64,000 nucleotides of DNA from Mesotaenium endlicherianum (taxonomy: Eukaryota), in assembly GCA_009602735.1 (NCBI GenBank), contig WELA01002258.1, forward strand, positions 202,746 to 266,745, in the 5' to 3' direction. Made by a program: the position numbers and the translations under genes. A model generated the notes under the pieces. It searched no databases, was not told the DNA's origin, and saw only the letters and a program-made list of their open reading frames with translations. Positions 1 through 64,000 of the stretch are shown here, piece by piece. Each line of letters opens with the position of its first letter. Position 1 is the stretch's first letter.

Positions 1-1138
1 ACTCAAGTCAATTGACTGTGAGGATGCTAGAGATATTGAGTCGTCACTAGCTGCCCTCGTAGGAGGTATTATGGGTCCTACTGAAGTGGATTCACTATGC
101 ATGCCTGACAACCAAATAAAGGAGACCATCAGCAATATACATCCCCGAGAGTGCACACTCTGGATGATCTTGTTCCACTTAATGTCCAACATTTCTTTGC
201 TAAGTCAGGAGAACAATGCGAAAGTCAAGAAAAGACAGTCCCCCCTATCCTACTGCATTGCATGATTGCAGGTAGGAAGGTGAGGGCATTCGTTGACGGA
301 GGGGCGTCACATACTTTGATCCATAAGGACTTAGTTAAGCAGCTAAGGCTGCCTACTGTCACCCATGGGAATAGAAAAATATTCCTTGGAATTGCCTCAA
401 GTATCCCGGGAGGACTTATAACCAAGCCTATTGAGGTCCAGTTAGGTTCTGGCATTGCAGTTCTAACTGAAACGCTTACATTTGAGGTACTCAACACTGG
501 CTTTTATGATCTGGTGCTAGGCAGGTCCTGGCTTAATAGACATCAAGCTGAAGTCTGTTGAAGCAAAGGTACAGTTAAAGTGAGAGGAGCCAGTGATGGG
601 CAGACTAACTTGGCACCCACCAGTGCTCTTCATCTTGTCCTGTATGGATGGCAAATGTAAGAAAAGAAGAGGTTTTCAGGAGGATGCAAATTGCTAAATG
701 CAATGGATTTCATTAAAAGCTGGAACCAGAAGAAAGATAGTTATGTCTGCTGCTGAACGGGATACCTTCTCCACTTGAAGAAGTGGTTGAGAAAAAGGTA
801 AGCCCTCGGGAGCCCTACTGCTGCAATAATTCTTGCTCAGTATGCTGAAGTTTTCAATATGCCTTCAAGATTGGAGGCAAGTAGATAATAGGATTGATTT
901 ATTACCGGGGAGTCAGCCACCCTGGCAACGCACTTATGGCTTGTCTTATGTGGAGAGTGAAGAGTTGAAAACACAGGTTGCAAAGCTGGAGAAAAATGGT
1001 TATATTTCCCCCCGTAAAACACCTTATGGGGCACCCATCCTATTTGTTAAGAAGAAGGATGGAAGTATGCAGATGTGTATGGATTACAAAGCTCTTAACA
1101 GAATTACAGTAAAAGTTTGCTTTGCCCAGAATCAAGGA
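1..1138 (+). pseudogene. pol: Element A pol, part 1 (aspartic protease and start of RT), with stops and frameshifts
   Basis: [22 protein letters not shown] and [26 protein letters not shown]; near-identical to the pol of C. Confidence 0.92.
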
Positions 1139-1641
1139 TGTAGTGAAACAGATAGATAAAGTACTTAATAAAACAGAATACTTTATCTATTCAAGACAAG
1201 GATCTTTGAACACAAGTGGTAGCTTCTTGAAAGAGAGATGGCTTCTTGAAAGTTTATATATTTCTGGAATTTGGCAAGTACAAGCGTGATTATGGAATGT
1301 TTTTCTATGTTCTAGCTCTTGCTTATATACTTGCTACATAAGTAATTTCTAAGAAGGTGCATGTTGATGTGTTGGCACCCAACACATCCCAAAATTTGCC
1401 ACCTCTTTCTAGAATAATGTACACATGTCCTTTTGACCTAAAAATGGCACATTTGACTTTTGCCATGTGGAGTTCTTCTAGGTTTTTCCTCTAACTTCGA
1501 AAATGCCTTACAAGGTTCAAAAGACATGAACCAAGTCACTAGAGTACCTATTCACACTTGAATCCACACAATACTACTCCAAATATATTTGAAAACATTG
1601 AAATATATGCAAACCAATATATAATAACTCAAATCACTACA
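1139..1641 (-). repeat. Element B 3' LTR (503 bp)
   Basis: Direct repeat of 7221-7723 with about 18 substitutions by eye; PPT GGCGGGGGGGTGA adjoins it on the minus strand at 1642-1654. Confidence 0.96.
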
Positions 1642-1681
1642 TCACCCCCCCGCCAGAAAAAGCGACGTCTCGGCGCGTCAA

Positions 1682-1810
1682 GTCAGGTCTTACACATGTG
1701 GAGCAGACTAGTCAACAGCTTCAAGTCAGATGCCACACATGTGAAGAGGATTAGTCCAAGGCGCCACGTCAGGTGCTACACATGTAAGGTAGACTAGGCA
1801 AGGTCGTGGG
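1682..1810. repeat. Three imperfect 43-bp tandem repeats in the 3' UTR of B
   Basis: GTCAG.....ACACATGT....AG..TAG units start at 1682, 1725 and 1768. Confidence 0.75.
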
Positions 1811-2404
1811 TGGTGTGACCTTGTTGGCTAGCCTACTCCTTGATGATAAAGAAAATTGTACAAGTTGGCCCAGAATCTGCCACGAATTCAAAAATTCATA
1901 GCGTCCACAGAATTGCTCCAAATCTAAAAATTTGAGTGCCAAACGGACCTTGTTAGAAAAACCTACCGGATCACCAAATTTGAGAGCATTCTAATTTCTG
2001 GAGTGTCGTTGAGAGCTGAGAGAGTAGGCACCTTTGCAAATCTGTGCAGAAACTTCTGAGAATTGTAAGTCCTTCTATGCTTCTCCAAATTCTGCAAACT
2101 AAGTCTCAAACTGGGTTTTGTAAGATGTTCTACCAGAGGCTTGAGTTTCAGAGCATTCCAAGTTCAGGAGAGGGCACAATGTCAGAAGACATATTCTGCC
2201 CTAACAATGCCAGCAGCTTGACCCCCTTCTACTTAGCGCATCATATCTCTCTCACCAGTGCTCCAAATTGAGCAAACTTGGACTCTAAATGATTGGCTAC
2301 TTATGGGCTACAGCCAGGTAAATTTTCAGAATTTATTATGCAAAGACCTATCACCAGTATCAGTTTTAGTTTTCTGTCCAAAAACTGCAAGAAGAGAAAA
2401 GTGT

Positions 2405-5400
2405 CTAATGTCGTTTTTTCCTCTTTGTGGTTCTTGCGGGCTGCCTCCAAGGGGTCTTCTGCTGCTTCTTGATGGTGGCAGGCTGCCTCCCTGAAGTCTC
2501 CGGGCTTCTAGTAGAGAGACTTCGGGCTGGTCCAAGATGGGGGTTGGCGGCATGGAAGCGCTTCAACTTTCTCTGAACTTTGTCAAGGTAGTGCGCCGCC
2601 ACCCAACTATTCTCTGAATCTGGATATCCTTTCCACTTGATCAAGTATTGCTGCTGTCTCCTGAAATTTCTCATAGCCACTATGTCTTCCACTTTGTACT
2701 CCAAATCATTATCCACTATTGTTGGGGCTGGTGGGGTTGTCACACGTCCTGGGAACTTGTTGTCGGGTTGCACATATGGCTTGAAGAGGGAAGCGTGGAA
2801 TACGGGGTCGATGTGCATAGTCTGGGGAAGTTCTAGCTTGAAAGCAACGGGGTTGACTTGCTGGATAATCTTGAAGGGTCCCAAATACTTGGGAGAGAAC
2901 TTTCTGCCGGCAGGCCTGTTGTTCAGGGAAATATTCTTGGATGATAGTAACACGTTGTCACCCACAATGTATGTAATTTCTCTTCTGGACCTGTTTGCCA
3001 CTCTTGCTTGAGCATCTTGCGCCTGTTATAGAGCTTTCTTCGCTGCTATAAGGGCCGCTTCTAATGTCTCCATAAAATCTGTTGCTGCAGGTACTTCATC
3101 ATGGCCAGCCGTGAAGCTCACCGGCGTGGTTGGATGGAAGCCATAGTTGAGGAAGAATGGGGACTCTTGGGTAGAGGCTTGCGTCGTGTTGTTGTAGGCA
3201 AACTCCAGGGGGGTCAAGTACATGTCCCAATCTTGCTCTAGAGTAGACACGTAGGCCTTTAGAGAGGTCTTTAGGGTACGATTCATACGCTCGGTTTGCC
3301 CATCTGATTGTGGGTGGTAGGCGGTAGACATATCCAGCAATGTACCGAAGTTCTTGAAGAGATTTTTCCAGAAATGGCTTGTGAATCTTGGGTCTCTATC
3401 TGACACAATTCTTGATGGTAGTCCATGGAGTCGGAAGATGTTGTCAAAGATGAGTCTTGCAAGTTGTGGTGCTGTAGCCTTAGTCGTCGTGGGAATAAAA
3501 TGAGCCATCTTAGTAAGTTTGTCCACCACCGTGAGTATTGCATTATGGCCTCGAGGTGTCACGGGCAAGTCCACGATAAGGTCCATTGAGATGTCCGTCC
3601 ATTGTCTTTCGGGGATTGGTAGTGGTTGGAGGAGTCCTCCCGCCTTTTGCGATGATGGCTTGATTCTTTGGCATGTGTCACAGCTCCTGCAGTACTCCTT
3701 GACTTGCATAGACATGCCTGGCCAACAATAAGTCCTAGCTAGAACGCCCGTGGACCTTAGGATTCCAAAGTGTCCTCCAAGAGGGTTGTCGTGTGCTTCT
3801 CGTAGAAGCAAGAGCCGGAGGTCTATGTCATTAGGATCACATCTCTGGCTCGTGTCTTGCCTCACCTAATAATTGCCTTCTTGCTTCTTGTATGGGTCCA
3901 AGGTTGCTTCTCCGTTCTTGTAGTAAGGGTCTCTTTCATAGGCGGCTGAAAATCGAGCTTCCAGATCTGTCTTCAGCGATGTCATCACTGCGTTTAATTG
4001 CAGTCTTGAGAGGGGGTCAGCCGGGTTTGTCTTGCCGGGCTGGTACTGAATTGTGATGTTGTATTGTTGCAAGTATCCGCTCCATCTTGCTTGTCTCCTT
4101 GAGAGATACGGCTGCGTCTGGAGGTGCTTTAACGCCTCGTGGTCCGTGGTGACCAGTACCTTGCGTCCTTCAACGTAGCAGCGCCAAACCTTCAAGGCAT
4201 GTACAATCGCCAATGCCTCTCGCTCCGTGGTTGTGTGATTTTGCTCGGCCGGATTTAGCTTCCTTGACTTGTACGCAATGTGCTGCAGTCCCTTGCCGTG
4301 GTCTTGACGCAGGATTGCTTCTATTGCATAGGAAGATGCATCGGTGATGACATGGAAGGGCCAATCTGGGTTTGGACTTGGGAGTGTGAGCACCAAGTAT
4401 GTGGTCAATTTTCGCTTTAACTCTTGAAATGCCTCTTCCTCTTTCTCTGTCCATGTATATAGGCTGTCCTTCTTGAGTAGATATGTCAGGGGGGCTGCTA
4501 TGTGCGACAAGCCTTGGATGAATTTTCTGTACCAATTGGCAAGTCCCAAGAATGACTGGAGTTCTTTCTTGGTCGTGGGGGTTGGCCATTCCTCCACCAC
4601 CGTGGTCTTCTTGGGGTCCATCTTGATGCCATCAGCAGTCACGTGGAGACCTAGGAACTCCACTTCTTGTTTGGCAAACTCGCACTTTGACTCCTTTGCA
4701 AATAGCTTGTTTTGCTTCAATACTTCAAGGACTTCTTTCAAGTGTCTCGCATGCTCTTCAAGGGTCTTGCTGTAGATAAGGATGTCATCGATGAATACCA
4801 CCACAAATCTGTCCAACATGGGCTGAAATATGGTGTTCATCATAGTCATGAAAGTTGCTGGCGCGTTGGTGAGTCCAAATGGCAGGACCATGAACTCAAA
4901 ATGTCCATATCTTGTCCTGAATGCCGTCTTCTCTATGTCCGGTTCTGCGATGCGAATCTGGTGGTAGCCGCTCCGTAAGTCAATCTTCGTGAAGTACTTG
5001 GCTCCAACCAGCCGGTCCATGAGCTCATCCATGCGCGGCAGCGGGTATCGATTCTTGATGGTGATCTTGTTGAGGGCGCGATAGTCCACACACATCCTCA
5101 AGGTACCATCTTTCTTCTTGACAAATAGCACCGGGGCTCCAAATGGCGACTTGCTAGGTCGAATGAAGCCATGCTCCAGTAGCTCCTTGATTTGCTTCTT
5201 GACTTCGTCTAGCTCCGTGTATGACATTTTGAACGTAGGCCGAGAGATGGGCTTGCTTCCGGGCTCCAACTCTATCTTGTGGTCTGCGAATCTCTTGGGG
5301 GGTAAGCCCTTGGGCAATTCCGGGGAGAATACTTCTTTGTAGTCCTCTAAGACTTCTTGTATCTCCTTGGGAACGGGACTGCCTTCTTGACTCTCAATGT

Positions 5401-5973
5401 CTTTCTTGATGTCTTTTGGCGTGATCAAGGTCAAAAGAAGCTCGTGTCCCTTCCTCACAAGTCTCTTGAGTTGGAGGGCGGACAATAGTATCTCGTGTGC
5501 CGGCTTCTTGATGTCTTGGGTCTGGATATTCTAGATTGCGCGCAAAATACAGATTCTTGAAGTGATGTCATTCTTGATCTTGATAGTACCGGTCCTCCAA
5601 TCAACTTGGGGGTTGTGCTTGGTCAACCAAGGCGTCCCTAGGATGACGTCGTACTTGCCCAATTGCATGGGGGAGAACACTACTCTATCCTTGAAGGACT
5701 TGATAGAGAGTGCCAAGGGGTACGTCTTCTTGGAAGGGGTAGTATAGGAGAATCCATCGGGCATCATAATCTCCTCGTCGTGGTCNAATTGGGCATCATA
5801 ATCTCCTCGTTGTGGTCAAGAGTTCGCATAGTAATACCGTGCTTGGTGGCAAAATCTGCAGCGATGAAGTTGCCTTGAGCTCCGCTATCCACCAAGATGT
5901 GGACCTTCTCTCCTCCAAGGTAACCTCTCAAACTCATTGGGGCTGGAACGTCGTCTTCAACGGGGGTCTCCAC
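2405..5973 (-). pseudogene. pol: Element B pol (PR-RT-RNase H-integrase-chromodomain) with three in-frame stops
   Basis: [34 protein letters not shown] zinc finger; SDRDPRF; HPQSDGQTERMN; KYLGPFKI; chromodomain YKVEDIV..QYLIKWKGYPDSENSW. Stops at 5531, 3866 and 3026. Confidence 0.93.
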
Positions 5974-6181
5974 CTCACTTGTCTTGTTGCCTTCTCGTGA
6001 AGTGGGTCTTGGGGTGGTAGGCTCCTGGCCTACCGGCGCTGTCCAGCCGTCATAAGAGCTTCTTTTTCAGTCGGGGAGAGTCTTGCTTTCACTCCTTGCT
6101 GGTTTCTTGCATCATAAGTGTCATTAGAGGGTCTTCCACTCTTCCGGGCAGCCACGGGGTCCCTTTTNCACGGGGTCCCTT

Positions 6182-7183
6182 TTAATAACTCCGGTTTTCC
6201 ATGGGTGTGGGTCCAGATTTGGATGTGGAAGGGGCTGCGTACACCCGCGTCGCCGGTACCTGTGAAGATGAAGGCACGGAGTGCTTGAAATCCAAGGTAT
6301 CCACCTTTTGGGCCACTTCAATGATCTTTGAGAAGTCCGTCAAGTCGCGTAATTCCACTTCCTTTGCCACCTTGGGTTTGAGGCCAAAGATGTAGCGGTC
6401 AATCTTCTCCTCGAGAGACATGTTGGGGATCTCAAGAGTGAGGGCGTGAAATCTGGATGTATACTCTTGAACGGACGTCGTTTGCTTGAGATGGTGGAGC
6501 TTTCCTCGGGCAATCTTCTCCGCATTGATGGGCATGAATTGCTTCTTGAGGGCCTCACGAAAATCTGCCCATCTTGCATATGATGGTGGGGGCTCTTGGC
6601 CGAGCATGGGGTGCGCCATAGCTTGATATATAGCCGCTTGATAGTTACGCCACCATGATGTTGCTGCTCCACTAAGTAAGGTAACGGCAAAGGGAACGTA
6701 TTCCTCCTCAGGTACTTCAAGGAACGCGAGGTAAGTCTCCACTTGGTAGAGCCATAAATTCAGGTTGGCACCTTTCCCGGGGTTGAAAGTGTCGGGTTTG
6801 CCGGGCTTGATGGGTTTCCTTGCTCTCGTTGGCTCTTGTGGAGGCGCTTGAGCCGGGGCTGGATTTTGAGCATTGCTCGCAATAGGGGCAACCATGGCAG
6901 CCATAGCTTCTCTTGACGCTTGCACGGTTGCTTCATAGGTAGCCAAGCCCACTTGGTTGTGGACGGTCATTATGAAAGCTGCCCACTTATTTGCGGGAAC
7001 TCCTTGTGGTGGGGTCAACTTTTCTATAGCGGCTGCCACGGGATTTGACGGTGCTCCTCCTTGTGGTCCTTCTTGTTGTTGCAGATTTTCTTGAGTGGGC
7101 TCTCCCATCGGCGTTGGAGGAGGGTGTCTTGGAGAAGAAGGGCTTCCTTTGAAAGCTTGCTGTTGGTCTTGAGGATCGGCCAT
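6182..7183 (-). CDS. gag: Element B Gag (3' end damaged)
   Basis: Starts just after the PBS; KPDTF..WL..VE, A.SWW, LKQTTSVQEYTSRF, YIFGLKPKV, PTPME. Confidence 0.88.
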   Translation of the reverse strand: MADPQDQQQAFKGSPSSPRHPPPTPMGEPTQENLQQQEGPQGGAPSNPVAAAIEKLTPPQGVPANKWAAFIMTVHNQVGLATYEATVQASREAMAAMVAPIASNAQNPAPAQAPPQEPTRARKPIKPGKPDTFNPGKGANLNLWLYQVETYLAFLEVPEEEYVPFAVTLLSGAATSWWRNYQAAIYQAMAHPMLGQEPPPSYARWADFREALKKQFMPINAEKIARGKLHHLKQTTSVQEYTSRFHALTLEIPNMSLEEKIDRYIFGLKPKVAKEVELRDLTDFSKIIEVAQKVDTLDFKHSVPSSSQVPATRVYAAPSTSKSGPTPMENRSY

Positions 7184-7206
7184 CTTTTTGTGTTACCAAA
7201 GTGCCT

Positions 7207-7219
7207 AGCTTTGATACCA
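7207..7219 (-). promoter_or_regulatory. Element B primer-binding site (tRNA-iMet type)
   Basis: TGGTATCAAAGCT, 1 nt inside the 5' LTR boundary. Confidence 0.9.
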
Positions 7220-7220
7220 C

Positions 7221-7723
7221 TGTAGTGAAACAGATAGATAAAGTACTTAGTAAAACAGAATATTTTATCTATTCAAGACAAGGATCTTTGAACACAAGTG
7301 GTAGCTTCTTGAAAGAGAGATGGCTTCTTGAAAGTTAATATATTTCTGGATTTTGGCAAGTACAAGAGTGGTTCTGGAATGTTTTTCTATGTTCTAGCTC
7401 TTGCTTATATACTTGCTACATAAGTAATTTCTAAGAAGGTGCTTGTTGATGTGTTGGCACCCAACACATCCCAAAACTTGCCACCTCTTTCTAGAATAAT
7501 GTACACATGTCCTTTTGACCTAAAAATGGCACATTTGACTTTTGCCATGTGGAGTTCTTCTAGGTTTTTCCTCTAACTTCGAAAATGCCTTAGAAGGTTC
7601 AAAAGACACGAACCAAGTCACTAGAGTACCTATTCTCACTTGAACCCACATAATACTACTCCAAACATATTTGAAAACATTAAAATATATGCAATCTAAT
7701 ATATAATAACTCAAATCACTACA
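7221..7723 (-). repeat. Element B 5' LTR (503 bp)
   Basis: TG...CA termini, adjacent PBS, followed by TSD AAGGA. Confidence 0.96.
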
Positions 7724-10189
7724 AAGGACTTGCTTGATACCCTGTCTGGTGCTAAAGTGTTCAGTTTGATAGATCTTAAGAGTGGTTATTATCAAATCAG
7801 AATTGCTGAGAGGGACGAACACAAACCTGCTTTTTGCACACGTTAAGGACATTATCAATTCAATGTGACGCCATTTGGACTGACTAATGCTCCTGCAACC
7901 TTTATGGGTTTCATGAATGACATTTTCAGGCCTTACTTGGATAAGTTTGTGCAAGTCTTCTTGGATGATATTTTAATTTTCTCTAAAAATGAAGCTGAGC
8001 ATGCTGAGCACTTAAACACAGTCATGGACACTTTAAGAACAAATTAATTATACGCTAAAATGAGCAAGTGTGATTTCTTCAAAGAAAGTATTGAATTCTT
8101 GGGCCACGTTGTCAGTAAAGCAGGCATTAGTGTGGATCTAAAGAAAGTCCAGACCATAAGGGATTGGACAGTACCACAGTCTGTCTCGGAAGTTAGATCC
8201 TTCCTTGGGTTGGCTAACTATTATAGGACATTCATTGAAAATTATTCTACAAGGGCCAGTAAACTGACTAACCTTTCTTAGGACATAGGGTACGTGTGGG
8301 GGGAAGAGCAGCAAGCTGCCTTCCAGACCCTTAAAGATGCTCTTTGTTCTACCCCAGTCTTAACTATGTATGACCCCAGCAAACCTGTGCAGGTGGTTAC
8401 TGATGCTTCTGACTTTGCCATGGGTGCTATTTTGTTGCAGCCCGCCGACAAAACCACGAAGGATGGTAAGTTAAAGCGGGAGTGGCACCCTGTGCTGTAT
8501 TAGTCTATGAAATTCAATCCAGCTGAGGTTAACTATTGTGTGCATGATAAAGAGCTGCTTGCTATCATTCATGTTCTCAAACAGTGGAGAGCATACTTAC
8601 ATGGTGAGGCTTTTACGGTGATTACAGATCACTAGCTCTGACTCACTTTCAGAAGAAGTCCAAGCTGTCGAGGAGGGAGAACCGCTGGAGCCAGATGCTG
8701 GAGCAAGTCCAGATGGACTACAAACCAAGGAAGTTGAATCTTGCTGATGCACTCTCTAGAAGACCTGACTTGCAAGAAAGGAACTTTAGTCAGCATGCTG
8801 CAAACAAGGTCCTATGTGCACGCACTTCATTAAAAGTCAAAGAGTCCTTCCTTGAACAACTTAGGAAAGTCTACCTTTCTGACCCAACATTTGAGCCCAG
8901 CCCAACTGATGGTGCGTGTGTTGCTAATACACTCGAATATAGGTTGAAGGGAGGGGTCTGGATAACTGAAACTACTTCAGGACGACCAAAGTTGGTGATT
9001 CTTAATAACTTGGAACTAGGGTCTTTATTACTTAGGCAGGCTCATGACAATGTAGTGGGTGGACATTTGGGGCAAGCCAAAACTGTTGGCAAATTGGCAA
9101 AACATTATCATTGGAATGGGTTGCCTCGGGAGGTCTTGAACTATGTTAAGTCTTGTGATTAGTGTCAAAAAAATAAGTCTAGGCACACACCACCCGGGGG
9201 GCTATTACAACCCTTACCCATCCCAGCTGGACGCTGGGAAACAATATCCATGGACTGGGTGGTAACACTACCAAGAACTGCCAATGGGCATGATTCTATA
9301 TTGGTAGTAGTGGAGAAATTGACAAAAATGGTCATTTTCATCCCCACCACTATCAAGGTGACTGCACTCGAAACTGCGAGACAGTTCTACAACCATGTAG
9401 TATGCCAACATGGGCTACCCTCTAATATTATCTCAGACAAAGACTCAAAATTTACCTCTACGTTCTGGAGAGCTTTAATGGGGTTAATGGGAGTCAAACA
9501 GCTGCTCAGCACAGCAAACCAACCTCAGACTGATGGGCAGATTGAACGAACTAACCGAGTTCTGCAAGAGGTGCTGAGAGCATATATTAACAAAGAACAA
9601 GATAATTGAGATCACCTGTTGCCTCAAATTCAATTTGCGGTCAACAGTGCGGTGCACGTGTCAACAGGATAGGCTCCTTCTGAACTCAGTCTGGGTAGAG
9701 TACCTAAGTCTCCTTTAGATGTGCTAGGGAAGTCTTTAACTAACCTTGAGGGAATTGACAATCCGATATCTCTCCACTTAACTCAGGAGTTTGTTGACAC
9801 CCTGTCAGAAGTCCAACACAATCTGCACAAAGTCCAGGAAAATCAACAAAAACGCGCTAATGAACTCCGTCGGGAGCTGACATTCTCAAAGGGGGATTTG
9901 GTCAAACTGCATTCTCAACACCTGTACCTGCCTGGTGTGGTCAAGAAAAAGCTTGGTCCGGTCTGGGTCGGTCCATATTCGGTGGTGCGTCGTGTCGGTC
10001 AGCACGCTTACAAACTGAACATGTCAGCGGAATACAAGGGTCACCTAGTCTTTAATGTCTCCTTCCTGGAACCCTACATCAAGGGTGACGCTCTGTTCAC
10101 CGGTCGGTTACCTGTCCAACCGGGCCGGTCCCAGCTGTCAGGGATGGTGACCCTGAGGAATATGAGATCGAGGAGATTTAGACGCTCCC
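7724..10189 (+). pseudogene. pol: Element A pol, part 2 (RT, RNase H, integrase, start of chromodomain)
   Basis: [30 protein letters not shown] and WVGPY; multiple stops relative to C. Confidence 0.92.
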
Positions 10190-11448
10190 TGTAATGAATC
10201 AGTTCATTATTTATTTAATTAATTGCATATATAAATATAACATTAAATAAGTATTATGTCAGTATACTCACATGTGCGAGTTCATCTAAATGAATGAATG
10301 TTAATGTAATGCGAGTTTACTTACTTCGTCAAAAATGTCAGCAGGATGACTTTTGTATCACAGTGTAGTTTGCTGACTTGTTGGGAAGGTCAGCAGGATG
10401 ACTTTTGTATCATAGTATAGTTTGCTGAGATTTGTATATCAGTTATATATAGGATGTAATATCAGTAGGTTGACATCTAGTAAGCTCTCCTCATATTAGT
10501 CAGTATACTTAGCTTCAGTACGCTGAGGATAGATACATTCATTTAGATTATTATTTGTAGATTGGCACATGTGACCGTAGCATACCGAAAGTCGGAAGGT
10601 CGACTGAGATTCGGTGAACCGATGTCCTACCAGTGTGGTTAACTCCTGGGTGGGCGGAGCCGTCGTCAGTCAACTGAATAATTAGGACTTCAGTCAACCG
10701 ACCAATTAATATGGTCGTTATACCTAGATCCGAGGGTCCCAACTTAACGGGTTTCCCACGAAACGGCGCACCTTGCGCCGTGGTCAACCAGGTGGTCACT
10801 AGGTACATAGCAGGCTGGGATCTCGTGGTCCCTCATTCTGGACAGTAGGCTTTACAGTCGGATTTCTACTTGCAAGTCATGTGTGCACTTTTGGGTTCGT
10901 TCTAATGACCAGCCTTCACGGAAATTAACATGGTTGCTTTGTCTGCGCTCCAAATGGGACAAACTAAGACTTTTCGGAAAGGTCTCGTCAAGATGCATCC
11001 GTTTCCGTTAAGTTTGCTCAATTTGAAGTAGTATTGGCAAAGTTATGCCCTCTGAAATTTTGGGGTCACACAGCGGACAGATTCCATGGTTTTGCACCTA
11101 AGTCAGTGGGATGTGTTTTAGCTACATTATGGTCATCTGAATGAGAGCGCCTTTGCTATTCAGTCCCCTGACGTTGTGCATGTGCTATACATGCTTGCAT
11201 GCCTGGTAGGCAAGAGGCCATGAGTTTCTAAAGGAGAAGCTCTACTCCTCAAGCTCGCCTCTTTCTTGTGCCTTGTATTCGCGTGCAACTATGGCACACT
11301 ACGATGAGTGAATCAAGGGTTATAGATGAGTAAACGGAATTCATTGTAAGGGCAAAGATCGCTCCCTGATTTCACACGCTTCCACCTATCTCTGATTGTT
11401 TATATTTAAATGAAATATAGTAATCTTGAATAAGCAAGATTCATTTCA
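10190..11448 (+). mobile_element. Solo LTR (1259 bp) of a related family, inserted in the chromodomain of A
   Basis: Termini TGTAATGAATC...GATTCATTTCA, TSD CTCCC at 10185-10189 and 11449-11453; the chromodomain of A resumes after it. Confidence 0.88.
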
Positions 11449-11609
11449 CTCCCTCTGTTCGTCGATCATCTAAATATATCATGAAATATCTGGTCAGATG
11501 GAAGGGTTACGATGCCTCGGGGGATACTTGGGAATTTAAGGACCATCTGACCAATGCCAAAGGGGCGTTGAAACGATTCCAATTTCGGACGGCTTGGGCA
11601 CCTCCCTAA
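11449..11609 (+). pseudogene. pol: Element A pol, part 3 (rest of chromodomain)
   Basis: [32 protein letters not shown] matches the C-terminus of C pol. Confidence 0.9.
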
Positions 11610-12022
11610 TTGTCATTTCACTTGACATGGGAAGGTGATAGGAGGCCCTGTCTCCAATTAAGTTGGAGGGAAAATGTGTGAGTAAATGACAGTTAGTGTG
11701 CGAGAAATGGACGAAAATTGACAATAAGGTGACAGCATAGTGCAGATGTGACAGTCAGGCCCACATTAAGCTAAGTTGGAGAGTGCCCACCACTCGGAAG
11801 GAGAAAGGGACCAACACTTCAACAATTCACTTATTCCATCCTGCACACACATTCATCCGTTAATTCTCATTGCACTGCAGCCCCATTGACTCCTAATAAT
11901 CACTCTGTAAGGTAAAATGGGAGCAAACCTACCACCATAATAATACCAACTATTTCTCTTCCTGCATGTCCTGTGACAAAGATTGAGATCCTACTAACTT
12001 ATGCCCTGGTTATATGTGCAAG

Positions 12023-13700
12023 ATGGCTCCCACCACACAAAAGGAAGACAGAAAACGCAAGGCAGAAAGAGTTAGGAGGACAATGGAGCAATACCAGAAA
12101 GAGCTGGCGGCAACGTCCCTCACAAGGCGAGAACAAGATAGGGTCCGCAAACAACAAGAGGCGGCAGAAGAAGCACAGAGGAAGAAGGAGCAAGAGGCGG
12201 AAAGTCTCAGGAAAGTTGAGGAGGAGAGACAAAAGAAATAACAAGAGGAAGCGGCGTCAGCAGAGGAGGAGAGAAGGAAAAAGGCTGAAGCTGAGAGGCA
12301 AAAGAGCCTGGCACTTACAGATATACTGTGGTGGATGCCCAAACCTTTGATAATCTGAAGGAAGCAATACTGGCAGCCCAGGAGATCAACAAGGTGGAAC
12401 AGAGAACAATGCTACAGAGGTAAGGAAATGAAGCTCTGGATAGGTACATTGAGACACAAACGGGTGTGGTCCTCCACGAAGATTATGCTAAGATGGTGGG
12501 GTATACGGCAGAGCAGGCATGGTTTCTTGCAGATGACTCATAAGATAAGCCATTACCAGTGCCTGGCATAGTGGGGGATCAGAGACTCATTAGGATGGTG
12601 AGCATGCAGCCCGATAGCTTTAAAAATACAATATTTTACCTGACATTGCTGCCAATCTACAATGAAGTTGAGAGGAGGAGCTGGGCGTACTTGGCCAAGG
12701 AAATAGGGCAGCAGATGTTCTCCCCCCGCTGGTTTCCTTGTAAGCTGAAAAAGGCTGAGCATGGGCCACAGTACTACCAGCAGCTCACAGACTAGAGGTG
12801 GATGATCGTCACGAACAGAAAGCAGGAGTGTGACCGGGCTCACCGAGATGACTTCCACTATGGGCTGCACGGCTACCTCATCCTACCACCTCACATTGAC
12901 CCTTGGGACCCCAGGCTTAATGGGTGCCTGAGTAATATGAATGCAGAGACCAAGGAGCACAAGCGGAGGGGAAGGGACTATTTCTCTAAAGGGAAGCATG
13001 CCTTTGTCAAATGGGCAAAGAATGCAAGCCGGATAGATATCAGCAGGCTGAAGGCCAAGCAACCTCCAGCTCGTCCTAAGAAAGGGAGGTCAGTAGATTT
13101 TTCCATGTCTACTAGGGAGCAAGATGACTTGGTGGACGAAACCCCTACCCTCAGAGAGGAGGAAGATGAGGAGGATGAGGAAGAAGAATAGGGCAGAAAA
13201 GAAGCATCAAGTGCTGGTGCTTAGGAGACTCAGGGGCAGGCAGAAGCAGGGACCCTCAGGGCGCCAAAATCAGGTGTATGGAATGTGATCCCTACTGTGG
13301 GGGCAACAGGACCCCGCACTTGTTCTCCCAGTCCACCTGCCCAAACAGGGGAAGAAGCTGATCAGCCTGTACTTGGCAGCAGAGAAAGGCAGAAAACCCC
13401 AGAGGACAGGGGTAGAAGGAGAGGGACACGCGGAGTAGCCAGAGTTATGCCGGCCTCCCCCTTCGTTCAAGGACATGTACCTCTTGCCAATGTATTTTAG
13501 CATCCTACTGGAATGCCTGTCTATGTAAGGATCAACACCCAAGTGGTTGAAGAGCAGGCTACAATCCTTTGTTCTCCCCAAGGTTCAACTTTAGAACAAA
13601 CAGGGTTCTTTAGAAGGCCAGCTGACAGACCTAGAGGACTGTCCAGATCTAGGTCCATATCTCAGTCTCCTGATCCTGGAGCCCCAGGAACAACCTTTAA
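12023..13700 (+). pseudogene. Element A ORF3 (extra ORF), with several stops and frameshifts
   Basis: MAPTTQKEDRKRKAE... collinear with ORF3 of C over its whole length. Confidence 0.9.
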
Positions 13701-13933
13701 GACATCAAAACCATCCTCTAGTCGAGCCTTGCTGGAGGTCTCTCTGTTTGCACCCCACAACGGAAGTGGACTAAGGGTGGAGGTGACAGTTCACAGTCAC
13801 TAGTGATCCCCATAGCTAGGCAACAGTGTTGAAGCAAGAGACAGGCGGTAGGAGGTTAGTTTTTATAGTTTCCTTACCAGCTAACTTTACTGCTTAAAAT
13901 TGTCGAGGCGACAACAATTTAAGTTAGAGGGAT

Positions 13934-14503
13934 TGTAATGAATCAGGACATTGGTAGATATAATATTCATTTAAATATAATAGTTAGTTTAGTATACTCG
14001 TAGATATAATATTCATTTAAAAATATTAGTTAATTAAGTTCAACCTGCTGAAATTTAGTTAATATTCATTTTGATGGACTTAATAAAATTATTAGTTTAA
14101 TGACTTAGCCGGGAGTAGCAGGCTCAAGTCAACTTAGGTTAACTTGCTGACACATTCTTTGACAGCCGGCTGACTTCCGTACTCGATAGCAGCAAACTGC
14201 CTAGCTATGCATCTAAGTGCGGTGTGCTAGATGAGTGGCTAGATGACACCCTTAAGTTGGATGGCAATTCGGGATGATGGGAGATGGCTGTGGATATGGT
14301 TAGCCGAGGTCCTACCGACGTGGTTAACTCCCGGGGAGGCGGTGCCACTGCACTTGCCGTTGAACAGTAAACTCATTCCAGGTACATATGCTAGGTATTG
14401 CTCTCGAGTTCGGCATTCGAAAACAAGGCCAACTCTCTTGTACAGCTTACTGAGAGATATATGAATCCAAGGCGAGAAGCCATTGATATGCACCGTCGTC
14501 TAG
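13934..14503 (+). repeat. Element A 3' LTR, 5' portion (interrupted by C; resumes at 23298)
   Basis: Follows the PPT, begins TGTAATGAATC and is similar to the reverse complement of the C LTR. Confidence 0.9.
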
Positions 14504-15221
14504 TGAAATGAATCGACTTACCAAATAGGCGATTAACAATTAATAAAGATCTTTATATCAGCAAGTAATCTTATGGTATTTTCGTTAACTAGTTAAACGG
14601 CAAAAGACAATACACTAGCAGGGAATAATACTCGTAAGTCAAATGCGAGTAAACTAGCATCAATGATGCAAATCAGTAAACTCATACATAAGCAAGGTTA
14701 GAAGACAGTGCGTATCAATGGCTTCTCGCCTTGGATTCAGAGTTCTCTCAGTAAGCTGTACAAAGAGTTGGCCTCGTTTCCGAATGCCGAACTCGAGAGC
14801 AATGCCTAGCATATGTACATGGAATGAGTTTACTGTTCAACGGTCAGTGCGATGGCACCGCCTACCCGGGAGTTAACCACGTTGGTAGGACCTCGGTTAA
14901 CCAAATCCACCGCCATCTCCCATCATCCCGAATAGCCATCCATCATAGGGATGTCATCTGGCTATTCATCTAGCATATCGCACTTAGATGCATATCAAGG
15001 CAGTTCGCTGCTACCGAGTACGGAAGTCAGCTTGCTGTCAAAGAATGTGTCAGCAAGCTGACTTATATGGACTTTCAGCCTGCTGCTTTCGACTGAGTCA
15101 TCAAACTGATAATTATGTAAAGTCCAGCAGACTGACTATTAACTAAAGTTCAGCAGGCTGAACTTAATTAACTATTATATTTAAATGAATATTATATCCA
15201 CTAATATACTGATTCATTACA
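14504..15221 (-). repeat. Element C 3' LTR
   Basis: Direct repeat of 22577-23297; TGTAATGAATC...GATTCATTTCA on the minus strand. Confidence 0.97.
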
Positions 15222-15257
15222 ATCCCTCCAACTTAACTTGTTGTCGCCTCGACAACA
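15222..15257 (-). promoter_or_regulatory. Element C polypurine tract with an upstream 8-bp-stem hairpin
   Basis: TGTTGTCG-agg-CGACAACA then TTAAGTTGGAGGGAT abutting the 3' LTR; the same arrangement occurs in A and E. Confidence 0.85.
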
Positions 15258-15334
15258 TTAAACTGCAGAAATTTTAAATAAGGGAACTGAACCTGACCAG
15301 CCTCCCTTACTGACTGCCTCTTCAGCGTGTCACC

Positions 15335-17011
15335 TTAAGGGGTTGTTCCTGGGGCTTCAGGATCAGGAGACGGAGATCTGGACCTAGATCTGGACAGCCC
15401 TCTAGGTCTGTCAGCTGGCCTTCTAAAGAACCCTGTTTGCTCTAAAGTTGGCCCTCGGGGAGAACGGAGGATGGTGGCCTGCTCTTCAACCACTTGGGTG
15501 TTGATTCCCACATAGACAGGCATTCCAGTAGGATGCTGAAATACATTGGCTAGAGGTACATGCCCCTGAGCGGAGGGGGAGGCTGGCATACCTCTGGCCC
15601 ACCCGCGTGTCCCTCTTCTGGCACCCCTGTCCTCTGGGGATTTCTGTCTGTGTCTGCTGCCCAGTACAGTCAGATCAGCTTCTTCCCCTGCTTGGGCAGG
15701 TGGGCTGGGGGAGCGAGCGCGGGGTCCAGTTGTCGCCATAACGGGGATCACATTCCAAACACCTGATCGTGGTTCTTTAGGAAGCGCCCCTGCCTGTCCC
15801 TGGGTATCCTGAGTACCTGCTGCTGATGCTTCTCCTCTGCCTTGTTCTTCTTCCTCATCCTCCTCATCCTCCTCCTCGGAGAGAGTAGGGGTCTCGTCCA
15901 CTAAGTCGTCCTGCTCCCTAGTAGACATGGAGTAGTCTACCGACCTCCCTTTCTTAGGGCGCGCTGGAGGTTGCTTGGCCTTCAGCCTACTGATATCTAT
16001 CCGGCCTGCATTCTTTGCCCATTTGACAAAGGCATGCTTTCCCTTAGAGAAGTACTCTCTTCCCCTCCTCCTATGTTCCTTGGTCTCTGCATTCATATTG
16101 CTCAGGCATCCATTCAGCCTGGGGTCCCAAGGGGCAATGTGAGGTGGTAGGATGAGATAGCCGTCTAGGCCATAGTGGAAGTCATCCGGTTGGGCTCGGT
16201 CACACTCCTGCTTCTTATTTGTGACGGTCATCCACCTCCAGTCTGTTGGCTGCTGGTAGTACTGGGGTCCGTGCTCAGCCTTCCTCAGTTTACACGGGAA
16301 CCAGTGGGGAGAGAACATCTGCTGTCCTGCTTCCCTGGCCAAGTACTCCCAGCTCCTTCTCTCAACTTCATTGTAAGCTGGCAGGAGTGTGAGGTAGAAT
16401 ACCGTATCCTTAAAGCTATCGGGCCGCATGCTCACCATCCGGATGAGTCTCTGATCTCCCACTATTCCCGGTATGGGGACCGGCTTGTCCTCTGAATCAT
16501 CTGCGAGATACCGGGCCTGCTCTGCTGTATAGCCCACCATCTTAGCATAATCTTCGTAAAGGACCACGCCGGTGTGTGTCTCGATGTACCTGTCCAGTGC
16601 TGTAGCTCCTTCCTTCTGTAGCAGTGTTGTCTGTTCCAGCCTGTTGATCTCCTGGGCTGCCAGCAATGCTTCCTTCAGGTTATCGAAGTTTTGGCCACCC
16701 ACCACAGTATACCTGTAAGTGGCCAAGCTCTTCTGTCTGTCCGCTTCAATCTTTTTTCTTTTCTCCTCTTCTGCCGCTGCCGCTTCTTCTTGCTGTTTCT
16801 TCTGTCTCTCCTCCTCAGCCTTCCTGAGGTTTTCCGCTTCCTGATCCTTCTTCCTCTGTGCCTCTTCTGCCGCCTCTTGTTGCTTGCGGACCCTTTCTTG
16901 TTCTCTCCTGGTGAGGGACGTCGCCGCCAGCTCCTTCTGGTATTGCTCCATTGTCCTCCTGGCTTCTTCTGCCTTGCGCTTTCTGTCCTCCTTTTGTGTG
17001 GTGGGCGCCAT
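15335..17011 (-). CDS. Element C ORF3: 558-aa protein of unknown function (coiled coil, globular core, acidic tract, RS/SP-rich tail); not env-like
   Basis: Intact ORF between pol and the 3' LTR; homologous decayed copies at 12023-13700 and 25677-27371 start at the same ATG position. Confidence 0.88.
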   Translation of the reverse strand: MAPTTQKEDRKRKAEEARRTMEQYQKELAATSLTRREQERVRKQQEAAEEAQRKKDQEAENLRKAEEERQKKQQEEAAAAEEEKRKKIEADRQKSLATYRYTVVGGQNFDNLKEALLAAQEINRLEQTTLLQKEGATALDRYIETHTGVVLYEDYAKMVGYTAEQARYLADDSEDKPVPIPGIVGDQRLIRMVSMRPDSFKDTVFYLTLLPAYNEVERRSWEYLAREAGQQMFSPHWFPCKLRKAEHGPQYYQQPTDWRWMTVTNKKQECDRAQPDDFHYGLDGYLILPPHIAPWDPRLNGCLSNMNAETKEHRRRGREYFSKGKHAFVKWAKNAGRIDISRLKAKQPPARPKKGRSVDYSMSTREQDDLVDETPTLSEEEDEEDEEEEQGRGEASAAGTQDTQGQAGALPKEPRSGVWNVIPVMATTGPRARSPSPPAQAGEEADLTVLGSRHRQKSPEDRGARRGTRGWARGMPASPSAQGHVPLANVFQHPTGMPVYVGINTQVVEEQATILRSPRGPTLEQTGFFRRPADRPRGLSRSRSRSPSPDPEAPGTTP

Positions 17012-17012
17012 C

Positions 17013-17115
17013 CTGCACATGTAACCAGGGCACAAGTTAGTAGGATATGGACCTTTGTCATAGGGATTGCAGGAAGTATGTTAGTATTTAGTATAGTGGC
17101 TTCGCTGCTGTTTAC
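17013..17115 (-). other. Putative 103-nt spliceosomal intron in the 5' UTR of ORF3
   Basis: AAG|GTAAAC donor, TACTAAC branch site (17036-17042), TGCAG|GATG acceptor; equivalent signals in A and E. Confidence 0.6.
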
Positions 17116-17215
17116 CTTACAGGATGATTGCTAAAAGTTGACGTAGTTGCGATGCGCTACACATAAACGTATGAGTGTGTTTTTATCGCTCTCGCTCACT
17201 AACTGTCATATATTT

Positions 17216-17230
17216 TCCCCTCCAACTTAA
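17216..17230 (-). promoter_or_regulatory. Internal duplicate of the PPT just downstream of pol
   Basis: TTAAGTTGGAGGG is identical to the terminal PPT; also present at 11658-11670 (A) and 25416-25428 (E). Confidence 0.75.
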
Positions 17231-17278
17231 ATGGAGACAGGACCGCCTGTCACCTTCCCGTGTCAACTGAAATGACAG

Positions 17279-20200
17279 TTATGGAGGGACTCCAGCGGCC
17301 CGAAGGTGGAACCGTGTCAACGCCCCTTTGGCATTGGTCAAGTGGTCCTTAAACTCCCAAGTGTCCCCAGAGGCATCGTAACCCTTCCATCGAATGAGGT
17401 ATTTCATGACATATTTAGACGATCGACGGACCGAGCGAGCGTCTAAAATCTCATCGACCTCATATTCCTCAGGGTCGCCGTCCCGGACAGCGGGGACCGG
17501 TCCCGGTTGGACAGGGAACCGACCTGTGAACAGTGTATCACCTTTGATGTACGGTTCCAGGAAGGAGACATTAAAGACCGGGTGCCCCTTGTATTCAGCT
17601 GACATGTTCAGTTTGTAAGCATTCTGACCGACACGACGGACCACCGAATATGGACCGACCCAGACAGGGCCAAGCTTTTTCTTGACCACACCAGGGAGGT
17701 ACAGGTGCTGAGAATGCAGTTTGACTAAATCCCCCTTGGAAAATGTCAGTTCCCGACGGTGTTGATTAGCGTATTTTTGTTGGTTTTCTTGGGCCGTGTG
17801 CAAGTTTCGTTGGACTTCTGACAGGGTGTCAGCAAACTCCTGAGTTAACTGGAGGGAGACCGGGTTGTCAATCCCTTCAGGGTGAGTTAAAGATTCCCCT
17901 AGCACATCTAGAGGAGACTTAGGGACTCTACCCAGGCTGAGTTCAAAAGGAGTTTTGCCCGTTGACGCGTGCACCGCACTGTTGACCGCAAACTGAATTT
18001 GAGGCAACAGGTCATCCCAATTATCTTGTTTTTGGTTAATATATGCTCTCAGCACCTCCTGCAGAACTCGGTTAGTTCTTTCAGTCTGCCCATCAGTCTG
18101 AGGGTGGTTTGCTGTGCTGAGCAGCTGTTTGACTCCCATTAACCCCATTAAAGCTCTCCAGAACTTAGAGGTGAATTTTGAGTCTCTGTCTGAGATGATA
18201 TTAGAAGGGAGCCCATGTTGGCATACTACATGGTTGTAAAACTGTCTCGCTGTTTCGAGTGCAGTCACTTTGACAGTTGTGGGGATAAAAATGACCATTT
18301 TTGTCAGTTTATCCACGACTACCAGTATTGAATCATGCCCGTTGGCAGTTCTTGGTAGTGAGACCACCCAGTCCATGGATATAGTTTCCCAGCGTCCCGC
18401 TGGGATGGGTAGCGGTTGCAAGAGACCTCCGGGTGGTGTGTGCCGAGACTTATTTCTCTGACACTGGTCACAGGACTTGACATATTTCAAGACCTCCCGG
18501 GGTAACCCCTCCCAATGATAATGTTTTGCCAGTTTGCCAACAGTTTTGGCCTGCCCCAAATGTCCACCCAGGAGACTGTCATGAGCTTGACTCAGTAAGA
18601 GAGACCTTATTTCCAAATTATTAGGAATGACCAGCTTCAGCCTGCCTGAAGTGGTTTCAGTCACCCAGACCCCTCCCTTGAGCTTATACCCGAGTGCAGT
18701 AGCACGACACACACCAGTAGTGGGGCTGGGCTCAAATGTTGGGTCAGAAAGGTAGGCTTTCCTAAGTTGTTCAAGGAAGGACTTTTTCACCTTTAGTGAA
18801 GTGAGTGCACACAGGACTTTATCTACAGCATGCTGACTAAAGTTCCTTTCTTGCAAGTCAGGTCTTCTAGAGAGTGCATCAGCAGGATTCAACTTCCCTG
18901 GTTTGTAGTCGATCTGGACTTGGAACTGCTCCAGCATCTGGCTCCAGCGGTTCTCCCTCCTCGACAGCTTGGACTTCTTCTGAAAGTGGGTCAGAGCTAG
19001 ATGATCTGTAATCACCTTAAAAGCTTTACCATGTAAGTATGCTCTCCACTGTTTGAGTACATGAATGATAGCTAGCAGCTCTTTATCATGCACTGAGTAA
19101 TTAATCTCCGCTGGATTAAATTTCATAGACTCATACAACACAGGATGCCACTCCTGCCGTACCTTACCATCCTTTGTGGTTTTGTCAGCAGGCTGCAACA
19201 AAATAGCACCCATGGCAAAATCAGAGGCATCAGTAACCACCTGCACCGGTTTGCTGGGGTCATACACGGCTAGCACTGGGGCAGAACAAAGGGCATCTTT
19301 AAGGGTCTGGAAGGCAGCCTGCTGCTCTTCCCCCCACACATACCCGATGTCTTTCTTAGTAAGGTCAGTCAGTTTACTGGCCTTTGTGGAATAATTCTCA
19401 ATAAATCTCCTATAGTAGTTAGCCAACCCGAGGAAGGATCTAACTTCAGAGACAGACTGTGGTACTGGCCAGTCCCTTATGGTCTGGACTTTCTTAGGAT
19501 CCACACTGATGCCCTCTTTACTGACAACGTGGCCTAAGAATTCAATACTTTCCTTAAAGAAATCACACTTGCTCATTTTAGCATACAAGTGATTTTTCCG
19601 CAGAGTGTCCAGCACTTTCTTTAAGTGTTCAGTGTGCTGAGCTTCATCTTTAGAGAAAATTAAAATATCATCCAGGAAAACTTGCACAAACTTATCCAAA
19701 TAAGGTCTGAAAATGTCATTCATAGCACCCATAAAGGTAGCAGGAGCATTAGTCAGTCCAAATGGCATCACGTTGAACTCATAGTGTCCATAACGTGTGC
19801 GGAAAGCAGTCTTGTGTTCATCCCCCTCAGCAATTCTGATTTGATGATAACCACTCTTGAGATCTATCTTACTGAACACCTTAGCGCCAGACAGGGTATC
19901 AAGCAAGTCCTCGATTCTGGGTAAAGCATACTTGTTCTTTACTGTAATTCTGTTCAGGGCTCTGTAATCCACACACATCCGCATACTGCCATCCTTTTTC
20001 TTAACAAATAGGATAGGTGCGCCGTACGGTGATTTACTGGGAGAAATGTAACCATTTTCCTCCAGCTCTGCAATCTGTGTTTTCAACTCCTCGCTCTCCA
20101 AATAAGACAAGCCATAAGTGCGTTGCCAGGGTGGCTGGCTACCAGGTAATAGATCAATCCTATGATCTACTTCCCTTTTAGGGGGTAGTCCTGGAGGCAT

Positions 20201-21088
20201 GTTAAACACATCAGTGTACTGAGCAACAATTTTTGCAGCAGTAGGGTGCTCCGGAGGGCTTACCTTTTTCTCAACCACTTCTTCAGGTTGAGGAGGTACC
20301 TCTCTTAGCAGCAGACAGAACATTCTGTCTTCCTTCTGGTTCCAGCTTTTGACGAACTCCATTGCATTCAGCAACTTGCATCCTTCTGGAAGCCTCTTCT
20401 TTTCCTTCATTTGCCATCCACACAGGACAAGAGGAAGAGCACTGGTGGGTGCCAAGTCAGTCTGCCCATCACTGGCTCCTCTCACTTTAACTGTACCTCT
20501 GCTCCAACACACTTCAGCTTGATGTCTATTAAGCCAGGACCTGCCTAGCACGAGATCATAAAAGCCAGTGTTGAGTACCTCAAATGTAAGCGTTTCAGTT
20601 AGAACTGCAATGCCAGAACCTAACTGGACCTCAATAGGCTTGGTTATAACTCCTCCCGGGATACTTGAGGCATCTCCAAGGAATATTTTTCTATTCCCTT
20701 GGGTGACAGTAGGCAGCCTTAGCCGCTTAACTAAGTCCTTGTGAATAAAAGTATGTGACGCCCCTCCGTCAACAAATGCCCTCACCTTCCTACCTGCAAT
20801 CATGCAATGCAGTAGGATAGGGGGGACTGTCTTTTCCTGACTTTCGCATTGTTCTCCTGACGTAGCAAAGAAATGTTGGACATCAGGTGGAACAAGAGCA
20901 TCCAGAGTGTGCACTCTCTGGACGTCTATATTACTGATGGTCTCCTTTATCTGTTTGTCAGGCATGCATAGTGAATCCAGTTCAGCAGGACCCATAATAC
21001 CTGCTACGAGGGCAGCTAGTGACGACTCACTATCTCTAGCATCCTCACAGTCAGTAGACTGGATTACTGACTGTTGCTGTCTTTTAAA
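17279..21088 (-). CDS. pol: Element C Pol (PR-RT-RNase H-integrase-chromodomain), intact, probably entered by a -1 frameshift from gag
   Basis: 1238 aa from the Met at 20995, and the frame stays open back to the slippery site; [29 protein letters not shown] core, GPY, chromodomain [20 protein letters not shown]. Confidence 0.95.
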
Positions 21089-22542
21089 GGCTGGTCTTTT
21101 CTCTCGACCTTAGGCAGGTGCTTGACCGGACACTGTTCTCTGTAGTGGCCTTTCTGCTGACAATGGTAGCAAGTAGATTTTGCTGAGGCTGGTCTCGGCT
21201 TAGTCCTACCACCACCCCTTCCATAGCCACCTCGAGAGGGACCACCTCTACCTCTAGACTGAATAGCATTGTACTCATACTCATATTCATCACCCTGATT
21301 ATCCTCAGCCTGGTCTCCTTCAACTGCATTGTAGGAACCGTGGGGCTTTTTGACAATCTTAGACACCAAAGCGTTACTCTGGCGCTTGTGATTGAACTGC
21401 TGCTGATCCCAGGCGTCAGCATCCTGGATCAAGTCAGCCAGTTTCTCATACTTTTTCTCAGCAAAATGACCAGAGACCTCGGATTTCAAGCCATACCTGA
21501 AGTATGCTATCCTATACCGTTCTGGCAAATCAGGCTGCTTCATCATGTTCTCTTGGAACTTTTGAGCAAACTCAGCAACTGAAGTGGTCTGCTTCAGTGT
21601 CAGGGAGATCATCGCATAGATAGCTTTCTCCTGCTGGTTGATGACATCAAACTTCTCATGCAACTTCTCGACAAACTCTACCCACGTAGGGTCACCGAGT
21701 TGCCGAGCCTTACGCTCTTCCTTCCAGTAAAGCCACCAGTCTGCGGCACTGCCTTTCAGTAGCGCACCGGTGTGCCTGACCTTCTCGTAATCTTGCAGTT
21801 CTGGGTAGTTCTCCAGCCACTGCTCAACATCCGCGAGAAACTTGATCAGGTAATATTTTCTGTTTCCCTCAGGATCATAGTCCTGGGGAGGTTTCGGCTT
21901 GGGCTTACTAGGCCCTCGGCCACCACCACTAGTGGTGTGAGACCCCAGTTGGTCTCTGTCCCGGAGTAGGGACATTATGATTCTTTTGTCCTCCTGCTGG
22001 GACTGATACATGGTCGCCATTTGCGACTGCATCTGAACGAACAATGCTCCCAAGTCTACATTTTGGGGTGGTAGATTAGCAAATGCAGCAGCAGCATTGG
22101 CATCTACTCGCTGAGTAGTGTCCTCAACAATCCCTCTTGCTCCTGCAGCAGCAATTCCTGCCGCATTCAGCCGGTCACGTATTTGACCTAGGGGTACATT
22201 GAGTTGTACGGCAGGAGGTGGGTTCAGAACATTGGCCCTTGATGCCATAAGTTCTTCAACAGTGCGCTCGTCAGCTGGCTGTCCTTCCCTCCTTTGTATA
22301 TCTTCAGCGGCCTTTGCTACTTGTTCAGCTTCTAGTCTGGCTATCTCCTCCTCAGCTTGCTGAGCTGCGACTGAGGCAATAGCAGCTGCCTCATCTGCAG
22401 CCTCCCTAGCTGCAGTATCCGCTACTGCTTCCGAATAGGTACGGTTTCCCGCTACATGGCTTTCCGCCTGGTTTTCGACATTCTCGTTATCCTGGTTCTC
22501 CATGTCTCGGGAGTTGCTAGTTTGAGACCTTGTCCTTACCAT
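21064..22542 (-). CDS. gag: Element C Gag with CCHC zinc knuckle (492 aa)
   Basis: Starts about 20 nt after the [38 protein letters not shown]. Confidence 0.95.
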
Positions 22543-22561
22543 ACAAAGAAGACTGTGATAA

Positions 22562-22575
22562 CTGCTCCGATACCA
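22562..22575 (-). promoter_or_regulatory. Element C primer-binding site (tRNA-iMet type)
   Basis: TGGTATCGGAGCAG, 1 nt after the 5' LTR. Confidence 0.9.
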
Positions 22576-22576
22576 C

Positions 22577-23297
22577 TGAAATGAATCGACTTACCAAATA
22601 GGCGATTAACAATTAATAAAGATCTTTATATCAGCAAGTAATCTTTATGGTAATTTCCGTTAACTGGTTAAACGGCAAAGGACAATACACTAGCAGTGAA
22701 TAATACTCGTAAGTCAAATGCGAGTAAACTAGCATCAATAATGCAAATCAGTAAACTCATACATAAGCAAGGTTAGAAGACAGTGCGTATCAATGGCTTC
22801 TCGCCTTGGATTCAGATCTCTCTCAGTAAGCTGTACAAGAGAGTTGGCCTCGTTTCCGAATGCCGAACTCGAGAGCAATGCCTAGCATATGTACATGGAA
22901 TGAGTTTACTGTTCAACAGTCAGTGCGATGGCACCGCCTACCCGGGAGTTAACCACGTTGGTAGGACCTCGGTTAACCAAATCCACTGCCATCTCCCATC
23001 ATCCCGAATAGCCATCCATCATAGGGATGTCATCTGGCTATTCATCTAGCATATCGCACTTAGATGCATATCAAGGCAATTCGCTGCTACCGAGTACGGA
23101 AGTCAGCTTGCTGTCAAAGAATGTGTCAGCAAGCTGACTTATATGGACTTTCAGCCTGCTGCTTTCGACTGAGTCAGCAAACTGATAATTATGTAAAGTC
23201 CAGCAGACTGACTATTAACTAAAGTTCAGCAGGCTGAACTTAATTAACTATTATATTTAAATGAATATTATATCGACTAATATACTGATTCATTACA
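22577..23297 (-). repeat. Element C 5' LTR
   Basis: Direct repeat of 14504-15221, followed by TSD TCTAG. Confidence 0.97.
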
Positions 23298-23495
23298 TCT
23301 AGCCTTGCCTATGTATGAGTTTACTGATTGCATCATTGATGCTAGTTACTTGCATTTGACTTGCTAGTATTGTCCACTGCTAGTGTGTTGTCTTTTGCTG
23401 TTTAATCAATCAACAGAAAATCCATAAAAATTACTTGCTGATGTAAAGATCTTAATTGATTGTTAATCGCCTATTTGGTAAGTCGATTCATTTCA
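23298..23495 (+). repeat. Element A 3' LTR, 3' portion
   Basis: Continues the LTR sequence broken at 14503 and ends GTCGATTCATTTCA. Confidence 0.9.
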
Positions 23496-24785
23496 ATGAT
23501 CCTTTTGTCCTCCTCTTGGGATTGATACATGCTCGCCATTTGCGATTGCATCTGCACAAATAAGGCTCCTAGATCTACATTCTGAGGTGGTAGCCCAGCA
23601 AACGCAGCAGCAGCAACATTAGCTCAATTAGTAGCAGCTTTGGCATTCTCGATTGCTGCCGCTCCGGCTATGCCTGTTGCGCTCGATTGTCTGCGAATTT
23701 GAGGAAGAGGTATGACAGTAGGCACAGCAAGAGGTTGATTGCGGAGATTGGCCCTCTCTGCCATCTGCTCTTCCACAGTCCTTTCGTCAGGGGCCCTCCT
23801 GTTTACTGCCTCCTTCACCTCTTTGGCTAAACGCTCATCCTCAGCCAGCTGGACTGCTAGTGCAGCAAGAGCTGCTGCCTGCTCAGCAGCTTCTCTAGCT
23901 CCTGCATCGTGTAGCGTTTCTAAGTAGGTACGGGGTCCAAAGGCGCGACTTTTGTCTTGCCCTTCTACAATGTTATCATTGTCCTCATCCTCCATTTCCC
24001 GAGAGTTGCTAGCTTGAGACCTAGTCCTTATCATACACGACTACTGTGATAACTGCTCCGATACTACTGAAATGAATCGACTTACCAATAGGCGATTGAC
24101 TCTTAATAAAGATCTTTATATCAGCGAATAATCTTTATGGTATAGTAACACACTAGCAGTGAGCAATACACGCAAGTCAAATGCAAGTCAACTAGCACTA
24201 ATAATGCAATCAGTAAACTCATACATAAGCAGGGCTAGAAGACAGTGCGTATCAATGCCTTCTCGCCTTGGATTCAAATATCTCTCATTAAGCTGTACAA
24301 GTAAGTTGGCCTCGTTCTTGAATGCCAAACTCGAGACCAATACCTAGCATATGTATATGAATGAGTTTATTCTTCAACAGCAAGTGCGATGGCACCGCCT
24401 ACCCGGGAGTTAACCACGTTGGTAGGACCTCGGGTAACCAAATCCACAGCCATCTCCCATCATCCCGAATCGCCGTCCACCTTAAGGGTGTCATCTGCCC
24501 ACTCATCTAGCACACAACACTTAAATGCATCGCTAGGCAGTTCGCTGCTGCCAAGTACGGCAGCCAGCTGACTGTCAAAGAATGTGTCAGCAAGCTGACA
24601 CAAGTCAACAGGCTGACCTAATGGACTTCAGCCTGCTACTCTCGATTGAGTCATTTAAGTAAGTATCAAGTTTCCAGCAGACTTCAATCCAGCAGACTAA
24701 ATATTAACTATAGTTCAGCAGGCTGAACTAATTTGCCTGTTATATCTATGAATACTATATCTATCCAATATCCTGATCCATTACA
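23496..24785 (-). mobile_element. Element D: 5' end (LTR 24068-24785, mutated PBS, gag start 24034) of another C-family copy, interrupted in gag by A
   Basis: MIRTRSQASNSRE gag start homologous to C; 718-bp LTR; the gag sequence stops exactly at the end of A's 3' LTR. Confidence 0.9.
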
Positions 24786-25419
24786 AGTGTGCAGGAGCAA
24801 GCTTTATGACCTAGGCCATGAGAAGAGTAAGGTGAGGCCTAGCTATTGGTGCGCAATGTGTGGAGTAGCGTTTTGCCCCGCGCCTTGCTTTGAGGAGTAC
24901 CATACCAACAGGCACATAGCACATGTAGATAGTGGCCCCTACAGGTTGAGTAGCAATAACAAGTAGGACTGTAGAGCAGAGGAACTGCAACAAAAACATA
25001 TATGAAAGACATGGTGCTTCATAAGCAGTGCAGCATCATGTGTGCAAAGCTGTCAATTCTGCAATATTTTGCAAATAATAATTTGTTTTTCATCATTTTC
25101 ATTGATTATTTTTATCTCAATATTTTTCTGTAAGTAAAGTAGCACCTTATTTTCAAGCTCCAATTTACAGATTACTATTTGCATGTGTCAAAGTTGGCTC
25201 TATTTGCTCGTTTCTTGTTACTGTACACACTTTGTACGGAAAGTACACCTTACCTTTCCAAAAATTGCGGGCCACATGGCAAGTGCAATACTTTGTGATG
25301 TAAGCTCTCTTATGGTCAATCACACATAGTCATAGCTTCACTGGGTTATTTCAATATAGTGTGACTTAGGTGGTGCATTATTGGACCATATATGGTCTTT
25401 TCCTCGAGAGATCTATTAA
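24786..25419 (+). mobile_element. Probable 3' end of a piggyBac-like DNA transposon (Cys-rich C-terminal domain 24786-24966, then terminus and TTAA)
   Basis: VCR...PSYWCAMCGVAFCPAPCFEEYH resembles the piggyBac transposase C-terminal Cys-rich domain; palindrome GACCATATATGGTC at 25384-25397; TTAA at 25416-25419 where element E resumes. Confidence 0.65.
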
Positions 25420-28347
25420 GTTGGAGGGAGTGTAACACATCCCCGTCGAGCACAACTTAAATTTACATAAGCACTTCTGCACACTCGACTGCCCTCACAA
25501 CTCACTTTACATTTTGCATCGCTACTCCCTTACACTCAAAACTTTACTCAGGTAATATCGGGTGTATGTGGGTTTTGCACTTGGGAACACTCTGGTTATT
25601 GCGCTTACTTGATGCTATACTCGATACGCATATGCCTGGAATTACACTAATACACATGTGTATGCGTGTGAGCAGGATGCCTACCAACCAGAAAGAAGAC
25701 AGGAAGCGCAAGGCTGAACTGGCTCAAAGGGAGCTAGAACGACATCGCCAGGAGATTGCTCGGACATCCCTCTCGAGAAGGGAAGAAGAACGAGCTCGTT
25801 GACAACAAGAGGAGCAGAGGAAAAAGGAACAAGAGAAAGCCGAGGAGGCCAGATTGAGGAAAGAACAGGAGTATGCTGCTGAAGCAGAAGGACTCAGTAA
25901 ATTGGAGGAAGAAAGGTTGAGGAAGGCTGAGGAGGCCAAGAGGTAGGAGTGGGCTACTTACAGGTATACTGTGGTGGGCCATAATTTTAGTAAACTTAAG
26001 GCAGCTTTACTGGTCGCTCAGGAGATCAACAAGGACACTGAGTTGAAAGTGCTCCAGAAGGAAGGGGAAGGGGCCCTAGACAAGTATATTGAGACTTACA
26101 CGGGTCTAGTCCTCTACGAAGATTATGCCAACATGGTGGGATACACAGAGGATGAGGCAGCAGCTCTGGCCCTTGATGGAGAGTCTACACCAGTCCAGGT
26201 GCCTTGCATAGCAGGCAGCCACAGGGTTATCAGGATGGTGTCTACGGAGGCAGACAGCTTCAAGGATGTCAAGCACTATCATATGCTGAGTCCATTCTAC
26301 GTTGAGGTGGAGAGAAAAAGCTGGAAATATCAGGCCAAGGAGACAGGCCAGCAGATGTTTGCCCCCCACTGCTTCCCTTGCCCATTGACCAAGACGGAGC
26401 ATGGACTTAAGAGTACTACCAACACCCCACAGACTGGAGATGGATGACCATCACCAACAAGAAGCAGGAGTGCGAGCCAGCCCACCCCGACAATTTCCAT
26501 CATGATTTGGATGAATTCCTCATCCTACCTCCTCGTATTGCCCCTTGGGATCCCAGGCTCAACCATTGCCTCTCCAACATGAGCTCCTGGATGAAGAATT
26601 ACGGGAAGCGGGGGCGGGATTATTTGTCCAAGGGGAAGCACGCTTTTGTCAAATGGGCAAAGAATGAAGGGCGAATAGAGCTCAGCAAGCTGTGGGTTCA
26701 GCAACCCCCAAAGAGATCCAAAAAGGGGCAATCAGTTGACTACTCTAGAATTGCTAGGAAGTTAATTGACATGGCGGATGCCACCCCAACCCTCTCAGAA
26801 GAGGAGGATGAAGAAGAGGAGGAACAGGAACAGGAACAGGAACAGGAACAGGTACTAGGAGAGGCCTCTATTTTTGGAAGAGCACAGGCACAGGAGGTAG
26901 CTGAGAAGGTACCGTCTCCAGGGAGGCGAGATAAATGGGTGGTAACACCAACAGTGAAGCCCACTTCACCTCCACACAGAGACCCTCTAGCCCTCTAACT
27001 CAAGTCTTCGAGGAGGAGGAGCTTACTGTTCTGGGCAGCAGACCTACACGTCGATCTCTTGATGACAAGACAGCCGGGAGGGCAGCCAGAGAAGTTGCCA
27101 GGAGTGTGGCGGCAACCCCCTCAACTATAGCAATGCTGCTCTTGCCAATGTGTTCTAGCATCCTATGAAACTCTCAATTTATGTGGGGGTCAGCACACAG
27201 GTTGCTGAGGAAAGGACAGGAGTTTTGCTGCAGGCCCCCAGGGGTCCTTCCTTAGCGGAAGTAGGGGTGTTTAGGAGGCCAACTGAGAGGGTTAGAGGAC
27301 TGTCAATAGAATCCAGGTCCAGGTCTAGGTCTTAATCTCCTGATCCTAGGGCTCCAGGAACATCTCTCTAATGTTAGTAAACCATCCTTTCGTCAACCTT
27401 GCTGGAGGTCTCTTTGTTTGCATTGCACAATGGCAGTGGGCTGAGGGTGGAGGTGACAGCTTGCTGTTACTAATGATCCCCACAGCTAGGCAGCAATGTT
27501 GAAGCAAGAGGCAGTGGTAGGAAGATCAGTACTGTGAGCCTAATGGACTCTTGAAGTTCATAGTTATTGTTGTCAAGGCGACAATAAGTTAAGTTGGAGG
27601 GATTGTGATGAATCAATATATTATTGGACATAACATTCAGTTTGTAATAAATCAATATATTGTTGGATACAATATTCATTTGAATATGTTAGCTTATTAT
27701 ATTCCGTCAGCTAAATTTTAGTTAACATTAATTCTGCTGGACATAAAGGTAATTATCGAGTATAATGACTCACTCGATGGCAGCAGGCTGAAGTCAACTT
27801 AGGTCAGCTTGCTGACACATTCTTTTACAGTCAGCTGACTGTTGTACTCGGTAGCAATGAACTGCCTAGATATGCATCTAAGTGTGATATGTTAGATGAA
27901 TGGCCAGAGGACACCCTTGGATGGATGGCAATTCGGGATGATGGGAGATGGCGGTGGATTTGGTTAGCCGTGGTCTTGCCGACGTGGTTAACTCCCGGGT
28001 AGGCGGTGCCATCGCACTTGCCCTTGAACAGTAAACTCATTCCATGCACATAGGTTACAGATGCTCTCGAGTTCGGCTTTTGGAAAACAAGGCCAATTCT
28101 CTTGTACCGCTTACTGAATCCAAGTCAAGAAGCCATTGATACAAATTGTCGTCTAACCTTACTTATGTATGAGTATTCTGATTGCATGACTTGCTCGTTG
28201 ACTTGCATTTGACTGACGAGTATTGAAACGCTAGTTGTGAAGTCTTTTGCTGATTACTAGGTAATAAAAAAACCCTGTAAAATTATTTGTTGACGTACAG
28301 ATCTTTTATTACTTGTTAATCGTCTACTCGTAAGTCGATTCATTTCC
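25416..28347 (+). mobile_element. Element E: 3' part (internal PPT, ORF3, PPT, 3' LTR 27604-28347) of a more diverged family member
   Basis: ORF3 homology; PPT TTAAGTTGGAGGGAT at 27589-27603; LTR TGTGATGAATC...GATTCATTTCC. Confidence 0.88.
25677..27371 (+). pseudogene. Element E ORF3 (diverged homolog, with stops and frameshifts)
   Basis: MPTNQKEDRKRKAE; YIETYTGLVLYEDYANMVGY; LILPPRIAPWDPRLN; KGKHAFVKWAKN. Confidence 0.9.
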
Positions 28348-28523
28348 ACATGTGAAAGGCCACACCATCATAATCGGCAGCATGTAAGCATGTGAGGTGA
28401 CTGACTCGTCAGCAAAACAAAATTGGAAGGAAGTTTTTGAAGCAGCCCTAAATGTATCGATTCTGCACGATTTCACACGCTTAAAAACCGGCGACCGTTT
28501 TCGAATCCATATTTCATAACTAG

Positions 28524-28759
28524 AGATGCAACACTAGGCAGTTTGCTAATATCGTGCGCGGCAATCAGTTGACTGTCAAAGAATGTGTCAGCAAGTTGAC
28601 CTATAGTGGAATTCAACCTAGTCTACCCAAGTGAGTCATTATACTAAATGTCATTAAAAGTTCAACAAATTTAATATCACCTAAAGTTCAGCAGACTGAA
28701 CCTAATGAGCCATTACATTTAAAGGAATACTATATTTACCAATGTATTGGTTCATTATA
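28524..28759 (-). repeat. Degenerate partial LTR of the C family
   Basis: Contains the CTGTCAAAGAATGTGTCAGCAAG core and a decayed terminus GGTTCATTATA. Confidence 0.7.
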
Positions 28760-28762
28760 GAT

Positions 28763-29019
28763 TATCATGAATCATTATATTGGCAAATATATTGATTTAT
28801 AGGTGATTGTAATAATTTAACAAGTTCCATCTGCTGAACTTTAGTTCATGTTTAGACCGGTCGACTTTCAAGAACGTTCATTTTAATGACTCAGCCGATA
28901 GCAACAGGCTATATTCTACTTAACTCAGCTTGCTGACACATTCTTTGACGGCTAGCTGGCCTCCTTAACCCGTACTAGCGAACTGGTTGAGAATGCATCT
29001 AATTATGTTATGCTAGACA
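28763..29019 (+). repeat. Degenerate C-family LTR, 5' portion, interrupted by element F
   Basis: Decayed start TATCATGAATC and the CTTGCTGACACATTCTTTGAC core. Confidence 0.7.
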
Positions 29020-32000
29020 TGTAAGGTCATAGGTTAATAAAGTACATTTGTGAGTTTCATGAAAGTATGTTTTGATTGTACAGTAGTGTAGAATGCATTT
29101 TTGTAGTCATTTTGATATAAAGTTCATCGAATTTGGTCAAGTATTGAGAGAGTTACGGATTTCTGAAGTTTAATTAGTTTTGAGGTCGGTTGACGACTGT
29201 CCTTAATTCGCGGTGAGCGCGACCGTCGGATTGACTGGCAGCGTCGAGCAATCTGGCCCGTTAGAGTGAACTCGAACCTTCACGTAAGTTCGGCTGACGC
29301 GGAGTGCCGACTAGGTCGATTTACCTAAAAGTTTCGGTTTAGCCTAGCGCGTCTAAGATAGAATATTCTAGTAATGTCGATGCATGTATGTGGACATCAA
29401 TTCGGCCCGACACGTCAGATTAGACTGATCTGGCTTACTCACGAATATTCTGGAAGGGACGATTTGACGAACACTTAGAAAAATCCGTAGCTTCCTCCTA
29501 GGGAGGAGCACTTAGGCAGAAAATTATAAATAGGCATAACTTCTTTGTTTCTTATCAATTTTCAATTTAGTAAATTTCTACGAGTTTGTAATGATAAGGC
29601 CTTCCATTCTACATCATTTGTGAGCAGTTTCTTGCCACTCAAAATGTCAAGTAATTCTCCTAAGCTTTCTTAGCAATATGTCGCTGCACTCTTGAGTATG
29701 ATTGCAACTAGCTTTGTTCCTCGTGAGTCACTACGCTTCCACTAGGGCACTCTACCCCTTTCATCTGGTATCGGAGCAGGGGTAGTTTGCATATTATATT
29801 ATGGAGTCGCAGTCGGCAACTGGAGGAGGCGAACATGCCGAGCATATTGAGCGTGTGGAGCAGACGGCACCACCTTTGTCAAGGGAGCAACAAGAAATGC
29901 AGGCGATGCTGAGGCAAATGGCGGATGCAATTGGAGGAGAAGTCTACACCCAGTTTCAATGCGCGCGGAGGTGGAGAGAATGGTGCGAGTTGTTATGGGG
30001 AACACCGCTTCGACGAGTTCGGCACCTACATCTGATGTGCCACCAATTCCCGTTAACCTAGTGGTGCAACCAGTTATTCCACCCGCATCGGGAGTGCGTG
30101 CGCTTAAGCTTGAAGATTATACTGGAGAGCGTGAATCGCCGCCTGTTCATCAGTGGATTTTTGGAGTGAAGAAATTTATGGAGTACTCTGCGCTCACGCC
30201 CGACGGGCAAGTTGCCTTTGTCATAACCTTGCTGCAGAAGAGTGCTGGAGCTTGGTATGAACGAGAAGAGCAGCTGTCTGGAGTTCCTGATACTGTTGAT
30301 CAGCTCTTTGAAGGCTTAAAGAGACAATTTCAACCTATTGCACCCGAGGCTACTGCTCAAGATCTATTGGTGCGCCTTCGTCAACGAGCAAGCGTTCAAG
30401 AGTATGTACGGCGCTTCAACGAGCTGGTGCTTCAATGTCCATCCATGCACAAGTCGGAGATGATGGACAAGTTCAAGAGGGGACTCAAGCCAACTGTGGC
30501 CAAGGAAGTGGCGCTCAAGGACCCTACCAGCGTTGGAGAAATGATGGCATTGGCAACAAGGGTCGACGCTGTGGAGTATAGTCAGAGGCAGTGGGGCAGC
30601 CACAACTTTAGAGGATATCGACACTTTGGATCTCAAGCGCCAAGCACGAGTGGACAAGGCCCAGTACCTATGGAGTTGGGACTTGTGCAGTACCAGCGCA
30701 GGCAGCAGAATTTCAAGCCGAGAGGACCCTGCTATTTGTGGCAAGCTTGGACATCTGGCTCGAGATTGTCATGTGAAGGCGAAGCAGCCTCAACAATAGG
30801 AAAAAGGAGGACGCCAGTAAGTCGTTCTGGGGTGTCTACTGGCGTGAAGACGAGAACTCACAAGGAGGTTATCCCCAGGAGCCTGCCAAGAAGCAAAGGA
30901 CGAGACAATGACAAGCCTATCATCGTGGAAGGAGTGGTTGACGACAACAAGGCGAAGTGTATGGTCGACAGTGGCGCAAGTGCAAGCTTTGTGCACAAGA
31001 AGCTGGTGAAAGAGTGGCGAATCCCTGTGCAGAAGCATTATGAGCCTAAGGAGGCAATTTTGGCGAATGGGCAGAGACTCAAGTGTGGTGCACCTACGGA
31101 AGCTATTCACGTGGAAGTAGCGGGGCACCAGAGCACTGAAGTTATGGAGCAGGCAGAGTTAGGTCACCATGAGGTGATATTGGGCCGACCATGGCTAAGA
31201 GAAGCCAACCCTCAAGTGCACTGGAGCACGGGACAAGTGAAAGTCCAAGGGCGCGATGGTCGAATGGAGACAGCGAAACAGGTGGAGGTAGATACGACCA
31301 CAAGTAACTGTCTTCTGTCCAGCCTGCAAGTTAAGAAGCTATGCAGGGCAAATCAGGTGAAGGAGATGTACCTTGTTTCGGTGGCCCTTGCCAGGTCATC
31401 AGATGGAGCAAGCGTGAATCCTAACAGCCTGGGCGAATGTACATCGCCAGAGGAGCAAGTAGTGGTGTCTGATCCCCTTGCTTAGAAGGAGCAGAGCCCA
31501 ACTGCTCACGGGAAGAAGCTTGCTGAGAAGCCTGCCCAAATTAAGGCGCTGTTGGAGGAGTTCACGTGCGTTTTTTCCGAGAAGCTACCTGCAGGATTAC
31601 CTCCACAGAGAGCTATGGAGCACAAGATTGAGTTGGAACTAGGGAGCAAGCCACCAATGAGACCCGCCTATCGTCAATCGTTTGCGGAGTTGGATGAGTT
31701 GAAGAAGCAGCTGACAGAGTTATTGGAGAAGGAATTTATCCGACCCAGCGAGTCTCCATTTTGCAGCGTAAGCCTTATTTGTGAAGAAGAAAGATGGGAC
31801 TATGAGGATGAGTGTCGACTACCGGGCTCTCAACAAGGTCACCATCAAGAACAGGTACCCACTTCCACAAGTGGACAAGTTGATTGACAGGCTTGTCGGG
31901 GCGAAGTATTTCTCGAAGATCGATTAGAGGAGTGGCTATCACCAGGTACGGATTGCGGAAAGAGACGTTCAAAAGACTGCTTTCAGAACTCGCTATGGTT

Positions 32001-33231
32001 TATTTGAGTTCACAGTCATGCCTTTTGGATTGACCATTGCACCTGCTACATTTATGGGACTCATGAATAGTATCTTCAGACCCTACTTGGACCAATTTGT
32101 GGTGGTATTTCTGGACGACATCCTGATTTATTCGAAGACCTTGGAGGAGCATGTGGAGCATCTGAGGAAGGTGTTGGAGGTCTTGAGAGATCAGAAGCTG
32201 TATGAGAAGATGAGCAAGTGCGACTTCTGTCTCAATGAAGTCGAATTTCTTGGACATATAGTGGGAGCTGAAGGAGTCAAGGTGGAGCAGAAGAAGGTGC
32301 AAGCAGTCAGAGATTGGACGGTACCTGCTGATATTCATCAACTCAAGAGTTTCCTCGTCATGGCGAATTATTATCGACGTTTCATTGAAGGATTTGCCAA
32401 GGTGTGTGCACCGCTCACGGACATGTTGAAGAAGCAGGAGAAGTGGCTATGGGGTGACAAGGAGCAGCAAGCATTTGAGAAGATTAAGAAGCTGTTGACA
32501 CAGGCACCTGTGTTGGCAATTGCAAGTCCAGAGCTTCCTTTCACCATCATCACGGACGCATCAAATTTCGCAGTGGGAGCCATTCTTCTCCAGCCTCAGG
32601 GCAAAGGATTGCAGCCAGTGGCATATGAGAGCAGGAAGTTGAGTCCTGCTGAGCAAAACTATGCAGCACACGAGCGGGAGATGTTGGCTATTATCCAGGC
32701 CTTGAGGATTTGGCGATGTTCTGTGGACGGCCGTAAGGTGTTCATCAAGACCAACCACAAGAGCTTGAAGAAGTTTATGATGCAGCCAACGTTGACACCA
32801 AGACAGGCAAGTTGGATGGAGTTTCTGCAACAGTTCGACCACAAGATTGAGTACTTACCTGGGAAGATCAACCCTGCAGACGCTTTAACCAGGAGATGTG
32901 ACCTTGCAGCTGTCTCAGTCATCAAGGAGAATATGGACTTCAAGGAGAAGCTTCAAAGAGGTTATGAGGTGGACCCGGAGTTTGTTGATGGTGGAGCAGC
33001 TGAGTTCAACGCGAGTATGCTGAAGAAGGACGGCATATGGTATTATGGTGATTCCAACAGAGTGGTGGTACCTGACATCAAGGAGCTACGAGACTTACTA
33101 CTTGCGGAGCATCATGATTCCTTATATGCTGGACACTTTGGAAGCGAGAAGACGGCAAGCGTGCTAAAGCGGGAGTACTATTGGAGAAATATGGACAAGG
33201 ACATCGAGGAGTGGATCAGGAGTTGCGATTC
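29020..33231 (+). mobile_element. Element F: 3'-truncated Ty3/gypsy element (LTR 29020-29763, PBS 29766-29778)
   Basis: TGTAAGG...CCTTTCA LTR, PBS TGGTATCGGAGCA, gag-pol ending in the integrase zinc finger; no 3' LTR. The 5' LTR boundary is inferred. Confidence 0.85.
29801..33231 (+). pseudogene. gag-pol: Element F gag-pol, frameshifted and truncated
   Basis: [60 protein letters not shown]...RSCD. Confidence 0.92.
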
Positions 33232-34496
33232 TTCACGCCCGACGTTCTGACAAACAGCATCCGAAATTGACGTTTCTCATTGGCAATTTTGGCCGCGTCA
33301 AGATTCTCCAACCGACTCGTTTGACGAGGTACCACGTGGCCACATTGAGGGCGCGTGGTGAGAATTTTATTTTTTGACCGCAGATGAGTAAGGTCTTAAG
33401 GGCCCCATGTAGGAGTTTCACCCCGTGAGGCTATTACCCCCTTAGGGGCTTGACCCCACGAGTCGAACCTCAAAGGGGCTTTTGTACTATGAGGGTTCAA
33501 CCCATCAAGGCCTTACCTCCGTAGGGCTTTATTGACGCTCTAAGTGGCTATTGTAGTCAATGAGATTGGTAAGTAATAAAAAACGGAGGCGTCCCTGTGC
33601 CGACTGTATTGAAAGGCTGGCTGTTTACAAATTTACTTTGTGGGTTATAGAGTCATCAGTGATTGGTTGAGAAGCGGGGCACAGGCCTGTCACGGGTCAC
33701 CTTTGACACCTTATCGTGCAATTGCATACCACGGTTACGGGCTCGCTTTGGTCGCGTTGGCCTGTTGCTGGCTCACAACGACCAAAATTTCTAAGTTATT
33801 TGCTGACGCGAACGCATCAGCATAACGTTACTCGCTGCCATAGAGAGCGGGCAACGGCGACAGGCAACTTGGACGGGCTGCCGATTCAGGTGGCCTGTCA
33901 GGGCCGCGGCCCAATTACTCTGGTCCGCCGCTGACACAAGTCAGCAGGCAACAAGGACGGGATGCCCGATAATAGTAAACGGGCCAATCCGGTGCGCTGA
34001 CCGTCTGGCCCGTCGCCTTCTTCACAAATTGACCGGGCAACGAGGAGCGGGCCTGTCAGGCCACCCCCGCCACCCGCTAACTTTTGCAAGTGAACTTCAA
34101 ATTTTGCTACTTTTTGTTTTGGACTTTTGTGACCAACGAGTCTATGATAGCGTTATCGCCACACGCAAACTTAACGACGACCAATCAGAAGACGGTGCCT
34201 ATACTTAGTTCGAAATCGCATGGTGGTGAACATCTCTGAGGCGATGCAAATGTCTACGCGTCGAATGTGGAGATCAAGCGGAGATCGTTCCCAAACGATT
34301 TCTTCGCTATTTAGTGTAGAAATATCAAAAAATATCACTCTTTTCCTGCCGTGGAGGGGTCATTTTCTCCAGTTTGTGTGGAGGGGTCATTTTCTCCAGT
34401 TTGTATGGCTTAGCGTTGAAAAAATCCAAAGGAGATGATCGGAGATCGACACGTGGGGCATTTTTTGCAGTTTTGATTCAAACCGGTCTAAGAGTG

Positions 34497-34885
34497 TAGC
34501 CGAGGTGCTACCAACGTGGTTAACTCCCTAGTAGCGGTGCCCTCGCACTTGCCGTTGAACAGTAAATTCATTCCTTGTATATATGCTAGTATTGCTATCG
34601 AGTTTGACATTCGAAAACGAGGCCAACTCTGTTTATAGACTACTAAGGGAATATCTAAATCCAAGGCTGCAAGTTCTTATACGAACTACTTATAAACCTT
34701 CTTCATGTATGAATTTTTTGATGGCATGCCGCATAATTGATGCTTATTACATACATTTGACTCATGAGTATTGCTTACGCTAGTTATGTGGTCTTATAAT
34801 CTTTAACAATTTCACTTAGAAAATACCATAAACAACAATGTTGATATAAAGATCTTTTATTGATTGTTAGTCGCTTATTGGTGAA
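34497..34885 (+). repeat. Degenerate C-family LTR, 3' portion (possibly the continuation of 28763-29019)
   Basis: TAGCCGAGG..CGTGGTTAACTCCC..CACTTGCCGTTGAACAGTAAA matches the A and E LTRs. Confidence 0.75.
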
Positions 34886-34925
34886 GAATTTATTTCGATA
34901 GCCTAAGTCTTGCCGAGGCAATCTC

Positions 34926-35265
34926 CATGTCGTGTTGATAATCAAGCACATGTTTAAGTGGAATGAGCTCGTACCTTTGCCTAATAAGGCCTGTGTAGGC
35001 ATTGCTCAGGCTTTCCTTCACCAAGTCCTAGCCGTTTTGGCGGCTACGCAAAGGTGCTGACCAAGCTCGACAAGGAGTTCTAGATTAGCTTCAGAAGCTG
35101 CTGTAGCGTTCCATCATAACCCACCGCACCACCTCTTGCGACCATCCTCAAGCTGATGACCTTGCAGAGCGCATAGTGGAGATTGTTAAACTGGAATTAC
35201 ACAACTACTGCCTGGCCCACGCTAGCACCCATTGGGACGACGAATTGCCGTGGCTAGCCATAGGG
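34926..35265 (+). pseudogene. Highly decayed retrotransposon integrase core fragment
   Basis: Frameshifted translation: HVVLIIKHMFKWNELVPLPNK..AQAFLHQVL..ITHRTTSCDHPQADDLAERIVEIVK..HWDDELPWLAIG. Confidence 0.7.
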
Positions 35266-38200
35266 CACAACATATCACCCACAAGTATTGCAGTGCTGCA
35301 GGTGACACAAAGCCACTTGCGACGCTAGACAAAGAACACTTTGGACACAAGCAGCTTGTTGGTCATCCTGAGGGTCAAGCGCGTCTTGGTTTGAGGAGTC
35401 TTGAAGCTAAAAGGCGCAGATGGCCGTTTACACAAAAACGACGCTATGAACTGTGGTTCCAGTCACCTTTCTAACCTTGACTTGCAGATTCGTCCTTGCG
35501 ATGCTCGACCAATGAAAATGTTTTACATTTGCACCCCTTTTTGTCTATCAAGTCACGTGTATTAGAGACTCCATTGCAACAAAGTTTGATAACTTGACTT
35601 GTATCGCTTATGCTGTAGCTGATGCACCCATGAGCTCTTAACTCACGACAATCATCCAAAGGTAATTGTCTCGATAAAGATAGCACACAGCAATCGACTA
35701 CGTTGCGCAAAAGTATTACTAGTACTACTTTGTGCATACCTCACCCAATCCACCCAAGAAGGATGATGTTTAATGAACACAATGATAGTAATTTGCTATT
35801 ATAACCAAAATAGTGTTCTAGAGCAAAGAAAAAGACCTGCAGTGCACTCAATTGCACTAGTTTCCCACCTTCACAATATTTGCAAAATACTATTTTACCA
35901 CCAATTGACTATTTGATACCACATTTACACCCGATATGTCCAATTTAGACATTTTTATGACAAAATGAACAATGTTGCGAGAAAAACCACAAATTCAACC
36001 AGATCCCTAAAAACATTGGGAAGTGAGAAAACACCTTCATTTAGCCGTGAGGGTACATGTGCATGATACGTACAAAAAGATATCACACGAATAACCGAAT
36101 TCGTGAGACAAGATCGTGTCGTCAAATTTGAATTTGAGGAGAGTGGATTATCCTTGCTAAAGTATGTACAAGGTATATGGTTACATGTTTTGTTCTGCTA
36201 ATTTTGAAAAATACACAAAAAGTAAGGGACTGTTCGCAGGACCGGCCCGGCAGGCATAAGGGAATATTTTCAAAAACTTTGATCGTGCGTTTTATGATTT
36301 CTAGTAAAGAAAACAAAATTAATGTAAGAAGAAAAATGCAATCGCGTATATGATGCCTCTTGAGAATTTACTTCTCGTCACACTGGGGTCTTGAACCCTG
36401 AACCTCTGCCCCTCCGCCAAAACAAGCACGGATTTATTTAATGTCCATGACTGAATTAGCTGCTCATATGGTGAGTATGGTCACTGAAATTGGGCTTTAA
36501 TTGAATTTAAATTTTGCAAAAGAAATGAATGTCATATGAATTTTTTTGTCAAACTGCTCGCGTGACCTATATTGTAAGTGATTGAAAGTTCTCGCCAATA
36601 CTCAAAGTTCAAAGGAATGTCAAACTACTACTACGTTGGTATGAAAGAAGCAAAGAGGTTTAGGCCGAAATTATGGCATTTCTTGCAAAATGGTCAGAAT
36701 CGTCATAAGATTGTCCAACTTGTCCAAATTCGGTGTGAATTTCGTCTCACGGCGTCACTTGATGGTAAATATATATATTGCTCTTTCAATATCTTTTTCT
36801 TCGTCAGAAGATGGTTCCGTATCTCCACAGCTAAATGAAGGCATACCACAGTCGTTGACATTCGTCATTAATTTAGAACGGAAAACGTGTGTAAGGAAGT
36901 CGTTGTACAGCGACATATTGGTTCTCATTGGTCCTGGTTTCTTGAAGACGTGAAGATACGGTTCTGAACATGCACCGCGTGCAAGTAGACTACTATAACA
37001 TCGGTAAAAGAAAGTCATTTTACCAACTTTAACCCTGCTTTACCGCTCCAATGACCCACTTTTCCCTCTGTCACCGACTTTAACTTGAATTTTACCGGGG
37101 AACGGGACAGAACGGATACTCTACTCAATGGGGACGGAAAAGGACCTGAAATATCTATGACGGTGTACACGCTGTCACTCATGTTAAAAGCCGCTACCAT
37201 TTGCTTCAGTGCACTTTATCTCCTCCAGCACAGCAAATTGCAGCCTTGTCTTTTGGAGCACGTTGCAGTAGATCGGAGTCCATCGGAGTCAGTCGAGAGT
37301 TGGTCGGAGTGGCCCGCATATGGGCTTGCATGGAGCTGATGGTGTCCTGCGATGCATCCGTGCTGATTCATGCTCCGCAATTGTCCTCAGTGCTTCCGAT
37401 CTGTTCATGTGGCGCGCAATCGGAGGGCTCTCACATTTTGGCGAATGCAAGCAGAAACCCTCGATTCAAATGCCCGACGGCACTCGAACGGCACTCGACC
37501 GCACTCGACAGGGTTTGAACACGAAGATGCCAAATATTATCCTCGTACCATAGCACATATCAGGCCCACATAGCACCTGGCACCATCCCCTACCATATCT
37601 AATCAAGAATGTGGCAGAGCCGGTGCGAGCGTGGTCTGCACCTTGCGATATCAAAAAGTGCCCTAGTCTTCCCGCCATTGCTTGCGACCTGATATTTGCA
37701 ACGGTGTGAGTACCGAATAATTCGAGTTTAATGTCCTTGGTTAGGGTTTTGTGTAGTCTTAATACACGATCTTTCTAGAGCACGAGGCTATCATATTAGG
37801 CGCAAGTATAAGACCACGTTAAGGGTAGACATATTGACATCTCTGTGTGCACCCTCTTTGTATAGTTCAATGGCCTCTAGCGCCATCCAGGCAGTGCTTC
37901 CCTCTTTGGGAGCATGCCACGGCATACTTAATGTGCGAAAAGAAAGAGGTTTCCGAACATCTCTAGGCCATGTTTCCTTGTACAAAAAGTACGACCTAGC
38001 ACATCGCTGCTCCCTTACTTCTATAAAGTGTGCAGTTACAGAGGAGCGAAATGAAGTGAGGTCGACCCTGCCTAAGGAAGTGCACATTCTCGACTCTGAA
38101 GTCTTCGTGGGTACACAGGTGGGTAGCTTGAAGTTGCGTCCTTGCCAATGCATTCTTCACCTGCCTAAAGCAATAAGTATAAGATGAGCGGTCTTGGTGT

Positions 38201-39424
38201 TATGGGCTGATGTGGGTTGAGGTTTGCCAGAAGTTGATATTAAGTGACGCAGGGTCTCACATGGGACGGTTATGATTTTGTCAAGGAGGTAGTGTACTTC
38301 AATGGAGGAGGGATGCTCCCTGAAACATCCAATCACTATTTCACTTGGAATGAAGTTTATCCTCCTCAAAGTAGCACATGCTTATGGCATCTTGTGGCCA
38401 ATAGCATCAGAAGTAGGTCGTAGACTTCGACAATGTCATTTATCCTGGTCAGAAGGGGTTGACGTTGACATTTTGCCCGGATCAAGAGCTTGACCTTGTC
38501 ATTCTGCCCTCTTTTAGTTGCTGTCCGCTTGGACAGCTACTACGAGTGTCACAGCCAGTATTGGTTTTGACGCAAGGGCATTGAAGTTATTTCAGTACGA
38601 AAAGTGTATAGTTTCACTTACATCTGTGTCTACATGTATATCTCTGCGGGTAAAAGTGGATAGTTTCCCATGATGCATTGAAGCGTTCGGCTGTGCACTT
38701 TATGAGGTCGTACAGATTCTGTTGACGGTTGTTGCAGCAGTGTAACAGAATACATTGAGAGAAGAGCAAGCTGGCCTCTGGAGGCCTCTCCAGAGGTCCA
38801 AATATCAGCGGCAGAGAGGTGCAGCCAGACATTCCTGCAAGTTGCAACTGCAAAGTTGCAGCAGCAAATTGTAGCTGCAAATTGCAGGGGCACATCAGTG
38901 TTCAGTGTTGTCAGACTGCAGGGGTGCCTTAGTATTGAAGTTTTTAGTTACATTGCAGAGGAGCTTTGGCATTCGGGGTCAGTATTTAGACTGCTAGGGC
39001 AAATTGGGGTCATTATGTCAGCCTGCAAAGTTGCCGTTGGGTTAGATTTATGAGTCTTTTGCCGGGATACGTTAGGGTTAGTGTCGTAAGTAAGACTGCA
39101 GGCACGTCGTAGGGTTGATTGGCTTCAGTCTGCCAGTCCTCAGGATGGTTCGCCACCTGGACCAGCTCTCCATTGGTGTTTATTGGCTGGTGCTCGAAAG
39201 TAGTTGGTGCAGTCAACTTGTGTTCCTCCTTTTCCCAGACTTGTCGTACAAGTGAGGCCTCTCCCCTGGCATTGAATGCCCCCAGTAACTCTCTTGAGCA
39301 CCCCCTACGCAAGCACGCGTGGACTGCGCCCTCCTTTCTCTGTGGGCCAATGTCCTGCTAAGGGGCAGCTTTTGGTGACGTTGGGAGAGAGTTAGGAGGC
39401 CTTTATTTTCTAATCTGCTGAGTA

Positions 39425-39512
39425 TTGCCTGGCCTGGCCTGACTTGGCCTAGCCTAGCCGAGACTAGCCTAGCCTGGACTTAACTAGCCTAACCTATCCT
39501 GTACTAGGCTGT
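39425..39512. repeat. Degenerate (GCCTA/GCCTG)n pentamer repeat
   Basis: gcctggcctggcctgacttggcctagcctagcc... Confidence 0.7.
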
Positions 39513-39576
39513 ACTTACAATTTTGTCGTAAGGTGATCCCTCTCACATGCATGTTGTGGGGGTTGCTTGGGTGCAG

Positions 39577-42500
39577 GCGCAGCAGACACAGAAGAGCGAG
39601 AAGAGGGAGGAGGAAGTGGAGGGCTCGGGCGACATTTTGGACGGCTCCATAAAGGACGCTGTGCAGGCGGCGGCGCGCGCCCTGGAGGAGCTGCCCCTGC
39701 GCACTCTGGGTACTGCTGCATTGTACACGGGTGAGCGCGTCTCCTCCTCCTTCACCTCCTCTTCCTCATGCAGCACGCACTGTGCAATGTCCCTTTCTGC
39801 TTGTTTGTTTCATTTGCTCTGCTCTGTCTGAGGGGTTGAGCGTTCCTGGGTGGATGCGCCACTAGTGTCGGCCGGGTTCCAATGAAGCTAGTAACGAGAG
39901 GAGAAGGTGAAGAGGGCAGCTTGGAGAGTGAATGAGGGCAGATGTGGGGACAGATTTGCTCGATCGCACGCCCGCGAGCACATTCTGCGAGATGCCTAAG
40001 TCCTCTGGCTGTCACCTTGCCCACTTGCGCGGAGTGGCATTTTGAGGTGGCAAGTGGTGAAACGCAATCCCAGCAAGCCACATCACCTCTTAGCGCGGAG
40101 AGAGCTATGCTGCCTAGCTAGCTGTCTCGCCCTTGTGCTTGGGAGGTGATGGGCGCTCTAGCTCAAGGCCCGGACGTCTCCGTGCCTCTTGCTTCCTCTC
40201 CCTCTGCCTCTCACGCCAGGTCATTGCGCCACCTTCGCATCAGATAAGACGGGCTGGCATGACAGATGGGTCGGATGTGGGGTTGAGTAGAGCATATGGG
40301 TAGGGTAGCATGATCGAGGTTAGAGTTAGGTAGGGTAGGGCAGGGCAGGGTTGGGAGGGCTGAGGACTGATCATTCTTCGGCCTGTTCCTCCCTTTCCTT
40401 CTGCTCTCTTTCTCCTGCTCGCATGTGTGCATGAGCATGACCCACTTTTTGCCTTGATCTTTGCGTAGAAGCCGCTCTCTCTTTTTCTCTCTCTCCCCTC
40501 CTCTCCCTCCATCTCCATTCTCTTTCAGGGGTACTATCTGCAGCGTGGATGTGGTTTTGGATCTAGCATTGGCATGCTGGGAGGGCGGGGGCGGGGATAG
40601 GTGGGTCCAATGTTGTTTCTACAACCGGAATCAGCGCCAGGTAGACCACAGCGCTGCAGCATGTCTCCCCCCTGCTTTCCCTCCTCCCTCCCTCGCCCCT
40701 TGCGCATGTGACATTCTGACAGCATTGTTTGAGTGTGTGGTGGGTGACGTCCAATCTCGCGAGCGGATGAGCAGGCGTGCTGGTGCTGGGCAGCCTGGTA
40801 GCGGCAGAGCTGCTGGACCAGGTGGAGGTGGTGCCACTGCTGCCCTTTGCCATGCAGGGCCTGGGCGCCATCTATTGCGGTCTTGTTGCCAGGTACTGCT
40901 GCTGTCGTCGCTCCCACTGCTACTCCTATTGCTTCTGCTACTCCTAGAACTGCTACTGCTACTGCGTGCCAACAAAAATTGGAATTGCCTAGCCTAGCAG
41001 CCGCAGCATTTGTGCTCGCGAGCTCTTGTTGCATTTCAGGTTGCAGGCTCATTGGAAGGAGAAGACAAATTCTCTCCCTCCCTCTCTCGCGGACGTGCAC
41101 GCGCATGCGCACTCGTACACATGCGGGCGCGCACGCACGCACGCACAGGAGAGAAAGTCACAAGGGCCACCCATAGGTTGGATGGAGCAGCGCACGCGTC
41201 CGTCAGCAGATTGTTGATGGAGTACAGGAGGAGGAGAGACAGGCACTGACTGCGTGCTCCCCTCTTTCTCGCATACCACACGCTCTGAGGCTGGGGTAGG
41301 GAGAGAGAGAGAGAGGTTGAGAGCAGCCCCCCCCCCCCTTCCCCCCCTTTCTCCCAAACGCGCGTGCCTGCAAGATTTCATGCGTGTGAATTACACCATG
41401 CAGCGATGCGTCCCCAGGCTCGAATGTGCTGGCTCGCACAAGACTGCTGACGTCCCCTGCCTGCCTGCCTGCCTGCCTGCTTGCCGCGTGTCACACATTC
41501 GCTGTGTCGGCCACTGAAGTATTGGGTTTGATGTGGGGAGGGGTGGTCGCAGCCGCTACTGGGCGTCGCAGCAGGTGGACCTGCGACCAGCGTCGCCAGT
41601 TGGCGCCATCCTGGAGCTCCTGGACGGCGCGCCCCCGTTGACCGGCGGGCGCGTGGGGCCCTTCCGCGCCTTCTCCGAGATCAAAATCCCCGAAGTGAGG
41701 CTTCTTTGCTCCTCTGCTGCTTCACTACGCTCTGATAGTCTGTGCCGCTCTTGTGCTGCTTGGCGACTGGCTGCTGCTGCTGCTCTGCTGCCCTTCTGCT
41801 TTCTGCTGACCTCTGCTCCGCTGCCCCCTGCCCTCTGCCCTCTGCTGCTCGTCTGCTCGTCTGCTCTCTGGTCCCTTTGCCTACCTCCCTCCCCACACGC
41901 GCGCAGGGGGAGCGCAGGTTGACATCAGCCAGCCAGTGACCCAGTGGAGGCAGAGCGCGTGTTCTTCCTGGAGCCTGCTACTGCTTGCTCTTGGCCCTTT
42001 CCCCTCCGATTCTACTCACTCTGTCAGGAGAGAGGGTAGCAGTGGCGATTATGCGGCAATAAGTGCAAGATAATTGTGTTCCGGCCTGTGCCTAGACCCA
42101 GTGTGCTGTGAGAGATGAACAGAGGAGGGGGAGCTGACGAGGACCTTCCTTCCCCTGCTCCCCCCCCTTCCCCCGCACCGCCTGGGCCCCCTTACTCGTA
42201 GCTCCAGCTCTGCTTTGGGGACTGGCCAGGCAAGGTGGCTGCGAGCCTGGTGTGTGCTGTTGGCTTGACTGACACGGAGACACGTGGCATGTGTGCGATG
42301 CCTGCCTGCAGAACATAGACGAGGCCAGCGCGGAGAAGCTGCGCCAGCTGGCGGGGCAGAGAGACGCTGCTATGGCACAGGTGGGCACGCACATGCACGC
42401 ACGGGCTCACACGCTCATTTTTCCTTTGTCTTGCCCGGCTTTGGAGGCAGTCCAGCTGAGGTAGCCGACAGGCACTCCATCTGTCCGTCGCTCCTTATAC

Positions 42501-45093
42501 CCTTTGTCAGCTCTCACATAACCGTAATCTGGCCTGCCTATGTGCTTCCGTGCCTGTCTGCCCGCCTCGCCTGCCTGGCTCCCTTTCTGTGGCTGTGGTG
42601 TTGACGGTCCTGGCGTAACTGACGAGGGAGTCTGTAGGTGTAAGCAAGCTGGAGATGCTCTGCGGGGTGGGGTGGCACCAATATGATTTCTCTTCTTTCT
42701 CACTCTCTCTGTGTGTGTGTGTGTGGGCTTCCTCATGCTGACATGCGTGGAGGATGGAGCCCTGTGTGCGTGCCAGGTAGAGGCCATGAGGGCGGCAGGA
42801 GCAGAGATTGGGAAGGTGGTGGCGGAGAAGGAGGCGTTGGAGGCCGTGGCCATCCAGCTGGCGCAGGAGCGCGACTCCGCCATGAGCGAGGTCTGCCCGC
42901 ATGCCAGCGCCTCCCTATCCACCGTACACAGCCCACAGAGCACACAGCTTGTGCTTCTTGGGGAGGCTCTTGCAAGCAGAAGATTTGCACACCTCAGGAT
43001 GTTGCCGCAGGCGTGCAACATTGAGTGGGCTTGTGTGTGTGGTTTTTTATTTGTCTTTGCGTGCGAGTGTGTGCGCATGTGTGTGCATGCGTGTGTTGTG
43101 TTTGGAGTTGCATTGGCGTGTGTGCATGCCTGTATGTTTGTGCATGGGTGTGCGTGTGTGTGTGCACTCACGCGCCGGGGGACGGTTGATCTGCTGGGTG
43201 GCTGGGGGGGACGTGCAGGTGGGTGCGCTGAAGTCGGCGGTGAACATGATGACGGAGCGCATGAAGGATATTGAGGTCATGCTGCAGCAGGAGGTGCAGC
43301 GCCTGCAGACGCAGAACCAGGCGCTGTCCACCGTGGCGCTTCAGCTGGCGTCGGAGCGCGACGCCGCCATCAAGGAGGTCCGTCTGCGCACCCGCCCGCT
43401 CTAGATGAGGTCACCCAGCCAGTCGCTGACTTGTTAACCGAAGGATGGGCTTGGCCACGCTCACTTCCTCATGGGTCTTCTAGGCTGTTTGTCCGACAGA
43501 AGGATGGCCCCCTTGCATGCGCACGGGCTGTCGAATATGTGATCTGTCCGTCCGTCCCTCGGTTGTTCTTTCCGCCTGTCTGTTGCCCGCCCCGTCCGTC
43601 CGTCCGTTTGGGATGTATGGGCGCATGCTGTGGTGCCACGTGCCAGTTGCGCTTCTTCTGTGTGGTCCCTTTTCGACTTCCAAAGTCTGTTCCTGGGAGT
43701 GCTGCCCCGCCCAGTGAGCGAAGGAGTGATGCAGAGAGTCTGGCATAGGCCAGATAGTAGTGAGAATTCAGGACCCAGGGGCAGGGATTGAAGGGCTAGG
43801 CTTGTAACGAAGCTTTTCCTGAGATTTCTCTCAAGCACCTACCTGTCTCCCGATTGTGGCTGTGCGGGGATGGATGTTTGTGCTGCCAGATGGTGGGCCT
43901 GAGGCAGCTCACCAACGAGGAGAAGGAGGAGCTGGAGCTGCTGGCCGCCAGCCTCATCGAGGACCGAGACTCTGCCCTGGCTGAAGTGGAGCAGCTCAAG
44001 GAGGTGCCTGCCTGTCCCTGTCCCTCTCTCCCCCCCTCCCCCTCGCTCTCAAGTGCTCTCAGCAGTTCCCCCCGCCCCCATGTGCAGTCATGCTTGTTTC
44101 GACTTGGAGTGCACGACTCTGTTCATGACTAGTCTTTGTGGCGATGTTTGCTACAACTTTGATGGGAAGGCTTGGTGTGTTTGTATCATGGCTGGGTAGT
44201 TCGAATTTAGCATCGTCTTACAATTTCCCGCTGTCGATGGGAAGCAGAGGTTAAGCATTGCTCCAGGACGTGGTCACAAACCCAGGAGGATCGTCGAGGA
44301 GATCTAGGAGCTTGACAGCTCCTTGTTGTGTTCAAAGGCAGTTGTGCCTGTGCCCCCTCATGCTATGTAGCAACAGTCGACCACGTTGTGTTCCCGGTTG
44401 TTTGACACAGGTGCAGGGGCTGGCATGCAGTCTGAGGGCGAGGAGGTGGTGCGAGGCTAGAATGTCTCGTCTGTGGGGATTAGGTGCCCGTGCTCCACGC
44501 GTCACTGAATTGCGCTGTCAATTTTGTTTGACTGCCTGGCAGGTGGTTGCAAGCCTGAGCGGCTCAGCATCGGGGCTGACGCCAGAAATGGAGCAATTTA
44601 TCAAGGCTCAGGCTCGCGACGTCCGTTCACAGTTCATTAGCATCAGCGCCCCATACGAGGAACAGGTAAGCAACCACTTGCTTTTGCCCAATGTAGCTTG
44701 TTTTTTATCTCTCTTGCTGTTCCTCTCCTGGTCACATGTGGGAGCTAGCTGGTGAATTGTTGCAACTGCCTTCAGCTGCTGCCTGCACGGCAGATGAGAT
44801 ATGCCTGCTATTTTGCAGGGCATGTGTTATAGTGCGGGGCGGGCTGCGGCGATTTGGCATGTGTTGTGGCATGTATTATGGGCTACGCTCAGCACTTCCT
44901 CTGGCACTGTCTTCATTGGCTTGAGCAGAAGGAGGCTGTGGATGCTCTTGTTGCTCATCTTGTGGACGAGTTTGGAGCTCCGGAGGAGTGGACAAGTGAC
45001 TACATTCAGAATTTCCTGAAGTCGTCGTCTATGCAAGGACTGGGAGTCGGCGCAACCCGTAAGGAGACACAGAAGATCAAAATGGCAATTTAA
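39577..45093 (+). CDS. CURT1/CAAD-domain-like protein with a C-terminal coiled-coil repeat extension; N-terminal exon(s) not resolved
   Basis: Phase-consistent GT-AG exons 39577-39730, 40775-40892, 41553-41694, 42312-42380, 42777-42890, 43219-43377, 43890-44003, 44543-44665 and 44929-45093. ALYTGVLVLGSLVAAELLDQVEVVPLLPFAMQGLGAIYCGLVASRYW follows the CAAD pattern (LYG...VPLLP..MEL.G..Y.....RY). Confidence 0.72.
43401..43514 (+). pseudogene. Tiny decayed gypsy RT fragment in an intron
   Basis: LDEVTQPVADLLTEGWAWPRSLPHGSSRLFVRQKDGPL aligns with [38 protein letters not shown] of element B. Confidence 0.65.
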
Positions 45094-46283
45094 ATGTAAT
45101 GGAAGCTAGACAGAATGTATCTCCATTTGAAGCAGACACTATGTGTACATAAGTCTGTCTGAATCATGGTTGTGCTTCCAGTTCCTGGAAGCGCAGCTTT
45201 GTAGGGTATACGCTTTTCAGGAAGTAGGCAAACTTTATATTATTAGTTCATAAGACATCTGATGGCATTGTAGTCGATAATCGAACATATCCATCGTGTT
45301 AAGTCAGCTGTGCTCTACGATTGACTCTGAAAACTCCAGAATGTCGAGTATGCACTCTGTGCATGGCTTCCATCACTTAGCACGAGTTTGTCTTTCTACA
45401 GACTCCATGATTTTCACTAAAAACTTCGAAACATCTGTGTCAAACTTGTTTACCATTTCATAAGTCTCTGGGGCTGGAGAGGCCAACTTTTTTTTTTTGC
45501 ACTTGATGTGTTTGAGCATTAGGCAGCTTATGAGATGGACAAGGATTGCTGCGCAGATTGGTAACGTGTCTTTTCCACAAACCTGCTCAGTGCTGCGGTC
45601 AGACATGATTTACTTATTTTCTCTTTGTACGTGTTTGTTCAGTCAGGGGACCACAGCAGCTTACATCCTGCCAGCATTTTTTTTCATGGAAAGCAAAACG
45701 TCAGTCCAAAAGACTGGACAAAGGACCGTGCACGGCTGGTGAGTAAATACTACTGATGACATTGTATGTCCTTGTTTGTGGCAGAAAAAATTGAGACAGT
45801 GTCCAGCAATTTGGCCTCAAGCATTGCGCAAATGCCCCTTGCAAACATGAACTGCTCATGAGTGCAGGTGTAACAACGACTAGTGATTCCATTTCCATAT
45901 GTTCTTTAGCAAATATACGAAGCAGTAGAGTGATGTTCGCTGAGAACACGAACATTTGTCATTCATGGTGATCAGGTGCATGGAAGTGGCGTGGAAGTTT
46001 TCAAAAATGACGAGAACAATTGTTGACAGAAGATATCGCATAGTATATATGTGCAGCTAAAACAACTTCTATAATCATGTACAAGAAAGAGCACTGCAGT
46101 GGAATTCAGGGATTAAAACACAGCTTGCAGGGTAAGAGTGAAATAACACTGCTTAGTCGATTGTACAGTCAGGTAAGACTAAGTTGCATGATGTGGTGAC
46201 TAGATACTGTCAACAACATTGTCACCCAGATGTCCAGATTAATAGTAACATTGAAAGTACTTTGACCTTAATTTGCTCTGAAG

Positions 46284-47496
46284 TTACTCTTCATGGTGCC
46301 CATCTTCACTTGGCAAAGCCGTGGGACACACACAACTGATAACGTTCTGTGCATAATGTAATCTGCAGCTGATGTTCTCGCTCAGACCATCAATAGAACG
46401 AAGAATCTCGATATCTTCCTCCCAAGCTTCAACTTGCTGCTGATGGAGACTGGTGAGATAATGTAAGGATTGACTCTAATAAGGACACGTTAAATTGTCT
46501 TTATGTACACAGTTTGCAGTGAAACAAAAGATGTCCGCAACATAAAAGGACAACCAACAAGTCTGCGCATAGAGGAGGATACTGAAGAATCTTTTCTTCC
46601 CATGCATTGTGAGCCTCGGTGAATGCGGCCTTCCCTGCATCCAATATGCTTGATACCTGCAAACAACAGTCCACGACTTTCCATATATACCTTAGAATGC
46701 TGGAAAAAATTGCTGTTGGCATGAGGACATTGGTAATCTGCTTTTGGCACTCTCATTTAGAATAAGATGTAGTATGGACATCACTTACAGTTAACGTACC
46801 TGTGTGCCAAATGCCTTGACTTTTGAGCGAACATGCTGGATGCTGGCTTCCATTTCGTCAGAGCCTTTTTGTTGATCATTTGAGTGCTGAAGGTTTTCTT
46901 CATCTGCAAGTGTATCTTTGGCTGGTTCTATGGCTGCATCAAGTTCCTGCTCACCTTGTGAAAATACAGACTCTTGATAATCATATCCTTGACTGAAGCA
47001 GAAAATGACGAGATTCTTTGTTTCACCTATTTCTAGTAGGGTCAGCATACACACATCCAATGAGTGTGTGGACACCAAACAGGCATGTCAGGTACTTTCA
47101 ACTGGAGTATTGCTAGCTTCTCTCATATGAAGTCCTACCACTCCATGTGACCATTGTGAAACACATGCTCAATAGACAAGCATCGTGTCGTCTCTTCATG
47201 AAATACATACGCACGATTGCATCATCATAGAGCACTTCATTGCTGAAGCTTCAAAATCGCACTTGCTTCCATGCAGGACTGCGGGAGACAGCTATGTTAT
47301 TCTTGGTTTCTCAGCATAATTAATAATCTTAAGTGATAAACATTCAGCTCTAGATGGGCAAGGTCACGTCTTTCAAAAGTAAGACTGTTTACGGTGAGCA
47401 GGCACTTAGCAACACCTTTTGGGTGGATCTTTTGGCATCAGGTTCGTGTTCTTCAAATTCTTCCTTCCTAGGTCGCTTCTTTTCCACTTCCTCCAT
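46284..47496 (-). CDS. Small multi-exon coiled-coil protein resembling plant knotted1-binding protein 36 (KNB36)-like proteins
   Basis: Exons near 47416-47496, 46800-46990, 46590-46657 and 46284-46450; MEASIQHVRSKVKAFGTQVSSILDAGKAAFTEAHNAWEEKIL..HQQQVEAWEEDIEILRSID. Family call from memory; some splice sites unresolved. Confidence 0.55.
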
Positions 47497-48815
47497 CTTT
47501 CTTGCAAGTGTGTGTGCATCAACTGGCTCAAAATGCTATCACACTTGAGCTCAACTAGTGGTAAACTTTAATCTCCTTCTCCTTTGCAGTCACGACGCAA
47601 GAAGTAAACCTGGGCATCAAAGTTCCACATGGTATGCAACCCATACGTCTGCAAGTCTGTGGAGTCATGGGCTTCCGTTTGTCGCATGCAGGAACAAAAG
47701 TACCTTTGTTTCAACGTCGACTGCACTATGTTTCCATCCAATGACAGTCTATGTGAGCTCTTTTCTACCTGAGCAAACACTAAATAACTCTGTGCCACTA
47801 TGAGCCACGCGCGCCTATGAGCCGTGCGCCCCCCATGAGCCATGCTTGCGCCGAATTGCGCGTGATTGCACCGTTAAGTGTTAGTCACATGCGGTCTGTC
47901 AGGCTGACTGATTAATTTACTCAAGGTCCTCGACTGGTGTGACCACGACTCTGACCCAAGTTGGTCATCCCAGGTCATCCCCCTTTGGCCCACTTTGGCC
48001 CACTTTGGCCAGACTTTGGCCCGTCGACCGCCTTCGACATGCTTTGACATTCGCAAGACTCGACGAGACTGGACAATTCATTCAGCGGATGCTTAGCTGT
48101 CAGCTAATGAAGAACTCGAGAACTCTTAAGCTGTCTAGGACCATCTAGGACAGTTCAATTCAGAATGACAGGAGTGGCCTGGGAGTGGCAAGCCCTTTCA
48201 GCTTTCATATCTGTTCAGATATGCTTCTGTTAGCAATTTACGATGAATAAGTATACCTCCTCTCCCTCCAAGCTGGCACTCTTAATTCCCAACGTCTACT
48301 ACTCAGAACTCGGAATTAAGAGTTTTGCTGTTAAAGATCACCCATGAAATTGCAAATGGCTCGTGCGTTCACACTCACATAGCATACGTCAACCAGAGGG
48401 TAATTTTTAAGTACTCAGGAAACGTGTGTCGAGAGGAAAACACTTCCTAGTTCTCCGGCTTACAGGCAGAAAAAGTTTCTCTTCTGGGTTAAATAATATC
48501 TGAAACACAGAAAAACATTAGGGGCCTCAGATTTGTGTGCAATATACTGTTCTCCCGCTCTTACATGATGAGCGCCAATCGTTTGAGAATGTACATGTAT
48601 TTTGCTCTCCTGTGGTACATAACGTAAACATCCAATTGCTAGAAGCTAAATCGAGAGTATGTGCAGTTTGGATGATCCCCAAGCCAACATGACGAAGTTT
48701 GGGTAAGCTTAGGAGTAAACAAGAACACCCTGTTCATTCACAGTGCATCCATCAGCCCAATAATTTGGTCTATTCACGCGGCTTAATTCTGCTTCATATA
48801 CTGCATCAAATCAAC

Positions 48816-51800
48816 ATGTCCACTCAGCATTATCCAAATTCGCTGATGGAAATAACAGCAGACACAAGAAGCACAGAGTCGGAGTATCACGAAGCTTTCT
48901 CCTCTAGGTCAGGCCAAGTTCACCACAACTTGAGGAAGTATATCGACGGCCATGGAGTGCATGTCAATGGCCACACGTCCACTTCTCCCTCGACTGCACC
49001 TGTACAGCGAGACCAGCTTGGCCCCAGTACAGATCTGGAGAGCATGACCAGTGTGGATCAAGAGCTTCTGAGGCGGCCATACCTGCAGCCATCATCAGCA
49101 TTCCCCCTCAGAATCAGTGATATAGGCCCAAGCACGCCGGGGAGGCCCATCCTCTCCGCAGTAGACTTGAATGCAAAGAACGCTCATGGGGGTCTGTTTG
49201 CAGATATTCTTACTGATCTCGTGCAAGGCTTTGGTAAATACGGAAAAGATTGGACCCTCAACAATCAAGTGGCAGGGGCGGTACCCCTCATCTTTGTCAC
49301 TCAGCTCCTGACGGCTCTAGCGATAGGCAATTACCTGTCAAGCAAGACCAAGAGCCAGATGGGGGCCGCAGAGGCGCTGATAGCCACAGCCATCTCGGGG
49401 GCGAGCTCCGCCCTCTTTGGAAGCGAGCCATTCCGAGTGCCAGGTGTCAGCGGCCCCACAGTGGTCCTCCTGGCTGCAATCTACGAGACCTCCAAGAGGC
49501 TGGACCTGAACTTCCTCGCCTGGACAGCCTGGATTGGCATCTGGTGCTCTGCCGGCCTCTTCCTCCTGGCAGTGACAAATGTCAGCCAATCAGCGATCCA
49601 CATGACAAGATATGCATACGAAGTGCTGCAAGCCCTGGCAGGCCTTTCACTTATATGGGACAGCTTTGTCCTCCTGGGCCGAGGCTTTGACAACCAGCCG
49701 CGGTCGCTCGCCCTGCTCTCCCTCTGGTTTGCGACCGCGACGTGGGCGCTGTCGTTGTACCTGAGGGGAGCGGAGCACTGGCACTGCTTTAACAGAACGG
49801 TGCGGGAGATCACTGCGAGGTATAGCCTGCTAGTCTCAGTTTCTTTTTTCACATGTAAGTTGATTCAACGTCTCGTTACTTATGTCTTGATGTCGTTTGA
49901 CGCCCTCCCCTGGTACTAGATAGGATCCAGCTTGATTCCTCCTTCTTCATCATCACATTATCATCACATCATCCGCATCATCCACATCAGCCACTTGCGT
50001 CAATGGATCTTATGCTTCAGAGAGGCAAGCATGACAGCAGCTCTGAAAAGCAGACTCGTCTGTCCCTCTGGAGCTGAAGTGGGGTTCAGCATTTTTCCTA
50101 TCCATCTCCTCTAGCACTCACAACTCTGATCTTCCAGAGGCGAGTTCGAACGGAAGACATGATCAAATAAAGTCCAAAAACGCAAAACGTACAGAAGCTC
50201 CATGCCTAGAACGAGGCCCCCGTTTTCATGCCAAGATTCCTCCTAGCTTCTTGAGTGACGCTTATGGACAGATGGACAGAGCCCAGTGAACCACCTCGTA
50301 TAGGTCAAGACAGCTGGCACCATTTGGCAGCATCAAGCACCTCCCCCCCCCCCAAATCCCCCTCCGGGGAACTCCAGAAACTGTCTGTCAATTTGTACAT
50401 GAAGGACTTAAGAATGGTAATTGCTAGCGGCTCCTTTGAGGTATACTGCTGGAGGATTTCGGCTTGTGAGGAACACCAATTCAGACATTGTCAATGAGGA
50501 TGATGTGAATGACGATATTGTTGTCAACGATAATGATGACGATATTGTTGGTGATGATGGTAATGATGATATTTTTATGATGCTGATGATGAGTGATGAT
50601 GAGTAGTGATGAGGATGTCGTTGTCAATGACAAAGACGGTGACGATGACGTCGGTGGTCATGATGGTCATTGTCAATATCGATGATGACGACAATCATGA
50701 TGGCGTTGATGATGATGGCATACGATGACATCGACGCCGATGGTGGTGATGTTGACGGCGATGACGATGACGATGATGATGGTGATGATGGCGATGGTGC
50801 TGAAGATCATTATGGTGGTGGCCATGATGATGATGATGATGAAAACGATGATGGTGAGGTCAATGATGATGACAACTTTTCACATAACACGACCCGATTT
50901 TGTGCAGCGCTGCAGCTGGTGGCGGTGCTGTCCAGCGCCAGCAGGGTGGACGTAACGCCCGCCACGCGCCGCACCGATGGGGTCGCGAAGCTGTGGTCCT
51001 TGGCGCCCCTCACAGCCGTGCCTGCGTGGGCCAGCGCCCTGGCCATCCTGCCAGGTGTCTCGTTCTCAGCCATCATCTTCCTGGACCACCAGGGCTGCTC
51101 CATCGTTGCGGCAGTGAGCGCCCCCCCCCCCACTCCCCCCTCTCTATATTAGTATGTGTGTGTGCACGTATGCGTGTGCTGGTGCTCACGCTGCATTCCT
51201 GCACTCTGCCACTTGCACGGGCCAACATAGATGATTCTCCAGTCTTGTGTTGCCACTCAATCTGAGGTGGCAGATCCTGTCACAAACATGAGGCCTGCAC
51301 CTGCAGNTTTTTATTTCTTGTGTTTTGCAGTTCAAATTTATACTCTCACTAGGCAACTCTGGAACCTCTTGACGACTACTTCTCTTTCTTTGCTTTGTTC
51401 CGTCGCTGTCTCGAGAGGGGAATACTTTTTCCTGCTCAAAATGTGTAAGAGCTTGTGCTGATCTGCAGGGCTTGTGGAGAACACCACCGTTCTTCCTAGG
51501 AGCCCCTAGCCCCCTAGCCCCCCAGCCCCCTGGCCCCTTAGACCCTAGCTCCTAGCCCCTACACACACGTGGCACTTAAATCAAAGCTGGCAGCTGCCCG
51601 AAGGCCTTCAGAGTGACATCTGGCGAGCATGCACGTTGCCTGTCGGTTTCCCACGACCGCTTCTATGGCCACTGGAGTGCTAATTGCTGCTGACGGTGTC
51701 CCCCCCTTTGGACACTTAGCAGTGCAGGTTTCCCGGCGTTGCCCGGCCGAGCAGGAGGAGCTGGGACCTGCTCCTGCTGTGCCTCCTCGTGCTCTTCTGC

Positions 51801-53804
51801 TCCCTCTTTGGCCTACCCTTCTGCTACGGCCTTGTTGCGCAGGTGCCACTCCATCTGTCCTCTTTGCTCTCGTTCCCGACTCCCTTCAACTCATAAAATC
51901 CTAATCTCGAACAATTGGGAATCTTCTGCGATTTTTCTGCAAGCGGTTCATAATTTGGCTTCATTACAGATGGGCATCTTCTGCATTGGAGCTGGCAGGT
52001 GTAGGTGTGTCCCGTTCACGCCTGCTGCCCTCGTGTTGCATGGACTCTTACCAGGCCCTCACTTCATGTAGAAAAGGAAAATGCCTGGGATTGTGTGGGC
52101 CCCTCATGTCGACCTCTTCATTTGCTGTCGAGACAAATGGTGCAGGTTCGGACCGTCAGTCTGTTTTCCGCGTCTCCAACCTTGATTGCATTAAAAGACT
52201 GCAGGTGCCAAGGACCACTTGGTACTGCCAAAGAGTTTCTTATGACTGACAAAGACGAGTTCCGAGCGTTCTTGCAAAGTTTGTACGGAATGGGTTCCTG
52301 CTCCGGGGTGCCTGGCCGTGGTTAACCTTGAGCCAACCTTTTTCATGATTACCATAGTACTTTGGCAGCCTTCTTCTGTACTATTTATGAGAACAATTTT
52401 ATTCCTTGGAATTACTGTGCATATTGGCGGCTTCCGGTCATAGTGCCCTTCAACCTTGATCGAACATTACAGAGTTTCTGCATGATGCATGACGTCATGC
52501 CACATGACATCACGAGACAGAGGGGGCCCCTGGATCGTAGGAGCCACTTTCCAGTCTTTCCGGCCGATCTACTTGCTCCTTTATGTGAATTTCCAACAGT
52601 GTGAGTGCTGCCAGTTATTACAAGACTCGAAAAAAGCATTGGCAAAAGCATTGGCAACAAGCATGTTACGGCATGAACTTGTTGCCAGTTTGTTTCTGGA
52701 GGTGCAAGACTGTGATGTTGGACGTCTCCACTTTGTTGTGCCCAACGCGCAGACGCTGGTGCACATGCGCGCCCTCTCCAGAAAAGCGCCCGCAGGCACG
52801 ACAGCAACAGATCCGGAGGGCGAGAAGCAGGAGGAGCCCCCAGAGGCGTCAGATCTCCGTCTGCTGCAGCAGCGCATCTCGGGGCTGCTGGCGTCGCTGT
52901 TTGTCGGCCTGAGCCTGCTTCCTGGCGTCGTGTCGCTGCTGGGAAAGGTCCCCCAGGGGGCCCTCATTGCCGTGCTCTTCCAGGTCCTGCCTCCTTCTCT
53001 TCTCTGTCAATCTGTTCTCCACTTCCTGAGGCCCTCTTGCTGCTTCCTCCTCCTCCTCCTCCAGCTCGTTCTTGTGCTACTAGCTAGCCCCCATCTCTTC
53101 TCCCAGTGTTTCTCCTCTTCCAAGTATTTTTCCTCCTCTTCCCCCACTGTTTTCTGGGGGAAGTCGTCCTCTCCTTACGCTGCTGACCCTCGACAGCCTG
53201 GGGCATATATACACAAATCAGTGACTGCTTGATGTGACTGCAGATTGAGGGGAGTCCTTTGGACTGGGTATGCAGACAGGCTAGGTGATAACTGAAGTTC
53301 TTGAAAGGAAATTGGAACATGAAGGAGTAACTAAAGTTCTCAAGAGGGAAGTCACGCTTGGGGGCAAGGGCATTCAGCAGCTTCCAGTGCCAAATAAACC
53401 CGGCAGGAGCACGCTTTATCCCTTGGTAGCAACTTATTTTTTTCAGACTGCAAAATAGGTGTACGACTGTAGACTCTTCGTGAGATACTTGCTCTCGCGC
53501 CCCAACTCCCCAACCCCACCACAGACGTACAATGCAACCAAGAGAGCAAGCAAGCAAGCAAGCAAGCAGACCCCAGCCTCTCTCTCTCTCTCTCTCTCTC
53601 TCTCTCNNNNNNNNNNNNNNNNNNNNNNNNNNNNNNNNNNNNNNNNNNNNNNNNNNNNNNNNNNNNNNNNNNNNNNNNNNNNNNNNNNNNNNNNNNNNNN
53701 NNNNNNNNNNNNNNNNNNNNNNNNNNNNNNNNNNNNNNNNNNNNNNNNNNNNNNNNNNNNNNNNNNNNNNNNNNNNNNNNNNNNNNNNNNNNNNNNNNNN
53801 NNNN

Positions 53805-53883
<79 letters not shown>

Positions 53884-56800
53884 GCGCGGCTGCGGTGGTG
53901 CATGTGTGTCCTGTATGCGCAGGTGGGGTGCACCTACTTCCAGGGCCTCCAGCTCACGGCCTGCCTCAGGAGCCTGGTCACCCGTCAGCCCCCCCTCTCC
54001 CCCCTCGCACGCCTCCCCAGGGGTGTCCTCCTCAACTTCACAGCGCTGCAGGCCATACTCGCCGCCATCCTATTCGCCATCACGCGCACCCCCGCCGCCC
54101 TCGTGTTCCCCGCGCTCGTGCTCGCGCTCCTCTTCTCCAGCCGTGCCCTCCTGGCGGCTGTGTACCCCCCGGACTGCGCCGCCCTCCTGTGCACCAGGCT
54201 GGCAGACCCCGTCGTAGGATGTAATGCGCTGGATCCTGGATCCGATGGCAGGGCCGGATTTGATGGAGCTGCGGGCGCCGGCGACGCTGAGCTGGCGGCC
54301 CAGGGGGCCCAGGCCGACGTGGAGCGCGGGGGCGGCGAGCTGGCGGCCGTCGATGCTCCTGGTCCAAAGGATCTCGACGATCCTGCGGCCTTTGAGAGCG
54401 CGGGTGACACCACTGACAGGGGGGCCAGCAGCTACTCGCTTCCCTCCATCCCTGCGGGCGGCCAGGTGGCGCCCCCCCGGGGCCGCTACCCGAGGCGGAA
54501 GGGCAGCCGCCCCTTCAGAGAGGCTCCTGTGCAGCCACATGGCACAGGGGCAGGAGGGGGCCGCGGGGAGGCGGAGAGCTCGGCCATGGCACAGCAAGGC
54601 ACGGGAGGCGCAGATCCGCATCACGGGAGACTTCCGCGTCAGGCACCCGCCTTTGGTTGTCGGGCGCCACCTGGCAAGCCGGCAGCCGTCCGAGCAGCCC
54701 TCGGCAAGATTGTGCTGGCATCGAAGAGGAACCAGGAAGAGACATCAGATGCGCTTGAGGAGGAAGAGGTGGAGGATGAGGGGGAAGAGGATGGGAGCAG
54801 GGAGGGGGACTGGGCTGAGAGGGGGAATGGGCGGGGGGAGGGGGGCTGGCTGCCAGGCAGGCACGGAGACAAAGCAAGCCGTTTGGGAAAGCGGCCGCTG
54901 GCGTCGGCGTCCCCCTCTGGCCACGTGTCGCGGTTGCTGGCAGAGCAGGCTGCTGTGGACGCCATGGCCAGACGGGAGCGCGAGAGCGAGGGCGAACGCG
55001 ACGACGCCTACAACGGCAACAATGCACGTGCCCTCTCTGCATTGCAGCACGGGGCGACTTCCCCGCCTCTTGACGACGCTTCTCTCCAGGCCGCTGCCGC
55101 CGCCGCAGCTGCCGCCACCGCCGGCGCTGCTGCTGGTGCTGCTGCTGCTGCCAGCGTCGCTGCTGCCGCCTCGGGGCACCATCCCCCAGAGCCGACGCGC
55201 GTGCACAACAGCCAGCACCCGCTCATGTCATCGGTGTACCACACTGCCGCCGTCAGCCCCCTCACGACAACGATAACAACAACATCGACGGCAACGGTGG
55301 CGGCGACGGCGACTGCCACCTCGAGCTCCAGAAGCCCTCCAGCAGGCGGGCGGCAGCCCAAAAGTGGGCGGCAACCCAAGAGCGGGCGACGGGCTCTTAT
55401 GCAGCAGCAGCATCAGCAGGGGGCTGCAGGCGGCAGGGCCGAGAGACGCCGGCCCGGGGGCGGGGGCGAGGGCGGGGGTGGCAGCGAGCACGGCAGCGAC
55501 TCGGGGCTCATGGCTTCGCTCAGAGGCGCATTCCAGGGCTGGAGGCGGAGGGACCTCCACCAGCACCAGGGCGACGGCAACGACAATGAAAACGCCGGCG
55601 AGCTCTCTAGTGCTTCGACTGTCCACAGCAATGCTCTCTTTGAAACAGAGGACTCGCGAGGAGAGGCGTCGGAAGAAGAAGGGCTGGGGGCAGCGCAGGC
55701 AGGGCAGGCAGGGCGGCAGGAGGAAGTGGAGGAGGAGCCGCCATTTGGGGTGCGCATGGAGCCGTTGTTGTTTGTTGCTGAGGTGGCGGCTGGGCAGGGC
55801 AGCTCCAGAGGGGGATCAGGCGGCAGGGTGCAGAGGCTGCTGCCGCCCGGGATGCCTCTCCTGCACAGCACGTCGTCCACCTCCCCTGGGCAGGACGAGA
55901 GCGGATCCAACTGGTCCAGCCGCCCGCCGACGCCCTCTCTGCGCAAGCCGCCTGGCGGCCCCTCTGCTGCCACGGCATCAGCATCTTCTCCTGCTGCTGC
56001 TGCAGCTAGTGCTGTTGCTACAGAAGCGGCCCTCTCGGGCAGGCCTCCCCGTAGCAGCAGCAGCGGCAGTGGCGAGCACGTGGCAACGGCACGCCAGGGG
56101 GAGTCTGCAAAGCAGCACTTGGTGGGGCTGGCACCACGGCTGGTGCAGATGGTGACTGGGAGCAGCAGCCACAGGAGGGCGAGGCCGCAGCGCACGTTGG
56201 AGAGAGGGAAGCAAAAGCAGGACAGCACAGGGGACCGCCTGCTGCTGCTGCCCTCTGCGTCGGAGACGGAGGAGGAGGCTGACAGCGCCGCTAGGAGGCG
56301 CGTGCGTGCCAGGCGCGAGCATGCCCGCGAGGAGGAGGGAGAGGAGGAGGAGGAGGAGGCAGCCGGTGTGCTGGCCCTGCCCCTTGCCTGGCAGCAGCAC
56401 GGGGGTGGGCATTCAGCCATGCTGGCGACGGCAAGTGCTGACCCCGGGGGACTGCCACCAGAACCTGCGGCAGCAGCAGAAGCAGCTGCTACTGGCCCGA
56501 CGACGCTGGGGATGACCAAGAGGACCACTACTACCTGGTGGGCGCCGGCGCCGGCGCCACCTGTCTCACGCGTGGTGCGCGAGCTCGCGCTGACAGCTGA
56601 CAAGCCCACACCCCAGGTGACTGCAGGCGGCTATCCTACCGCGCAGGCGGTGGCTGCCATCATTGATACCATCTGCCACAAAGACGAACGCGGCCATTCA
56701 GAGAGCGCGCGCACGGTCGGGTCCGTCCGAAGCTTCCTGTCCTCGCAGCTCACACCTGGCAAGGCTCCGCCTGCTGCCGCCGAGGGCGGCAGGCCACATT

Positions 56801-57522
56801 TGAGGAGACCAGACGAGCGAATGCAACACGCCACGCTCACTCACGACGCCGTGAGGCAGATGCACACTTCCCACGAAGACAGGACGTCGCTTCCTCATGC
56901 GCGGGGGTTGCAGGCCGGGGAAGCATCGGCCAGCCTCGGCTCCCTATCCAGGGCCGGAAACTACGGAAGTTCAGAAGGCGAGAGAAGCAGTGGTGCTGCT
57001 GCTGGTGGTGGTGATGAGCTTGCAGGCTCAGGGACCGATGGCCAGGATTGCGCATCTGATCGAGAATTTGGCGGCAGACGGCAGGAGGGCTTCTCTTGTG
57101 GTGGCCTCGGCCATCTGGGCCTTGGGGAGGCCCAGGAGCAGCAGGGGAGTGAGGAGGCGGGGGGAGAGCAGAGCCAAAGAGGGAAGGGAAGCGCAGCAAC
57201 AAAGGGCGCCGCCGCCGCAGCTGCACTGCCCGCGCACGCGCGCAAGCACCACCCCGTGTCTGCGCCTGGGCTCGTGCCTGTGCCAGCTGGCAGGTTTGGA
57301 GATAGGAGTAGTGGCAGCTCGTTTGGAGGAGGTGGTGAGACTAGCTCCACAAGTCAGGAAAGGGGGCCTGGGCGACGGGGACGCTTGGCGAACGTGGAGA
57401 ACAGGGCATTGCCAGGTGCCGATGACTCATCGCCCGCACGTTTGGTATCAAACACTGTGGGCCACCCGCTTGACCGCAAGGTGGGGACGCACTTACCCGA
57501 CTCCCCTTTTTTTTATGTTTGA
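48816..57522 (+). CDS. SLC4/BOR-family (bicarbonate/borate) anion transporter, about 1731 aa including a very long low-complexity C-terminal tail
   Basis: Phase-consistent exons 48816-49854, 50908-51113, 51723-51842, 52753-52983 and 53923-57522; motifs ALFGSEPFRVPGVSGPTV, AWIGIW, IFLDHQ, WDLLLL..FGLPF, QQRISGLL, ITRTPAALVFP. Confidence 0.85.
50494..50872. repeat. Degenerate (GAT)n trinucleotide repeat in intron 1 of the SLC4/BOR gene
   Basis: gatgatgatgac/ggt runs. Confidence 0.9.
51502..51561. repeat. Degenerate (CCCCTAG)n heptamer repeat in an intron
   Basis: gcccctagcccctagcccccagccccctggccccttagaccctagctcctagccccta. Confidence 0.7.
53578..53878. repeat. (CT)n microsatellite spanning an assembly gap (N at 53607-53804)
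   Basis: CT runs flank 198 Ns. Confidence 0.95.
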
Positions 57523-58794
57523 ATAAACTCATACAACTCAAATACGCAGTTTAATATCTTGTGAGTTCAAGATATTCTTCTTCGTTAAGTTTGTGCAAAT
57601 AGGTGGACTTGGGCGCTAGTCATAAGAGCATTGTGCTGAACACTTTTGACCCCACAAGGACGATCGTGGCAAGCGCGCAACCTGCTTGAGCACCTTGTTG
57701 AATATAAGGCTTGTACTTGTCGCCAGAAGGCTGCTTTGGGCAGGAAGGAGTAAGTATGGTTCCTTGTTAGACTTAATCTATACTTGCATTTATACACGTG
57801 ATAGTAGATACACGTACTTGCTACATACCCTTTAAGCTGCAGCACCACGTTTCCTCAAGTGAAGGCTGAAGCAATGTGGATTCCAGAGCCGAGCCTAACA
57901 TCTTTGAGCAGTTGGGGTATCTTTTGTACGTGGATTACACAAAGAGGTTTCAGCAGAATCTATTCCTCTTTCTTGTGTAAGTGCAGAGGGAGTGGAGAAT
58001 CTGAAGTAGCCACGGGCGGTCTTATGACTTTCATCGGACATAAGGTTTGGACTCTCATGCTTGAGCAAATCCCTTTCCTCCCACCATGCAGGACTTATTC
58101 TTTGCATAGTACGTACGCCTTGTCCTTTGACACTAGAGAGAAGCGCTTAAGTAAGAACGCAAGGACGCTATACAGCACTACCTAAGGCGGTACAATGCCA
58201 CAGCACTTTGATTCATCAGCAATTTCAGTATGTAGGGGTTGTTAGGAAGACTCACATCTGCGTAAGTCCTACATACGAGCAAGCAATTGAGGCTTTGATG
58301 CATGAAATCAAGTGCTTATACATGTACTGCATGCTACAAGGCAGTTCAGAATGTAAGCGCACGTGTGCACCTCACACACCGACGTGCCATCCTGCACGTA
58401 TTGGTAAGTCTTGAAAAATCGACCGCCCCGGAAAACCATTCATCACCAGAAAAGCTGTGCTCACAGATATGAGAATCAATATATAAACCAGATAGCTTGA
58501 AAAGGTTCCATATTTGAGAAGCTCTTACACAACGACTGCATGAACCAGGCTGGCCGAGCCAGCAATCGTTGGTTCTCTGCCCTACAGAAAGACTCCAAAA
58601 ATTGTTCTGAAAGTGGTATGAGCTGCATGTGCCTTCGGCCAGCTGAAAGACCTCCAGAGTATACATAACAAGTTGCAAAAGAGTTATTTAGGCTGCTGCC
58701 AGCATAACATATCTGAGTAATTACATATTAAGTACATGTGTTCCGTTATAATATAAATACGCAAACTCTTAACAATAATAACTTTAGCAGCCTC

Positions 58795-61700
58795 TTAATC
58801 CTCATCTTCGTTAACCTCCGCAGCGTTGTCAGCCACACAGAAGGAGAAGACGCCGACGTCAGGTCCGCTGTTGGAACCCACAAGAGCTTTCCCACGCTGG
58901 TACCCGTTGCCGACGTAAATGCAGCCCTTGTCAACCGATGTGCCCCCATATATGGAGTACCCCGTGGGAAGCGTTTTCAGCAGTGCGCCCGTTGCGGAGT
59001 TCAGAACCACAACCACCCCGTCGCCTGTTGCAGTCACAACTACCCCGTTGGCAACAAGGGGAGGCGAGCTGGGGATAGGCACCACTCCCGTCGGGTTTGC
59101 GGTTGACCAGACAAACTGTGCACACCCGTTCACGCGCACACGCACATATACACACACGCACATTTACATACAGACACATACACACATGAGAACTTATGTC
59201 TATCAGCCATCATCAGGATTTTAGTTTATAATGGTGTGGTTCCTAGATCTCCTAGCTGCATGTATATATTGGCCCTCGCAAGTAACGGGTGACGCAACAA
59301 TTTAATCCAAGAGGGTGGCTACTCTCCCTCTGCCAACACGCAGGCTAGGTAAATATGCTGGCAGCCTTTACAAATCCAGGCCTCTCCCTAGCTGTCAGTG
59401 TGCAAATAAATGAGAAGAATGGCTGCATGATGTCTACGTAAGGAGGAAATCAATCACTACAAGCAAGCTGTTGGTTGAGAGTCAATAGACACCTACCGCG
59501 CCGTTGGTCACGTCGAGCGCAATGAAGCCGCCACCTGTCGTGACAGCCAACCCCGGCTGGAGGGTGAAGTTGCTGTGCTGCGAGTTGCCGACGAAAGCGT
59601 ACACGCGCTTCCCGTCGGTGGCCATGCCCCAGGACACTCCCCCAAAGGTGCCACCTGGCCCCGCCTGCTTCTGCCACACAATCTCGCCGTTGGCTGCACT
59701 CAGGGCCCACATAATGCCGGACTTCTGCCCCACAATCACGAGGTCCTTCTTTATGCCGGGCGCAACCTTCACCTTCCTGTGCACACGCACGCATGCACGC
59801 ACGCGAGCACGAGGACAAGAGGACAAGGCGGGCCCAGTCAACTCAGGCCCGTTGGTAGCTAGCTGTCACAGTTTTTCAATGAAGACACGTGCCACAAGGA
59901 CGCACTAAGAGCCATAACTTGGCATGCATGCGTCACAAACAAATGTCACCAATGGAGGAGCCATACCATCATGAAGGACTAGCTGGGGCTCAAATCTTAG
60001 CCCGACTCCAAGTCTGCAGCCTGCTGAGTGGTGCAAAGGAAGCGTAATCTGAAGCTTGAAGAAACTGGACTCTGGCAACAAGGTCCAGGCCCGCCTGCAA
60101 GAGCGCGGGAAACAAGCGCAAGTTCGCTGCAAGCATGACTTGAATCGAAATGCCAAGCAATGCATGAGTGCTGCTTACTCAATGAAGACGGGAGCCATGC
60201 CGAAGTCGGCATCGGGGCCCGGCTGCGGAGGGCAGTTGGGGTTGCCGTCGCCGGTGGGCTGGTAGGGCAGCCCGCACGCCAGGTTCCACGCGTCGATGTA
60301 GTTGAGGCTCTTGGCCCACTTCACCGCGCCGCTGTGCAGGTCCAGAGCAACCACGGCCTCCGCGTAGTTGCCCGGCTCAATGCACGGGTCAGGGAACTGG
60401 CTGCCGTTGGCCTGCACGCGCGTTTTGGGAGATAAGAGAGAGGGAGAGAGCAGGAGAGGGCGAGAGGGCGAGAGGGCGAGAGGGAGACAGGGAGAGAGGG
60501 AGAGACCAGATTAGTATAGAGAATGTGGATCTGCACAGAAAACCTGGATTATGGATGGCCCCATCAGCTCAATAAGAACCGTCCTGTCTGCAATGGGAAC
60601 ACACAAAGTGTCCATCAAGGAAATTAGATTCATTTCAAAGTGGCACAAGCTGGTGGCAAGCGTCGTAAGTGATGATGGTACCACAGCTTTAATGAGGCTG
60701 TCTTATAAAATCACCTTCACAGTGTGCTATACTTGACACTAGAAAGATTCAGCTAGGTATGACTCAGCGGAGGGTGCGTTTAGCGACTCAAGCTTTTCCC
60801 AGCAGCTGGAGATATCATGCAATTGCTAGGGGGAGAATCAGCACTGACCTCCTGGCACTCTGCGACATTGGGCGGAATGTCGTAAAGGTTGCCGGATGCA
60901 AAGAAGACGGTGTTGCGCACGGTGTCGATGGAAGGGCTGCTGCCCCACAGCGCCGACCCAGCGTACCCTCCTGGCTGACCTCCGTTGCTGGGAAGCATGG
61001 ATGTCTGTAAATTTGTTGGAGAATCACAATGCGTACAGGTCAGTCACGTCAACAAGCGCAACAGATGCTTGAGCTGCTGGGCCTTGAGAAATTTGAGAGC
61101 GAGCCTTCTGCGTGCAGCTTGTCCGACCCAGGGATCTGCCTACTTTCACTTTCCTTGGACAGATGTCTACGTGAATGATGATACGCCTCACTATTGCGCG
61201 CAGATGTGCATATGAGCGGGCACTAAGGGCATTTAGTAGGCACCAATTGAATGTGAACAGCCACGCAACACATGTGAGGTATTGTGAGGCAGAGAAGGAT
61301 GTTGCTCAGGTGAGTCGTTGTGCTTGGGCCTGTAGGAAGTCACCTTCCAGAGGATATTGCCAGTGGGGATGTCAAGTGCCAGCGCGCTTCCTTGGAAGCT
61401 GCAGCATGGGTAGTCGGGAATGGCTGACGACATCAGCTCCTCCTGCCGAGAGATCAAGCGCCCAAAAGTTTAATATGTGCTTTTTGATTTCACCTAGAGC
61501 TTGCATTAGAAGAGTCAAAATGAAAAATGATGCTTCATCACTATAGTGGGCGCATTAAAAGGGTAGTATGGACTCATGGGTAAGTACTTATTGCAAAGCT
61601 CATAAGATGTATGATATGTACGTGGACTTCCAGCTGGTCCACATATAAAAATAAATGCGGCTGAAAAAATTTAGTAAGATAATTGTGACACTTCTCTACG

Positions 61701-63294
61701 AAAGCAACCAGAGTTCCGCCCAAGCTGAAAAATTATGCCAGCGGCACAAGCAGACTTCTAAAGCACATTTGAACCAAACTCCAGGAGCCGATTAGAATTT
61801 ATGCCAAGGAAAGAACCTCCAGCAGCGAGGACAAGGTAAGCACGGGCACCCACAATGCTGGAGACGCCGACGTAGTAGGAGCTCCCGTACACCGTGCCGC
61901 CCATGGTGAGGATGGCAGCCACGTGGGAGTCAGCCTGCGTCTGCCACACGAGGGCCCCTGTGTTGATGTTGAGGGCTAGCACATAGGCAGCAGGCCCGAT
62001 GGCAAAGTTGGCGCTGGTGTCAATGAGGAGGAGGCCATAGGCTGCAGCTATGGCGGGCGTGGTCCTGGTCATAAGCACCACGGGGAGCTCTGTCCCTCCA
62101 AAATTGAACCTCTCCAGCACGATGCCAGTGAGGGCGGGAAGAGAGGCCTGCAGAAGGAAAGAGAGGAAATCAAAACGTCAGCAGGATGGAGTGGGAGGTC
62201 AAGACTCAAGGGCAAGAGACTTGACATCTGAAAAATGTAAAGCTGTAATTAAGTGTCTGCACTGTGAGTAGAGGTGTCCGGCCTCGAGTGTGAAATCCCG
62301 AGTGAAAAATCCTGTAACCAGTTTGAACTTTGAATATGTCTTTGAAAAAGGTAAGTATACAGTTAAAATAGGCATAGGGACTTGAATAATAATTGCGCTT
62401 ACCTTCCAGATGACAGCGCCAGTGGCCTGGTTGACAGCCCACACATAGCCCTGGAAGTCACCAAAGTAGACCACCCCGTTGTGGACGGCTGGAACGCTCG
62501 TGACGTCCCCGTAGGCGCCAGTGGGTATCTTCCACTTCTGTGTGAGTGTGGACGCACTGCGACGGCTGAGCTTGTGCTCCCCAAAGGCTCTGCGCGTGTT
62601 GTGGATGTCTCCTCCCCAGCTGCCCCACTGCACGCATGAGGGATGAATAATACCACTTTCTTCAGTGACACAGTTGTGGATATCTCTCCCCATCTGTCCA
62701 AGGCCAGGGATATATTTATGTCCTCGTTTTGATAACGCAGAGCAATTACGGTTTCTGAAGCGCGTTACTAGCAAGTCAGTGACTGCATATAGCATAAATT
62801 GTATTCCTGGAAAGCTATACAATGTTCATTCAGTACGCATGTTGTAGCTGCAGTAGAAGACTTTTCAAAAACTGGCCAAAGGCCAAAAACTTACAGTATT
62901 GCTCGATGTGGCACTTGCTGCTGCTTATTCGTGATCGTCATTGTGTCGCATCCATCCAAGAGAGCCTCAAAGTTAGTATTTGACGAGCATCTATTCACGT
63001 GAAGAAGCCAACTTAAATATACAATAATTGCTGACTGACAGAATCATATGGTGACAGTAAGTTTGTATACACTCATTGCAACCTGACAAGAGTAAAAAAC
63101 TGACAATAGTAGAAGATAAGCCACATTGAAGTTTCACACTCACAATCAACGCAATCTAATTAGCCGGCAGGCCTTCCAACCTTCATTCAATCCATGAAGC
63201 TAGATGCAGTGCCATACTCACCAGAAATGAGGAGTAGAAAGCAGCAACTAAGCAGCGCAGCTTGGCCACGTATCACGAAAGTGCTCGGAGCCAT
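58795..63294 (-). CDS. Secreted PQQ-repeat beta-propeller protein (polyvinyl-alcohol-dehydrogenase-like)
   Basis: Signal-peptide exon 63222-63294; exons near 62403-62628, 61850-62149, 61343-61446, 60795-61005, 60180-60411, 59495-59776 and 58795-59116 (approximate). WGSWGGDIHNTR, VYFGDFQGYVWAVNQATGAVIWK, GYAGSALWGSSPSID, GPDADFGMAP, GQKSGIMWAL, GPGGTFGGVSWG. Confidence 0.85.
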
Positions 63295-64000
63295 GGCTTG
63301 GTCCTCTTCTGACTCAAAGGTCCACCTTCGCCTACCTTCAGGATAGTGCCAGAAGCCTTAAAAGAGCTTCAACCTCAGCTTCTTCAAGTTGAAGCTTCCG
63401 CAAGTCTGGCAGTCGATCTCGACCAGGGACGATGAGAGACGGTATTCTCTGCCCCTCTTGTACTATATATATACTATTTACACTCAGGACTGCTCGATGG
63501 CTGGCGACACAATTTGCTGTATTCTGCAGCCGATAGACGTTGACAGGTCCTCCAACTCAAGGTGATGCCTACTTTCAGAACGTCCCGGGTGGACGTTGAA
63601 GCAAGCCCTGGCAACTTGCAAGCCCGGCTGTACCGAGGGTGCCCAATGCACCGCTGGAAACTGTGCGTGCATGTAGTCCCCAAGGCCCGCAGACGATGTA
63701 TTTTTGTTTCATCGTCGTCTTTAATGATATACAACCATCTATAACCCACCTTAAATTACACCCAATTTTTTTTACCACTTGCTACCGCTACTAGGACCAA
63801 CCAAGATCGACCACGACCTCCGATTGCCTCCAGGCTCCGACCAACTAGGGCCGAACCAGGCCAAGGCTATGCGCTCGAGGAACCAGATAATTCATGTAGA
63901 ATGGAGGGTACCGGTACACACTGCATCACACTGCATAGCCTGTAGGAGGGTGTAGGCCTGACTGAGGGCGTTGTGTCAGATTGGAAGCAGGTAAAGTCTC

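Follow-up and report, generated by a model that had tools for sequence, protein, structure and literature searches.

A long-retained third gene located after pol and before the 3' LTR in a chromovirus family of Mesotaenium endlicherianum

We analyzed a stretch of 64,000 nucleotides from Mesotaenium endlicherianum (contig WELA01002258.1), hereafter the window, in which positions are counted from the first letter. Several Ty3/gypsy elements lie here, and we refer to them by letters (A to F). Element C is a minus-strand chromovirus that is complete, with LTRs, gag, pol and a third open reading frame, ORF3. Its features, in the direction of transcription, are as follows:

22577..23297, minus strand: 5' LTR of C (from LTR comparison)
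22564..22575, minus strand: PBS of C, which we take to be of the tRNA-Met type
21064..22542, minus strand: gag of C, 492 aa, with Ty3 capsid and zinc knuckle
17279..20995, minus strand: pol of C, 1238 aa, with protease, RT, RNase H, integrase, SH3 and chromodomain
15335..17011, minus strand: ORF3 of C, intact, 558 aa from the ATG at 17011, 3' of pol
15222..15236, minus strand: 3' polypurine tract (PPT) of C, with a short hairpin ahead of it (about 15254-15240)
14504..15221, minus strand: 3' LTR of C (from LTR comparison)

The original prediction of an intact 558-aa sense ORF after the chromodomain of C is confirmed: the frame at 15335-17011 shares its sense with gag and pol, and the latter closes with a Chromo domain (PF00385, E 2e-8 with Pfam). 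Counted from its first ATG, ORF3 covers 15335-17020 and has 561 aa. The two LTRs differ at 12 of 718 sites (98% alike), and the TSD TCTAG flanks C on both sides. The pol frame is open for ~39 codons 5' of the pol ATG, and the overlap of gag and pol contains a slippery heptamer, TTTAAAA at 21088, as the predicted site of a -1 frameshift from gag to pol.

The setting is a nested one. C is inserted in the 3' LTR of element A, which is further split by element B and by a 1.26-kb solo LTR, and which adjoins element D, whose gag is truncated. The solo LTR (10190-11448) lies inside the integrase of A; it belongs to a related family, has the same termini, is flanked by a TSD of 5 bp and exceeds the 720-bp LTR of C in length. 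Element B (1139-7723) is a complete Ty3/gypsy element without a third ORF, and element F (29766-33250) is a truncated one; each has a PBS that we likewise assign to the tRNA-Met type. At 28524-29017, two partial LTR starts of the family are joined head to head in inverted orientation, one of them with the PPT-side hairpin region. A host gene resembling anion/boron transporters (PF00955) occupies 48816-57522; its last ORF runs into ~1100 low-complexity residues, and a search with the transporter ORF gave 0 matches among 7997 candidates.

C has the traits of a Ty3/gypsy chromovirus, namely gag, PR-RT-RH-INT with a C-terminal chromodomain, LTRs ending in TG..CA, a 5-bp TSD, a PBS and a PPT. Three residues in the pol sequence, Y, W and Y, presumably form the aromatic cage of its chromodomain. 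In REXdb, according to sections of PMC6317226, chromodomains with an aromatic cage occur only in non-seed plants. A quick tree was built from the RT-RNase H of 99 rows, consisting of C, B, F and the 96 of 120 hits that were long enough (the 24 short hits were dropped). C falls outside a 47-row angiosperm clade (SH-aLRT 100), amid environmental and Closterium sequences without starred grouping, and its best identity is 62%. The rows of this tree bear species names rather than clade labels, and the 120 hits include no labelled Chlamyvir or Tcn1 references. Judged by chromodomain type and RT neighbors, the host would be an alga or another non-seed organism. Membership in Tekay is rejected because the RT of C does not group with seed-plant chromoviruses. 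The tRNA-Met-type PBS departs from the Tcn1 clade, in which self-priming without a tRNA PBS is the state of 83% of members (REXdb, PMC6317226 supplement 3). The overlapping gag-pol frames of C are Tcn1-like.

Two other copies of ORF3 are found in the window, in elements A and E:

about 12014/12023..13695/13700, plus strand: ORF3 of A, broken, 3' of the end of A pol (11606)
about 25656/25677..27365/27371, plus strand: ORF3 of E, broken and diverged; the 3' LTR of E reaches 28346

The copy in A has 83-88% amino-acid identity to that of C, with 7 stops and 1 frame change, and the copy in E has 44-60% identity by piece, with 4 stops and 3 frame changes. Both copies had been proposed to occupy the same position as in C. 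This holds for A, where ORF3 follows pol. For E, no pol is present 5' of ORF3 within the window, so the shared position applies to the 3' side only (PPT and LTR). Upstream of E ORF3 is a remnant of a piggyBac-type transposase C-terminal zinc finger (24787-24963; PF13842, E 0.009, below the cut-off), which is cut by element D. The six core motifs said to be common to the copies all match C and E, but A is exact for only three of the six; similarly, an RSRSRSPSP tail is exact in C but not in A or E.

The regions around these genes show two further peculiarities. A and E have in common a 3' UTR of ~217 nt (13700-13920 and 27371-27590), 85% alike in part. That of C is 99 nt, although A ORF3 is far closer to C, which may reflect a deletion in C or recombination. 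Moreover, the LTRs of C and E (the latter at 27604-28346) are only ~16% different, while dS in ORF3 is near saturation; this may reflect strong constraint on the LTR or LTR exchange.

The ORF3 protein consists of a charged, coiled-coil-like segment (residues 1-95; 28% K/R, 25% D/E), a conserved core (96-345) with 6 Trp, 7 His and 3 Cys, an acidic tract (346-395; 36% D/E) and a basic, Pro/Arg-rich C-terminal tail that ends in SRSRSRSPSP. The RS tail is only 10 residues long and is degenerate in A. Basic NLS-like clusters occur at 10, 42, 71, 314 and 353, a pattern that is common in charged proteins. On this composition, ORF3 is likely to be a nuclear protein. As had been proposed, it has no transmembrane segment, the best 19-residue Kyte-Doolittle mean being 0.73.

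We searched for relatives of this protein with several methods. A word-index search with residues 90-350 confirmed 0 of 1367 candidates, and phmmer over 1.84 billion representatives gave 0 matches at E 0.001. The best ESM Atlas scores, 0.84 and 0.88, are within chance, Pfam gave sub-threshold matches only, and the best matches in PHROGs and in a PDB profile search had E-values of 0.19 and 0.12 (HNF6), respectively. Of 81 metagenome and 5 viral pattern matches, none was confirmed. With the integrase as query, 36 metagenome matches led to two short distant loci, neither with a match to ORF3, and 0 of 2 viral matches were confirmed. ORF3 matched neither the 120 pol relatives nor the element's own Gag. 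Two AlphaFold2 models, one of the core (pLDDT 38.5) and one of residues 95-200 (pLDDT 41.5), were both unreliable. Foldseek with the core model found nothing in PDB or BFVD at E 0.001, a blank that for a query of pLDDT 38.5 is no sign of a new fold, and the best Z of 3.9 from VIA-align with the same model is not meaningful. The sequence searches, with no match to an env family in Pfam, thus agree with the earlier remark that ORF3 belongs to no recognized family. We found no ORF3 of such a kind described for algal chromoviruses in the open-access literature. As far as these searches reach, ORF3 appears to represent a new orphan protein family.

We used dN/dS to assess selection on ORF3 (Nei-Gojobori counts over ungapped codons, stops left out, with bootstrap intervals). 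The ratio is 0.19 between C and A (95% interval 0.14-0.25; 541 codons), 0.20 between A and E, and 0.16 between C and E (95% interval 0.10-0.22; 470 codons), where it is rough because dS, at 1.7, is near saturation. Comparison genes gave 0.19 for pol (C-A) and 0.19 for gag (C-D). Within ORF3, the core (96-345) has a ratio of 0.15-0.16; linker and tail have 0.20-0.30, so these parts are selected too. The two shifted frames gave 1.4 and 2.0, versus 0.16-0.20 in frame. A gene on the opposite strand is rejected as the origin of the codon bias, since the three antisense frames contain 9, 17 and 24 stops. Contigs of three other runs also yielded variants; of the 20 inside ORF3 among those listed (36 further rows lie beyond the listing), 15 are synonymous, against an expected fraction of 0.23 (p 1e-6).

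The original prediction that ORF3 is selected was to be abandoned at a dN/dS near 1, and the values obtained were 0.16-0.20. Purifying selection thus acts on ORF3 with the strength found for pol, and on these ratios a recent passive capture is rejected. We therefore regard ORF3 as a long-retained, element-encoded accessory gene of a chromovirus family, with a probability of roughly 0.9.

The sequence between pol and ORF3 has two properties that the original prediction missed and that constitute a new observation, namely splice-like signals and a second PPT:

17013..17115, minus strand: predicted 5'-UTR intron of C ORF3, 103 nt (sequence signals)
11912-12022, plus strand: predicted intron of A ORF3, 111 nt (AG/GTAA, TACTAAC, AAG/ATG)
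25552-25675, plus strand: predicted intron of E ORF3, 124 nt (AG/GTAA, CTAAT, and a CAG one base ahead of its ATG)
17216..17230, minus strand: internal PPT copy of C, 49 nt past the pol stop
11658, plus strand: internal PPT of A, between the pol end and ORF3
25416, plus strand: internal PPT of E, upstream of ORF3
27589, plus strand: 3' PPT of E, 3' of ORF3

In C, the signals are an AG/GTAA donor at 17115, TACTAAC at 17042 and a TGCAG acceptor one base before the ATG at 17011. The acceptor of A is AAG rather than YAG. The spacer of E has no blastn match to that of C, yet donor, branch-like site and acceptor are all there; these three features occur jointly in 3.5e-5 of 200,000 shuffles of the E spacer, with windows chosen post hoc from C. 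TACTAAC occurs five times in the window, counting both strands, and three of these lie inside predicted ORF3 introns. A consensus donor, G/GTAAGT, is located in the U5 of C at 22595, upstream of the PBS, and GGTAAGT is found at the same place in U5 in both C LTRs, A and D. Ungapped contigs span the predicted intron, and the three contig runs list no joint. Given these contigs and the retention of the predicted intron in all three copies, the genomic RNA is evidently replicated in unspliced form.

A second exact PPT 13-mer is situated upstream of ORF3 in all three copies, at the same 49 nt past the pol stop in A as in C. In E, the internal PPT is followed by TGTAA, which is the geometry of a true PPT/LTR junction and suggests that ORF3 came into the element within an older and longer LTR. 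The E internal PPT and the next 30 nt also form a hairpin (25416-25460), whose far arm is a reversed PPT-like sequence. The spacers before ORF3 contain no TATA-like box. Between the two kinds of role first envisaged, the splice signals and second PPT would weakly favor RNA processing over anti-silencing.

We examined three poly(A) runs with the same species label, sampling 6-12% of each run at 90% likeness. The element received 232, 336 and 192 reads, which map to LTR, gag and pol and are mostly 90-99% alike. Between 15492 and 17111, there are no poly(A) reads in any of the three runs, where ~15-17 ORF3 reads per run are expected at 0.55 of pol depth; in one run that was re-mapped (X23), there are also no ORF3 reads at 80% likeness. 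No RNA joints are among those listed in the three runs. In the sampled runs, we detected no ORF3 mRNA and no full-length RNA from copies that bear ORF3, and splicing of the ORF3 transcript is accordingly stated here as a prediction from its signals. The lack of ORF3 RNA in these runs argues against constitutive promoter activity and against a twin gene expressed by the host. On the LTR itself (22474-23297), poly(A) reads in all three runs have a common loose end at the LTR boundary (24-63 reads), which points to read-through at one other LTR copy.

The element is present in 20 of 24 listed runs, from seven studies and under five organism labels; some of these runs may be the source sample, and no RNA run is among those that the index lists with the element. 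In one run (X5), a single contig is continuous from the pol stop into ORF3, and in this and two other runs (X9, X12) the depth of ORF3 is like that of the pol end. In another (X1), the summed contig depth of ORF3 is 0.56 of that of pol, which is not a copy number; relatives of pol without ORF3, or with a diverged ORF3, may exist.

We tentatively propose, on the splice architecture and the make-up of the protein, that ORF3 acts in RNA export or splicing control of the element's unspliced RNA, like CERV or Rev; this is a possibility that we hold with less than even confidence. ORF3 would be translated from a spliced subgenomic RNA, the acceptor beside its ATG being used with either the U5 donor or the local donor. 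Use of the U5 donor would remove PBS, gag and pol and yield an mRNA that is not reverse-transcribable. If the acceptor is used, the genomic RNA must escape splicing, and a nuclear ORF3 protein might protect or export it, in the way that CERV serves Cer1 and Rev serves HIV-1. The coiled coil may oligomerize, the basic core may bind RNA and the RS/SP tail may serve as a phosphorylation switch. However, splice-like motifs as short as these could serve no more than a 5'-UTR intron in an internally promoted gene, whatever its function. A bolder and rather doubtful extension is that the element is a green-lineage "complex" chromovirus with an independent version of the Rev/CERV logic, in which the U5 donor gives a non-replicable mRNA for a new-fold nuclear exporter of the unspliced genome, the gene derives from an old LTR and the PPT is kept as an internal primer.

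The main rival readings are anti-silencing and trans-activation. It is somewhat unlikely that ORF3 is instead an anti-silencing or chromatin factor, comparable to VANC of VANDAL or a viral RNA-silencing suppressor, whose expression would rely on an internal promoter and involve a short 5'-UTR intron. Such a factor would be in keeping with the NLS-like clusters, the coiled coil and the acidic tract, and the element's genes are CpG-depleted (o/e 0.40-0.48, versus 0.74 for the host ORF), as expected under methylation. Sections of PMC13547354 report that VANC is predicted to oligomerize via a coiled coil, and sections of PMC11728184 propose a silencing role for Tekay extra ORFs. However, ORF3 has no PMD/MAIN-type or dsRNA-binding match in Pfam, and the lack of ORF3 RNA in the sampled runs implies no constitutive promoter of its own under those conditions.

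The Tas protein of foamy viruses is an LTR trans-activator, in a layout that combines an internal promoter with a 3' accessory gene. That ORF3 is a transcriptional trans-activator of this type, with a foamy-like internal PPT and an internal promoter, is distinctly unlikely. Its acidic tract does adjoin the basic core, and an old U3 promoter may lie at the internal PPT that precedes TGTAA in E, but the spacers are without a TATA-like box, no DNA-binding family was matched (HNF6 being the best in PDB) and no transcript start is seen in the sampled runs.

More unlikely still is a particle or integration cofactor, which would help the cDNA complex into the nucleus or act jointly with the chromodomain in targeting. 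Selection equal to that on pol would be consistent with this, and the conserved internal PPT could make a cDNA flap, a structure linked to HIV nuclear import and proposed for EVADE in sections of PMC7197481. However, the sequence offers no positive evidence for it, and the sister chromovirus B has no such ORF in the ~760 nt after its pol, so the core cycle does not need ORF3.

Passive cargo, whether a recently captured host gene or a decaying insert, is very improbable. Two of the three copies are broken, and the ORF3 depth in X1 would fit pol relatives without the gene. Nevertheless, dN/dS of 0.16-0.19 over dS up to 1.7 largely refutes this explanation, no expressed host copy was found at 80% likeness in the re-mapped run, and GC3 in ORF3 is 0.57, like the element, versus 0.70 for the host ORF. 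Finally, an env-like membrane protein, although position and predicted splicing match the env-like ORFs of Athila and Bagy2 (sections of PMC7264820), is hardly credible and is rejected given the charged N-terminus, no hydrophobic segment and no env family match.

Thousands of extra ORFs of plant retrotransposons have been catalogued without an established function. ORF3 is directly testable, as it combines selection equal to that on pol with a young copy that is intact and with splice sites that are predicted precisely. Should ORF3 prove to export genomic RNA, Rev and CERV would have a counterpart in the green lineage; should it counter silencing, VANC would have one among retrotransposons.

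The premise that chromoviruses are normally gag-pol only proved too strong. In REXdb, 18% of 782 Tekay elements have a sense 3' extra ORF (eORF-3'F), and none is recorded for Chlamyvir, Tcn1, Galadriel, Reina or CRM (PMC6317226 supplement 3). Sunflower Tekay elements have conserved, NLS-bearing 5' extra ORFs with coils (sections of PMC11728184). Sense 3' ORFs, splicing in Bagy2 and the idea of a Rev-like role are reviewed in parts of PMC7264820, a figure legend of PMC2864245 gives fungal and spikemoss elements an additional ORF of unknown function, and parts of PMC7197481 describe internal PPTs and spliced Athila RNA. The REXdb authors themselves ask, in a section of PMC6317226, whether extra ORFs have any function.

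As characterized in sections of PMC6317226 and PMC7264820, eORF-3'F or aORF-3S genes resemble ORF3 in position, orientation, length (>250 codons), occurrence across family copies and having no conserved domain. The Athila and Bagy2 3' ORFs have spliced expression (sections of PMC7264820), a likeness that for ORF3 is predicted only. ORF3 is unlike plant aORF-3S in that its RT is outside the seed-plant clade, it has no transmembrane segment and a second PPT lies upstream of the gene; REXdb has no eORF-3'F for the non-seed clades Chlamyvir and Tcn1 (PMC6317226).

CERV of C. elegans Cer1 is, in sections of PMC10309623, the one tested non-env 3' ORF product; it is spliced, nuclear and required for genomic RNA export. 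Like CERV (517 aa), ORF3 is an orphan non-env 3' product, of similar size, with an N-terminal part that is helical in CERV and coiled-coil-like in ORF3, an NLS-like motif and a spliced mRNA (for ORF3, a predicted one). However, the same sections describe for CERV N-terminal exons shared with Gag, a Cys loop and a G-like domain, and a function demonstrated by experiment, whereas ORF3 starts at an ATG of its own and is not similar to Gag, its core has only 3 Cys, and its role is proposed from sequence. Family, profile and fold searches gave no sequence or fold link from ORF3 to CERV, Rev or an RNA-binding family.

The group 2 5' ORF of sunflower Tekay is, like ORF3, a conserved chromovirus accessory with an NLS, coils and long disordered parts; it is found upstream of gag in a seed-plant clade (sections of PMC11728184), and our searches gave no sequence match between it and ORF3. 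Grande gene23 and other antisense 3' ORFs share with ORF3 an accessory protein in the 3' internal region that is nuclear (for ORF3, probably so) and has no known homolog. According to the same sections of PMC7264820, gene23 is antisense, belongs to a non-chromovirus and is ubiquitously transcribed from its own promoter, whereas ORF3 is sense and silent in the sampled runs. The arrangement of ORF3, a sense gene after pol and before the 3' LTR, is therefore of an already known kind, to which ORF3 would add an orphan protein family that appears to be new.
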